Positions 1 to 51,156 of a stretch of DNA of 51,156 nucleotides are shown one piece after another (the stretch's first letter is position 1; the number at the start of each line of letters is the position of its first letter). The notes beneath the pieces were generated by a model, which worked only from the letters and a program-made list of their open reading frames with translations, searched no databases and was not told where the DNA came from. Source of the DNA: a virus (Duplodnaviria; Caudoviricetes); the IMG/VR virus record IMGVR_UViG_3300032303_000302, positions 1-51,156 of that record; one strand, given 5' to 3'. Made by a program: the position numbers and the translations under genes.

Positions 1-840
1 ACGTACCTTAGTGCTAATGTTAGTGACTATCAAGTAGCACAGATGGTAATGAAAGAAAAAATTACTCATATTTTTCACTTTGCAGCCTCTGCGTCAGTTG
101 AGGAATCTGTTACTAACCCTGCACTATACTATTGGAATAACTTAGGCGAAACTGCTAAACTATTAGGTAATCTTCATAAGCTAGGTTGGCAGGGTAAGTT
201 TATCTTCTCTTCTACAGCAGCTGTATATGGTGAAGATGGCGTATTTGCCGTTGAAGAACAAGATAAGGCTCCCTGTAATCCATACGGACATTCAAAGCTA
301 ATGTGTGAGCAGATGATTAATGATGTTTGCTCTAAAGCAGGTATTGACACTGTTATTTTTCGTTACTTTAATGTTGCAGGTGCATATGGTAATGCTGGAG
401 ATCATCTAGATTCAGATCATATTCTTCCTAAGATCTGCTCGGCTATTTACGATAAAAGATCTTTTACTATTAATGGCGGTAATTATAAAACAAGAGATGG
501 TACCTGTGTACGTGATTATGTACATGTACTCGATATTTGTCGTGCTCATATACAAGCAGGTGACTTCCTAGAAACTAATACAGGCATCCATACATTCAAT
601 CTAGGTTCCCGCGAAGGCTTTACTAACAAAGAGATTGTTGAAGCATTTCAGAAGTATACTGGTGAAGAGCTAGAATATGTATTTGGGGATCGTAGACCAG
701 GGGATCCTCCTGCTCTGATTGCAGAAAACAATAAGTTTATTGAACAAGCAGGTTTTGAATATAAGCATACTGATCTTGAGAAGATTGTTACATCTGCATG
801 GGATTGGTATAAGAAATGTAAAATGAGGAACACAAAATGA
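1..840 (+). CDS. galE: UDP-glucose 4-epimerase-like NAD-dependent epimerase (5' truncated by window)
   Basis: Frame open from base 1; motifs HFAA, FSSTAAVYG, PYGHSK (YxxxK), FRYFNVAGA, DGTCVRDYVHV, RRPGDP. Confidence 0.9.
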   Translation, partial: TYLSANVSDYQVAQMVMKEKITHIFHFAASASVEESVTNPALYYWNNLGETAKLLGNLHKLGWQGKFIFSSTAAVYGEDGVFAVEEQDKAPCNPYGHSKLMCEQMINDVCSKAGIDTVIFRYFNVAGAYGNAGDHLDSDHILPKICSAIYDKRSFTINGGNYKTRDGTCVRDYVHVLDICRAHIQAGDFLETNTGIHTFNLGSREGFTNKEIVEAFQKYTGEELEYVFGDRRPGDPPALIAENNKFIEQAGFEYKHTDLEKIVTSAWDWYKKCKMRNTK

Positions 841-1775
841 TTCTAGCGAAGGCTCCTATGAGAGTCTCTTTCTTTGGCGGTGGATCTGATATCCCCGAGC
901 ATTATAAGCAATGGGGTGGTTCTACTATCTCTACTGCTATTGACAAATACGTTTATGTAACAGTCAATCATACACCACATAATCATATTAAAATCTCTTA
1001 TATGAAACAAGAGCTTGTAACAGACGTTAAAGATATCAAGAATGATATCGTACGTAATGCACTTATATACTTTGATATTAATAGTAATATTGAAATTACA
1101 TCTTTTGCAGATATCCCTACGGTGGGTACAGGTCTTGGAGGCTCGTCTTCTTTTACTTGTGCTCTTGTAGCAGCTCTCGCTCAGTACACCTATTTAGAAT
1201 ATACTCCATTCGAGATTGCTAAATCTGCATGTTTTATTGAAATAGAAATGTGCGGTTGGCATATCGGTAAGCAGGATCAATATGCATCTGCTATGGGTGG
1301 AATGAACTATATTAAGTATAGTAAAGAAGATCAGATCAGTGTTACTAAAATGGATCCTGATTATATTTACGATTCAATGCTGCTTATACCTACTAATATA
1401 CAGAGACATGCTGCTGAGATACTTGATAATATTAACTTCAATTCACGCCAGTTTGTAATACGCGAGTTATCATTGCTTGCTGACCTACATTGCAGGGATA
1501 TACCTGAAGCAAAAAAATACGGTAAATTGCTCAACCTTGCCTGGAATCTTAAAAAGCAAATGGATGATGGTATCTCTAATACTATTATTGATGATATGTA
1601 CGAAAAGTGCTTGACTAATGGTGCGTATGGTGCTAAGTTATTAGGTGCAGGTGGAGGCGGTTACATGATCGCTTTGACCGATAATAAATCAAAGCTCAGA
1701 GAAACATTCCCTGATCGTATTTGTCTTGATGTAAAAATTGCTCAGGAAGGAGCTAAAGTTGTCTACCGCGATTGA
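837..1775 (+). CDS. hddA: GHMP kinase, D-glycero-alpha-D-manno-heptose-7-phosphate kinase (HddA)-like
   Basis: APMRVSFFGGGSD, GTGLGGSS, GKQDQYA, GAKLLGAGGGG motifs; adjacent to gmhA. Confidence 0.8.
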   Translation: MILAKAPMRVSFFGGGSDIPEHYKQWGGSTISTAIDKYVYVTVNHTPHNHIKISYMKQELVTDVKDIKNDIVRNALIYFDINSNIEITSFADIPTVGTGLGGSSSFTCALVAALAQYTYLEYTPFEIAKSACFIEIEMCGWHIGKQDQYASAMGGMNYIKYSKEDQISVTKMDPDYIYDSMLLIPTNIQRHAAEILDNINFNSRQFVIRELSLLADLHCRDIPEAKKYGKLLNLAWNLKKQMDDGISNTIIDDMYEKCLTNGAYGAKLLGAGGGGYMIALTDNKSKLRETFPDRICLDVKIAQEGAKVVYRD

Positions 1776-2364
1776 AAATATATGGGTACAGCATCGTAAT
1801 GAAGTTATCGGTGGATTAAATTCTATTGATATGCATCAATTTCAAAAAGCAGCTGATATTATATGTGAAGCTATCAAAACACGTAAAAATATCTACACTA
1901 TTGGTAATGGAGCATCTGCTTCTATTGCACAGCACTGGGCTTGTGATTATACCAAAGGTTGCTCTAATCTAAACCCAGATGAAGGTAATTTCCTTAAAGT
2001 GCGGGTACATTCTCTCGCAGCCAATATTCCTCTAATGACGGCTATTTCCAATGACATATCATACGATGAAGTTTACTCTTACCAAATTGAGCGTCTCGGG
2101 AATCCTGGAGATGTTCTCATCACTATTAGCAGCTCTGGTAATTCGCCTAATGTTGTGAGGGCTATTGAAGCCGCCATGAAAGAAAAGATGCATGTCATCA
2201 CTCTTACGGGCTTTGCTGGAGGCAAATCTAAACAGATGGCTGAAGACTATTTCCATGGTGTTAACATACATGTCGATTGTCCCGAGTATGAAGCAGCAGA
2301 GGATGTTCATCAAGCCATCATGCACATGATAGCCAAATATATCAGGCAGAAATTTTGGGCTTGA
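1759..2364 (+). CDS. gmhA: Phosphoheptose (sedoheptulose-7-P) isomerase, SIS domain
   Basis: GNGASASIAQH, TAISND, ISSSGNSPNV, EDVH motifs; TTG start after GGAG chosen (ORF track starts at 1738). Confidence 0.88.
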   Translation: MSTAIENIWVQHRNEVIGGLNSIDMHQFQKAADIICEAIKTRKNIYTIGNGASASIAQHWACDYTKGCSNLNPDEGNFLKVRVHSLAANIPLMTAISNDISYDEVYSYQIERLGNPGDVLITISSSGNSPNVVRAIEAAMKEKMHVITLTGFAGGKSKQMAEDYFHGVNIHVDCPEYEAAEDVHQAIMHMIAKYIRQKFWA

Positions 2365-2389
2365 CATTTTAATAAAAACCTGGTACTGT
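2361..2389 (+). promoter_or_regulatory. sigma70-type early promoter
   Basis: TTGACA-17nt-TACTGT upstream of the 2421 gene. Confidence 0.65.
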
Positions 2390-2420
2390 AAGATATAGTG
2401 TAAAGCAGACGAGGAAGAAA

Positions 2421-3509
2421 ATGGCTCTTTCGGTTAAGATTAAAACAAAGCCTAAGCAGATTACTAGGTCTGCAATTAAATCCATCGACGATAAGTACAT
2501 GGGATCCGAGCCTATTCAGGTTTCTAATATAACAGATGCCTTGAACTGGTACAATTATATGCACGATAATGAACAGGCTAAGAACTGGATTATCGATTAT
2601 ATGAAAAAAGAAGAGTATTCTAAACAGGATATCTCTGCGTATCGTCGCGCACCTAAGTATGCTACTATTACCACTGTAGGCTGGTTGGCACGTATTCTTG
2701 CCAATGGTAACTCTTTGTCGGACATGAACCTAGAGTTTATGAAAAGCCGTATCGCAACTATGATCGCTGCTGGAGGTAAAGATACCTCTGAAGATACGGT
2801 CGCAAAGAAACCAGTTGTAGATATCCAAGCGCGTGTTGTAGCAAAAAATCAATACCTGCTTACTGAGTGTGAAGAAGCAGTGGATAACAATTCTCAGCTA
2901 AACATCTACGAATGGTTGCAGGGCAAAGAAGCCACTGTACAGGCGGCAACTACTATCCGCGATCATTATTCCAAGTGGATCGAAGACTTTAAATACGTAG
3001 ACGAGTTTGCTACTCGACAAGAGAAAAAGCGTAACGAGGAACAACTGAAGTATTGGACACAATTTGTACACGACTGTGATCGTTACTGCGGTAACAAGAA
3101 GGTTACTAAGGTACGTAAGCCTCGGGAAAAGAAAACAAAGTCTGCGGTTGATCTTATTAAGAATCTGAAGTATCAAAAGGAATACGGAGCACTAAAGATT
3201 GTGTCCGTAAACCCGGCAGAAATGATTGGTGCTAGTCAGGTGTGGACTTATAACACTAAGTATCGGAAACTAACTCGTTATGATGCTTCCGGACCTAGTG
3301 GTATACAAGTGAAGGGGACTACTCTTATAGGCTTTGATGTAGAGAAGTCCTCTACTAAGAGTGTACGAAAGCCTGAAGTTACTATCCAGGCGTTACTTAG
3401 TGCCGGACGTGTAGCACTAAGAAAGTTTCTAGAAGAGATTAAAACTAACGATACTCTGCCTAACGGTCGGATAAATAGTGATACAATTATTTTGAGGATT
3501 GTTAAATGA
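2421..3509 (+). CDS. Conserved T4-like phage hypothetical protein
   Basis: 362 aa ORF with RBS (GAGG); C-terminal NGRINSDTIIL typical of a family found before rnh in T4-like phages. Confidence 0.75.
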   Translation: MALSVKIKTKPKQITRSAIKSIDDKYMGSEPIQVSNITDALNWYNYMHDNEQAKNWIIDYMKKEEYSKQDISAYRRAPKYATITTVGWLARILANGNSLSDMNLEFMKSRIATMIAAGGKDTSEDTVAKKPVVDIQARVVAKNQYLLTECEEAVDNNSQLNIYEWLQGKEATVQAATTIRDHYSKWIEDFKYVDEFATRQEKKRNEEQLKYWTQFVHDCDRYCGNKKVTKVRKPREKKTKSAVDLIKNLKYQKEYGALKIVSVNPAEMIGASQVWTYNTKYRKLTRYDASGPSGIQVKGTTLIGFDVEKSSTKSVRKPEVTIQALLSAGRVALRKFLEEIKTNDTLPNGRINSDTIILRIVK

Positions 3510-3856
3510 CAGATAATGTAGTAGTGTTTCCTAAGGCAAAGAAAGATACTCCGCCTCAGTCTATTGAAGAAGTGTATTCAAAGGCAGAGGCAACACGTAA
3601 AGAGCATGTAGAATACGTGATTGATGAGACCCTATCTTTTGTATTTAATAGATGTTATGATGAAGGATTTAATCTACATCAAGATCATTGTGTAAAGTCT
3701 ACTGCAATGGTTGTAGAGGCGTTGCGTTCAGCGTTATATAACGCAGTTCAAATAGCACATCCATTACAAAATGCAGCCGATAGTATGTTCCATAGTGAAG
3801 AAGAAGCTATGGCACAAACAGAAAATATTTTAAATGATGATGACGAGTACGAATAG
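3506..3856 (+). CDS. Hypothetical protein
   Basis: 116 aa; ATGA overlap with upstream stop; NVVVFP N-terminus. Confidence 0.7.
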   Translation: MTDNVVVFPKAKKDTPPQSIEEVYSKAEATRKEHVEYVIDETLSFVFNRCYDEGFNLHQDHCVKSTAMVVEALRSALYNAVQIAHPLQNAADSMFHSEEEAMAQTENILNDDDEYE

Positions 3857-3864
3857 TATAAATA
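3857..3864 (+). promoter_or_regulatory. T4-type late promoter
   Basis: Intergenic TATAAATA. Confidence 0.55.
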
Positions 3865-3888
3865 GATTTATATAATGGGATATTTAAA

Positions 3889-4743
3889 GTGATTATTGTT
3901 GATCTTAACCAAGTAATGATTTCTAATTTTATGACGCAAATTGGTAACCATACCAATATTCCTGTAGAGGAAGATCTTATGCGTCATATGGTTCTTAATT
4001 CGTTGCGCTCTTACAATGCCAAGTTCCGTAATGAGTATGGGGAAATGGTTATTGCCTGTGATGATAAAAACTATTGGCGCAGGTCTTTGTTTCCATACTA
4101 TAAGGCTAATCGTAAAAAGGACCGTGAAAAGTCCGAGATCGATTGGAATACAGTATTTGAAATCCTAAATAAGATTAGGGAAGAATTAAAAACGTATTTT
4201 CCTTATCGTGTTATTCAGATTGAAACAGCAGAAGCAGATGATATTATCGGCACTCTCGTACAAGAACATGGTAACACCTCGGAACGTATCCTTATCGTTT
4301 CGGGCGACAAAGACTTTAGGCAGCTTCAGACCTATATGAACGTCCGTCAGTACGACCCTGTTCGTAAAAAATACCTAGAAGAAACTAATCCAGAACGCTA
4401 TCTCCGCGAACATATTATGCGTGGAGATCGAGGCGATGGTGTACCTAACTTCCTTTCTAAAGACGATTGCTTTGTCCTTAACGGGAGGCAGAAACCTATC
4501 TCTACAAAGAAGCTAGATGTTTGGCTTGAATACGCAGAGCCAGAGGCTTTCTGTGATGAAAGTATGCTACGTGGTTATCGTCGTAACGAACAACTCGTAG
4601 ATCTTAGCTTTATTCCATCTGAAGTAAAGCAGGCCGTTATGGACTCCTATAATACCCAGGAGGGCAGGGGTCGTGAAAAACTGTTCAACTATTTTGTTGA
4701 AAATAAACTAAAGAATCTTCTAACCGATATTGATCAATTTTAG
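3889..4743 (+). CDS. rnh: T4-like RNase H / 5'-3' exonuclease
   Basis: YYKANRK, EADDIIG, SGDKDF.QL, GDRGDGVPN motifs. Confidence 0.93.
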   Translation: MIIVDLNQVMISNFMTQIGNHTNIPVEEDLMRHMVLNSLRSYNAKFRNEYGEMVIACDDKNYWRRSLFPYYKANRKKDREKSEIDWNTVFEILNKIREELKTYFPYRVIQIETAEADDIIGTLVQEHGNTSERILIVSGDKDFRQLQTYMNVRQYDPVRKKYLEETNPERYLREHIMRGDRGDGVPNFLSKDDCFVLNGRQKPISTKKLDVWLEYAEPEAFCDESMLRGYRRNEQLVDLSFIPSEVKQAVMDSYNTQEGRGREKLFNYFVENKLKNLLTDIDQF

Positions 4744-4754
4744 GATATTAATTA

Positions 4755-5168
4755 ATGGCACGCAAATCTATTTCATGGATTCTAGATTACACTTCGAAAC
4801 TACCTAACGAAGAAGAAAAGGTAAAGTGTTTGCAAGCAAACGACTGCCAATCTATTCGTACAATTCTACAGGGTGCCTTTGATCCTCGTATTAAATGGAT
4901 GTTGCCAGAAGGCGATGCTCCGTATACTCCGTGCGAATATCCTAATGTAGATAACATGCTCTATTCAGAAACTCGCCGTTTGTATCTATTTGTAGAAGGT
5001 GGAAACGATGGGCTTACAACTCTTAAACGAGAGTCAATGTTTGTAGATCTACTGCAATCTATATCTCCTAACGATGCTAAACTTCTTATTGCAATTAAAG
5101 ATAAGAAGATGCCTTACGAAGGTATTACACCTGAACTCGTACTAAAAGCATTTCCTGGACTGTTCTAA
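4755..5168 (+). CDS. Conserved T4-like hypothetical protein
   Basis: LPEG.APY...RRLYLF...KRE.MF..LL pattern recurrent in T4-like phages. Confidence 0.75.
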   Translation: MARKSISWILDYTSKLPNEEEKVKCLQANDCQSIRTILQGAFDPRIKWMLPEGDAPYTPCEYPNVDNMLYSETRRLYLFVEGGNDGLTTLKRESMFVDLLQSISPNDAKLLIAIKDKKMPYEGITPELVLKAFPGLF

Positions 5169-5170
5169 TA

Positions 5171-5341
5171 ATGGCTAAAAAAATTAATACCCGTTTTTCC
5201 AATAATGACTATGACGATGAGTCCTACTCCGGTCGTGGCTATCAAGAAGATCTAAAATATCGTCGTAAAGAAAAACGAATGCGTAACGCCCTAAGGACAT
5301 TGGATGTCAATGACCTACTATATTTAGATGAAGAGTTTTAA
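5171..5341 (+). CDS. Small charged hypothetical protein (56 aa, not in ORF track)
   Basis: MAKKINTRF...YLDEEF*; fills the gap exactly, stop overlaps next ATG (TAATG). Confidence 0.65.
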   Translation: MAKKINTRFSNNDYDDESYSGRGYQEDLKYRRKEKRMRNALRTLDVNDLLYLDEEF

Positions 5342-5646
5342 TGCCACTTTACACTTTTAAAGATATAGAAACGGGAGAAGAGTGGGATGAACTCTTCTCC
5401 TTTTCTGCTAAAGACGAATATCTGAAAGAAAACCCTAATGTTCAGCAGGTTATATGCGCGCCTGCAATAATTTCAGGCATTACCGGTGTTACACACAAGA
5501 ACGACTCTGGCTTTAATGATATGTTAGGTCGTATTGCTGCTGCTAATCCACACTCCCCTCTAGCACAAGTGCATGGGTCTAAGGGAGTTAAAGAATCCAA
5601 AACTAGAGAGGCAGTTAACAAGGCAAAAAATAAACTGTCTCTATAG
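5341..5646 (+). CDS. FmdB-like small regulatory protein
   Basis: MPLYTFKD..TGE N-terminus, typical upstream of phoH in T4-like phages. Confidence 0.6.
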   Translation: MPLYTFKDIETGEEWDELFSFSAKDEYLKENPNVQQVICAPAIISGITGVTHKNDSGFNDMLGRIAAANPHSPLAQVHGSKGVKESKTREAVNKAKNKLSL

Positions 5647-5697
5647 ACTTTATATTATGGGAAAGTGATCACTCTAACCGATCCGCAAGGAGTTCCC

Positions 5698-6450
5698 ATG
5701 GTTGCACGTACACAAAGACTAACCAAAAGACAGCAGAAACTATCTGAAAAAGGAACAATGAAACTTGTTCCAACTATCAAACAACAACACTTCGATTTAA
5801 AAGAAATTTACCCAATCACCGACAATCAAGTAAAAACATTTGATGCTTATGATGAAGGTAAAAATTTATTTCTACATGGTTGTGCTGGTACTGGAAAAAC
5901 TTTCGTTTCTATATTTCTTGCACTTAATGAGATTATGAATGAAAGAACACCTCGAAAGAAACTTGTAATCATTCGTAATACACAGTCTTCTAAGGATCAA
6001 GGATTCTTACCAGGTAATGTCAAAGAAAAGGGTGAAGTTTTCGAAGCAGCATATAGAGCTATTTGCTGTGAATTATTCAATCGAGATGATGCTTATGAAA
6101 TTCTTAAACAAAAAGGCATTATCGAATTCCACACTACATCTTATCTACGTGGAACCACTATCGACAACGCAATCATTCTAGTAGATGAAGTTCAGAATCA
6201 ACGTTATGTTGAACTAAGAACTGTCTTGACAAGAACAGGAGATAATAGTAAAGTAATTCTTTGTGGTGATACAAAGCAGGATGACCTGTCTTCGACTCGC
6301 TACAATGAAGTATCCGGTCTTAAAGATATGATGAAAGTGTTCGAACGTATGGGCTTTATGTCTACCGTTCAATTTGGTATTGATGATATTGTTCGTTCTG
6401 GTTTTGTCAAATCGTTCATTATCGCGGAGTATGAATTAGGACTTTATTAA
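5698..6450 (+). CDS. phoH: PhoH-family ATPase
   Basis: GCAGTGKT Walker A, GFLPG, YLRGTT, VDEVQN, CGD.KQ.D, DIVRS; ATG after AAGGAG. Confidence 0.92.
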   Translation: MVARTQRLTKRQQKLSEKGTMKLVPTIKQQHFDLKEIYPITDNQVKTFDAYDEGKNLFLHGCAGTGKTFVSIFLALNEIMNERTPRKKLVIIRNTQSSKDQGFLPGNVKEKGEVFEAAYRAICCELFNRDDAYEILKQKGIIEFHTTSYLRGTTIDNAIILVDEVQNQRYVELRTVLTRTGDNSKVILCGDTKQDDLSSTRYNEVSGLKDMMKVFERMGFMSTVQFGIDDIVRSGFVKSFIIAEYELGLY

Positions 6451-7112
6451 TGTTTAATGTGAATCTCATCGAACTACCTGAACTGATACGTATCGATGGG
6501 GAAATGCGCCATTATGAAACACCAACAGGAGAACGTTATCCTTCTGTTACTACAGTACTAGGCAATACAAAAGATAAGTCTGGTCTAATCGCATGGCGTA
6601 AAAGAGTTGGAGAAGAAGAGGCAGACCGTACCATGAAACGCTCCGGCAGACGTGGTACGGCTGTCCATCTTATGTGTGAAAAACTAGTTCTTAATCAGCC
6701 TATTGATTTTAAAGCAGAGATGCCTCTTAACGTGATGATGTTTAAGCAACTTGAAAAGTTTTTAACAGAAAACGTAAACAGTATACGTGTATCTGAAGGC
6801 TCGTTATTTTCTCATAAGCTCAAAGTAGCAGGCTCTGTTGACCTAGTTGCTAACTATCGTAATCACGCTGCTATTATTGACTTTAAAACATCAGCCAAAA
6901 ACAAACGTACAGATTGGATCGAAGACTACTTCCTCCAGGCAGCAATGTATTCCTATATGTTATGGGAAATGACGCAAATGTATCATCCAAAGTTGGTTAT
7001 TGCTATTGCTATGGAAGAAGAAATCCAACCACAGATCTTTGAAGAAGACGTCAACAACTGGTTAGACAAGGCTCGAGACCGTTGTAAACAATTTCACAAC
7101 TTAAATAAATAA
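6450..7112 (+). CDS. PD-(D/E)xK exonuclease (T4-like exonuclease, Cas4-related fold)
   Basis: YPSVTTVL, RGTAVH, AGSVD, IIDFKTS, YFLQ..MY. Confidence 0.85.
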   Translation: MFNVNLIELPELIRIDGEMRHYETPTGERYPSVTTVLGNTKDKSGLIAWRKRVGEEEADRTMKRSGRRGTAVHLMCEKLVLNQPIDFKAEMPLNVMMFKQLEKFLTENVNSIRVSEGSLFSHKLKVAGSVDLVANYRNHAAIIDFKTSAKNKRTDWIEDYFLQAAMYSYMLWEMTQMYHPKLVIAIAMEEEIQPQIFEEDVNNWLDKARDRCKQFHNLNK

Positions 7113-7142
7113 CCGTTTAACTCTAACCGATTAAGGTATAAT

Positions 7143-7784
7143 ATGAAAAAAATACTACTACTTGCATCTCTATTATTTTCTACACCTGCACTCGCATCGC
7201 CTTGCGATCAGTTTTTTCCAAACGGTAAAGAAATTGTAGTGCCTGATACTCAAGTTATCTGTAGATCTTTCTTTGCTACAGTGTTTGATGCAAAGAATAA
7301 GGCTAATGTATTTTCTACAGAGATCGTCCAACCAGATGTTAAAGTACCTCGTGTGGACGCCTTTCGTGCAGATCCAGAGGTAGAAAACTCTCCTACTCCA
7401 GACGATTATACTAACACTGGTTACGATCGCGGACATATGACGCCCGCAGCAGATTCTAGCGATGCTGTTCAGATGTCTGATACATTCTATATGACTAATA
7501 TGACACCACAGTTTCCAAATGTTAATCGCATCGCATGGAAGAACCTAGAAATCAAAGTTCGCACATTACCTTTTCAATATGTCGTAACAGGTGCGTATTA
7601 TGCCAATTATAAAACAGTTATTGGTAAGCGTAAGGTACCTGTGCCTACATCAATATATAAGATCGTATATCTAAAGGACGGTACGGTACAGGCTTTCGAA
7701 GCAGATAATATCAAGGAAAACAAGAAAGTTAAGGCTGTTGATATTGAAGTTATTGAAAAGCAGACGGGTATTGATTTTCCGTAA
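7143..7784 (+). CDS. DNA/RNA non-specific endonuclease (NucA-like) with signal peptide
   Basis: YDRGHMTPA, TNMTPQ..N..W motifs; N-terminal MKKILLLASLLFSTPALA. Confidence 0.88.
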   Translation: MKKILLLASLLFSTPALASPCDQFFPNGKEIVVPDTQVICRSFFATVFDAKNKANVFSTEIVQPDVKVPRVDAFRADPEVENSPTPDDYTNTGYDRGHMTPAADSSDAVQMSDTFYMTNMTPQFPNVNRIAWKNLEIKVRTLPFQYVVTGAYYANYKTVIGKRKVPVPTSIYKIVYLKDGTVQAFEADNIKENKKVKAVDIEVIEKQTGIDFP

Positions 7785-7803
7785 TAATTGTTGAACGAGG
7801 AAT

Positions 7804-8220
7804 ATGACTATGAATGTAATTGATCTGAATAAGTATGCTGATTTTGCCTTTGAGTTGGCATCTGAAGAAAGCAAAGACCTGACCAAACTTATTGACCGGC
7901 TCGAACAACTCGACACACACGAGACAGTAAACGTTCCTCTTCTAATGGCTGGAGCCGCCGGTCTTAGTAGCGAAGGAGGGGAGTTTAATGAAATCGTCAA
8001 GAAGCTCTTGTTCCAAGGTAAGCCACTGACCGATGAAAACATCTTTCATATGAAACGAGAACTAGGCGATATTGCCTGGTATTGGATTAACGCTTGTTCT
8101 GCACTCGGGCTCGATCCAAATGATGTACTGGCAGAAAATGTGAACAAACTACAGTCTCGATATCCAGGAGGAGAGTTTAACGCATTCCATTCTGAGAATC
8201 GAAAAGAGGGTGACCTCTAA
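7804..8220 (+). CDS. mazG: MazG-like nucleotide pyrophosphohydrolase
   Basis: GLSSEGGEFNEIVKK, RELGDIAWY, N..KL..RYP. Confidence 0.88.
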   Translation: MTMNVIDLNKYADFAFELASEESKDLTKLIDRLEQLDTHETVNVPLLMAGAAGLSSEGGEFNEIVKKLLFQGKPLTDENIFHMKRELGDIAWYWINACSALGLDPNDVLAENVNKLQSRYPGGEFNAFHSENRKEGDL

Positions 8221-8226
8221 AACAAT

Positions 8227-8254
8227 AAGCCGGCCTTCGGGTCGGCTTTTTTTT
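8227..8254 (+). terminator. Rho-independent terminator
   Basis: GCCGGCC-TTCG-GGTCGGC followed by T8. Confidence 0.9.
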
Positions 8255-8264
8255 CTTACGGCGA

Positions 8265-8316
8265 TTGACATATTTTAAAAAGATCTGTATTGTTAATTAT
8301 AAGTTGGAAAAAGGAA
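8265..8316 (+). promoter_or_regulatory. Early promoter cassette
   Basis: TTGACA-17-TATTGT then TAATTATAAGTTGGAAAAAGGAA leader/RBS. Confidence 0.8.
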
Positions 8317-8322
8317 GACGAA

Positions 8323-8709
8323 ATGATTAAGGTTTATCAGATTCAACTCACTGATGCAGAAATCACCGCCATCAACCTCGGCGAATCAACTCCTCGCACA
8401 AAGGCATATTTTGATCGGTCGTTCGATACAACCTTCAAGGCTGAGAACTTCGAGTTTTACAACCATGTTGCAAATGTCGATACGAATGATATGGAAGAAG
8501 CTTTTCGTGCGATGAATATGTGGGACGATGTTCTTCCCCCGGCTGTTGAACGCCTTGGTCGCTGCTCGTCGATGTCGGTTGGTGATATTTTGGAATGCAA
8601 CGGCGAATATTTTCGTTGTGCTTCGTTTGGATTTAAACCGCTGGAAGATTACCGCGAATTTACCGAGACAGAAAAATCTTGCGGGTTCACTGGTTTGTTC
8701 GCATCTTAA
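8323..8709 (+). CDS. Hypothetical early protein, YodL-like
   Basis: KVYQ...EEAF...SMSVGDI pattern; start placed after the cassette RBS. Confidence 0.6.
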   Translation: MIKVYQIQLTDAEITAINLGESTPRTKAYFDRSFDTTFKAENFEFYNHVANVDTNDMEEAFRAMNMWDDVLPPAVERLGRCSSMSVGDILECNGEYFRCASFGFKPLEDYREFTETEKSCGFTGLFAS

Positions 8710-8715
8710 GGAGAT

Positions 8716-9138
8716 TTGATTATGACTAAGATTGTATATAATGCTTGCTATGGTGGTTTCAGTCTCTCGGATGTGGGTATCAGGCGCTATGCAGAGATCA
8801 AGGGTATCACTCTGTATACCAATGAACAGTATGGTTTTACAAACTACTATCTCTGCCCTCCGGAGGAATATGATCGTATCGTTGCAGAAGAAAAAGACAA
8901 TCCTGTGGCACCAGAGCGATTTGCTCGTTCAAACGAACTGTATTTCAGCGACCGTGATATCGAACGTAATGATCCTATCCTGGTTCAGGTCGTAGAGGAA
9001 TTGGGCGACCTTGCTAATGGTAGTTGTGCCAAGTTGCGTATTACAGAAGTTCCTACTGGTACTCTGTACCGTATCGATGAGTATGATGGATTCGAGTCTG
9101 TTGAAACCAAAGATAGTTATGATTGGAAAGTAGCATGA
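8716..9138 (+). CDS. Conserved phage hypothetical protein
   Basis: N.CYGGFSLS, R.DP.LVQVVEELG, I.EYDG.E motifs. Confidence 0.75.
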   Translation: MIMTKIVYNACYGGFSLSDVGIRRYAEIKGITLYTNEQYGFTNYYLCPPEEYDRIVAEEKDNPVAPERFARSNELYFSDRDIERNDPILVQVVEELGDLANGSCAKLRITEVPTGTLYRIDEYDGFESVETKDSYDWKVA

Positions 9139-9548
9139 TTGCTGATTGCGCTTATGTAGGGGATTCTATTGCAGTTGGTTTACGCCAGATGGACGCACAA
9201 TGTGCTGTCTATGCAAAGGTAGGAGCCAATACTGATTATATCACTAAACATTATAAAGGCGCTCAGGGCGCTATGTACACTGTGATTTCCATGGGTTCTA
9301 ACGCTCCACTTAATCCTAGGAACACAGCAAACGCTCGTAAACTGCGCAGATCTGTTCAGAGTGATTTAGTTATTTGGGTACTGCCTTATAACCGTACTGC
9401 TGCTGAAGCTATTAAAGTCGTAGCACGGGAGTTTGGTGATGGATGGGTAGATCTTAAAGTTTTTCCCTCTAAAGATCACGTGCATCCCTCTGGATATCGT
9501 AAGGTAAGTAAACAAATTAAAAACTCTGTTACATACTATTACGACTGA
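9135..9548 (+). CDS. Small SGNH/GDSL hydrolase-like protein
   Basis: GDSIAVG, SMGSN, DHVHP; paralog at 23485. Confidence 0.7.
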   Translation: MIADCAYVGDSIAVGLRQMDAQCAVYAKVGANTDYITKHYKGAQGAMYTVISMGSNAPLNPRNTANARKLRRSVQSDLVIWVLPYNRTAAEAIKVVAREFGDGWVDLKVFPSKDHVHPSGYRKVSKQIKNSVTYYYD

Positions 9549-9556
9549 GGAAATAT

Positions 9557-10126
9557 ATGAACATCTTCTATCTCCACGAAGATCCACGGCAATGCGCTGA
9601 ATGGATGGTGAATAGACATGTCGTCAAGATGATTCTAGAGACTGCACATCTCTTGTCTACAGCGCATCGCGTTCTCGATGGAAAAGAAACAATCGTTGAA
9701 GGATGGGTTGATGAATTTGGTATCAGACACAGAAAAAAGAAATTATACACACTCGACGATTATCGGGATAGTATACTGTATCGGGCTTCTCACATTAACC
9801 ACCCTTCAGCTATATGGACTCGCAGTTCTGTTGAAAATTATAACTGGCTCGTGGATCATCTCTTTGCTCTCAGTGATGAGTATACTTATCGTTATAACAA
9901 GCGACATGTTACCATGGCAAAGATGGGTTATGAAATTCAGTCGCCTCCGCACAATTTAAAAGAATGGGATCGAACACCCATGCCTTCGTGTATGGATGAC
10001 GTTTATAAAATTTCAGATGATCCTATTATTAATTATCGCAACTATTATAGGTATGGTAAAGATACCTCTTTGCACAAGTGGAAGAAAAGGGATCGTCCGG
10101 AGTGGATGGGTCCGATTGCGGCTTGA
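9557..10126 (+). CDS. Pyrimidine dimer DNA glycosylase (DenV)-related protein
   Basis: MNIFYL, HVVKMILE.A.LLSTAH, H.NHPSAIW, YR.YY motifs. Confidence 0.7.
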   Translation: MNIFYLHEDPRQCAEWMVNRHVVKMILETAHLLSTAHRVLDGKETIVEGWVDEFGIRHRKKKLYTLDDYRDSILYRASHINHPSAIWTRSSVENYNWLVDHLFALSDEYTYRYNKRHVTMAKMGYEIQSPPHNLKEWDRTPMPSCMDDVYKISDDPIINYRNYYRYGKDTSLHKWKKRDRPEWMGPIAA

Positions 10127-10170
10127 CTTTTTTTAAAAGAACTATTATTGTTAGTTATAACTTGGAAGGA
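10123..10170 (+). promoter_or_regulatory. Early promoter cassette
   Basis: TTGACT-17-TATTGT-TAGTTATAAC-TTGGAAGGA. Confidence 0.75.
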
Positions 10171-10176
10171 AACGAT

Positions 10177-10554
10177 ATGTTAGACACTGACGAAAAGACG
10201 ATCACTGGCAACCGAGCAATTAATGCAAAGTTTGCAGCCTTTGACGCTAAAGACAAGAGTGTAAAGGCACTAGACAAGCATATGGACTTCTTTAGCCGTC
10301 CCGAACATATTGCAACGGTAGAAGCTGTTACTAAAATCGTACAAGATTTTTTTAAGATTAAGAAAGGCTTCTATGTTACTCCGCGTGGAGGCAAGAATTC
10401 TCCAATGACTGTTGTCAAGGTAGAGGATCCCGTGTTTCCAAATATTATGCCACAAGCAGAACGCCGCGAGCGTTTCTATAACCCATTGGAAGCACTTGGT
10501 GTCGAAATTGTGTACAGCAAAGGCAGCAACAGCTACCTTTTTCGAGTTCGCTGA
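10177..10554 (+). CDS. Hypothetical early protein
   Basis: ATG after cassette RBS (MLDTDEK...). Confidence 0.65.
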   Translation: MLDTDEKTITGNRAINAKFAAFDAKDKSVKALDKHMDFFSRPEHIATVEAVTKIVQDFFKIKKGFYVTPRGGKNSPMTVVKVEDPVFPNIMPQAERRERFYNPLEALGVEIVYSKGSNSYLFRVR

Positions 10555-10555
10555 T

Positions 10556-10960
10556 ATGACTATGCACCTAATGAGCCATGCGTACACTACGACTTCTACA
10601 AAGAATCGTAAGAGTAAGAAACCTACTATCACGAGCAAATATGCAAGTGAGTATATAGATTATAACAAGCAGCAACGACGCTATGGTCTTAAAGAGAAGA
10701 CGATAGAGGAGTATATTGCGTACCGACAGGGTAAGTCTACATACAAGCCTAAGACCGTCCCAGAACCTCTTAAAACGGAGACATACCGCCGCCAGATACC
10801 GGATTATCCGTCTGGTGATGGCATTGGTGTGACGTTCGCTAAGAAGCCTAACGAGTATACTGGAACGTTGATCAAGGGTATCGCCACGATGCACAAATCT
10901 AACGCAGTTCCGGTTATTAACCAACAACAGGCTGAAGAAATTTCTAAAATGCGTCGTTAA
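10556..10960 (+). CDS. Conserved T4-like hypothetical protein
   Basis: YTG..IKGIATMHKSNAVPV...EIS.MRR C-terminal motif. Confidence 0.75.
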   Translation: MTMHLMSHAYTTTSTKNRKSKKPTITSKYASEYIDYNKQQRRYGLKEKTIEEYIAYRQGKSTYKPKTVPEPLKTETYRRQIPDYPSGDGIGVTFAKKPNEYTGTLIKGIATMHKSNAVPVINQQQAEEISKMRR

Positions 10961-10964
10961 TGGG

Positions 10965-11010
10965 TAGACATATTTTAAAAAGAACGGTAGTGTTAATTAT
11001 AAGCAGGAGA
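10965..11010 (+). promoter_or_regulatory. Early promoter cassette
   Basis: TAGACA-17-TAGTGT-TAATTATAAG-CAGGAG. Confidence 0.7.
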
Positions 11011-11016
11011 AACGTT

Positions 11017-11082
11017 ATGAACATCTGGTTGATAATTTTGATTGCAGGGATTACCACTGCCGCCTTTTTCTGGAGCGAATGA
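11017..11082 (+). CDS. 21-aa hydrophobic peptide (not in ORF track)
   Basis: MNIWLIILIAGITTAAFFWSE; AGGAG RBS; stop overlaps next ATG. Confidence 0.5.
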   Translation: MNIWLIILIAGITTAAFFWSE

Positions 11083-11297
11083 TGTTTACTGTTCCACATC
11101 AATATTGTGGTATTAACTTTGAAGATCATCACCTGGTAGGTTTTGTCTGGAAAGTAGTTTCCGCCCGGTCTGGAGAAGTCTACGATGTAGAGATGACAGA
11201 TAAGGGTATGACTTGTACATGCGGAGCTGCAAAAAACTGGCGTAGCAAATGCAAGCACGCACGCTCTATTGCTGAACTGTTGGTTTCGGAGGATTAA
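11079..11297 (+). CDS. SWIM zinc-finger protein
   Basis: CTC...CKH motif. Confidence 0.7.
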   Translation: MMFTVPHQYCGINFEDHHLVGFVWKVVSARSGEVYDVEMTDKGMTCTCGAAKNWRSKCKHARSIAELLVSED

Positions 11298-11299
11298 TA

Positions 11300-11500
11300 A
11301 TGATTGGTTGGTTTGCCACTGCTGCGATTGTTATCGCTACGAGTATCCGCGCTGTAGATTATTCTCACACGTTGGATCTAATTTTTACATTGATCGGCGG
11401 TATACTATGGGGCTACGAGGGATACCGTCTAAACAATAAGCCCCTTATTATTGTTAATGCCTTTTGTAGCGCTGCTATGATTGTTGGATTGTTTTTGTAA
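11300..11500 (+). CDS. Small membrane protein
   Basis: Three hydrophobic segments; GGAGG RBS. Confidence 0.65.
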   Translation: MIGWFATAAIVIATSIRAVDYSHTLDLIFTLIGGILWGYEGYRLNNKPLIIVNAFCSAAMIVGLFL

Positions 11501-11518
11501 ATTATTTTTAAAATATGG

Positions 11519-11560
11519 TTGACAATATTTTAAAAACAGATTATACGTTAGTTATTGAAA
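11519..11560 (+). promoter_or_regulatory. Early promoter cassette
   Basis: TTGACA-17-TATACG-TTAGTTATT. Confidence 0.65.
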
Positions 11561-11582
11561 CAGAGAAGAAGGACTTTATATT

Positions 11583-12548
11583 ATGGCACATGAACTTGAA
11601 TTCGTAAATGGTGAAGCTTCAATGGCTTATGCAGGCGACTTGCCCTGGCATGGTCTTGGTACTAAGGTTCCAAACGACCTTACTCCTGACCAGATGCTAA
11701 AGGCTGCTAACCTTGATTGGCGTGTTGAAGCTGTTCCGGCTTTTGCCAATATCGGTGGTAAGCAGGTAGACGTAGGACATTCGGCATTGGTACGTTCTAC
11801 AGATAATCGTATCCTAGACGTTATTACAAACGACTGGAAGCCGATGCAGAACTCCGATGCGTTCGAATTCTTTACTGACTTTGTTGGTGCTGGTGATATG
11901 GAAATGCACACAGCAGGCAGCCTAAAGGATGGTAAGATCGTTTGGGCTCTGGCTAAAGTACACGAGTCGTTCGAACTGTTCGGTGGACGCGATCAGGTAG
12001 ATTCGTATCTCCTGTTTACTAACCCGCACTCTTACGGGCAGTCGATTGACGTTCGCTTTACGCCGATTCGTGTTGTTTGCAATAACACATTGACACTATC
12101 GCTAAACTCGCAGTCGAAGTCGATGGTTAAGGTTAGCCATCGCCGTGATTTTGACGCTGACCTGGTTAAGGAAACGCTGGGTGTGGCTAAGGAAAAGCTC
12201 GTTAAGTACAAGGAAATGGCTCAGTTCCTTTCGCAGACGCGGTATAACAATGAGAACATCGTTGAGTACTTCCAGCGTGTGTTTCCGGTCCTTACTAAGA
12301 AGGACGAAGGTGCTAAGGAACTTTCCAAGTCGGCTAAGTACGCACTGGAGAGCGCCATGGACGAACAGCCCGGTGCTGAGTTTGGTGCTGGTACCTGGTG
12401 GCAGGCATTTAATACGGTGACGTATATGACTGACCATGTTATTGGACGCTCTGCTGATACACGTCTTCAGTCTGCGTGGTATGGTCAGAACAAGGCTCTT
12501 AAGACACGAGCATTGGAAACTGCCGTAGAGATGGCCGACGCCGCTTAA
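11583..12548 (+). CDS. DUF932-family phage/plasmid protein
   Basis: PWHGLG, TAGSL..G..VW.LAK, TPIRVVCNNTL, GTWW.AFN.VT motifs. Confidence 0.88.
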   Translation: MAHELEFVNGEASMAYAGDLPWHGLGTKVPNDLTPDQMLKAANLDWRVEAVPAFANIGGKQVDVGHSALVRSTDNRILDVITNDWKPMQNSDAFEFFTDFVGAGDMEMHTAGSLKDGKIVWALAKVHESFELFGGRDQVDSYLLFTNPHSYGQSIDVRFTPIRVVCNNTLTLSLNSQSKSMVKVSHRRDFDADLVKETLGVAKEKLVKYKEMAQFLSQTRYNNENIVEYFQRVFPVLTKKDEGAKELSKSAKYALESAMDEQPGAEFGAGTWWQAFNTVTYMTDHVIGRSADTRLQSAWYGQNKALKTRALETAVEMADAA

Positions 12549-12582
12549 CTCTACTAAGTCTTATTAATTAACACATTATATA

Positions 12583-12620
12583 ATAATTGGGCTCGTATAT
12601 ACAACGAGCCCAATTATCTT
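12583..12620 (+). terminator. Hairpin, probable terminator
   Basis: ATAATTGGGCTCGT...ACGAGCCCAATTAT, 14-bp stem. Confidence 0.6.
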
Positions 12621-12628
12621 TATAAATA
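12621..12628 (+). promoter_or_regulatory. T4-type late promoter
   Basis: TATAAATA. Confidence 0.55.
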
Positions 12629-12660
12629 TCAGATGGACTCGATAGAAAGGGCCTGACGAT

Positions 12661-12864
12661 ATGTATAAGAATACTGTACTTTATGCCGTACCTTGCGCCT
12701 TTTCAGATGAAGAATTAGATTACGAACTGGAAGACCTATTTTTTGTAACATTTGCTACACGAGATGAACAAGAGGCTTTAAAACTGGCGAGTTGTATCTG
12801 TGGTAAGCAAGCAAAAAAATCTCTCGTAATGATTTCGGAATCCGGAGAAATTTATTATATTTAG
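12661..12864 (+). CDS. Hypothetical protein
   Basis: 67 aa ORF after late promoter. Confidence 0.5.
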   Translation: MYKNTVLYAVPCAFSDEELDYELEDLFFVTFATRDEQEALKLASCICGKQAKKSLVMISESGEIYYI

Positions 12865-12867
12865 GGG

Positions 12868-12919
12868 TTGACCTTTTTTCCAAAAGGTAATATATTTAAT
12901 TATAAGTTGGAAAAAGGAA
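12868..12919 (+). promoter_or_regulatory. Early promoter cassette
   Basis: TTGACC-17-TATATT-TAATTATAAGTTGGAAAAAGGAA. Confidence 0.8.
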
Positions 12920-12926
12920 GAACGTT

Positions 12927-13304
12927 ATGAAGCAGAACAACAAAATCGTGGACTGGGTTAACAACTCGGGCGAAGTGGTGTTTAAGGCTAAGAACGGTTT
13001 TACACGTTCGGCGGAAAGCAAGTTGCAAACACGTTATGGTAAGCGTGGCTCGCATATGCGTATCGGACGTTTTTCGGTTATCCTGGTGAAAGATGGTTGG
13101 GATATGGTCGTTGGGCCTATTTACAATCAGCATATCGTAGATGAAGAAGGTTTTGATGTGCGACGTAACTCGCAGTATTGGGATGCGCACATGCGTAACC
13201 GTACATTGCAGTTGAATACTGTACGTAAGGCTTTGGTTATGAGCCATCCATATTACGACGAAATTCTGGAAGATATCGAAAAAGAATTTGATTATTTTTC
13301 CTAA
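12927..13304 (+). CDS. Hypothetical early protein
   Basis: 125 aa after cassette RBS. Confidence 0.65.
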   Translation: MKQNNKIVDWVNNSGEVVFKAKNGFTRSAESKLQTRYGKRGSHMRIGRFSVILVKDGWDMVVGPIYNQHIVDEEGFDVRRNSQYWDAHMRNRTLQLNTVRKALVMSHPYYDEILEDIEKEFDYFS

Positions 13305-13320
13305 TTGTAATATTATTACG

Positions 13321-13355
13321 TATAAATAAATTTTTGTTTGTTCTTTCTCATTGTT
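13321..13355 (+). promoter_or_regulatory. Late promoter plus boxA-like element at the head of the tRNA operon
   Basis: TATAAATA (13321-13328); TGTTCTTTCTCATTGTT (13339-13355) resembles rrn boxA. Confidence 0.45.
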
Positions 13356-13404
13356 GGAAAAAAGTTTTTATGGCGGGTTAGCTCTCGGGCGCCCGCCATA
13401 ATAG

Positions 13405-13611
13405 ACTTATTAAATATACCTTGCTAGGGGTATCGCGGCTCGACGGAGCATGCTACGAGAGATAGGGCCATCTTACCTCTCTGAAATAACTCTGGCAATG
13501 GCTTAGGAGCGGAAGCCCCGGACTCCGAAATTCGCCCGAGGAATAGAAAGATTGCTTAAGTGCACAAAGAGCAGTTAATTTATTTCTGAGAGCAAGGTAT
13601 ATTTAATAAGT
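13405..13611 (+). ncRNA. Structured RNA closed by a perfect 21-bp stem
   Basis: ACTTATTAAATATACCTTGCT (13405-13425) / AGCAAGGTATATTTAATAAGT (13591-13611); GC-rich interior with hairpins; no ORF. Confidence 0.65.
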
Positions 13612-13616
13612 TTAAT

Positions 13617-13692
<76 letters not shown>

Positions 13693-13697
13693 TTATT

Positions 13698-13773
13698 GGG
13701 GGATTAGCTCATTTGGTAGAGCGTCTGCCTTGCACGCAGAAGGCGAACGGTTCGATCCCGTTATCCTCCACCA
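13698..13773 (+). tRNA. tRNA-Ala(TGC)
   Basis: Cloverleaf, G3-U70, CCA. Confidence 0.95.
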
Positions 13774-13778
13774 TTTTA

Positions 13779-13908
13779 GACCTCCTCGGCTGAACCCCGT
13801 GGGTAACCACATAGAGAAAGTGATGGGTGTTACTGTTGCAACAGTAAACGGCTATCAGGGAAGATTGCAACGTCCGGAAGTAAGCAATCAAGGCACACTG
13901 AGGAGGTC
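13779..13908 (+). ncRNA. Unknown ~130-nt structured RNA between tRNAs
   Basis: Closing stem GACCTCCTCGG/CTGAGGAGGTC and three internal hairpins. Confidence 0.6.
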
Positions 13909-13916
13909 ACTAAATT

Positions 13917-13992
13917 GCCTTTGTAGCTCAGTTGGTAGAGCAGTGGTTTGAAGAACCACGTGTCGGGGGTTCAATTCCCTCCGAAGGCACCA
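13917..13992 (+). tRNA. tRNA-Phe(GAA)
   Basis: GTGGT-TTGAAGA-ACCAC anticodon arm, CCA. Confidence 0.9.
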
Positions 13993-13993
13993 T

Positions 13994-14078
13994 GCGGATG
14001 TGGCGGAATTGGTAGACGCCCTGGTTTTAGGTACCAGTGACTTCGGTCGTGGGGGTTCGAGTCCCTTCATCCGTACCA
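13994..14078 (+). tRNA. tRNA-Leu(TAG)
   Basis: Long variable arm, CCA. Confidence 0.94.
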
Positions 14079-14084
14079 GTTTAA

Positions 14085-14169
14085 GGGTTGGTAAAGCCAG
14101 TGGCTCTGGCAGTCAGACTGTAAATCTGATCCGTTTGCGGGGGAGGATCGATACCTCACTGGCCCACCA
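14085..14169 (+). tRNA. tRNA-Tyr(GTA), atypical D/T loops
   Basis: TCAGA-CTGTAAA-TCTGA; variable arm; CCA. Confidence 0.82.
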
Positions 14170-14176
14170 TTATAAT

Positions 14177-14250
14177 GCGGATGTAGCTCAATGGTAGAGC
14201 TCCTGGCTTCCACCCAGATGACGAGGGTTCGATTCCCTTCATCCGCTCCA
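14177..14250 (+). tRNA. tRNA-Gly(TCC)
   Basis: Cloverleaf, U73, CCA. Confidence 0.92.
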
Positions 14251-14256
14251 TTTAAT

Positions 14257-14335
14257 ACTCCCATAGCTTCAACTGGAATAGAGCACACCGCTACGAACGG
14301 TGAGGTTAGAGGTTCGAATCCTCTTGGGAGTACCA
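14257..14335 (+). tRNA. tRNA-Arg(ACG)
   Basis: CACCG-CTACGAA-CGGTG, CCA. Confidence 0.92.
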
Positions 14336-14363
14336 TTGAATGAGAAGAAGGTTTTAAAGTTCT

Positions 14364-14371
14364 TATAAATA
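14364..14371 (+). promoter_or_regulatory. T4-type late promoter
   Basis: TATAAATA 22 nt before the 14394 gene. Confidence 0.7.
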
Positions 14372-14393
14372 TATAATATAAGGAACTTTATCT

Positions 14394-15533
14394 ATGACAA
14401 ATTCTACTTTTAAATTCTTTTCAGAAAAAATGGGCGGCCACCCAGCCAGCACCTTTATTGGTCAATATGGCGAGGTTTTTTATGATCCAGCGCTTGGTAA
14501 CCTTCGTCTTGCTGACGGTGTAACAATCGGTGGATTACCTCTAACTCAACCAAATGCGATCGCAGATAATCGCTGGTATGTTGATCCAATTAGAACAGAC
14601 ATTGTTCTTGGGACAGCTACTGGTAGTTTAGCAAATCCATTCTTAACAATTACTGAAGCTTTAGCATATATTGAAGCAAGAATTGCTGATGGTAGTTTAG
14701 TTATTTCGATATCAGGCTCTGTCATAGACAATCCACAGTTTATTGTATTGGTAAGTTCTACTACAGAAAACGTAACATTAACTCGCGGTAATATTTTTAT
14801 TATTGGTGATACTCCAGATGCTGGACACATACCTATTTGGATCAATGGAAAAGTTGTTATTACTCCTGCAGACTCGAGTGAAAATGCTCTAAACGTTAAT
14901 AGATTTGGTCTGTTTCATGTTGCGGTTAAAACAAATGTGGCAAACCATTCTATTGAAATAAATGGAGCTAATCCAGCAAAAGTTTATTTACAAGATGTAT
15001 ATTGCTATCAAGGCAACGCTACCAAGAGTTGTGTTTATGCGAATAACACAGGTACCGGCAGTAGAGTAGAACTATATGATTGTACCATGGCAAGAGCTAG
15101 CGGTTCTGTATTTCTAATTAATATTCAACGCGGATATTGTACTATACGCAATCTTGAAACTAACGGCACCGGACAAGTGCTTAATATGGCAAATGATTCT
15201 ACAGGAAATATGCTAAGAAGTATAGTAGATGCCGACACTGGCGCTGTAGTTACTCTAAGTGGAACAGTTCAGTGGGGTATGGGGGAAGTTATTCTCAACA
15301 ATACCTCCACTGCAGCAAATACATATGGTGTTAGCATGAGTGGTACAGCAACCATACAGTTTGGGGTGTGCACATTTAACATTCCAGCTGCGCAAGCAAC
15401 CAATCGTGCCATTAACGGTGTAGCAGGCAATCAGGTACTGTATGCTGATCCAATATTCCAATATGGTTCAACTAACAAGATATCAACTGCGATTACATTA
15501 GTTCCGTTGACTAAAACGTTTACTGCAGCATAA
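14394..15533 (+). CDS. Late virion fibre/spike-like protein (Mtd/hyaluronidase-type N-terminal domain, probable beta-helix body)
   Basis: GEVFYD....LRLADGVT.GG motif; GS.ANPF.TI.EA beta-helix cap; Asn/Thr/Gly-rich. Confidence 0.6.
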   Translation: MTNSTFKFFSEKMGGHPASTFIGQYGEVFYDPALGNLRLADGVTIGGLPLTQPNAIADNRWYVDPIRTDIVLGTATGSLANPFLTITEALAYIEARIADGSLVISISGSVIDNPQFIVLVSSTTENVTLTRGNIFIIGDTPDAGHIPIWINGKVVITPADSSENALNVNRFGLFHVAVKTNVANHSIEINGANPAKVYLQDVYCYQGNATKSCVYANNTGTGSRVELYDCTMARASGSVFLINIQRGYCTIRNLETNGTGQVLNMANDSTGNMLRSIVDADTGAVVTLSGTVQWGMGEVILNNTSTAANTYGVSMSGTATIQFGVCTFNIPAAQATNRAINGVAGNQVLYADPIFQYGSTNKISTAITLVPLTKTFTAA

Positions 15534-15580
15534 ACACGATCATATGGCGTTTTCTCAAATGTTATGCGATCCAGTTTAAT

Positions 15581-15656
15581 GGCCCGGTCGTCTAGTGGCT
15601 AGGACACTGCTCTTCCAAGCCGTAAGGGATGGGTTCGATTCCCATATGCCGCTCCA
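15581..15656 (+). pseudogene. Chimeric pseudo-tRNA (Glu/Asp-type 5' half + Gly(TCC)-type 3' half)
   Basis: Good D arm, T arm and CCA, but acceptor GGCCCGG/ATGCCGC and anticodon stem do not pair. Confidence 0.65.
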
Positions 15657-15732
15657 ATTAGATGTGGATACAATGCGCCTAGTCGCTGTCGCAATTCCAT
15701 ACACATATTGCCGATACGTGAGGCGATATCCA

Positions 15733-15740
15733 TATAAATA
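15733..15740 (+). promoter_or_regulatory. T4-type late promoter
   Basis: TATAAATA before the esterase gene. Confidence 0.6.
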
Positions 15741-15777
15741 ACTTTACAATATATTCTGCATATGGTACAACAGTAAT

Positions 15778-16323
15778 ATGAAAAGCACAGTCGTTTATAT
15801 CCATGGCTATGGTAGTGATCCTTCAGGTAGCACTGCACAAGACATTAAGAAGTCTTTTCCTAGTGAAAAGTTTCTTAGCCCTAAGATAGACCATTCGCAG
15901 GATCCTGATCTAATTAAGAAACAGATGGATACCTTTGCGAAGACCCTAGGCAAGCACGATGATGTCATTATCGTTGGTTCAAGTGCCGGTGGGTTTTGGG
16001 CTGATTATCTTGGCGCTGTATATGGGTTTAAAACCGTTCTTGTAAATCCGTCACTGCGCCCTGCTACTAACTATAAGAAGTATAACTTGCCTCCTGAGTA
16101 CTATGATAAGTACGCAGATATGCAAGAATGGATTAAGCATCACACCCGCCACCATATGGTAGCATTTGCTGGCGATAAAGATGAAGTCGTTCCATTAGAA
16201 CATGTAAAGACACACTTTAAGAATCCGATTATGTTGAAGGGTGAAGGTCATAGGCTAAAGAATATGACTCCGGTTGTTAAGATGATTCAATCAATGATTG
16301 GTAATTTTCCGGAGCATAACTAA
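15778..16323 (+). CDS. YqiA/YcfP-like alpha/beta hydrolase (esterase)
   Basis: YIHGYGS, GSSAGG nucleophile elbow, LVNP, DEVV, GEGH. Confidence 0.85.
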   Translation: MKSTVVYIHGYGSDPSGSTAQDIKKSFPSEKFLSPKIDHSQDPDLIKKQMDTFAKTLGKHDDVIIVGSSAGGFWADYLGAVYGFKTVLVNPSLRPATNYKKYNLPPEYYDKYADMQEWIKHHTRHHMVAFAGDKDEVVPLEHVKTHFKNPIMLKGEGHRLKNMTPVVKMIQSMIGNFPEHN

Positions 16324-16898
16324 TGTTAACATTTAAAGCATTTCTTTCTGAAGGATTTTCAATTCTTCGTCCTGAACATGAAGATGAAAAGCATAAGCAT
16401 GCAGAGCATGTCTTTAACATGGTCCATAATGCTTATAAGTCTATTGGTGGTATTCATGGTTCAGGTTTTAAAGACCGCCATGATATGGTTAAGAATATTC
16501 CAATCTGGAAGCTTCATAAAGATCATACTGGTAAGGTAAGAGCAGTTGGACTATATAAAGTAAAGAATGGTAAGACAAAGCGTGTTGCCGTTGCTACTGA
16601 TAATAGTGCAGAGGGCAAGGTAGGTCTTAAACATATCGTTAAGAATGATCTTGTATCCAAACGTGCTTTTGTAGAGACATCTGGTCCCTCGCTTAACTTT
16701 CATAAGAGGGTACTTGGTGATCTTACAAAACATGCTCTGACACATGAGCAGGTACGTAAACACTTACCGGATGACGAAATTAGACCTGCACCTCATGATG
16801 ACCCTGAAGTACAGCGTCATCCTGAATTAAAGAAACATTTCTATCAACGAAAAATTGGTGGTGACTGGCATACTAAGATAGCTTTAGGTCATCACTAA
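16323..16898 (+). CDS. Putative internal head protein (capsid-targeting N-terminus), His-rich
   Basis: MLTFKAFLSE resembles the T4 IP capsid-targeting sequence MKTYQEFIAE. Confidence 0.6.
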   Translation: MLTFKAFLSEGFSILRPEHEDEKHKHAEHVFNMVHNAYKSIGGIHGSGFKDRHDMVKNIPIWKLHKDHTGKVRAVGLYKVKNGKTKRVAVATDNSAEGKVGLKHIVKNDLVSKRAFVETSGPSLNFHKRVLGDLTKHALTHEQVRKHLPDDEIRPAPHDDPEVQRHPELKKHFYQRKIGGDWHTKIALGHH

Positions 16899-16904
16899 AA
16901 CAAT

Positions 16905-16986
16905 GCTCTGATATCCCGCTCCGCTACGAACGGAGACTAAGGTAACTGGAACGAAAATGCAGGTTCGAATCCTGTTCAGAGCTCCA
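16905..16986 (+). ncRNA. tRNA-like RNA type A, copy 1 (no canonical D arm, ACG stem-loop)
   Basis: GCTCTGA/TCAGAGC-T-CCA acceptor; CTCCG-CTACGAA-CGGAG; T arm GCAGG-TTCGAAT-CCTGT. Confidence 0.8.
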
Positions 16987-16987
16987 C

Positions 16988-17060
16988 CGGGAAGTAGTTC
17001 AAGTGGTAGAGCGCGTGCTTTGGGAGCACGAAGTTGCAGGTTCGAGTCCTGTCTTCCCGA
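16988..17060 (+). tRNA. tRNA-Pro(TGG), CCA not encoded
   Basis: CGGGAAG/CTTCCCG acceptor, CGTGC-TTTGGGA-GCACG. Confidence 0.88.
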
Positions 17061-17162
17061 CATAGAGTCCTGGCATTTTATAAATAGGCATACGATAAGA
17101 CCTACTGTAAAATTCCAGGACTATAAACACGACGAACTTTCTGTAAAAAACTTCGTCTTTAT

Positions 17163-17238
17163 GGGGGTGAGGGAAAACGGTAATCCGCGGGTCTCCAAAA
17201 CCTTGAGAAGTAGGTTCGACTCCTACCACCCGCCGCCA
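17163..17238 (+). tRNA. tRNA-Trp(CCA), atypical (bulged acceptor stem)
   Basis: CTCCAAA loop, GTAGG-TTCGACT-CCTAC, G73, CCA; extra G in 3' acceptor strand. Confidence 0.7.
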
Positions 17239-17259
17239 ATTTTAACTAAAGGATGTATC

Positions 17260-17703
17260 ATGTATGAAAAGGCAAAGCAGGCAATCATAGATTCAAGTCT
17301 TGAGTCTTCTATCTATGTGGGGTGTGATAGTATTCGTTTTAAGAAGCGAGGACAGTGGTATGCAAAGTTCTCCACTGTTATTATCATACATAAAGATTCT
17401 AAGAAGGGTGGACGGGTATTCCATACTTCTGTAGATATGCCTGACTATGGTAACCTGAAGCAGCGTCTTCTAACGGAAGTACAACTAGCTGTTACTGCTG
17501 CTACAGAGATTATCGATGTTATCGGAGATCGCCATTTCGAAGTGCATCTTGATATCAACCCTAATCCGAAGCACAAGTCAAACGTTGCTGTTAAGGAAGC
17601 TCTTGGCTGGGTAAGAGGTTCACTAGGTATGGACGCTAAGATCAAGCCCGCATCGTTTGCTGCTACTCATGCCGCAGACCATGCAGTAAGACATTTACAT
17701 TAA
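17260..17703 (+). CDS. RNase H-like YkuK (DUF458) family protein
   Basis: IYVGCDS, RLL.EV, EVHLDIN, KP.SFAA.HAAD; start after AAGGA (the ORF-track extension overlaps tRNAs). Confidence 0.82.
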   Translation: MYEKAKQAIIDSSLESSIYVGCDSIRFKKRGQWYAKFSTVIIIHKDSKKGGRVFHTSVDMPDYGNLKQRLLTEVQLAVTAATEIIDVIGDRHFEVHLDINPNPKHKSNVAVKEALGWVRGSLGMDAKIKPASFAATHAADHAVRHLH

Positions 17704-17730
17704 AAAGAATCTCTGTTCCTTGTTTTAGGC

Positions 17731-17759
17731 TTGACCTTTTATATAATATGGTATAGTAT
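17731..17759 (+). promoter_or_regulatory. Early promoter
   Basis: TTGACC-17-TAGTAT. Confidence 0.55.
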
Positions 17760-17784
17760 AAAAAAATAAGGAATGGAGAAAAGC

Positions 17785-17958
17785 ATGACAGAGATTTTTC
17801 AAACAATCTTAACTAACTTTGGAACCACACTATATACTGGTGAGAGCGTCGACGTTGCTCAGGTTAACGCTGAGACGTCTGGTTTCGAATGCACGGTCCT
17901 TCGCGATGGATCGTTGATCTTTAGTTATTCTCCAATCTCTGGATGGAAGGCTTACTGA
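17785..17958 (+). CDS. Small hypothetical protein
   Basis: ATG after GGAG. Confidence 0.6.
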   Translation: MTEIFQTILTNFGTTLYTGESVDVAQVNAETSGFECTVLRDGSLIFSYSPISGWKAY

Positions 17959-17959
17959 T

Positions 17960-18148
17960 ATGACTGTTGAAGATTATAAAAAGTGGGCAGATGAACTCAA
18001 AGCTGAGTTGGATGCAGCAAACTTTGAAAGTGCTCATCATTATCAATATGTCAAAGATTTGTACTGGAGCATTTTAGCAAAGTCAAAGGGTACCACATCG
18101 AGGAAACTCAACCCTATGAATTTTTGGTTTGGTGGACAATCTAATTAA
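17960..18148 (+). CDS. Small hypothetical protein
   Basis: 62 aa, tightly coupled to upstream ORF. Confidence 0.55.
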   Translation: MTVEDYKKWADELKAELDAANFESAHHYQYVKDLYWSILAKSKGTTSRKLNPMNFWFGGQSN

Positions 18149-18154
18149 TAATAT

Positions 18155-18230
18155 GCCCGGTTAGCTCAGCGGTAGTAGCGTTTCCTTTACACGGAAAATG
18201 TCGGCGGTTCGATCCCGTCACCGGGTACCA
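18155..18230 (+). tRNA. tRNA-Val(TAC)
   Basis: Cloverleaf, CCA. Confidence 0.92.
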
Positions 18231-18236
18231 GTTTAT

Positions 18237-18311
18237 TCCTCAATAGCTCAGCGGTAGAGCCGCGCACTGTTAATGCGCTGGTCGGTGGTTCGAATCCATC
18301 TTGAGGAGCCA
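18237..18311 (+). tRNA. tRNA-Asn(GTT)
   Basis: Cloverleaf, G73, CCA. Confidence 0.93.
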
Positions 18312-18315
18312 GTTT

Positions 18316-18425
18316 GTGGCGAGATATCTTTACGGGTAATGCCGGTCTCTGTAAGTCCACTATACCTCGGTAAGTATTAAAACTGCCGACCACACCGCCG
18401 CCCGTATGGTGTCTAAATATCCCGG
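18316..18425 (+). ncRNA. Pseudoknotted structured RNA, possibly manA-motif related
   Basis: GTGG/CCAC and GAGAT/GTCTC stems, GCCG..CTCTGTAAGT segment, TACGGGT/GCCCGTA loop-loop complementarity. Confidence 0.5.
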
Positions 18426-18436
18426 GCCTAGTTTTA

Positions 18437-18547
18437 TTGGCCCTAAGTCTGGTGAGAATGTGAGCCGCGCGGGGTTCCGTAGAGAGGTTCGAAACTCTTG
18501 AAGGGATTAAAAGCACTAAGCTGGGTTCGATTCCCAGGGGTCAGCCA
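18437..18547 (+). ncRNA. Enlarged tRNA-like RNA (type B)
   Basis: TGGCCC/GGGTCA-G-CCA end, T arm CTGGG-TTCGATT-CCCAG, no recognisable anticodon arm. Confidence 0.5.
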
Positions 18548-18553
18548 ATTCAT

Positions 18554-18629
18554 GGTGGTTGTAGCTCAGAGGTAGAGCGGCGGTTTGTGGTACCGCATGT
18601 CGCGGGTTCGATCCCCGTCTTCCACCCCA
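18554..18629 (+). tRNA. tRNA-His(GTG) with G-1 and C73
   Basis: GCGGT-TTGTGGT-ACCGC; encoded G-1; two U-U mismatches in acceptor stem. Confidence 0.88.
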
Positions 18630-18630
18630 T

Positions 18631-18705
18631 GCACTGTTAGCTCAGAGGGAGAGCATTCGCCTGATAAGCGAAAGGTGGAAGGATCGTTACCTTCACGGTG
18701 CACCA
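18631..18705 (+). tRNA. tRNA-Ile(GAT)
   Basis: TTCGC-CTGATAA-GCGAA; variant T-loop ATCGTTA; CCA. Confidence 0.88.
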
Positions 18706-18713
18706 GTTTTAAT

Positions 18714-18791
18714 GTGACGGTGGCGGAGTGGTCCAACGCAAGAGACTGCAAATCTCTAAAGCCGTGGGTTCGAATCCCACCCGTCACTCCA
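18714..18791 (+). tRNA. tRNA-Cys(GCA)
   Basis: Cloverleaf, U73, CCA. Confidence 0.92.
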
Positions 18792-18806
18792 CTATAAGAG
18801 GTTGTT

Positions 18807-20060
18807 ATGCTAAAAAACGTTTATATTCTGCATATTGATGATCCTAAATCATTGCAATACCTTAATGACTGCTTAGAGTCATGTAAGCAGTTTCCTGATA
18901 TTAACGCTATCCCCGTACAGGGGTATAAAGGCGTCAATTACAAAGATATCTGCGATGAGTTTGGCATTGGTATCATTCCGTTTTATGTTAATCAGATGGC
19001 TGAAAATGGAGATACTATTAACAAAGCTTTCTCATGCACTGCAGGACATATCAAGATCTGGCAGATGATCGTTGATTCCGATGCGCCGGGTGTGGTACTC
19101 GAGCATGACGCTATTATCAAAGGCCCTCTTGTAAATGTAGATGTCAATGATGATGAGATCCTATGGCTTGGTCCTCGTATTGATCTTGAACATGATTATA
19201 CATTCCCCCCTGAAACGATTTTCGACTATGTCGATATTAACCGCTGGGAAGGTACCCATGCATATGCTATCACACCTAAGACAGCTCAGTTCCTTCTTGA
19301 TTCGATTAAGAAGTTTGGACTGAACGATTCTATCGACGGGCAGCTTGGTATGCGTAATATGTTTGATATGAATTTTGTTACTATCAATCCACCTGTAGCT
19401 GTTGCTGTGGTTGGTAATCGTGAATCATGTATTGAGAGCCATGGCAATCCAGGCTTCTGGAATGCTTATCATTCTGATCAATTCTTGAAGAATCTAAAAC
19501 CAGGATGTAAGGTACCTCCTCTTCGCCAGCTCATGTATACAGACATGTCGTTTAACACGCTTGTCCCTGCATTAGAACAGGTTCTAAGGGGGGCTGGTAA
19601 GTTAGACGGTAAAGAGCAGTCGGTACTCGTACAAGGGGGCTATGAAGGGCTCTCCAGTGTATGGCTATCGAACAAATTGCTACAGCACGATGATAGCTAC
19701 ATGCAGATCGTATCTAGCTTTGCTAGTCAGAATGCGCAGAAGATATGCGCATTTAATACGTACTTCAGTAAGTACTATTATAAGTTGAATATGATACCTA
19801 TAGAACAGGGTAGTACACTGCTTGAACAAGCTGTAAATGATCCTGAAATTCGCTTCGATGTTATTTTCTCTGATGGGAATAAGACTTTCAAAGAAGTTCT
19901 TTATGATGGCATTTTACAGTGGAACCTATTAAAGAGTGATGGTATATTGATATTCAATGGTGAAGTCGATGTAGTACATGAAGCAGTAAAAAATATCATT
20001 GATGCAGTTAACCCGATTGTACTATATAAAGATAAAATTATTGTTCTTAAAAAACTTTAA
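18807..20060 (+). CDS. GT25-like glycosyltransferase fused to a degenerate SAM-methyltransferase-like domain
   Basis: SC..GH..IW, VLEHDA, GTHAYAITP..A (GT25); GGYEG.S..W, FD.IFSDG, LK..GIL.F (Methyltransf_24-like). Confidence 0.7.
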   Translation: MLKNVYILHIDDPKSLQYLNDCLESCKQFPDINAIPVQGYKGVNYKDICDEFGIGIIPFYVNQMAENGDTINKAFSCTAGHIKIWQMIVDSDAPGVVLEHDAIIKGPLVNVDVNDDEILWLGPRIDLEHDYTFPPETIFDYVDINRWEGTHAYAITPKTAQFLLDSIKKFGLNDSIDGQLGMRNMFDMNFVTINPPVAVAVVGNRESCIESHGNPGFWNAYHSDQFLKNLKPGCKVPPLRQLMYTDMSFNTLVPALEQVLRGAGKLDGKEQSVLVQGGYEGLSSVWLSNKLLQHDDSYMQIVSSFASQNAQKICAFNTYFSKYYYKLNMIPIEQGSTLLEQAVNDPEIRFDVIFSDGNKTFKEVLYDGILQWNLLKSDGILIFNGEVDVVHEAVKNIIDAVNPIVLYKDKIIVLKKL

Positions 20061-20066
20061 TTGATT

Positions 20067-20318
20067 ATGAAAAAAGCCTTATACGAAGCTGTGTATGATA
20101 CATTAATAGCTGCGGTGATTAATTTTCCACTCGGCTATATGCTTACTAAAGTGTGTATGGATGTATTTCATATGCAAGCGTTCGGTGTTGCGCTTGTTAA
20201 TTTCCTAATAATGACAGTGATAGCTATCACACGTAAGACGTTAGTTAGATTAAAGTTTGCAAAAAGAGATAATGCGGCATTGGTGATAAAGGAAGCACGA
20301 GACGTTGCCAACGTCTAG
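20067..20318 (+). CDS. Small membrane protein; 3' end overlaps tRNA-Gly
   Basis: Two hydrophobic helices; EA..DT..A..INFPL motif. Confidence 0.6.
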   Translation: MKKALYEAVYDTLIAAVINFPLGYMLTKVCMDVFHMQAFGVALVNFLIMTVIAITRKTLVRLKFAKRDNAALVIKEARDVANV

Positions 20319-20348
20319 GAACCGGATCGTTACCGGTATGCCGCTCCA
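20274..20348 (+). tRNA. tRNA-Gly(GCC), atypical D/T loops
   Basis: GCGGCAT/ATGCCGC-T-CCA; AGACG-TTGCCAA-CGTCT. Confidence 0.82.
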
Positions 20349-20355
20349 TTTTAAT

Positions 20356-20432
20356 GGCCCCATAGTTTACGTTGGCTAGAATCCTGCCCTTTCAAGGCGG
20401 TGGACCGGGATCGACACCCGGTGGGGTCACCA
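20356..20432 (+). tRNA. tRNA-Glu(TTC)
   Basis: CTGCC-CTTTCAA-GGCGG, CCA. Confidence 0.9.
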
Positions 20433-20439
20433 TTTATAT

Positions 20440-20513
20440 TCCCTGTTCGTCTAGCGGTAGGACAACTGACTCTGACTCAGTTTACGGTGGTTCGAATCCA
20501 TCACAGGGATCCA
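20440..20513 (+). tRNA. tRNA-Gln(CTG)
   Basis: ACTGA-CTCTGAC-TCAGT, U1-A72, CCA. Confidence 0.92.
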
Positions 20514-20520
20514 GCATCTT

Positions 20521-21135
20521 ATGGATAATATGATAAAATACGATTCTGATTCTGAAGCCTGGCTTAATACTGATTTGTCTGATCTTTGGGTCTTTGACAA
20601 ACTTCTTTTGTCTAAACATCTAGGCTATGTTTGTGGACCTACTGGTGTAAATGTTCCCGTACCCGGAACATATATTGTAAGACCTTGTATGAATCTATTG
20701 GGTATGGGTATTGGTGCAAGATTTGTTGATTTAGTAGATACAACAGAACACCTACCTCCCGGTTATTTCTGGTGTGAAGTTTTCACTGGTTCGCATCTAA
20801 GTGTAGATTATTACCAGGGTAAACAGATTCTTGTAGTAGAAGGCAAACGGAACTCTGACTCTCCCCTATGGAAATTTTTACAATGGGATAGACTGGATAA
20901 CATTGAAGTTCGTTTTCCAGATAGTCTCTCTCATTTGTTTAATAAACACAATTATATTAATGCTGAATATATAGACGGAAGACTAATCGAACTCCACTTT
21001 AGAACAAATCCTGATTTCGAATATGAAAATACTGTAGCTATCCCCGTTTGGGAAGTTGATGAAATAAACGTTCCCGATGGATATACATATGTGTCTAAGC
21101 CTGATTATAAAAGAAAAGGCTTCTATATTAAGTAA
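20521..21135 (+). CDS. Conserved T4-like hypothetical protein (possibly ATP-grasp-like)
   Basis: DKL.LS..LGY.CGP.G..VP.PG.YIVRPC.N..GMG, FWCE.F.G.H.SVDY, N.E.I...LIE.H.R.NPDF. Confidence 0.7.
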   Translation: MDNMIKYDSDSEAWLNTDLSDLWVFDKLLLSKHLGYVCGPTGVNVPVPGTYIVRPCMNLLGMGIGARFVDLVDTTEHLPPGYFWCEVFTGSHLSVDYYQGKQILVVEGKRNSDSPLWKFLQWDRLDNIEVRFPDSLSHLFNKHNYINAEYIDGRLIELHFRTNPDFEYENTVAIPVWEVDEINVPDGYTYVSKPDYKRKGFYIK

Positions 21136-21142
21136 TATCTAT

Positions 21143-21216
21143 TGCCCCTTCCTCTAATGGTAAGAGCGCGGACTTTGAATCCGTCAATCTAGGTTCGAAT
21201 CCTAGAGGGGCATCCA
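21143..21216 (+). tRNA. tRNA-Gln(TTG)
   Basis: GCGGA-CTTTGAA-TCCGT, CCA. Confidence 0.92.
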
Positions 21217-21233
21217 AATTAAAGGTGAAAAAG

Positions 21234-21908
21234 ATGAGTGACTTTAAACTATCGATTGTTATACCTACTATGTGGAAGTTTGAACCATTCTACGAGTTCT
21301 TACAATATATGTGTCTAGTTGATACTGTAGGAGAAGTTATTCTTATCGATAATAACGAGACAGAGCGACCAAATATTGAGTTCCATCCGAAGGTTAAGAT
21401 ACACAATTTTAATAAAAACATTTACGTTAATCCTGCATGGAACTATGGTATATCCGTGGCAGAGAACGATAACATCTGTGTTCTGAATGATGATGTTCTC
21501 GTTGATCTGAAACTTTTTTATAAAATTAAAGAAGTTCTTAAACCTGGAAGATTGGTTGTTATAGCAGCTAATTATAATAAGGAAGTCACTGTTACTGGTC
21601 AACAGCATGTTGTTGCTCGAAATACTGTCGACACTGTTCACTGGGGATGTTGTTGGTTCATTCATCGCTCTGACTGGGTTGAAGTGCCAGCAGGCATGGA
21701 CATCTACCATGGAGATCACTGGATTGAAAAGATGATGGAAATGCGTGGAAAGGAAATCGTAGCAATTACGGACATTTTTTTTCACACACCAATTAGTGCT
21801 ACACAAAAGTTTGTAGCAGATGAAGTTTGGTACCATCGTGAAAGCCTTTTATATGGACATTTATTGCAGAACTACTATAATCGTTATATAAACACTGTGA
21901 AAGGATAA
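21234..21908 (+). CDS. Glycosyltransferase family 2 (GT-A)
   Basis: SIVIPT, EVILIDN, AWNYG, VLNDDV (DxD), GDHW. Confidence 0.85.
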   Translation: MSDFKLSIVIPTMWKFEPFYEFLQYMCLVDTVGEVILIDNNETERPNIEFHPKVKIHNFNKNIYVNPAWNYGISVAENDNICVLNDDVLVDLKLFYKIKEVLKPGRLVVIAANYNKEVTVTGQQHVVARNTVDTVHWGCCWFIHRSDWVEVPAGMDIYHGDHWIEKMMEMRGKEIVAITDIFFHTPISATQKFVADEVWYHRESLLYGHLLQNYYNRYINTVKG

Positions 21909-21911
21909 ATT

Positions 21912-22148
21912 ATGAGTGAAACTACTGACGATCGCCTTCGCCTTTTCATTGAACGTATTGAGCGTTTGTCTGAGGAAAAGAAAGGTATTGCTGACGATAT
22001 TAAGGACGTCTATGCCGAGGCTAAGGGTACAGGTTATGATACCAAAGCAATGAAGGAAGTCATTAAGATTCGTAAGAAGTCACGTGATGACCGGTTGAGC
22101 GAAGAAGCAATCCTCGAGACGTATAAGTGCGCCCTCGGCATCGATTAA
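21912..22148 (+). CDS. gapR: GapR (DUF2312/UPF0335) nucleoid-associated protein
   Basis: [32 protein letters not shown]...[11 protein letters not shown]. Confidence 0.93.
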
Positions 22149-22157
22149 TTTTAACAC

Positions 22158-22234
22158 GGACGATTAGCTCAGTAGGTTAGAGCACGCGCCTCTTAAGCGC
22201 TAGGTCCTCGGTTCGAATCCGAGATCGTCTACCA
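22158..22234 (+). tRNA. tRNA-Lys(CTT)
   Basis: Cloverleaf, CCA. Confidence 0.92.
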
Positions 22235-22296
22235 TTTAAGGCGCTGATCAAGAAGCTTAATTCTGCATAGGCAGAGCCTATATAAGTATATAATAC

Positions 22297-22386
22297 GGAA
22301 GCGTGGCAGAGCCAGGTTTATTGCACCAGTCTTGAAAACTGACGAACAGAAATGTTCCCTGGGTTCGAATCCCAGCGCTTCCGCCA
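22297..22386 (+). tRNA. tRNA-Ser(TGA)
   Basis: Long variable arm, G73, CCA. Confidence 0.93.
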
Positions 22387-22395
22387 TTATATGAT

Positions 22396-22467
22396 GCCAG
22401 CAGAACAAGTGTTCAGCCGACTCTCATAAGGTTGGATTGGTTGGAGCGTTACCAACTGCTGGTACCA
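22396..22467 (+). tRNA. Atypical tRNA with CAT anticodon (Met or Ile2), minimal D arm
   Basis: GCCAGCA/TGCTGGT-A-CCA; GAAC-AAGT-GTTC D arm; 6-bp anticodon stem; T-loop AGCGTTA. Confidence 0.72.
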
Positions 22468-22492
22468 ACATTAAAAAGAGGAATATAATATT

Positions 22493-22648
22493 ATGGATAT
22501 CAAGACTTACATTGCTGCTGCTGTTGTTGCTCTTACTGCTGCATGTTCTCAGGAAGCTCCTGTTGTTGAACAAAATGAAACGGTTAACGAATCAGTAGAT
22601 TCGGCAACAGATGTACCAGCTGCTACATATACAAGCGAAGTAAATTAA
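22493..22648 (+). CDS. Small lipoprotein (51 aa, not in ORF track)
   Basis: MDIKTYIAAAVVALTAA-C lipobox; GAGG RBS; terminator follows. Confidence 0.7.
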   Translation: MDIKTYIAAAVVALTAACSQEAPVVEQNETVNESVDSATDVPAATYTSEVN

Positions 22649-22655
22649 TTAAAAA

Positions 22656-22686
22656 GACCAGGGGATAACACCCCTGGTCCACTTTT
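22656..22686 (+). terminator. Probable intrinsic terminator
   Basis: GACCAGGGG-ATAACA-CCCCTGGTC then CACTTTT. Confidence 0.65.
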
Positions 22687-22690
22687 GGGA

Positions 22691-22730
22691 TTGACTTTTT
22701 TATCTGTTTTTCCTATATTTAATTATAGAA
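22691..22730 (+). promoter_or_regulatory. Early promoter cassette
   Basis: TTGACT-17-TATATT-TAATTATAG. Confidence 0.75.
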
Positions 22731-22749
22731 AATAGAAAAAGGTTTTATT

Positions 22750-22959
22750 ATGAACAATCTTATTGCAGCAGTTCGTGAATATGCCATCGCTAACTATGAA
22801 AAAGATGGTTGGGACTATCTCGTTGAATGCTGGGAAGATAGCGATATTCAAGAAGTTATCGGTACAGCAAAGACTGAGCGTTCAGCGATTGCTGCATGTC
22901 GTCGTACATTACGTCTTATGGATGAACGCCGTCAGGAAGTACGATCAGAAGTTTGGTAA
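22750..22959 (+). CDS. Small hypothetical early protein
   Basis: A..NY...GWD..VE.W pattern common in phage small proteins. Confidence 0.7.
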   Translation: MNNLIAAVREYAIANYEKDGWDYLVECWEDSDIQEVIGTAKTERSAIAACRRTLRLMDERRQEVRSEVW

Positions 22960-22966
22960 TTTATAC

Positions 22967-23042
22967 GGACGGTTAGCTCAGTAGGTAGAGCAACGGGCTT
23001 TTAACCTGTTGGTCCTGGGTTCGAGTCCCAGACCGTCCACCA
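22967..23042 (+). tRNA. tRNA-Lys(TTT)
   Basis: Cloverleaf, CCA. Confidence 0.93.
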
Positions 23043-23060
23043 TTTTCGGAGTTATATGTT

Positions 23061-23279
23061 ATGGGTAATTTTGAAAAATTCTTAATTAAGATTTTATCTA
23101 TAGCCATCGCTTGTGCTATTATGGCGTTCCCTGTAATGTGGATATGGAACGGTGATCTAGTTCAAGCTGTAACGTTTGCCAAGCCTATTACTTGGTCTAA
23201 CGCATTTGGCATTTATCTCTTAGTATATATTCTAGGTCATGCAGCTACGGCAGATTTTAACGATAAATCTGATAAGTAA
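23061..23279 (+). CDS. Small membrane protein
   Basis: FPVMWIWN...ITW..AFG; two TM segments. Confidence 0.65.
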   Translation: MGNFEKFLIKILSIAIACAIMAFPVMWIWNGDLVQAVTFAKPITWSNAFGIYLLVYILGHAATADFNDKSDK

Positions 23280-23285
23280 ATACAC

Positions 23286-23374
23286 GGAACGTGAGCCATG
23301 CGGTAAAGGCAGCGCACTGCTAATGCGTAACACCCCAAAGGGTGTGCTGGGTTCGACTCCCAGACGTTCCGCCA
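23286..23374 (+). tRNA. tRNA-Ser(GCT)
   Basis: GCGCA-CTGCTAA-TGCGT, long variable arm, CCA. Confidence 0.9.
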
Positions 23375-23392
23375 CACACATATATAATACAT

Positions 23393-23468
23393 GGGGATGT
23401 AGTCCAAAGGCAGAGACAGGGCGCTTAAAACGCCTACAGTGTGGGTTCGAGTCCCACCATCCCTACCA
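23393..23468 (+). tRNA. tRNA-Leu(TAA), short variable loop
   Basis: GGGCG-CTTAAAA-CGCCT, CCA. Confidence 0.87.
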
Positions 23469-23484
23469 TATTGAAAGGTATATT

Positions 23485-23901
23485 ATGTTAGAATGTTTGA
23501 TTATGGGTGATTCGATCGCTGTTGGTACTAAAATGTTTGCTCCTAAGGAATGCGTATCGTATTCTAAGGGTGGTTGGAACACCTGGCAGTGGAATAAGAA
23601 GTGGGGTAAGACTCCTCTTAGTGCTCAGACCGTAGTTATCAGTCTAGGCACAAATGATCACAAAGGGGTAAATACCTACAAAGAACTTTCTAAGATCCGT
23701 TACCGTATTAACTCTTTGAAGGTTGTATGGATCATGCCACCTTGTAATAAAGGCTTCTGTAAGCCTAATGTTAATGCTTCTGTGAGAGAAATCGCACACG
23801 ACTACGGTGATACGATCATTGGTACTGAGTTTGTGCAACCAGATCACATTCATCCATCGTGGCGTGGTTACAAAGACTTAGTTAATAAGGCTAAGTTGTA
23901 A
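23485..23901 (+). CDS. Small SGNH/GDSL hydrolase-like protein
   Basis: GDSIAVG, SLGTND, DHIHP; start after AAAGG (the ORF-track extension overlaps tRNAs). Confidence 0.75.
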   Translation: MLECLIMGDSIAVGTKMFAPKECVSYSKGGWNTWQWNKKWGKTPLSAQTVVISLGTNDHKGVNTYKELSKIRYRINSLKVVWIMPPCNKGFCKPNVNASVREIAHDYGDTIIGTEFVQPDHIHPSWRGYKDLVNKAKL

Positions 23902-23910
23902 ACGTATAGT

Positions 23911-24001
23911 GGTCCTATAGCTTAACGGTAGAGCGGCCGGATTTATATCCCGGAGCCCAGATAAGGGGACGGTCTTGGTTCGAATCCAAGTGGGACTACC
24001 A
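23911..24001 (+). tRNA. tRNA-Ile(TAT) with long variable region
   Basis: GGTCCTA/TGGGACT-A-CCA; loop TTTATAT; ~20-nt extra arm. Confidence 0.78.
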
Positions 24002-24009
24002 ATTTTAAT

Positions 24010-24090
24010 GCCTCTGTAACCACCCTGAATACGAATCAGGAGTAAGGTAACTGGATGAAAATGCAGGTTCGAATCCTGTCAGAGGCTCCA
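24010..24090 (+). ncRNA. tRNA-like RNA type A, copy 2
   Basis: GCCTCTG/CAGAGGC-T-CCA; CCTGA-ATACGAA-TCAGG; same TAAGGTAACTGGA and T arm as the 16905 copy. Confidence 0.8.
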
Positions 24091-24092
24091 TT

Positions 24093-24554
24093 TTAAACAT
24101 CTATATGATGTGCTTGAACACCATAACCTACAGTAGTTGCTCTGGTATTACCCGCTAAAAGATGATGATGGAGTTGACCATTCTCGTCTTTATGACGAAG
24201 AATGATAGGACGGTCAATGCCTTGATTTGATCCTATGAGTCTTTTAACTCTTTGTAATTTAGTTTTACTCTCAACGGAATTCGAACCTTGACCAATTTCA
24301 GAATTACCAATTTGATTTCCCCTTTTGACGGGTTGTATTTTTGATCGTGCAAGTGCTGAACGGAATGCGTTTTTATTTTGAGCAAAGTGACCGATAGCCT
24401 TGGCTATTGCTGGATGAGGAGAGTCCATGTTACCGCTTTGTATGGCTTGATGCTGAACAACTGCTTCTCCATGCTCTTCGTCCGATTGTCTTTTTGCATC
24501 TGGTTTGTTATAAATAACAGACTCAATAATGAAGTAATCAATAAATCTAAGCAT
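24093..24554 (-). CDS. Putative internal head protein with ParB/Srx-like motif
   Basis: MLRFIDYFIIE N-terminus; PIIL...HLLAGNTR; own late promoter. Confidence 0.62.
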   Translation of the reverse strand: MLRFIDYFIIESVIYNKPDAKRQSDEEHGEAVVQHQAIQSGNMDSPHPAIAKAIGHFAQNKNAFRSALARSKIQPVKRGNQIGNSEIGQGSNSVESKTKLQRVKRLIGSNQGIDRPIILRHKDENGQLHHHLLAGNTRATTVGYGVQAHHIDV

Positions 24555-24577
24555 ATACGTCCTTTTTAATTTATGTA

Positions 24578-24585
24578 TATTTATA
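24578..24585 (-). promoter_or_regulatory. T4-type late promoter
   Basis: TATAAATA on minus strand 23 nt upstream of ATG 24554. Confidence 0.7.
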
Positions 24586-24589
24586 ATTT

Positions 24590-24605
24590 CGGGAAGTAGC
24601 TCAGG
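24590..24605 (+). pseudogene. 5' fragment of a tRNA-Pro
   Basis: CGGGAAGTAGCTCAGG nearly matches the start of tRNA-Pro at 16988; the rest is missing. Confidence 0.45.
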
Positions 24606-24635
24606 TGCTCGTTTGCTTAGTCAATAAGTTAATAT

Positions 24636-24711
24636 GCCTCGTTAACTCAGTTGGTAGAGTGCATCCTTTACACGGATGAAGTCGGCGGTTCGAGCCCGTC
24701 ACGAGGTACCA
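24636..24711 (+). tRNA. tRNA-Val(TAC), second isodecoder
   Basis: Cloverleaf, CCA. Confidence 0.93.
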
Positions 24712-24729
24712 TTTTAAATCTTTTTTGGG

Positions 24730-24782
24730 TTGACCTTTTATTAAAAGAAGGGTATTGTTAATTATAAGTTGGAAAGAAGGAA
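24730..24782 (+). promoter_or_regulatory. Early promoter cassette
   Basis: TTGACC-17-TATTGT-TAATTATAAGTTGGAAAGAAGGAA. Confidence 0.8.
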
Positions 24783-24788
24783 TTCGTT

Positions 24789-25184
24789 ATGTATACCTTG
24801 TCAGACATTAACACCCTTACTAACTCTAAGGATGGAGACATCTACTCGGACCTGTACAAGGATGTGTACGGTTGCCGTCCTCGTTACGCTGAGTTTGCCT
24901 CTACAGAGGAGTTTGACACAGACTTCGAGGCTCTCATCAATATGCTTAACCGCAAGGATGCGGAAGAAGCAAAGCGTCAGGCGCGTAACTTCGAGGACTT
25001 CATGCGCCGTGTTAGCGGTATCATGCGTACGGTCATGGGGTCTGATCGGGCTGATGCCGTTCGTATCTTGTGTGCAGCTGAGGGTATTGACGAGGAGGAG
25101 TTTGCCTTCTACGGTTTTGAGTCTCTCGAATACAAGTTCGACCTTAAGTTCGGTTCCATTAAAGAGTGGCTGGAGGTTGCATAA
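24789..25184 (+). CDS. Conserved phage early hypothetical protein
   Basis: SDLYKDVYG.RPR motif; codon usage more GC-rich than neighbours. Confidence 0.75.
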   Translation: MYTLSDINTLTNSKDGDIYSDLYKDVYGCRPRYAEFASTEEFDTDFEALINMLNRKDAEEAKRQARNFEDFMRRVSGIMRTVMGSDRADAVRILCAAEGIDEEEFAFYGFESLEYKFDLKFGSIKEWLEVA

Positions 25185-25396
25185 TGAACTCCTATCTTAT
25201 CTCTACCAACAAGGGTTGGATTAAGACTAACGACGAACGAATGGTTCAGATGCCATTCACTATCGATGAGATGATCGCAGACAATAGTGTTCTCGATCAT
25301 CCTACTGATTTAGACCCGACACCGTATAAAGTCTTCTTTGTAACAAAGAATGGCGAAGATTATTGGGAATTTGGAGAGTACGTTGGCATCGCTTGA
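25184..25396 (+). CDS. Small hypothetical protein
   Basis: TAATG overlap with upstream gene. Confidence 0.6.
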   Translation: MNSYLISTNKGWIKTNDERMVQMPFTIDEMIADNSVLDHPTDLDPTPYKVFFVTKNGEDYWEFGEYVGIA

Positions 25397-25718
25397 CACT
25401 TTCTTTGGTGAACTAGAAGAGCCTATGGTAAACCAAATACAAACACTATCCGAAAAGATTCGCCAGCGTCGTACACAGATGCTGGTGCATTCTTATCTCT
25501 ATTATGTTATGGATGAGAATGTTATCTCCGACGAAAAGTGGCAGCAGTGGGCAGATGAACTTACATCACTTCAAGAGATGTGGAATACACACGGTATGAC
25601 CAAAGAGATTGGTTTTTACGATAAAGAGTTCACTGACTGGAACGGTTCTACCGGTATGCATCTTCCTAGGGACAAATGGATTGTAGACCGTGCAAAGCTC
25701 CTACTAAAGAATCACTAG
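25383..25718 (+). CDS. Stand-alone NAD+-dependent DNA ligase domain Ia-like protein
   Basis: HSYLYY.MD...ISD..W.....EL..LQ motif; start uncertain (TTG 25383 or ATG 25425). Confidence 0.65.
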   Translation: MASLDTFFGELEEPMVNQIQTLSEKIRQRRTQMLVHSYLYYVMDENVISDEKWQQWADELTSLQEMWNTHGMTKEIGFYDKEFTDWNGSTGMHLPRDKWIVDRAKLLLKNH

Positions 25719-25739
25719 AATTTGCTCTGAAAGGATAAT

Positions 25740-26312
25740 ATGAAGGATTTAATCTTAACTGACTGTGATGGCGTTCTCCTTAATTGGGAGTTTGCTTTCG
25801 ATTGCTGGATGGAAGACAAGGGTTATAAAGGTATTCGAAAAGACGATTACGACATTTGTATTCGTTATGATATTACAGAGCCAGTGGCTTCGGCTCTCAT
25901 TAAGGAGTTTAACCAGTCGGCTGCAATCGGATTCCTTCCTCCATTGCGTGACGCGATGCACTATGTTAAAAAATTGCACGAAGAGCACGGTTATGTGTTC
26001 CGTGTAATTACTAGTTTAAGTGCAAATCCTTACGCACAGAAACTTCGGGAAAAGAACCTGGAGAAACTGTTTGGTACTGCTATTGATAGCATAATCTGTT
26101 TAGATACTGGTGCCGATAAGGATGCTGCTTTGGAACCGTATCGTAATTCTGGTCTGTACTGGATTGAAGATAAGGCAGAAAACGCAGAGCTCGGCAAGTC
26201 TATTGGGCTTACGTCTTTGCTTATGGAACATGAGCATAATATGTTTAATAATAAGGTACCTCTCGTAAAAAATTGGTACGAAATTTGGAACACCATTGTA
26301 AATGGTGACTAA
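25740..26312 (+). CDS. HAD-family phosphatase / 5'-nucleotidase (T4 gp30.2-like)
   Basis: LTDCDGVLL, VITSL, WIEDK..N. Confidence 0.82.
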   Translation: MKDLILTDCDGVLLNWEFAFDCWMEDKGYKGIRKDDYDICIRYDITEPVASALIKEFNQSAAIGFLPPLRDAMHYVKKLHEEHGYVFRVITSLSANPYAQKLREKNLEKLFGTAIDSIICLDTGADKDAALEPYRNSGLYWIEDKAENAELGKSIGLTSLLMEHEHNMFNNKVPLVKNWYEIWNTIVNGD

Positions 26313-26320
26313 ATACAATA

Positions 26321-26652
26321 TCAGTTGTTGACAGGCAACAATAAAGGCGGAAAGACAGGGGTTCGACTCCCCTCACCTCCACCATAGATACATTGGACGG
26401 TCTTAGCCTGCTCGGCGGACCGGTTACCTTGGCGGGTAGCGAACGATAGTGCGCCAACACTGTTTATATCCAGTGTGTCTATGATGGGGGTGACCTGGAT
26501 ATCGATTTTCGTGTAATAGGGCGTCCGAGACTGATTCGGTGGCTGAGCGGCCAAAAAACAATAAATGCAGCGAACGATAACTCGTCTGTTGAATTCGCCC
26601 TAGCGGCTTAATTCAAATGCGCCCGGAGGGAGCGTGGAAACAGAATCCCTCC
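26321..26652 (+). ncRNA. ssrA: Circularly permuted two-piece tmRNA (alphaproteobacterial type)
   Basis: Acceptor piece with T arm and CACCTCC-A-CCA ending at 26384; coding piece starts GGGGGTG at 26486 (G3-U70); tag frame 26567-26611 AANDNSSVEFALAA*. Confidence 0.92.
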
Positions 26653-26655
26653 ACT

Positions 26656-26663
26656 TATAAATA
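26656..26663 (+). promoter_or_regulatory. T4-type late promoter
   Basis: TATAAATA. Confidence 0.65.
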
Positions 26664-26707
26664 CACTGTCCACTAAGGGCATACACACATACACAAAGGA
26701 AATAATT

Positions 26708-26920
26708 ATGGGTAAGACACCTTATGAGCTTCGTATGGAAGCTATTCAAACTGCACAATCGCAGCTTAACCAAAAGTTCATGTATGAATGGGATCTGGCT
26801 GCACGTAAAGCAGAACTCACTGAGGACAAGACTCTTCTAACCGAAGTACCTCAGTATCCTACTACAGAACAAATTCTCGCAGAAGCGACAAAATTCAAAA
26901 AGTTTATCGACGAAGCTTAA
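26708..26920 (+). CDS. Conserved small phage protein
   Basis: KTPYELR.E....A...YPT.E.IL..A.....F pattern. Confidence 0.72.
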   Translation: MGKTPYELRMEAIQTAQSQLNQKFMYEWDLAARKAELTEDKTLLTEVPQYPTTEQILAEATKFKKFIDEA

Positions 26921-26931
26921 TCGCCTGTCTT

Positions 26932-26939
26932 TATAAATA
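26932..26939 (+). promoter_or_regulatory. T4-type late promoter
   Basis: TATAAATA 18 nt before ATG 26958. Confidence 0.7.
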
Positions 26940-26957
26940 TCCTGAAAAGGATATCTA

Positions 26958-27323
26958 ATGCAAACTTTTACCTCATTCTTCGAAGCTGTTCGTTATGGAG
27001 AGAAGAGATGTACTGCTGTTACATGTAACGCAATTGCTTCTCATCACGGTATTGAATCAGCCAAACTAGGACCTGATCATAATGTTGGTACAGGTGTTGG
27101 TGTTTATCAGCATCTTCGTAAACACGGTATGATACTAAAAGGTGATGGTTGGGAACAAGAAGGTAAGACTGTTAAGCAGTTTGTAAAAGATAATCCTACA
27201 GGCGCTCATTATATTTCTACTCGCGGACATGCCATGGCTGTTATCAATGGTAAGCTACATGATTCCAGTGGTAAAGGTCCAGACGGTAGAAAGATTCATA
27301 CTTCATTCGAAGTAACAAAGTAA
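26958..27323 (+). CDS. Putative internal head protein with a papain-like Cys/His/Asp pattern
   Basis: MQTFTSFFE N-terminus; RC.......IA, TVKQF, GHAMAVI.G..HD. Confidence 0.55.
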   Translation: MQTFTSFFEAVRYGEKRCTAVTCNAIASHHGIESAKLGPDHNVGTGVGVYQHLRKHGMILKGDGWEQEGKTVKQFVKDNPTGAHYISTRGHAMAVINGKLHDSSGKGPDGRKIHTSFEVTK

Positions 27324-27326
27324 GCA

Positions 27327-27413
27327 GCCAACTGCTTAAGTGTTGGCGTGTAAGTGGCACTCGAAAGAGTGGAGCGGATACTACGAAAAGGTATCGCCGG
27401 ACCTCGTAACCGG
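27327..27413 (+). ncRNA. Four-hairpin structured RNA
   Basis: GCCAAC/GTTGGC, CACTC-GAAA-GAGTG, GATAC/GTATC, CCGG/CCGG. Confidence 0.5.
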
Positions 27414-27429
27414 TTAATACATAAATGAT

Positions 27430-27458
27430 TTGACTTATACGATAAAAGGTGTTATAAC
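27430..27458 (+). promoter_or_regulatory. sigma70-type promoter
   Basis: TTGACT-17-TATAAC. Confidence 0.6.
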
Positions 27459-27770
27459 TAAGATTAGTTGGATAGAAGTGTTAAACTAATCCAACTAAAT
27501 ATATCATGACGGAGGTTGGCATCCTCCATTGACCTTTACAAAACTTCAAGTCTTAGATGGCTAGAAAGCGGTATTATTCCGTAAGAGAAATACGTGATGA
27601 TACTACCAACGAAACACTAATGATTTTGCATTTCCAGTAAAGGGGAAATGGATGGAAGATACTTCGTTATTCTATTGTGTATCTTCTTATAGCAATGTAG
27701 ACAGATGGTGCTGAAACGCATCTATACACTCGTCTATATTAGCCAAGATCATTATATCTAAGAGGATACA

Positions 27771-28352
27771 ATGGTTCTTTTTAAAAAAACAGAAACCTTC
27801 CCTAATTTAACTAGAGGAGAAGGTTTTGTGGTAGGATTGATCTTTGCGATCATTATAGCAATGTTTATTCCAACCAAGACGGTAACCAAATATATTATGG
27901 TACCTGAAGTCAAAGTAATTGAGAAGGTTGTTGAAAAGCCGGTAATTGTCAAGAAGCCTGTATATGTCAGCGCACATGATAAACGCCAAATCCAATGCCT
28001 GGCAGAGAATGCTTATTTCGAAGCAGGCAATCAATCAACAAAAGGTAAAGTAGCCGTAACTAATGTTGTTATGAACCGAGTCAAGGATGAAAGATTTCCT
28101 AAATCGGCTTGTGCTGTTGTTCACCAGAAGTCACGTGGCGTTTGCCAGTTCTCCTGGGTATGTGAAGGCAACAAGCGTATTCGTAACATGGCTATGTACG
28201 CTGAATCGAAGCGAGTCGCCGAGAATGTCTACCTAGGTAATACAAGAGATGTGACAAAAGGCGCAAAATTCTATCATGCTAATTATGTAAATCCTAACTG
28301 GGGTATGCGACGTGTGACCCAAATTGGGGCACATATTTTTTATAGAGGATGA
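27771..28352 (+). CDS. SleB-like cell wall hydrolase (Hydrolase_2) with N-terminal TM
   Basis: CLAENAYFEA, AV.NVVMNRV...FP...C.VV.Q, CQFSW, FYHA.YV.P.W, IG.HIFY. Confidence 0.9.
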   Translation: MVLFKKTETFPNLTRGEGFVVGLIFAIIIAMFIPTKTVTKYIMVPEVKVIEKVVEKPVIVKKPVYVSAHDKRQIQCLAENAYFEAGNQSTKGKVAVTNVVMNRVKDERFPKSACAVVHQKSRGVCQFSWVCEGNKRIRNMAMYAESKRVAENVYLGNTRDVTKGAKFYHANYVNPNWGMRRVTQIGAHIFYRG

Positions 28353-28355
28353 ATT

Positions 28356-28601
28356 ATGAATGAAGATCTGAAGCTTACTAAGATTATTGATAATGATAAA
28401 TTCTATAAAGATGTAGATACGCTTGTAAAAAAGCACAATTTACCTTATATGGATGCTATAGTATATTTTTGTGAAAAGAATGGAATAGAAATTGAAACAG
28501 CAGCTGCTTTAATTAAAAGTAACTTCAGAATCAAAGCTCATGTACAATCAGAGGGCGAGGCATTAAATTATCTACCGAAGACATCTAAACTTCCAATTTA
28601 A
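28356..28601 (+). CDS. gp33: Late transcription coactivator gp33
   Basis: YMDAIV.FCE.N.IEIE, E...LNYL; position before gp59. Confidence 0.85.
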   Translation: MNEDLKLTKIIDNDKFYKDVDTLVKKHNLPYMDAIVYFCEKNGIEIETAAALIKSNFRIKAHVQSEGEALNYLPKTSKLPI

Positions 28602-28627
28602 TGCCTCGCCTTTTTAACGGAGGTCTT

Positions 28628-29212
28628 ATGTCGCCGTTTGAATCTTATAAAATGTTTCTGGCAATTAAAATGCACTTTACTACACCTGGTTATGATTATA
28701 TAAAATATCAGGGTAAAGTAGGTGCAAAGATTGAGTCATTTGAACGTCGAAGAGATAAGTTTCAGTTTGCCAAACTAGCTAAGAAGAAAGATCCATTGTA
28801 CTTCTTAGTATCTAATTTTGTTTATGACAGTCCAACTTGGATTGGGGATCTTCTTACAGAAGAAGCAGAAAATAATTTTGCAGAGTGGCAGAAAAAACAA
28901 CAGTCTCTGACATATATACTAACAAACGAAATAAATATGCTAGACGATGACTTCGTCTCTTATTTTAAAGTAAAAGATGGTCAGCATCCATTACTTTTAA
29001 ATATGTACAAGCAGAAGAAATTGTCAATTGAAACATTAATTGTTTTGAATGACATATTGACTTTTTTCCCTATCTGGGATAAAAAGTTAAATGACACTAT
29101 TATCTGGCCTAGTATCAGAGACAAGTGTCTAAAATACCGTCAGTTTATACATTATGATAAGGCTAAACTTAAACAAGTAGTTAAGTCTATGATGACGGAA
29201 AGTGTATTATGA
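28628..29212 (+). CDS. gp59: Helicase loader gp59
   Basis: Y..FLAIKMHF...YDY.KY.G, F..R.DK..F.KL; start after GGAGG. Confidence 0.88.
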   Translation: MSPFESYKMFLAIKMHFTTPGYDYIKYQGKVGAKIESFERRRDKFQFAKLAKKKDPLYFLVSNFVYDSPTWIGDLLTEEAENNFAEWQKKQQSLTYILTNEINMLDDDFVSYFKVKDGQHPLLLNMYKQKKLSIETLIVLNDILTFFPIWDKKLNDTIIWPSIRDKCLKYRQFIHYDKAKLKQVVKSMMTESVL

Positions 29213-29266
29213 TATTACGTAATACAAATCATACAACGCAACATTTCGAATATACGGAGAATACAT
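29213..29266 (+). promoter_or_regulatory. Putative gp32 autogenous translational operator
   Basis: A/C-rich unstructured leader with four ATAC repeats, analogous to the T4 gene 32 leader. Confidence 0.35.
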
Positions 29267-30178
29267 ATGTCTTTTAATGATCTAAAGCGCTCTTCAGCGG
29301 CAAGTTTTGAAAAGCTCACTAAGGAGCTTTCTAAGCTAAACACCAACAACAACTTTGACAAGTCAGCAGACGATCGTATGTGGAAGCCCACTGTCGATAA
29401 GGCTGGTAACGGCTATGCTGTTATTCGCTTTCTGCCTGCGCCGGCTAATGAAGATGTACCTTTTGTACGTATCTTCAGCCATGGCTTTCAGGGTCCTGGT
29501 GGCTGGTATATTGAGAACTCACTGACCACTATTGGTCAGCAAGATCCGATTGCAGAACATAACAGTAAACTATGGAACTCAGGCAACGATGCGGATAAGG
29601 AAACTGCCCGTAAGCAAAAGCGTCGCCTGAACTACTATAGCAACATCTATGTTGTGAAGGATCCTGGCAATCCGGAGAACGAAGGTAAGGTATTCATTTT
29701 TAAGTATGGTAAGAAGATCTTTGACAAGATTAATGATCTAATGAACCCATCATTTGAAGATGAAAAGCCAGTTAATCCTTTTGATCTATGGACAGGTGCA
29801 AACTTTAAACTGAAGATTCGTAAGTTTGAAGGATATCCAAACTATGACAAGTCGGAGTTTGATAGTCCGGCTCCACTACTTGATGATGATGACGAGCTTG
29901 AAGCAGTCTACAAGCAAGAACATTCACTTCAGGAACTAATTGACAAGAAGAATTTCAAGACCTATGCGGAACTTGAAACACGTCTGAACAAGGCTCTTGG
30001 TCTTGTCGGTGGAACAGCACGTACAGAATCTAAGTCTAACTTTGATGATGACGACGATGTTCCTTTCGAGAAGTCGGAACCACAGTTCAAGTCAAAGCCT
30101 GCTCCTGCGCCTAAGGCTCAGGAAGATGACGACGATGAAGATTTTGAATTCTTTAAGAAACTGGCTGAAGAAGACTAA
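29267..30178 (+). CDS. gp32: Single-stranded DNA-binding protein gp32
   Basis: DKAGNGYAVIRFLPAP, WYIENS, KYGKKIFDKI, GANFKLKI, NYDKSEF; acidic tail. Confidence 0.96.
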   Translation: MSFNDLKRSSAASFEKLTKELSKLNTNNNFDKSADDRMWKPTVDKAGNGYAVIRFLPAPANEDVPFVRIFSHGFQGPGGWYIENSLTTIGQQDPIAEHNSKLWNSGNDADKETARKQKRRLNYYSNIYVVKDPGNPENEGKVFIFKYGKKIFDKINDLMNPSFEDEKPVNPFDLWTGANFKLKIRKFEGYPNYDKSEFDSPAPLLDDDDELEAVYKQEHSLQELIDKKNFKTYAELETRLNKALGLVGGTARTESKSNFDDDDDVPFEKSEPQFKSKPAPAPKAQEDDDDEDFEFFKKLAEED

Positions 30179-30197
30179 GTCTAACTATATGTCAAGG

Positions 30198-30227
30198 AAA
30201 AGAGGGGGCTTTGGTCCCCTCTTTTTT
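30198..30227. terminator. Bidirectional terminator between convergent blocks
   Basis: AAAAGAGGGG...CCCCTCTTTTTT. Confidence 0.85.
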
Positions 30228-30229
30228 GC

Positions 30230-32530
30230 TTAGTGAAGGCCATCCACACCCATAACATATTTCATAAACCAATTTGGTTCCCATGAAGATTTCTTTTTAG
30301 GAGCTGGAGGTGTCTTAGGTCTTTGAGCAAGCGCTTGAGCACGGGCATTAGGATCTGCTGAAACTATGCCTCCGCCAGGATTATAAGGCATATTTGGTAT
30401 ATTTGGTTTTTTATTTGGTTGTAACAACGGAGCCATTAAGGTTTTTAACCATATAGGTTCACTGTTTGTTAGGTCGGGATTACCGGCAACAATCCACTTA
30501 TTCCTCTTTAGGAATTCTAGAGGATCGATTTGCGTACCCCAGCCCCCTCCTCCTTTTCTTATCTCAAAATGTAGATGAGCACCAGTAGATTTACCATCTC
30601 TTGCATCACCAGTATCTCCACCAGAAAGCCCTATCAGATCACCTTTTTTAACGGCTTGTTCTTTTTGTACGTTGAGTTTGGATAGGTGTCCGTATGTAAA
30701 GTAAAGCCCTTCTCCTGCTTTTATTTGTACAGCAAGACCTTGTCCTCCATGTCCATCACCGCCTGGGCTTACTTTAGCGTACTCAATAATACCATCGGAA
30801 GCAGCGTACAGAGGTGTACCTGTAGGTACGCTTACGTCTACACCAAGATGTTTTTCCCAACTACCGTTGAGCATTCTGAAACCGTAACCACTAGTTATAT
30901 TGCTGCCACTAACTTTGCCCCCGGTCATATTTGTAAACCCGGACGCAGTAATTAAACCACTATTAATTAAATTACGACCAGCATTTATTTCATTGACATT
31001 GATATTATTAGAAGATAACACACTCAATATACTAGACGCATAAGCTGGGTTAGGATTATATCCGTTCTTTACTAGAGCTTCAATTGCTTGCTGAGGAGTT
31101 AAGCCTTCTGGAATATTTTTATTCCATTTTTTAACATGTGCAGCAATGGCATCGTCAATAGAGTTGTATTTTACATACATCTGCATCTGACCTGTGCCGT
31201 TATCACGTGCTACTACGTGAGGCTGACTCTCTACAGCATGTTGACCAAACGGATTGTTAGACCCTGCAGGCATACGAGAACCATAACCAGATTCCCAAGC
31301 CCACTGAGCAGCAGTTATCTCCGGATATGGATCTCCTAACGCTATTGCGCGATCCATTATATCTTTAAAATCATCACGTATATTGCCACTAGGCGTATAG
31401 TTACCTGTAACGTTACGTGTAAAGAAGTCTTTAGCACTCTGGAAGGCATTACCTAACCATGTTGTAAAGCTAGATAGCATACTAGACTGCTGCTGCCTAG
31501 CTCCGCCTGTAATAGCTTCTGATCCTGGAGCATTAGGTCTAATAACCTTTACAGCATTAGCAGCATTCTTTACTAGCTGTTTAGATACTTTATCTTGTTT
31601 AGGTTCTTCTTTTTTAGGACGTATTCTTTTTTCGGCTTCTTCTTTTTTCTTAGTAAGATCCGCATTAGTACCAGTTATTTGTTTATCTGTAGTAGTCCCT
31701 GGCTTAGTATTTTTCTTTAGCCATTCTCTAGCTTTGTCAGAAGCACCACCTCTGTTATTAGGCCCATAAGCGTCCCGAACCATTTTATAATAGAAAAGTG
31801 GATCGCCTTCTTGTGCTTTGTTTATATCTGCGTTACTGTAGTTCTTACCATCAATCTTCCAACCTGCTGTAAAGCCTTGTTCGTTATAGATAGGCTCCAT
31901 ACCATAACGTTTCAGACCGTTTGCCTGTTGCTGTTCTTCGCCTTGTGTAGATTTCATAAAAGAATCTAAACCGTAGACCATAGCAACTGTAGTAAGAGTC
32001 GCGAGACCAGCGAAGACAGCAGCTGTTAATGCTCCAGCACTAAGCACTTCTCCCGCGGCCAGATCTACTAAATCGGTTATATCCGGACCGCCGTCGCCCC
32101 CTCCACTTAAATCTAGCTGTCCTAATTTTTCAGCTAGTGTATTGGTCTTCTCTGTTAAGGCGTTTAGATTTTCTGTAAACTCTGCAAAACTAAAAGATGT
32201 TAACCCGGAATTACTTTCAGCAGAACCTCCCGTGTTCTGCTCCATGTAGGCTTCTTTTCTAGCAGACTCGAAAGAAGTTCTTTTAGCATCTTGTATTTTA
32301 ATAAAGTTAGACGTATACGTCAGAACTTTATTAAATTCGTTTTCTATATCAGTTAATGTATTTGAAATAGATGTATATGTCTGTTTGAGTGTGACAACTA
32401 CAGGCTCTTCTGTTTTATCTTCAGAGGAACGTGTCCTTGTTTTTACTTTATTAAGACGGATGATATTTACGATTTCTTGAATAGAATCGTCTTCAAGACC
32501 TTCAAAAATAACTTTATATTTGCTATCCAT
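30230..32530 (-). CDS. Tail/hub protein with GH73 glucosaminidase and M23 peptidase domains
   Basis: AAQWAWESGYG..NNPFG..Y (GH73/FlgJ); HLGVD, YGHL, STGAHLHFE (M23). Confidence 0.82.
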   Translation of the reverse strand: MDSKYKVIFEGLEDDSIQEIVNIIRLNKVKTRTRSSEDKTEEPVVVTLKQTYTSISNTLTDIENEFNKVLTYTSNFIKIQDAKRTSFESARKEAYMEQNTGGSAESNSGLTSFSFAEFTENLNALTEKTNTLAEKLGQLDLSGGGDGGPDITDLVDLAAGEVLSAGALTAAVFAGLATLTTVAMVYGLDSFMKSTQGEEQQQANGLKRYGMEPIYNEQGFTAGWKIDGKNYSNADINKAQEGDPLFYYKMVRDAYGPNNRGGASDKAREWLKKNTKPGTTTDKQITGTNADLTKKKEEAEKRIRPKKEEPKQDKVSKQLVKNAANAVKVIRPNAPGSEAITGGARQQQSSMLSSFTTWLGNAFQSAKDFFTRNVTGNYTPSGNIRDDFKDIMDRAIALGDPYPEITAAQWAWESGYGSRMPAGSNNPFGQHAVESQPHVVARDNGTGQMQMYVKYNSIDDAIAAHVKKWNKNIPEGLTPQQAIEALVKNGYNPNPAYASSILSVLSSNNINVNEINAGRNLINSGLITASGFTNMTGGKVSGSNITSGYGFRMLNGSWEKHLGVDVSVPTGTPLYAASDGIIEYAKVSPGGDGHGGQGLAVQIKAGEGLYFTYGHLSKLNVQKEQAVKKGDLIGLSGGDTGDARDGKSTGAHLHFEIRKGGGGWGTQIDPLEFLKRNKWIVAGNPDLTNSEPIWLKTLMAPLLQPNKKPNIPNMPYNPGGGIVSADPNARAQALAQRPKTPPAPKKKSSWEPNWFMKYVMGVDGLH

Positions 32531-32541
32531 TGCCTATTACC

Positions 32542-34230
32542 TCAATAATACAATACAGAAATATTGAAATCGCTCATAGGATAGTTTGGATCCGGAACAT
32601 CTCCCATTCCAACAAAGCCAGGTCTGTTAGTAGGTATAAAGGAAGGCACTCTAGGTCTACCGGCCATATCTAAATTAGGCATATACGGTTCTTGCATTGC
32701 CGCAGTCTGAGCAATCTGAGCTTTTGTAATATCCGAACCAGGTGTGTTTGGATTTGATATTTGCATTCCGTTAATTTCTGGGGATGCCGCTGCAGAGGAG
32801 GTACCTGAACTAGCTGCCGACGCAACCGGTTTACTTTCTGATGTAGCATCTTGTCTAGTTTTACCTCCAGCATTATTATTTTCAGCAGGAGTACTGGTAC
32901 TAGAAGGTGCTCCAGTGTTAGTTGTTTGTGCAGGTGTTGGAGTTGGAGTCGGTGCTGACTTAGCACTCTTTGGTGCAGGTGCGGGTTGTGTTAGAGAAGG
33001 TTTACTTGGTACTCTAAATACATCTGATAATAAACTAGTGGCAGAGGTAGAAACTATGTCAGATATACCTTTAAGTCTAGGATCACTATCTGCCTTATCT
33101 GGTGTTGTATTATATACCTTAGCGTATAAGTCTCTGGATATAGCAGCCACTAGAGAAGGAATTGCTTTAAGAGGACCCTCCATACCTGAACTAGCGTTAA
33201 TACCAGCACCACTAATATCTCCACTAACAATATGCTCAGCAGCAACTGTAGGATTAACACCCGGTGTGAGTATATCAGTAGCGCTTAAATTATTTTTATT
33301 AATAGTTTTAGCAAGCATATCCCGTGCCATTTGAGTAATAGCATCGTTTTGTGTTGTCTGCTTTCTAGAACCTATTTTATCTCCTGATATGGTCTCGCCA
33401 ATTTCTTTACTTACAGTAGACTCAGGTACAGTATTATCTTTAGATTCAGTATTATTGACTGCCTTTTGTGCAGAGGCTAAAGCGTATGGAGCGGCAGCTG
33501 CAAGAGTACCCGCAGTTAATACACCTCCAACCTTTAATGCTGTTATAGCACCTTTGATGTATTTTCCATATCTGCTAGGTCTTTGTGGGCCGTTAGGACC
33601 TACAGCATCATTATTTTGATGGGGAAGATCTGTTATGCCAGATCCACCTTGACCGGATATTAATTGTTCAACTACATCAGTTAATTCTGTAAAGGCTTCT
33701 GTTAGACTTACAAGAGCATCGTTAGCTGGTTGAATTTCCATGCCCTGAAATTCATCAGTAGACATCTGTGAAGCATCTTTAGCTTCCAACGTGTTTTCTT
33801 TGAAGGTACGCTTTGCCTGTTGTATTTCAGCTACTAGAAGTTCCTGTTGTTTTTTAGTCAACAGACCCATACTGCGCACAACCTTTAAAATAGATTTTAA
33901 CTGTTGGTCGATGTCGGTTAAAGAAGGATCTTTAATTTTGTTTACAGTATCTGGTGTATCTAAAGAAGGTAGATCTGCATTTCCTCCAGATTGCGAACCT
34001 TCCTTTAAGGCTGCGCCAACTGCACCAAAATTGTCAGTAAATTTACCACCCAGGTCCATACCGAACCCAATGCTAAAAGAAGAGTCGAACTTACCTTTAA
34101 TGTTTCTGCGATAAAACTTACGAGCACGCACCATTGCTCTTTTACCTAAACGAGAGGTTCTCGTGGCAATAGATCTGCCTCCACGAAGTGCGGTACCTGC
34201 TAAACCTGCTAATTTACCATATATACCCAA
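32542..34230 (-). CDS. Probable tape-measure / baseplate hub protein
   Basis: 562 aa, helical and low-complexity S/T/A/P-rich; position downstream of gp26/gp51. Confidence 0.55.
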   Translation of the reverse strand: MGIYGKLAGLAGTALRGGRSIATRTSRLGKRAMVRARKFYRRNIKGKFDSSFSIGFGMDLGGKFTDNFGAVGAALKEGSQSGGNADLPSLDTPDTVNKIKDPSLTDIDQQLKSILKVVRSMGLLTKKQQELLVAEIQQAKRTFKENTLEAKDASQMSTDEFQGMEIQPANDALVSLTEAFTELTDVVEQLISGQGGSGITDLPHQNNDAVGPNGPQRPSRYGKYIKGAITALKVGGVLTAGTLAAAAPYALASAQKAVNNTESKDNTVPESTVSKEIGETISGDKIGSRKQTTQNDAITQMARDMLAKTINKNNLSATDILTPGVNPTVAAEHIVSGDISGAGINASSGMEGPLKAIPSLVAAISRDLYAKVYNTTPDKADSDPRLKGISDIVSTSATSLLSDVFRVPSKPSLTQPAPAPKSAKSAPTPTPTPAQTTNTGAPSSTSTPAENNNAGGKTRQDATSESKPVASAASSGTSSAAASPEINGMQISNPNTPGSDITKAQIAQTAAMQEPYMPNLDMAGRPRVPSFIPTNRPGFVGMGDVPDPNYPMSDFNISVLYY

Positions 34231-34236
34231 CGAGTA

Positions 34237-34422
34237 TTACCTTTTCTCTAACGCTTCTTTTTCTTTTTCTAAAAATGCCATTAACATTTCCACATATATT
34301 TCACGTTCAAAAGGCATCAAGTTTTCAATTTCAGATATAGAATATTTGTGATGCTGAGCTAACGAAAATACTGTCTGGTAGTAATTCGCTAATGTATTAT
34401 AACTCAGCCCCAGGTAAAAAAA
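34237..34422 (-). CDS. gp51: gp51-like baseplate hub assembly frame (no own start codon; probably read by -1 frameshift from gp26)
   Basis: L.NYY.T.F.L.QHHKYS.SEIENLMPFEREIY..ML motif; frame opens at a T7 run right after an in-frame TGA. Confidence 0.75.
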   Translation of the reverse strand, partial: FFYLGLSYNTLANYYQTVFSLAQHHKYSISEIENLMPFEREIYVEMLMAFLEKEKEALEKR

Positions 34423-35114
34423 TCACTGAGCGTAGTTAGCTCAATTACTCGGTTATTACCTAGTGAATTAGTATATTCGATCTTGTAGTACATCTTTGGA
34501 ATACTACTAAAGAAATCTCGAATCTTATTGAATGTATTGATATCTAGACTGTCAAGAAATTCATTGACTTCTTCAACTGTCTGTTCTTCAATTGGATATA
34601 CTGTTTCTACATCAAACACAGACTCAATACATGAACGTACTAGATACTCTACAAGATCAGTAGGAGTTGCGTTTTCAGGTGCTTTATTAAGAATGCTTAC
34701 AGAAGGATACTTCATCTTAATACCTAAGGCATCGTTAATTTCAATAATATTAGAAACCTTGTTATCCTGAAGCATTTCTACTTCTTCAAGATCAATGCTA
34801 AAGTCATACACCTTATCATCTTCGATATCCCGATAAGAAACATCGATAACGTTATTAACAGAACGTGCTCTTAATTTAAGAAACAAGTATTCTAGATCAA
34901 ATGTTGCTAGTGTATCAACATCGAATTTATCATCTTGAATACAATTCTGTAGTACTTGCTTAATAGCCAGTACAATGTCTTTCTCAGAACCGGATTGCTG
35001 TGCAATAAGAAGAATCTTTTCTTCTCTAACAACAAAGGGTCTAAACTTATATGACTTTCCTGTTGAAGGAACTGTCAAATCAAATAGTGGTTTGTCTATT
35101 TTAGGTAATGTCAT
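34404..35114 (-). CDS. gp26: Baseplate hub assembly protein gp26
   Basis: LPKI..P, FRPF.V.EEKILL, FDLEYLFL.LRA.SV, MKYP, C-terminal L.DFF. Confidence 0.9.
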   Translation of the reverse strand: MTLPKIDKPLFDLTVPSTGKSYKFRPFVVREEKILLIAQQSGSEKDIVLAIKQVLQNCIQDDKFDVDTLATFDLEYLFLKLRARSVNNVIDVSYRDIEDDKVYDFSIDLEEVEMLQDNKVSNIIEINDALGIKMKYPSVSILNKAPENATPTDLVEYLVRSCIESVFDVETVYPIEEQTVEEVNEFLDSLDINTFNKIRDFFSSIPKMYYKIEYTNSLGNNRVIELTTLSDFFTWG

Positions 35115-35200
35115 TATTAATACATCCTTTAGTATATTGCTGGAAGGTTAGTTCCTGGAATTCTTGGTTCGTTGTCGATTATTCCGCCGGGAGAAGCAAT

Positions 35201-35809
35201 TCAGCTTATAGGTTTAGTTTTCACATCTCCCGTATATGTTATTTTAAAATCTGTGTAATTAAACTGAATAGGTAATCTGATAATTTCTGATTCGGATCCC
35301 CAGTTTAAATCTATAGATGGTAGAAATTTAGGATAGGCTCTAAACATTGTTACTGATAAAACTTTTTTGCCAGATTCTGGATCTTGCGTTGTGTCGTATA
35401 CGTCTATAGTTATATCCGCATTGTAATAGTCCTTATAACCTACTTCATAAGATTGCTTGGTCTGACCCAAGGATTCAAAGCCTACAATACTATTAACCCA
35501 CTTATAAAAGAATTCGTATACTTTGCCTTCTGCGTCTAGAATGAATACTAGATTAACATCGTCAAACGTAACACCATATGGAACACCTTCCATTGGTCCA
35601 TAACCTAGTCTAATACCTACATTATCTGCTGTAGCAAATGCCATGCCAGGCAACTGTGCTTGTTCACAACGTATAGTTATTTGATCCGCCTTTGCAAGCC
35701 CCGGATCATTTTTTAAATATTTAGGTATAGTGATAGAAGCTAAGAATCTATTAGATCTCATAACTCCCTTAGTAGAAATCTCTGAGTTAAACTTCTCAAT
35801 ATTAAACAT
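35201..35809 (-). CDS. Baseplate-tail tube junction / tube-like protein (gp54-like)
   Basis: R.NRF, C..A.LPG, F..W...I, Y...Y...I.I, AYP; synteny between gp2 and gp26. Confidence 0.7.
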   Translation of the reverse strand: MFNIEKFNSEISTKGVMRSNRFLASITIPKYLKNDPGLAKADQITIRCEQAQLPGMAFATADNVGIRLGYGPMEGVPYGVTFDDVNLVFILDAEGKVYEFFYKWVNSIVGFESLGQTKQSYEVGYKDYYNADITIDVYDTTQDPESGKKVLSVTMFRAYPKFLPSIDLNWGSESEIIRLPIQFNYTDFKITYTGDVKTKPIS

Positions 35810-35811
35810 GT

Positions 35812-36402
35812 TTAACCTATAACCTTTTTGCTGTTAGCCCATACCTGAGTCTTAGATGCCTTAGTAAATCGTTCAGTAGGCAGAAATAAAGCTATATCCC
35901 ATTCTGATGGATAAACATAATAGAATTGTGTTTGTACGTGATTTATAAGATACTGTTTAACACAAGGTTTAAAATATTCAAACTGTGAAGCACCGTTTAA
36001 AGCATCATAACTTAATTTTAATTTAGTAGATTCATCATATCTAGTATTGTTTTTTAAATCATATAATGCGTCCATTAGTATAGCACGATATGTTAGAGGC
36101 AGGTAGTGTAAGTTAATACCCCAGAATCTACCACGCTCTACTTTAAAGGGAAATATTAAAGGAAATCTATCATAGAATGGCAGAGTATCTTTATGCTTAG
36201 GATCGTACACATACATGTACATATTACCAGGCTTTAATGTATTAGTTAATCTCTGAGTATCATCTTTCATTAACTTCTGTTCACTAACACTACCATAACT
36301 AGAAGCAGCATCTCTATACCATTTACGTGCGCTATCTGTACGTGAAGGAATCTGCCCTGCACGAACACCTTTTGTTAGAATAGTATCAAATACACCAGCC
36401 AT
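35812..36402 (-). CDS. gp2: DNA end protector gp2
   Basis: YDPKHK.TLP.YD.FPL, G.NLHYL, PC.K.YL..HV, LP.E.F. Confidence 0.92.
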   Translation of the reverse strand: MAGVFDTILTKGVRAGQIPSRTDSARKWYRDAASSYGSVSEQKLMKDDTQRLTNTLKPGNMYMYVYDPKHKDTLPFYDRFPLIFPFKVERGRFWGINLHYLPLTYRAILMDALYDLKNNTRYDESTKLKLSYDALNGASQFEYFKPCVKQYLINHVQTQFYYVYPSEWDIALFLPTERFTKASKTQVWANSKKVIG

Positions 36403-36418
36403 TAAACAATAAATTCCT

Positions 36419-36859
36419 TTAAAAAGTAAGTCCGAGATCTTTTTCAGTTATGATCTGAAACTTCCAACCTCTATCTTCACAATACGCTTCTGCGTTTTTC
36501 CATTTGGCAGAATTAATACCCCATGTCTGCACTTCTGTTATATAACGCCTATTAGGTTTATTTTGTACTGTAGGCGGCTTAGTTTGTGCAAACGGTTTAA
36601 CTTCAATTATTACATTTTCAATAGTACCGTCTGGATTTCTTTTCTTCATATAAAAATCAGGAAAGTATCTATGTCGTCTGTTATCTATTGGACTTATGTA
36701 AGGTATAATAATTTCTTCTGAGGACCATTCGAGTATATCAGGATGTGAATCGAACTTCTGCATAACCATTAGTTCCCACCTACTACGATAAATAATCTTA
36801 GTTGGATCTCCTCTATACTTCTGAGGATTCTTTGGTTTGAATGTTCCTTTATATGCCAT
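36419..36859 (-). CDS. gp4: Head completion nuclease gp4
   Basis: YKG.FKP.NP.KY.GD...I.YRS.WE, WSSEE, HRYFPDF, IEVKP, N.AKW. Confidence 0.93.
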   Translation of the reverse strand: MAYKGTFKPKNPQKYRGDPTKIIYRSRWELMVMQKFDSHPDILEWSSEEIIIPYISPIDNRRHRYFPDFYMKKRNPDGTIENVIIEVKPFAQTKPPTVQNKPNRRYITEVQTWGINSAKWKNAEAYCEDRGWKFQIITEKDLGLTF

Positions 36860-36875
36860 ATTTCTCTGAGTTTGT

Positions 36876-36930
36876 TATAAATATAATAGTAAGAATTCTG
36901 CGTTAGAATACGAGTATAAATATATTTATA
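36876..36930. promoter_or_regulatory. Divergent late promoter region
   Basis: TATAAATA at 36876 and 36915 (+) and 36923-36930 (-); palindrome TATAAATATATTTATA. Confidence 0.75.
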
Positions 36931-36948
36931 CCACCTAAGGACACGTAA

Positions 36949-37347
36949 ATGGCATCTAATAACCCTGCTGATTATGTCAAAAGTACTAATCAATCTCCCA
37001 TCGATAGATTAGTTACGTCAGCTATTTCTAACTCTGTATCTGGAAGTTCTTCCAACGCAAAACAGGTAGCACAACCTGTTGCAGAGAACTATTTAAACAT
37101 AGGTCTTTCATATAGTAGTGTAGAGGCTTTTGCAGCATTACAAACTGATAAACTATTATCAGGTGCTTCCGATGCATACTATGCGTTCGCGGGTAAATCT
37201 ACTTCTAGAACAGGTGCTTCTGATATAGCTCATCTACGTAGAAATAGACTATCCACTACACAAGAATATCTATCTAAAATCAACCCATCCACTAAGATTG
37301 CAGGAAATCGTAATAGTGGTGAAGTTGAAATTCTAACGGTGGTATAA
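36949..37347 (+). CDS. Hypothetical late protein
   Basis: 132 aa after AAGGA and late promoter. Confidence 0.65.
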   Translation: MASNNPADYVKSTNQSPIDRLVTSAISNSVSGSSSNAKQVAQPVAENYLNIGLSYSSVEAFAALQTDKLLSGASDAYYAFAGKSTSRTGASDIAHLRRNRLSTTQEYLSKINPSTKIAGNRNSGEVEILTVV

Positions 37348-37348
37348 C

Positions 37349-38350
37349 ATGGCTGAAAATGCACTTCCTCAACCAGCCGATGATCAAAAAGCTAGTAATA
37401 ACGCACCTCCGGCTCCAGAAAGTATTAACGGTTCTCTGTTAGGTAAATACTACTCCAGATTATCTATCGGACAATATAAGAGGCCTAGTCCGTTTACAGT
37501 AAGCGAATACAACGTTGTTACTATTATTAATTTACCCCTACCTACAGAACTTTCAGACTCGACGACAGTAGGTTATGCAGGATCGGATTTCGAATCTGTT
37601 GGGGATCTTGCTAACCTAGACTTAGGCGGCGCCGCAGAATCGTTTGCTTTACGTAACGGTACCTCACTTGCTGGTAATATCGCTGGAAAAATACTTGAGA
37701 ACAACCCTGTGGGTAAAGCAATTACAGGTGCTATAGACATGGCAGGAAGCAGTAAAATTATACCTTCAGCATTACAACAAGCTTCTGGTATTGCTCCTAA
37801 CCCAAATCCGACTGTAGTATTTCAAGGCTCTTCACTTAGAGATTTCTCACTAACGTGGATGTTTTCACCTAAGGATCCAAAAGAAAGTGCTAACCTACAA
37901 AGGGTTATTAAGTTACTTAAAGCCGCTGCGCTCCCGGAAAATACATTTTCAAATTCTGGCGCTATTCTAAACTATCCTAGAATAGTTCAGCTCAATTTCT
38001 TTCCATGGGATATGCAAAAAATTTCTTCGGACATAAACAACCAATGGGGATGGACAGAAGAAAGTATTATTAAAATTAAAAAATGCATGATGCAATCAGT
38101 TAATGTTAACTATGCTCCGAGTAATGTACCCGCATTTTTTAAAGAAGATGCGGAAACTAAAACTAAGTATCGTCCTGTAGCTGTTTCTATATCTATTAAT
38201 TTTAAAGAAATCGAATACATGTTGTCTGGAGATTGGGAAGGCAAATTTGCAGATACGACACTACTTGGAACAGTTGCTGAAGAAGTTACGAGTGCAGTTA
38301 CTAATACCATTGTAGACACGGCGAAGTTATTGGCCAAGTACCTGTTGTAA
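37349..38350 (+). CDS. gp48: Baseplate tail tube cap gp48
   Basis: I.LPLP, NP...V.F.G...R.F...W.F.PK...E, V.VNYAP, I.F.EIE. Confidence 0.82.
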   Translation: MAENALPQPADDQKASNNAPPAPESINGSLLGKYYSRLSIGQYKRPSPFTVSEYNVVTIINLPLPTELSDSTTVGYAGSDFESVGDLANLDLGGAAESFALRNGTSLAGNIAGKILENNPVGKAITGAIDMAGSSKIIPSALQQASGIAPNPNPTVVFQGSSLRDFSLTWMFSPKDPKESANLQRVIKLLKAAALPENTFSNSGAILNYPRIVQLNFFPWDMQKISSDINNQWGWTEESIIKIKKCMMQSVNVNYAPSNVPAFFKEDAETKTKYRPVAVSISINFKEIEYMLSGDWEGKFADTTLLGTVAEEVTSAVTNTIVDTAKLLAKYLL

Positions 38351-38404
38351 TCGGTCAAAAATAGCATCCGTCTAAACATTTTCATATAAGTAAGAAACGA
38401 GAAC

Positions 38405-39250
38405 ATGAACTATTTTAACAAGATACCAACTATAACATATAATGGTGTTCCTGCTAAGAATCTGCTTGCCAGAGCAAAGTTCTCTGATAGAGTCAAACGC
38501 GAACGTACACTATTCTTGCCATATACTATGAAAGAAACGGATAGACCAGATCTATTATCATATGACTATTATGATGATTCTGGTTATGAATGGCTAGTGC
38601 ATTTTTCTAATAATGTTATAGATCCTTATTATGATATGGCTATAACAGAAGACGATCTATATGGACATATATTATCTAAATATGGATCTATTGAAAAGGC
38701 TGCTAGAGGTGTTGCCTTTTATCGTAATAACTGGTCAGACTATGCTGAAGAGAGATTGTCTCCGTCACAATATGAAACTCTACCTGGTAACTATAAAAAA
38801 TATTATGTTCCTGTTTTAAATAACGATTATGCCGTACACTCTTATAGACGCAAACAATTTGATGATACTAGATCAACTAATAGAATCGTAACTATGTCTA
38901 TTACTAATATTACAGGTACTTTCATTTTAGGCGAAGAGATTCAAGTTAACGGTACTAATTATGGTTTCTGTACAAATAATGGAACTACTCAAATAAGTGT
39001 ACAGCATGTAACTGGTTCCTTTGCTATAGGCAATATTATTACTGGTGTCGATTCTGGTGTTACAGCAACAGTATATGCAGTTGCAGCTCCTGTTTATAAT
39101 ATACCCTTAGACGAAACAATGTTCTGGACCGGTGTATCTTTCTTTGATTACGAACAAGAGCTAAACGAAATTAAGAAAGAGATTTCGTTAATCGATGCAT
39201 CGTATAAGAAACAAGTTGAGTCAGAAATAAAGAGGCTAATGAATACATAA
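38405..39250 (+). CDS. gp53: Baseplate wedge protein gp53
   Basis: YF..IP.I.Y, RPD.LS..YY.D...WLV...N..IDP, YE..LNE.K..I. Confidence 0.85.
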   Translation: MNYFNKIPTITYNGVPAKNLLARAKFSDRVKRERTLFLPYTMKETDRPDLLSYDYYDDSGYEWLVHFSNNVIDPYYDMAITEDDLYGHILSKYGSIEKAARGVAFYRNNWSDYAEERLSPSQYETLPGNYKKYYVPVLNNDYAVHSYRRKQFDDTRSTNRIVTMSITNITGTFILGEEIQVNGTNYGFCTNNGTTQISVQHVTGSFAIGNIITGVDSGVTATVYAVAAPVYNIPLDETMFWTGVSFFDYEQELNEIKKEISLIDASYKKQVESEIKRLMNT

Positions 39251-40644
39251 TGTCTTTTAATCTTAAAAGTTTCTTACGTGGAGTAGGTCAAGATATTCTA
39301 GCTAATGTAGAGAAGAACATCTACAAACGTGTCGATGAGAGTATGCAGTCTAATAAAGGCGGCGATATACGTGACAATATCCCTGGGGATATCAATATAC
39401 AAGAAATCGTATTACATAGCACAACTGGCGACAAGACATATAACTTAATTAACCAGGCAAAACGAATAGACATATACGAGTCTATGTTTTCTCCTATTAT
39501 ATTTGCAGATTTTCTCATTGCCGACGCATCTAACATGCGTGCTAACTTTGGCTTAAAGGGTGAAGAGTTTATCACTATTAAATATAACACACCTGGTGCT
39601 GTAGGTAAAGAGTGTTTCTATTATTTACGTGTGAATGAGCTAGCAGATGAAATGCCTGTAGGCGCTACTAATAAAGTAGTAACATATACACTTAGGTGTT
39701 CTTCAGCAGAATATCTTAATAACTTCCCTATTCAAGCTATACCGGTTAGAGATAGGAATTATAGCGATGTTGTCCGTGAAATATTAGAGAAGTACATACA
39801 CACACCTAAGACTATTACAATCGAGCCTACGGTTGGATTAGATACACAGATAGATCTGATCTCTATGGAGCGTCCTTTTGTTGCTATAGATCATCTTAAA
39901 CACTATTCTTTTTCTGGCGTCTATAAAACACACTCATACACATTCTTTGAAAACAAGAATGGATTTAATTTTGTTACAATAGAAAAATTAATGGATGATG
40001 GTGCTAAAACAATAGATCAAAATCTATCAGACAAAGAGTTCTTTACTGATACTATACGTAAAGAAGATATTAGAGACGTTAATGTTCGTAACATTATCGC
40101 ATATAATAAATTAGTTAACGGTGGCACGGTTAATCAAACACTAGCTGGCGGTCTTAACAATGTGGGTGTTAATTATGATTGGTCTAAAGGCTCTTTAGAC
40201 GAAGTAACGACTACACACGGCAATCTATTAAATAATGTAAAACTAGCAGAGAATCCAGTAGGTTCTACTGTATCGCCTAGTTTTCAAAATAGTTATGGAG
40301 CATCACCTGGCACAATTATGTCAGTCATTCCTACTATGGATAGTAAAAATCCATATTCTATTGCTCAGAAAATTGGTATTTTAAAACAGTATATAGAAGT
40401 GTTAGCTAAACATATTGTACAAATATATGTATATGGGGATTCGGATATTACTGTAGGCGATATGATTAAGTGTAATTTTGCAGATGTAACTTCGTTCGAC
40501 AATACTTCAGGTCTCGATAGAATAGACACAGGAAAGTATCTAGTATCTAAAGTTAGACATTGCATTTTAAATCAGGATCGTCCGCAGTATAATATGTCGC
40601 TTGAACTTATTAGAGGCTCGACACCTTCAGGAGAAATATGGTAA
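39250..40644 (+). CDS. Baseplate hub protein (gp27-like)
   Basis: IYES.F...I, G.E, FFEN..GFNF...E.L, GD....VG..I, G.YLV..VRH; between gp53 and gp5. Confidence 0.7.
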   Translation: MSFNLKSFLRGVGQDILANVEKNIYKRVDESMQSNKGGDIRDNIPGDINIQEIVLHSTTGDKTYNLINQAKRIDIYESMFSPIIFADFLIADASNMRANFGLKGEEFITIKYNTPGAVGKECFYYLRVNELADEMPVGATNKVVTYTLRCSSAEYLNNFPIQAIPVRDRNYSDVVREILEKYIHTPKTITIEPTVGLDTQIDLISMERPFVAIDHLKHYSFSGVYKTHSYTFFENKNGFNFVTIEKLMDDGAKTIDQNLSDKEFFTDTIRKEDIRDVNVRNIIAYNKLVNGGTVNQTLAGGLNNVGVNYDWSKGSLDEVTTTHGNLLNNVKLAENPVGSTVSPSFQNSYGASPGTIMSVIPTMDSKNPYSIAQKIGILKQYIEVLAKHIVQIYVYGDSDITVGDMIKCNFADVTSFDNTSGLDRIDTGKYLVSKVRHCILNQDRPQYNMSLELIRGSTPSGEIW

Positions 40645-41570
40645 TGGGTATAGCTCAACAAATGGGACGTGAAGGTTTTCACTGGTTCGTTGGTATTGTT
40701 AAAAAGATTGACGGCGATCCAAAGAAACTCGGTAGAGTTAAAATACAAATTATCGGGCAACATCTTAATGATGTTGATCCAGATATTTTACCATGGGCTT
40801 CATTTATGATGCCTACTACTAGTGCTTCTTTGGGTGGTGTAGGCGATACTCCTAGTGTCTCTATTAATACTCATGTTGTAGGTTTCTGGGTGGATGGATA
40901 CAATAAACAGCAGCCAGTTATTTTTGGTACACACTTATTTAATCCAGACGATGACGATGGATCTTCTAAGCACTCTCTTTCACTGCTAGCTCGTGGTGAA
41001 AATATTATTAAAAAAGAAAAGATAGGATCCGTAGAACCAGATTCTCCTTACCAGGCAGAGTACCCACACAATCGTGTTATTACTACTAAGTCGGGTCACG
41101 TAATTGAACTAGACGACACTGAAGGAGCCGAACGCATACACATCTATCATAGAAAAGGTGCGTATATTGAAATTGACAAAGACGGCAAATTAGTTGTTAA
41201 GACACCTACGGATAGTTTTGATATTACTGGCGGTATAAAGACTATCTCTGTTACTGGAGATTGTAGATTAGAAGTAGGCGGCAATTTAAACGCTACTGTT
41301 AATAAAGGTGTGCAGATTGCGGCAGAGGAAGATATTGTTTTGGCTACACGCGGTGCTATTGAACTAATGGGTAAAAAGGGTATTAGGCAATCTTCAGCAG
41401 GAAGTATTACAGCTACTAGCAAGACTGGTTTCTCTGTTACGTCTGGTAGTTTCTCTACAGCGGGTAAAGCAACTATAGGCAATGCTGCAAAAGGTACTGG
41501 ACGTTTTATTTCTAACGGCAATACGCTAGTATTTGAAGATGGTATTTGTGTAGATATTATAAAGGCGTAA
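40638..41570 (+). CDS. gp5: Baseplate central spike gp5 (OB fold + beta-helix, no lysozyme domain)
   Basis: WF.G.V....DP..LGRV, LPWA, V.GF..DG...QQP, YP.N.V..T.SGH..E.DDT.G.ERI. Confidence 0.88.
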   Translation: MVMGIAQQMGREGFHWFVGIVKKIDGDPKKLGRVKIQIIGQHLNDVDPDILPWASFMMPTTSASLGGVGDTPSVSINTHVVGFWVDGYNKQQPVIFGTHLFNPDDDDGSSKHSLSLLARGENIIKKEKIGSVEPDSPYQAEYPHNRVITTKSGHVIELDDTEGAERIHIYHRKGAYIEIDKDGKLVVKTPTDSFDITGGIKTISVTGDCRLEVGGNLNATVNKGVQIAAEEDIVLATRGAIELMGKKGIRQSSAGSITATSKTGFSVTSGSFSTAGKATIGNAAKGTGRFISNGNTLVFEDGICVDIIKA

Positions 41571-41574
41571 AGAG

Positions 41575-43044
41575 ATGGCAGACGATATAATCCAAATCAA
41601 TCACATCTTGTCTGATAGTATTCTAAACGCACCACCTATTGAGGTAAATACACAAGTAGACCTGGCAAAACTTATGATGCCTCCTGTTGTTAGTGATGCA
41701 GGTTGCCGTGCTAAGTTAGAAAAAAGAATCGATAAGGAGTCTGAACTAGATTCCATTGTTGCTTTTGTTAAAAGTGCTACTGAAAAAATTAGTAACGCTA
41801 CAGAGTGTTCTGAATTACAGCGTGAAGCTAAGAAAGCTCTAAGTAAAATAGGTATTGAAATAGACAATATTAAAGATTCTATTCAGCATCAGTTAGATAG
41901 TATTTTACCTCTTGCTAGCGTTCCTCTTAATCCGTTTAAACTACCTAAGTACATTAAGAAAGCAACCGTAGGGCGTATTCTACCGGATCTTCAAGCTGCG
42001 CTCAGAGAAATTAAAAAAGTTTTACAGCTGATAAATGCACTTAATGATTTAATTAAAGTAGTAAAGCAGATCGAACCTAAATTAAAAGCATGTGCTATTA
42101 GTACTCGAAATCTGGTAAAGAACTTTGCTTTAGATGAACTCGATAAAGTATACGACCGAGCTATTACAAAGATTGCACAAGAAATATCCGATGCTATCTG
42201 TGATGGACTTGAAGAAGTTGGATTGAATGTTGTTGACGTTATTAATGCTGTAAAAACAATAGAAGATACTATAGGAGATTTCAAAAATATTAAAACTTCA
42301 GCTGAGAGTTTCCTTACATCTGCAGGTAATCTAGTAGGGGGTCATCAGGCAGCATTACAAGATCTAACAGGTATTCCACCAGCTATTAATACGTCTTCTA
42401 CTGCTGCTTTCTTAGAGAGTGTTAGTAGTAATACGGCTACGCAATATTTCCAGGATATCTCAGCAGTATTCAAACAACCTCCACCAGACCTCGTTACAAT
42501 TCCTACTATTACAGGGAATCCGATTGTAGGTTCTGTACTGTTATGCTCTAATGGAACCTGGTCCTCTAATGGAGTTACTAACAACGCGGCTTTCCAATAC
42601 GAAGCACAGTGGTATAGAGGAGGACTTGAAATTAAAGGTGCGAATACTTTCTCATACACCCCCGTTATCGAAGATTTAGAGCAGACACTGCATTGTGTTA
42701 TTATTGCAGGCAATCACTTAAATGCAGAAATAGCTCAGTCAGCGGATACTGCGCCTGTAACATATGGTGTACCTGAAGCTAATAAGCCTGTTATTACTGG
42801 CACTGCGGCTAATAATCAGCTACTCACTTGTTCGACAGGTACATGGACAGGGGTAACACCTATGTTGTACTATTACGAATGGTACCGCAGCGATTCAACT
42901 ATTGTTCAGACTAATTCTTCCAATAACACATACAAATGTGTATCCGCTGATATTGGAGGCACAATTAAATGTAAGGTAACTGTAAGCACTTCTAAATACG
43001 TATTAGCAGCAAACTCTAACGCAACCGCAACTGTAACAATCTAA
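41575..43044 (+). CDS. Baseplate-associated protein: N-terminal coiled coil, two C-terminal Ig-like repeats
   Basis: Repeats PTITG...G..L.CS.GTW...Y.WYR...TY....D....I.C. Confidence 0.65.
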   Translation: MADDIIQINHILSDSILNAPPIEVNTQVDLAKLMMPPVVSDAGCRAKLEKRIDKESELDSIVAFVKSATEKISNATECSELQREAKKALSKIGIEIDNIKDSIQHQLDSILPLASVPLNPFKLPKYIKKATVGRILPDLQAALREIKKVLQLINALNDLIKVVKQIEPKLKACAISTRNLVKNFALDELDKVYDRAITKIAQEISDAICDGLEEVGLNVVDVINAVKTIEDTIGDFKNIKTSAESFLTSAGNLVGGHQAALQDLTGIPPAINTSSTAAFLESVSSNTATQYFQDISAVFKQPPPDLVTIPTITGNPIVGSVLLCSNGTWSSNGVTNNAAFQYEAQWYRGGLEIKGANTFSYTPVIEDLEQTLHCVIIAGNHLNAEIAQSADTAPVTYGVPEANKPVITGTAANNQLLTCSTGTWTGVTPMLYYYEWYRSDSTIVQTNSSNNTYKCVSADIGGTIKCKVTVSTSKYVLAANSNATATVTI

Positions 43045-43055
43045 AGAGAAAACAA

Positions 43056-43481
43056 ATGTCAGTTTCAAGAGCAGATAGATTTACACAGCAAGATAGAAAG
43101 ACACAAATCTATAGTGACTTTTTATCTAATCTTAATCCACACCCTGTTGCGAAAGACATCGTAAAATACGTTAACGAGCAAGCAGTTGCTAAATCCATTC
43201 GCAACCTAATGCTAACTAATCGTCGGGAAAGATTTTTTCAGCCAGATCTAGGTTCTAATATTAGGAGTCTACTGTTCGAGCCAATGGGCTCAGACACAGC
43301 GCAACTTATTATATCCTTCATTCGTCAGACCCTAGAAAATTATGAGCCGAGAGCTAAAATATTAAATATACAGGCAGTACCAGATTACGACAACAATTTG
43401 TATCAGGTCAAGGTCGTTTTTATGGTTATAAATAAACAAGAACCCGTAACTGTCGATGTTACCTTAGATAGAGTAAGATAA
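43056..43481 (+). CDS. gp25: Baseplate wedge protein gp25
   Basis: YSD, AV..SIRNL..T...ERFF.P.LGS....LFE, YEPR. Confidence 0.92.
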   Translation: MSVSRADRFTQQDRKTQIYSDFLSNLNPHPVAKDIVKYVNEQAVAKSIRNLMLTNRRERFFQPDLGSNIRSLLFEPMGSDTAQLIISFIRQTLENYEPRAKILNIQAVPDYDNNLYQVKVVFMVINKQEPVTVDVTLDRVR

Positions 43482-45253
43482 TGGCTGCAAATTCAAGTAT
43501 CATCCTTACTAACCTGGACTTTGATACCTTAAAAAATACATTCAAAGCATATCTTAAATCTCAAGACAGATTTAACGATTATGACTTTGAAGGATCTAAT
43601 ATGAATGTATTACTTGACATTCTGTCATATAATACGTATCATAACGCCTTCTATCTAAATATGATAGGCAACGAGATGTTCTTGGACTCTGCACAGTTAA
43701 GAGACTCTGTTGTATCACATGCTAAAGAATTAAACTATACACCTCGTTCATTTACATCTGCTGTTGCTAATGTAAACCTTACTATCGTTTCTTCAAATCC
43801 TCTGAAGAGATCTATTGTTATCCCTAAAGGCACTACCTTTACATCTAACTTCGCATCTACAACATATACTTTTTCTACTGCTGAAACCGTTGTTGTATCA
43901 GATTTTACATTAAATTCTGCAGGTACACAGGTTACCTTTATAGGAAATAACGTTAGTCTATACGAGGGTTATTTCTTAAGCGATACCTTTACATACAATA
44001 TTGCTTCGCCGCCAAGAATGACTATTTCTAATAGAAACGTAGATATTTCTAGTATCGCAGTTACAGTTATCGAAGATGTAGGTGCTACTTCACTTACATA
44101 TACACGAGCTACTTCTTTGTTCGATCTAACTAGCACTTCTCAAGTATTCTTTGTACAAGGTGGAGAAGGCAATAGTTACGAAATTATCTTTGGAGATGGC
44201 GTTACAGGCAGACGTCCAAAAGACAACTCTATTGTTAATATCGAATACCGGGTATCTAACGGTGAACTACCAAACGGTTGTAATACCTTTAAACCAGATT
44301 CACAGTTAGATGGGGAATCTAATGTCTCTGTTTATGTTAACACTGTAGCAGCTGGAGGCTCTATTTCTGAGAGCACGGAATCTATTAAGTATAATGCGCC
44401 TAGACATTTTACTACACAAGAGCGAGCTATTACTACTGAGGATTATGAAACACTACTCAAGTTAAACTTTCCAGAGATTAATGCAGTTACTGCTTATGGT
44501 GGCGAGAACCTAAATCCTCCTCAGTTTGGTAAGGTGTTTGTTGCTGTAGATCTAAACGAAGTAGACTATGTTCCAACAGTTAAAAGAGACGAGTATTATC
44601 GTTTCTTAAAACCACGCTCTCCTGTTTCTATTGATCCTGTCTTTGTAGACCCAGAGTATACTTATCTAGGTGTTACATCAACAATTCGTTATAACGTTAA
44701 TGTAACTAGACTTACCCTAGACGATGTTAAAACTATTACAACTTCGGCTATCACCAAATACGCACAAGACAATCTCAATAATTTTAACAGAATTCTCCGT
44801 TACTCTAAATTAATACACGCGATTGATAACTCTCAGCAGTCTATTATTTCTAACGAGACAGAAATTTCTGTTATTAAAAAACTTAACCCTGAGTTGGGCA
44901 AGTTCTTAACTTTTGACGTATCTTATAATATACCTTTAAATAGCTTAATAAGCTCATGTATTTCTTCGTCATTTATTATGTACAAAGGCATTAAGGCATA
45001 TATCGAAGATGATGCTAAAGGTAATTTAGTGGTTATTTCTGCTATCACAAATGCAGTTATAGATACTGTTGGTAAAGTTAATTATGATACTGGTCTATTG
45101 CAGTTCTCTAACTTTAAGATAGATAGTTATTTCAACAATAGTATTAAGTTCTCTGCTATACCTCGTTACAAAGACATTTCGACTATCAATAATGTCATAT
45201 TAAATATTGTAGAAGAAGATATTAAAATCACTGTAGAACCTGTTAGGTCATAA
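43481..45253 (+). CDS. gp6: Baseplate wedge protein gp6
   Basis: LDFD.LK, DYDFEGS....LLD.L.YNT, E.FLDSA.LR.SVVS.AK.L.Y.PRS, IFGDG..G, Q.RA.T..DY. Confidence 0.94.
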   Translation: MAANSSIILTNLDFDTLKNTFKAYLKSQDRFNDYDFEGSNMNVLLDILSYNTYHNAFYLNMIGNEMFLDSAQLRDSVVSHAKELNYTPRSFTSAVANVNLTIVSSNPLKRSIVIPKGTTFTSNFASTTYTFSTAETVVVSDFTLNSAGTQVTFIGNNVSLYEGYFLSDTFTYNIASPPRMTISNRNVDISSIAVTVIEDVGATSLTYTRATSLFDLTSTSQVFFVQGGEGNSYEIIFGDGVTGRRPKDNSIVNIEYRVSNGELPNGCNTFKPDSQLDGESNVSVYVNTVAAGGSISESTESIKYNAPRHFTTQERAITTEDYETLLKLNFPEINAVTAYGGENLNPPQFGKVFVAVDLNEVDYVPTVKRDEYYRFLKPRSPVSIDPVFVDPEYTYLGVTSTIRYNVNVTRLTLDDVKTITTSAITKYAQDNLNNFNRILRYSKLIHAIDNSQQSIISNETEISVIKKLNPELGKFLTFDVSYNIPLNSLISSCISSSFIMYKGIKAYIEDDAKGNLVVISAITNAVIDTVGKVNYDTGLLQFSNFKIDSYFNNSIKFSAIPRYKDISTINNVILNIVEEDIKITVEPVRS

Positions 45254-45256
45254 TAA

Positions 45257-48200
45257 ATGAGAAATATTGAACAGAAGATTTCTCCGTTAATTTCAAACAT
45301 GTTTCCATCTTTCTATCAGGAAGAGGGACAGAACTTTATCACCTTTATTGAAGCCTATTATGAATGGCTCGAGCAGAACTTTCAGTTAATAGATCTAATC
45401 GATAACACCGGTTTTAATGTAGGTCAGACTATTCAACAAGGCACTGTTACTGGACAGATTATTGCATTCGTTGATAAAAGTTTACTCGTTAATGTAACAG
45501 GCCTAGAAACATTCAAATGTTTTAATGTTTGCTCAGAATTTATACCTATCTCATCTACAGATAGTGCTGGAGTTACATATAGTACATATATTACAAAGGG
45601 TGGTACCACTAAGAGACTAGGACCTATATTCTTTTCTCGCAACTTGCCTAATATTAGAGATATTGATAAAACTATTGATTTGTTTGTTGTACAGTTTAAA
45701 GAAAAGTATCTTAAGAATATCGAGTTTGATATTCAGTCTAACCAACAACTGCTAGTTAAGAATTCGTTAGATCTTTATCGTTCTAAGGGTACAGAGAGAT
45801 CTATAGACCTATTCTTTAGATTGGTCTATGGTGTTAGTGCTCAAACACTATATCCCGGTGACGATTTGTTTCGCCTATCTGATGCTGAATGGTACAAGCC
45901 CCAATACATAGAGATCAATAGTAGTTCTGTAGATAGAGCTATCTCTCTTGTAGGTAAACAAATCTCTGGTGTTACCTCCGGTGCCACCGCGTTTGTTGAA
46001 CGATACGTTAAGAGATATATTAAAAATAGTATTTCTCATATTCTATATGTTTCTTCTGTCAAAGGCACATTTTCTGTTAATGAAATTTTAAAAAGTAGTG
46101 CTGGACTATTCGCTGACTCTCCTAGAGTTATAGGTTCTTTATCTGAAACTCGTATATTGAATAAATCAGAATACTTTAGTGTAGGCGATGTTGTTGATCT
46201 AACTTCTGTAACTGGATCTGGAGCACTCGGCAGAGTGTCTTCAGTAGAACCTGGTACTGGTAAGGTATATTTCTCCATAATTGATTCTGGCTATGGTTAT
46301 ACTGTTAATTCGATCGATTCCGATCAATACCACTCTCAAACAAAAACCTCAGATAAGTTTCTAACTCTTTCGAATATAAATGTTGGACCTTATGTGTCTA
46401 ATGTCGTTATTAATAACGGAGGAACAGGATATACCAACACAGATCTTATCCAGTTTACAAGTCTATATAATAAAGCTACAGCTAAAATCATAACAGACTC
46501 CGCAGGGACTATAAAGAAAACAGTAGTAACTAACAAAGGCAGTGGTTTCTTTCCTTCAGTTCGAAACGAAATAACTATCACGAATTCTACCGGAGGTCCC
46601 TCGAGTGGGACTACAGCCGCAGTTCTCCCCGTTCTTAAATATCCAGAAAACTACTTTCAATTATTAGAGCCTGTAGTACAAACTATTTACACAGTTCCTT
46701 ATCCAGGTACTTTAAATAGTAAATTTACTCTCGGTTCTCAGATCTATGTAAATGATGATATATTAAACTATAAAATCGTAGGTATAGATTCTGTAAACAA
46801 CACTATTAAAGTATTTGCTTATAGTAAAAATATACCGATTAATTACGGCGACAATATTAAACTAGTATCGGATCCAGCTCAGACTTTTAGAGTTAGCGGA
46901 CCTGCTACCGCCAACACAACTCTAGGAGAAGTCATTTATATTTCCAATTCGGGTATTATTAAACTAGGTATACCTGTAGGTAATATTACAGATTTTAGTG
47001 TAGGCGGATTCGTATATCAATTAGATGATACTAATAATATTGTTGGAAGCGGAATTATTTCTAATAATAGAGATCTTAAATTAGATGGCGGATATATTGA
47101 TATCACTAATATTAGTGGAATATTTTTTAAAAATAAAAACTTATATGTAAAAGATACAAGTACATATGCCGAGTTCCAAGATATTACTTTAGAAATTGCT
47201 GTAGCAAACACACAAGGTACATTCTTAGATACAAACCTACCAGGCTTATACTCTAATACTTCAGGTATTGTTGCAGATATTAATTTTGCATCTGTAGGTT
47301 CCGGAGCCGCTTTTAAGATTGGCGCGTTAACAGATACAGAAACAGTTAGCCTTAATGTAGATCAATTAGCTAATACATCTTTATTAAATAACTATATCAA
47401 TAGCGGAACTTATGGATTTACTAAAGATCCCTCTGCAGGATTAAATACGATTATTTTTAAAGCCTTAGAATTTAAAGATTTTAACATAGGCTCTATTAAT
47501 ACATTAACAGGCATTAATCCAGGTACTAACTATACTAAAGATCCGGTCACATATACATATCAACCCTATATCACTGGTTATCAGCGCAAAGACTATATCA
47601 TGTCTATTCAAGACGGGACTAGTTCATTTGTAGCAGGAGAGCTTGTCACTCAGCAAGTTGAAAAATCTTATTTAAAATTGACTGTTGCTAATACTTCGCC
47701 ATTCCAAAAGAATGAAAAACTTATCATATCTAACACAAGCAGCTATACAGCTAATGGTACATTGTTGTCTATAGATACCGCTAATAATACATTAACTGTT
47801 AGCAAGTTAACTAGAAGTATTACAACCCCTACTACTATACAGAGATATATCGCTACAGGTACAACTTCTATTCTAAGTAGTAATGCGTACACATCTAATA
47901 CAATTGCTAAAGGTATTATCAAAGGATTTTCGAATAGAGAAATTTATGTAAAGAGAATACAGTTTGAAAATGAGTTTGTAACCAATTCTCTTATATACGG
48001 CGAACAGACTGGATCTACTGCTAAATTAATAAATATTGCACCAGATGATACTACGCGACCTATCGGTCTCAACGCAAATATTTTAGCAGATGCTATAACC
48101 GCGGATGGTACAGTAACGGGTATTCAAGTTATCGATTCCGGCTTTGGTTACAGAACTGATCAAGAATTAACATATGTGTCCTCTGATGGTTTGCGTTCTG

Positions 48201-48577
48201 GTACTGCAACTGCAATAGACGCAGGGGTAGGTGTTGGAACTGGTTATTATAGAACGTCTAAAGGTTTTGTGAGTGATGTATCTAAAGTACATGACGGCGA
48301 CTATTATCAAGAGTACTCATATGATATTACCTCTAGAATACCTTTAGATAAGTATTCTGAAATGTTTAAGAAAGTTATGCACACCGCAGGCACTAGATTC
48401 TTTGGCAATGTATTAATAGACACGGTTGCTAAACTAGTACCGGATGCTGTTGATGGTTATATTAGCTTAGCTAATACTGAAGTAGAAATTGCTAACTCTT
48501 CAGCATTCGTTATTCAGGATCGTTATGTTGTTGATATCGCTGATCGTAAGAAGGTTAATATAGAAATCCGTGATTAA
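45257..48577 (+). CDS. gp7: Baseplate wedge initiator gp7-like
   Basis: FI.AYYEW, LYRSKGT..SI..FFR, D..YYQEYSY, H.AG..FFG; between gp6 and gp8. Confidence 0.8.
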   Translation: MRNIEQKISPLISNMFPSFYQEEGQNFITFIEAYYEWLEQNFQLIDLIDNTGFNVGQTIQQGTVTGQIIAFVDKSLLVNVTGLETFKCFNVCSEFIPISSTDSAGVTYSTYITKGGTTKRLGPIFFSRNLPNIRDIDKTIDLFVVQFKEKYLKNIEFDIQSNQQLLVKNSLDLYRSKGTERSIDLFFRLVYGVSAQTLYPGDDLFRLSDAEWYKPQYIEINSSSVDRAISLVGKQISGVTSGATAFVERYVKRYIKNSISHILYVSSVKGTFSVNEILKSSAGLFADSPRVIGSLSETRILNKSEYFSVGDVVDLTSVTGSGALGRVSSVEPGTGKVYFSIIDSGYGYTVNSIDSDQYHSQTKTSDKFLTLSNINVGPYVSNVVINNGGTGYTNTDLIQFTSLYNKATAKIITDSAGTIKKTVVTNKGSGFFPSVRNEITITNSTGGPSSGTTAAVLPVLKYPENYFQLLEPVVQTIYTVPYPGTLNSKFTLGSQIYVNDDILNYKIVGIDSVNNTIKVFAYSKNIPINYGDNIKLVSDPAQTFRVSGPATANTTLGEVIYISNSGIIKLGIPVGNITDFSVGGFVYQLDDTNNIVGSGIISNNRDLKLDGGYIDITNISGIFFKNKNLYVKDTSTYAEFQDITLEIAVANTQGTFLDTNLPGLYSNTSGIVADINFASVGSGAAFKIGALTDTETVSLNVDQLANTSLLNNYINSGTYGFTKDPSAGLNTIIFKALEFKDFNIGSINTLTGINPGTNYTKDPVTYTYQPYITGYQRKDYIMSIQDGTSSFVAGELVTQQVEKSYLKLTVANTSPFQKNEKLIISNTSSYTANGTLLSIDTANNTLTVSKLTRSITTPTTIQRYIATGTTSILSSNAYTSNTIAKGIIKGFSNREIYVKRIQFENEFVTNSLIYGEQTGSTAKLINIAPDDTTRPIGLNANILADAITADGTVTGIQVIDSGFGYRTDQELTYVSSDGLRSGTATAIDAGVGVGTGYYRTSKGFVSDVSKVHDGDYYQEYSYDITSRIPLDKYSEMFKKVMHTAGTRFFGNVLIDTVAKLVPDAVDGYISLANTEVEIANSSAFVIQDRYVVDIADRKKVNIEIRD

Positions 48578-48584
48578 TAATCAC

Positions 48585-48592
48585 TATAAATA
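48585..48592 (+). promoter_or_regulatory. T4-type late promoter
   Basis: Intergenic TATAAATA. Confidence 0.7.
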
Positions 48593-48618
48593 TATTAAAA
48601 TAGGAACACCCATAAGTT

Positions 48619-50673
48619 ATGAGCACATACTACACAGTTACTAATAAGCTAAAGGTAGAAACTGCTGAATCGTTCTTGCGTTCAGTGCAGAGTAATTCTT
48701 CTTACTATATTTTTGCAGCAAAGCACACTCCGTACTCTGGCGGCGATTTGAACGTTCCTAACCCTTTAGATAATGTTAAAACAGAATTGGATATCTATAA
48801 CGATATGCTTTTTGGAAAGCGTATTAAGCAAGATGATATCTACATGATGGCTAAACGTTATACCTGGTCGTCTGGTACAGTATATACTATGTATGATGAT
48901 AGTGTCGATTTAAGAGATGAGAAATTCTATGTCACTGTTAAAGTAGGCACTGATTATAACATCTATAAATGCTTATCTAATAATAATGGAGCGCCTTCGA
49001 CACAAGAGCCTTTCGGATATGATGTCACACCTACAGAATATCTACAAGATGGCTATGTGTGGAAATATATGTATTCGGTAACCGAATATTATATGCGCAG
49101 ATTCGGCACAGCTGCATTTATCCCTATTATTCCAAATCCAGTTGTTACTGCAGCAGCTATCCCTGGCACTATCGATGTTATTAAACTAGAAACACAGGGT
49201 TACGGTTATGATAATTATACCTCTGGAGCGTTTCCGCAATATAGTGATATCGCAATCAACAATAATGTTCTTCAATATGGTCTAGACTATAGTGCTTCTA
49301 GTAGAGGTGGTTTCTATAAAGATTGTATGTTGATGGTCACAGAGCCGCAGAGTCCTGCTTATGGCGAACATAAGATTATCACAGATTACTATATTAATAC
49401 TGATGGAAAAAAGGTCGTTGTCTTAGATTCGCCTTTCTTAAACACAGTAAGACCAGGTGATACATACGAAATTTATCCTAATGTTTTTGTCTACGATATA
49501 AGTGGAACAAGCACAGATACCTGCTATGCTAGAGCTATTATTTCTCCTGCTGCTGGTAATTCTATTTCTAGAATAGAAGTTATTAAGCCCGGAGTTGGCT
49601 ATACCAACGTTATCACTAAAATCAAAACAGATAGCACAGTTAATGTAACCATTCCAGCACAGGTAAGAGCAATCGCAGTTCCTGCTGGAGGGCATGGCTC
49701 TAATCTCACTAATGAAATTAACGGTCATTATGTAGGAATTTCTCAGAGCTTTACAGGCGATAATACACCACTAATCGCCAGTAATGATTTCCGTACAATC
49801 GGCATACTAAAAGATCCCAGATTTGCAAACGTAAATATTCGTATCGACACTACTACTATACAAGGTTCGTTTATTAAGGGTGAAGATATTCATCGTTATA
49901 AACCTGTTAGAGTTTTTGGCAATGTAGAAATACAACAAGATTCTACTGTTATAGGTACCAATACTAAATTTACAAGTTGGTTTAGATATAATGATCGAGT
50001 TATTATTAATAATGGTTCTTCGAATATTTTAAGTAATATTAGTGATATCTATAGCGACACATCAATGAAAATTGCAGATGTTCCTTCTTTTACAGCAGCT
50101 AATTGCGCTATATATCTAATCGAAAGTACTCGTTTTGGTACAATAAAAAAGATAAATCCGACCTCATTTGATCTAACGAATGTAGAGGCAATCGGTTTTG
50201 AGGCAAGCCAGTTACTATTAGGAACAACCTCTTTTAGTACAGTGAAAGTTTCCAATACCGTACCATATGTTACTGTGAGTGGCCGTGATGCTGAATCTTT
50301 CACATCGTTTAATCAGCTCTCTACTTTTGTAGGGCAAGCAACATCTCCTAATTTGTTTCAAGAAGATGAACTGATCCAGCAGGACATGGATACTACATAT
50401 GAAGATTCTGAGTTAATACCATCCGCTAGGTTCCACTCGATTACAACAAGCGTCAATGGTTTGGAAGATCGGGTATATGTAACTAATGTAAGCAATAAAT
50501 TTAATCTTGGTTCAATACGTGGCACTATAAGTGATGCCTACTTCACGCCACAGTATAAATATGATGGAGAACTTATTAAAGATAGCGGAGAGATTTTCTA
50601 TATTGAAAATCTATCGCCTATCACACGTAATACCGATCAAACAGAGACCATAAAAATCATATTGGAGTTTTGA
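48619..50673 (+). CDS. gp8: Baseplate wedge protein gp8 (enlarged)
   Basis: R..W.SGT.Y..Y, YKCL.NN....ST..P, DGY.WKYMY, P.GGHG, FR.IGI..DP, SG...Y.EN..PI.R...Q.E.IKIILEF. Confidence 0.88.
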   Translation: MSTYYTVTNKLKVETAESFLRSVQSNSSYYIFAAKHTPYSGGDLNVPNPLDNVKTELDIYNDMLFGKRIKQDDIYMMAKRYTWSSGTVYTMYDDSVDLRDEKFYVTVKVGTDYNIYKCLSNNNGAPSTQEPFGYDVTPTEYLQDGYVWKYMYSVTEYYMRRFGTAAFIPIIPNPVVTAAAIPGTIDVIKLETQGYGYDNYTSGAFPQYSDIAINNNVLQYGLDYSASSRGGFYKDCMLMVTEPQSPAYGEHKIITDYYINTDGKKVVVLDSPFLNTVRPGDTYEIYPNVFVYDISGTSTDTCYARAIISPAAGNSISRIEVIKPGVGYTNVITKIKTDSTVNVTIPAQVRAIAVPAGGHGSNLTNEINGHYVGISQSFTGDNTPLIASNDFRTIGILKDPRFANVNIRIDTTTIQGSFIKGEDIHRYKPVRVFGNVEIQQDSTVIGTNTKFTSWFRYNDRVIINNGSSNILSNISDIYSDTSMKIADVPSFTAANCAIYLIESTRFGTIKKINPTSFDLTNVEAIGFEASQLLLGTTSFSTVKVSNTVPYVTVSGRDAESFTSFNQLSTFVGQATSPNLFQEDELIQQDMDTTYEDSELIPSARFHSITTSVNGLEDRVYVTNVSNKFNLGSIRGTISDAYFTPQYKYDGELIKDSGEIFYIENLSPITRNTDQTETIKIILEF

Positions 50674-50678
50674 GTTAA

Positions 50679-51156
50679 ATGTCAATTCAGACAGATCTGA
50701 GCACTTCGCCATACTTTGACGACTATAACGAACAAAAAGATTTCTACAAGATTCTTTTTCGTCCAGGTGTTGCGGTTCAGGCACGGGAACTAAATCAGCT
50801 TCAGACTCTTCTTCAGAAGCAGATCGAGCGATTCGGAAATAATATCTTCAAGCAAGGTACTATTATTGACGGCTGTAGCATCGCTTATCATTCTGATATG
50901 AAATATGTTAAGATTCGTGATATTCAGACAGATTCTGTGCCTGTTAATGTAGAATCTTATAAGGGGTATAGAATAAAAAATAGCAATAATATCACGCCTT
51001 TAGAAGCGTCTATCATTGAAACTGCTATAGGTTTTGAATCTACTAGACCAGATCTTAATACTCTATTCGTAAGATATATAAACTCCGGCACTAAGACAGG
51101 CGGTCCTGCTGAAGGTCAGTCTACTTTTGAACCTAACGAAATCCTAACAGTCTATA
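50679..51156 (+). CDS. Large virion structural protein, DUF4815/VrlC-like (3' truncated)
   Basis: MSIQTDLSTSPYFDDY....FYKILFRPG.AVQARELNQLQ..LQ.QIERFG. Confidence 0.82.
   Translation, partial: MSIQTDLSTSPYFDDYNEQKDFYKILFRPGVAVQARELNQLQTLLQKQIERFGNNIFKQGTIIDGCSIAYHSDMKYVKIRDIQTDSVPVNVESYKGYRIKNSNNITPLEASIIETAIGFESTRPDLNTLFVRYINSGTKTGGPAEGQSTFEPNEILTVY

Follow-up and report, generated by a model that had tools for sequence, protein, structure and literature searches.

Candidate tRNA-Arg(ACG) genes with swapped internal blocks in a T4-like phage tRNA cluster, and their relatives among phages

A tRNA cluster with two unusual members

The window considered here is a 51,156-nt stretch of viral DNA (Duplodnaviria; Caudoviricetes; IMG/VR record IMGVR_UViG_3300032303_000302). 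The phage genome is T4-like and codes for baseplate, tail tube and ssb, and a GapR-like gene suggests an alphaproteobacterial host. The tRNA/tmRNA cluster of this myophage (13617..26702, +), with 23 tRNAs and a permuted tmRNA, holds two tRNA-like elements, at 16905-16986 and 24010-24090, which an earlier note had described as copies of one architecture; the sequence bears this description out. A tRNA-Arg(ACG) of normal order is found in the same cluster (14257..14335, +), with the same AACTGGA string in its D loop and an anticodon loop that matches that of copy 1.

Copy 1 (16905..16986, +), read as a candidate strand-swapped tRNA-Arg(ACG), scores 78.2 bits with the family model R1, for which it served as a training sequence. 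The acceptor 5' strand (positions 1-7) and U8 (16905..16912, +) come first, the strand pairing with 16976-16982 with covariation. They are followed by a block equivalent to tRNA positions 21-46 by inferred numbering (16913..16938, +), made up of A21, the D-stem 3' strand 22-25 (16914-16917), position 26, the anticodon arm (16919-16935) with the anticodon ACG at 16926-16928, and positions 44-46. The next block, equivalent to positions 9-20 (16939..16950, +), consists of A9, the D-stem 5' strand 10-13 (16940-16943) and a D loop A14 A15 C16 U17 G18 G19 A20 (16944-16950); covariation here involves 23:12, 24:11 and 15:48, and position 20 covaries with anticodon base 35. The remainder (16951..16986, +) contains a 7-nt linker, U48 (16958), the T arm (16959-16975), the acceptor 3' strand, U73 and CCA. 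Three invariant A residues, one past U8, one preceding position 10 and one preceding 48, are the candidates for slots 9, 21 and 46. Copy 2 (24010..24090, +; 80.7 bits with R1, again as a training sequence) is read in the same way, with the anticodon at 24031-24033, D-stem strands at 24019-24022 and 24045-24048, the D loop at 24049-24055 and U48 at 24062. It carries an unusual A32.

Both copies have 7-nt linkers, a 5-bp stem with a (C/A)TACGAA loop, and U73-CCA. Their T arms are identical, an exact 13-mer is common to both (at 16938 and 24043), and their 7-bp acceptor stems differ yet stay paired. The CCA is gene-encoded in both and in 90/97 Arg-type elements of the wider family.

Copy 1 starts 6 nt past the stop of an ORF (16323-16898, +) and has a tRNA-Pro 1 nt downstream, and copy 2 has a tRNA-Ile(UAU) 8 nt upstream and ends 2 nt from the stop of another ORF (24093-24554, -). 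Neither flanking ORF had a Pfam or PHROG match, and a promoter/terminator scan gave signal at chance level. The earlier note had drawn attention to the adjoining genes for a putative capsid-targeting N-terminus; both copies do abut ORFs in the window, but a conserved tie to flanking protein genes was rejected, an adjacent same-strand ORF being present at 14/34 elements and at 209/480 normal tRNAs. A homing-endonuclease driver was likewise set aside: an HNH gene is adjacent at only 1/34 elements (18 adjacent ORFs scanned), and enrichment over normal tRNAs is neither shown nor excluded, since the ORFs beside normal tRNAs were covered by a crude motif screen only (10/480 tRNAs positive) that missed the one element-adjacent HNH. 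A same-strand normal tRNA lies within 280 nt of 133/174 elements.

Block order and covariation

Judged from aligned homologs, the element is a putative tRNA with two internal blocks (9-20 and 21-46) in swapped order. The gene runs through 1-8, 21-46 (D-stem 3' strand and anticodon arm), 9-20 (D-stem 5' strand and D loop), the linker and 48-76. The anticodon arm begins 7 nt past the acceptor strand, no D hairpin stands between the acceptor stem and the anticodon arm, and the D-loop motif comes after that arm. The acceptor/T branch is 7/5, with an anticodon stem of 5 bp and a loop of 7 nt. At least 174 distinct elements show all three stems when parsed, in agreement with the earlier proposal of a conserved, selected, non-cloverleaf tRNA-like gene, and it is these homologs, rather than folding energy (z = -1.3 and -2.3 for the two copies), that rule out chance. 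All acceptor and anticodon-stem pairs covary in the alignment of homologs, which upholds the view that the stems covary rather than decay.

In a scan with a free D stem, 23:12 is paired in 86/86 distinct elements (CG 51, AU 21, GC 14) and 24:11 in 85/86; a sequence-only alignment (A1) gives 139/139 and 133/139, and unsupervised MI-APC selects the same partners. Pairing occurs in only 20/86 at 22:13 and 36/86 at 25:10, leaving two reliable Watson-Crick pairs in the D-stem equivalent, and RNAalifold predicts three stems only, without this equivalent. The Levitt pair 15:48 also covaries (A15-U48 76, G15-C48 24, other 3; n=103, both positions free), and the bases of other L-shape contacts (U8-A14, G18/G19 with the T loop) are present, though the search patterns had in part prescribed them. 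The partner of the linker is the AGG that precedes AACTGGA, and the ACC/GGU helix is present in the MFE fold of copy 2. The TGGA is assigned to D-loop G18-G19-A20, and a normal L shape is the predicted fold of the RNA.

Position 20, left free in the search, is A in 29/29 Arg elements and U in 73/74 others, and A20 was found in 84/84 Arg elements of the D-stem-free scan. A20 and C35 are given as the main ArgRS determinants in PMC9976931, where the Arg discriminator is listed as A/G73 and the yeast ArgRS is said to do without base 73. Both copies present A20, C35 and G/U36 of the Arg identity set. Their discriminator is U73, not A/G73, as it is in 43/97 Arg-type elements, and this counts against Arg identity. 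Across the family, U33, A37, stem lengths and synthetase identity are retained.

The family, its detection and normal isoacceptors

To go by sequence matches, the family is widespread in phages and mostly unannotated, with members also in cultured Streptomyces, Microbacterium, Caulobacter, Rhizobium and crAss-like phages. The common types are Arg and Ile only. An anticodon search beyond them gave 3 loci, with one Val-UAC element parsed, and a whole-collection scan with base 35 set to G/U gave 74 loci, 1 of them with three stems (Lys-CUU); the D-stem-free scan covered 27/64 parts of the collection, and Leu-NAG with a free D stem was covered in part. In GTDB (11/64 parts scanned), 8 of 120 loci listed are real, all on MAG contigs, and plasmids searched with one query sequence gave no match. 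T5-like BLAST matches were rejected as members; they map to the 5' portion of T5 RNAX, which has no anticodon hairpin (35.8 bits). A description of the family was not found in the mostly open-access literature searched, and it may sit unrecognised among the 10,006 viral candidate RNAs of PMC10690425.

Comparison with ARAGORN and Rfam had been suggested earlier. ARAGORN run on the window misses both copies. They belong to no Rfam family of their own, but the general tRNA model RF00005 matches them above its gathering cut-off (33.5 and 31.8 bits vs 29), which its alignment reaches only through deletion of the D arm and an insertion of ~20 nt; copy 2 was not among the matches listed in wider Rfam scans. 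ARAGORN calls the element's own anticodon in 1/174 native sequences and in 174/174 once the blocks are swapped back in silico, a permissive test in which elements with the moved block shuffled are still called (mean 135, maximum 146 of 174). YrlA (RF02553) had no match over the two copies or in 20 homolog loci, and tmRNA had none over the elements except a 17-nt, 13-bit 3'-end fragment in one locus. In the annotation of Streptomyces phage Mildred21, one element is given as tRNA-Phe and one as tRNA-OTHER, and two are not annotated.

In 19 near-complete genomes the swapped form usually stands in for the normal isoacceptor: where it is present, 3/34 cases also have a normal tRNA of the same anticodon, vs 41/80 without it. 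For Arg-UCU the counts are 0/8 and 9/11 (Fisher p = 0.0007), the genomes being mutually related and picked as carriers of the elements, so that p-values overstate independence; for ACG alone they are 1/13 and 1/6, a comparison that points neither way. One genome (G044) encodes 26 tRNAs of normal order, not one of them for Arg, together with four swapped Arg tRNAs; another (G046) has two swapped Ile tRNAs and no normal one. Normal Arg-ACG coexists with swapped copies in the window and likewise in Zooman. The idea that the elements are not needed for decoding thus fits the window, with its normal tRNA-Arg(ACG), but not the 19 genomes, where the normal isoacceptor is usually absent.

Possible functions and relation to known tRNAs

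The favoured reading, held at a probability of roughly 0.7, is that each copy is a tRNA-Arg(ACG), charged and decoding, with blocks 9-20 and 21-46 swapped. Both copies would be transcribed together with the tRNA cluster and their ends trimmed by RNase P and 3' nucleases. At a three-way junction, the D stem and anticodon stem would form one long hairpin, and the single-stranded D loop would dock on the T loop through G18-U55 and G19-C56, with A14-U8. A34 would be edited to I, and the host ArgRS would charge the RNA, allowing CGU/CGC/CGA to be decoded during infection.

The same swapped L fold could instead belong to a non-decoding mimic, one that acts as bait for anticodon nucleases, for TadA or for sensors of uncharged tRNA, or that serves as a charged donor outside translation. 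The presence of the two copies beside a normal Arg-ACG, the A32 of copy 2 and the restriction of common types to Arg and Ile would agree with this, and odd tRNAs that are charged yet non-translating are known (PMC5389517). This is thought unlikely: a decoy is expected alongside the normal tRNA, yet the normal isoacceptor accompanies only 3/34 cases, some genomes cover all their own Arg or Ile anticodons by swapped copies alone, and the family retains U33, A37, its stem lengths and its synthetase identity.

Far less credible is a tRNA that lacks a D arm and has a long, loose variable loop, comparable to mitochondrial tRNA-Ser(AGY), in which the AACTGGA likeness has no structural meaning. The RF00005 alignment of both copies and the three stems of RNAalifold match such a molecule, and mitochondrial tRNA-Ser (PMC7609411, PMC9976931) likewise has no D hairpin following its acceptor stem. 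Against it stand the compensatory changes seen at 23:12, 24:11 and 15:48 and the way position 20 goes with the anticodon; unlike mitochondrial tRNA-Ser, the phage elements keep the pairs of the D stem, the D loop and the Levitt pair, relocated.

A permuted gene whose transcript is cut and religated to normal order, as in algae and archaea, is very improbable, despite the ARAGORN-callable tRNAs that reordering yields. Processed permuted and split tRNA genes, with segments out of order as in the phage elements, are documented in PMC4033280; in those genes the halves are circularly permuted, and splicing brings them back into order. The phage elements show an internal block swap with acceptor strands in normal order. 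Religation would call for three cleavages and as many ligations in an RNA of 80 nt, two of the three joints lose no base, and the gene already closes with an acceptor stem and CCA. The swapped order is predicted to persist in the mature RNA.

Hardly any weight is left to the fold of the earlier note, which pairs the linker CC with the GG in TGGA, encloses the ACG hairpin in the D loop and leaves the anticodon position without an arm. Copy 1 and many homologs do show TCC/GGA complementarity (121/139 and 136/139 at the two middle pairs), but the middle pairs show zero double changes, and with GG fixed by the search patterns breaks alone carry information. A change at the first linker C disrupts the first middle pair in 35/86 of the D-stem-free scan, and the outer pair is U-U in the Ile type. 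Since the linker-AGG pair is kept in 86/86 while the linker-TGGA pair breaks, the ACG hairpin is taken as the anticodon arm, continuing the D-stem helix.

The canonical bacterial tRNA-Arg(ACG/ICG) of RF00005 has in common with the elements the 7-bp acceptor, U8, 5-bp anticodon stem, 7-nt loop, U33 and A37, as well as the D-loop GG, A20, R15:Y48, 5-bp T stem and CCA; the elements differ in their swapped 9-20/21-46 blocks, three-way junction and absence of a D hairpin. YrlA Y RNA and the tRNA-like domain of tmRNA mimic the tRNA elbow with unusual connectivity, whereas in the phage elements the anticodon arm is complete and the acceptor ends are free. The allo-tRNAs (8/4 or 9/3 tRNAs) of PMC5389517 are also non-canonical, occur in bacteria and phages and sometimes bear Arg or Ile(UAU) anticodons; they alter the acceptor/T-stem split with cloverleaf order intact, whereas the elements are 7/5 with the order changed.

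With somewhat less assurance than for the two copies, it is thought probable that hundreds of phages of distant bacterial phyla carry a second, strand-swapped three-way-junction tRNA architecture, charged with Arg or Ile, decoding on the host ribosome and sometimes the phage's sole tRNA for that amino acid. The leading guess is that the swap is kept because it evades tRNA-cutting defences of the host that recognise the normal D arm or variable region; a close second is a near-neutral rearrangement passed on via cluster exchange. Because phages grown on harmless laboratory hosts carry the elements, among them a Streptomyces cluster BE phage, Caulobacter CcrColossus and Microbacterium Zooman, direct testing is possible, including of this escape.

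To our knowledge, the acceptor-D-anticodon-T order is regarded as universal; the exceptions found in the literature have arms lost or resized, or order restored by splicing. Phage annotation is corrected in that apparent Arg and Ile tRNA gaps are filled by genes left blank or mislabelled. If the proposed architecture is true, it is invisible to standard tRNA finders and would give tRNA engineering a new scaffold. The universal cloverleaf order would then be broken by a natural tRNA, and synthetases, EF-Tu, RNase P and the ribosome would read the shape of the molecule, not the path of its chain.

Linker pairing and block order

The two copies in the window, at 16905-16986 (+) and 24010-24090 (+), agree in sequence with the tRNA-like architecture described for them in the earlier note. 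Neither copy is called by ARAGORN on the window or has an Rfam family of its own; RF00005 accepts both weakly, at 33.5 and 31.8 bits, by treating them as D-armless tRNAs that carry a long insert. No other Rfam family was found over the copies or over the family members at 20 homolog loci.

Two pairings compete for the CC of the linker behind the acceptor stem, one with the segment before AACTGGA and one with TGGA, the latter proposed in the earlier note and placing the ACG hairpin inside the D loop. In a MAFFT alignment made from sequence alone and holding 139 of the 174 family elements (near-duplicates removed), the first is paired in 139/139 and 133/139, with 18 and 4 double changes; the TGGA pairing has 0 double changes and 18 breaks, the breaks alone being informative because the search patterns fixed GG. 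The cleanest test was a pattern scan leaving both D-stem strands free at the pair positions (119 loci, 104 with three stems, 86 distinct elements). Here 23:12 is paired in all 86 (CG 51, AU 21, GC 14) and 24:11 in 85, and the pair matching the TGGA fold is kept in 51, so that this fold was abandoned. The counted sequences are related rather than independent events, but another count of the family shows four pair types at 23:12, which imply no fewer than three double changes. The same partners were chosen by unsupervised MI-APC across 3,081 column pairs. Against a relocated D stem, however, its outer positions 22:13 and 25:10 for the most part do not form Watson-Crick pairs, and its helix is absent from the RNAalifold prediction.

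From the pairing with the segment before AACTGGA we infer a chain order, in tRNA numbering, of 1-8, 21-46, 9-20, linker, 48-76, hence the name swapped tRNA. An A follows U8 in 174/174 elements, precedes strand 10-13 in 161/174 and precedes position 48 in 173/174, and the Levitt pair (15:48) covaries (A-U 76, G-C 24, other 3; n = 103). When the blocks were restored to normal order in silico, ARAGORN called a tRNA with the element's own anticodon in 174/174 cases, compared with 1/174 natively, a value reached among 25 breakpoint settings by the chosen one and one equivalent shift only. This test is supportive but weak, because shuffled blocks are still called in a mean of 135/174. In tRNA, U8 contacts A21, base 9 lies between 45 and 46, and 26-44 is stacked on 10-25. 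Given these contacts, two of the new joints in the swapped chain would link spatial neighbours, and the 20-to-48 joint alone would require a linker (3-9 nt observed).

Carriers and gene neighbourhood

The swapped elements are a real, widespread phage RNA family. Homologs, for which the earlier note proposed a search, were found in phage and MAG sequences. Pattern scans of IMG/VR and GTDB and BLAST of cultured phages gave 174 distinct elements passing a parser that demanded three stems (acceptor, anticodon and T) together with an A-R-N-GG resembling a D loop, and did not demand D-stem pairing. Two later scans added 40 elements, and the broadest IMG/VR pattern scan gave an estimated ~550 matching stretches; of the 104 distinct strings parsed from it, 102 had acceptor and T stems. 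Cultured carriers checked with R1, a family covariance model trained partly on the window copies, are Mildred21 (4 copies), Zooman (2), RHph_I1_18 (2), XacN1, CM1, the crAss-like 'tikkala', CcrColossus, Bitten, PA11, NiceHouse and Cp1R7A-A1; BLAST matches occur in 77 Streptomyces phage records, the R1 check among these covering Mildred21 alone. In Mildred21, a swapped Arg-UCG (L496:29368-29446), beginning 2 nt past an HNH endonuclease gene, carries the GenBank label tRNA-Phe(gaa), and a swapped Arg-UCU (L496:24380-24457) is labelled tRNA-OTHER. A homing endonuclease adjoins 1/34 elements. Among the 120 GTDB loci listed, 8 are real, all on MAG contigs, and tRNA genes adjoin 7 of them. A swapped Ile-UAU on a 212-kb Omnitrophota MAG contig (L404:1483-1562, -) has no further tRNA inside 1.5 kb and may belong to a cell instead of a phage.

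Genes for baseplate, tail tube and ssb assign the window to a T4-like myophage, and the GapR-like gene and permuted tmRNA on this 51-kb virus record point to an alphaproteobacterial host. Both copies lie on the + strand within a cluster of 23 ARAGORN tRNAs, each directly adjoining a tRNA gene; 8 nt upstream of copy 2 is a tRNA-Ile(UAU) of normal order with a long variable arm (23911-24001, +). An unannotated tRNA-Tyr(GUA)-like gene with CCA (14085-14169, +; by eye, 8-bp acceptor and 4-bp T stem) is undetected by ARAGORN and Rfam; the 8/4 tRNAs named for alphaproteobacterial phages in the accessible part of PMC5389517 are Ser and His, not Tyr. Also undetected by ARAGORN are a tRNA with a CAU anticodon and an unusual T loop (22395-22468, +), a tRNA-Trp(CCA) that Rfam finds at 42.5 bits (17163-17237, +) and, at 22.8 bits, a degenerate tRNA (15586-15657, +). 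Between tRNA-Ala and tRNA-Phe lies a structured RNA of ~130 nt (13779-13908, +; 11-bp closing stem, -52 kcal/mol) with no Rfam match. A tRNA-like RNA of ~110 nt (18438-18546, +) has what look like an acceptor stem, a T arm and CCA, together with a long non-tRNA interior; another GC-rich stretch (18314-18432) precedes it.

Origin and precedents

The swapped order could have arisen if 9-46 was first duplicated and two deletions then occurred. The 5' part of phage T5 RNAX, a 'stable RNA of unknown function' (L018:16430-16504, -), contains a tRNA-like unit kept in many T5-like phages; a normal-looking D arm is followed by the second block of the family (D-loop motif, linker, T arm), with no clear anticodon arm, and the unit is possibly a derived or intermediate form. 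Phage tRNAs have been proposed as an escape from host tRNases (PMC10264068), and T5 tRNAs are unlike those of the host in the D-loop region (PMC12475279), the evidence in the accessible parts of both not being directly on Arg or Ile tRNAs. No description of a swapped-block tRNA was found in the literature searched, with subscription papers largely outside its scope. The accessible part of PMC7609411 covers Sec, selC, allo, Pyl and mitochondrial tRNAs; the swapped order was not found in those of PMC5389517, PMC4033280 and PMC9897764, nor in the text and searched supplements of PMC10690425, whose alignments could hold it.

Anticodons, arginine identity and use

The 174 elements carry the anticodons Arg ACG (81, raised by the search patterns), UCG (8), UCU (7) and CCU (1), Ile UAU (65) and GAU (10), with Val and CAU once each; Arg GCG and CCG, another Val and a single Lys came from later scans. 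The rare Lys-CUU (L682:131-211, -), Val-UAC (L299:294-373; L823) and CAU (L464:294-373) elements suggest anticodon shifts inside the family. Most of the 65 distinct UAU elements (L255-L372) do not encode CCA and are mismatched at U27-U43; their anticodon would read AUA without lysidine. Position 20, where free in the search, is A in 29/29 Arg elements and U in 73/74 others. The main ArgRS determinants given in the accessible part of PMC9976931 are A20 and C35; since the relocated base still tracks the anticodon, ArgRS probably sees it at the usual place. Both window copies have U73, compared with the A/G73 listed there.

Normal isoacceptors were sought in 19 genomes scanned whole, comprising 4 cultured phages and 15 of the 21 IMG/VR records with a completeness of 87% or more (the six omitted were one at 87% and five from among the largest), using relaxed ARAGORN, with the tikkala entry from an R1 match and one G027 variant uncounted. 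A normal tRNA with the same anticodon occurs in 3/34 genome-anticodon cases with a swapped form (one of the 3 looks spurious) versus 41/80 without, the genomes being related and preselected so that p-values are indicative only. The values are 0/8 versus 9/11 for Arg-UCU, 1/3 versus 14/16 for Ile-GAU, and 1/13 versus 1/6 for ACG, which is uninformative alone. One genome (G044) has 26 normal tRNAs, none for Arg, and four swapped Arg tRNAs. The window departs from this exclusion pattern, with a normal ACG tRNA and two swapped copies; CGU, CGC and CGA make up 203/364 Arg codons in 27 window ORFs. Altogether, the swapped element falls outside the canonical cloverleaf tRNAs and most likely works as a tRNA, a reading to which we give a probability of about 0.7.
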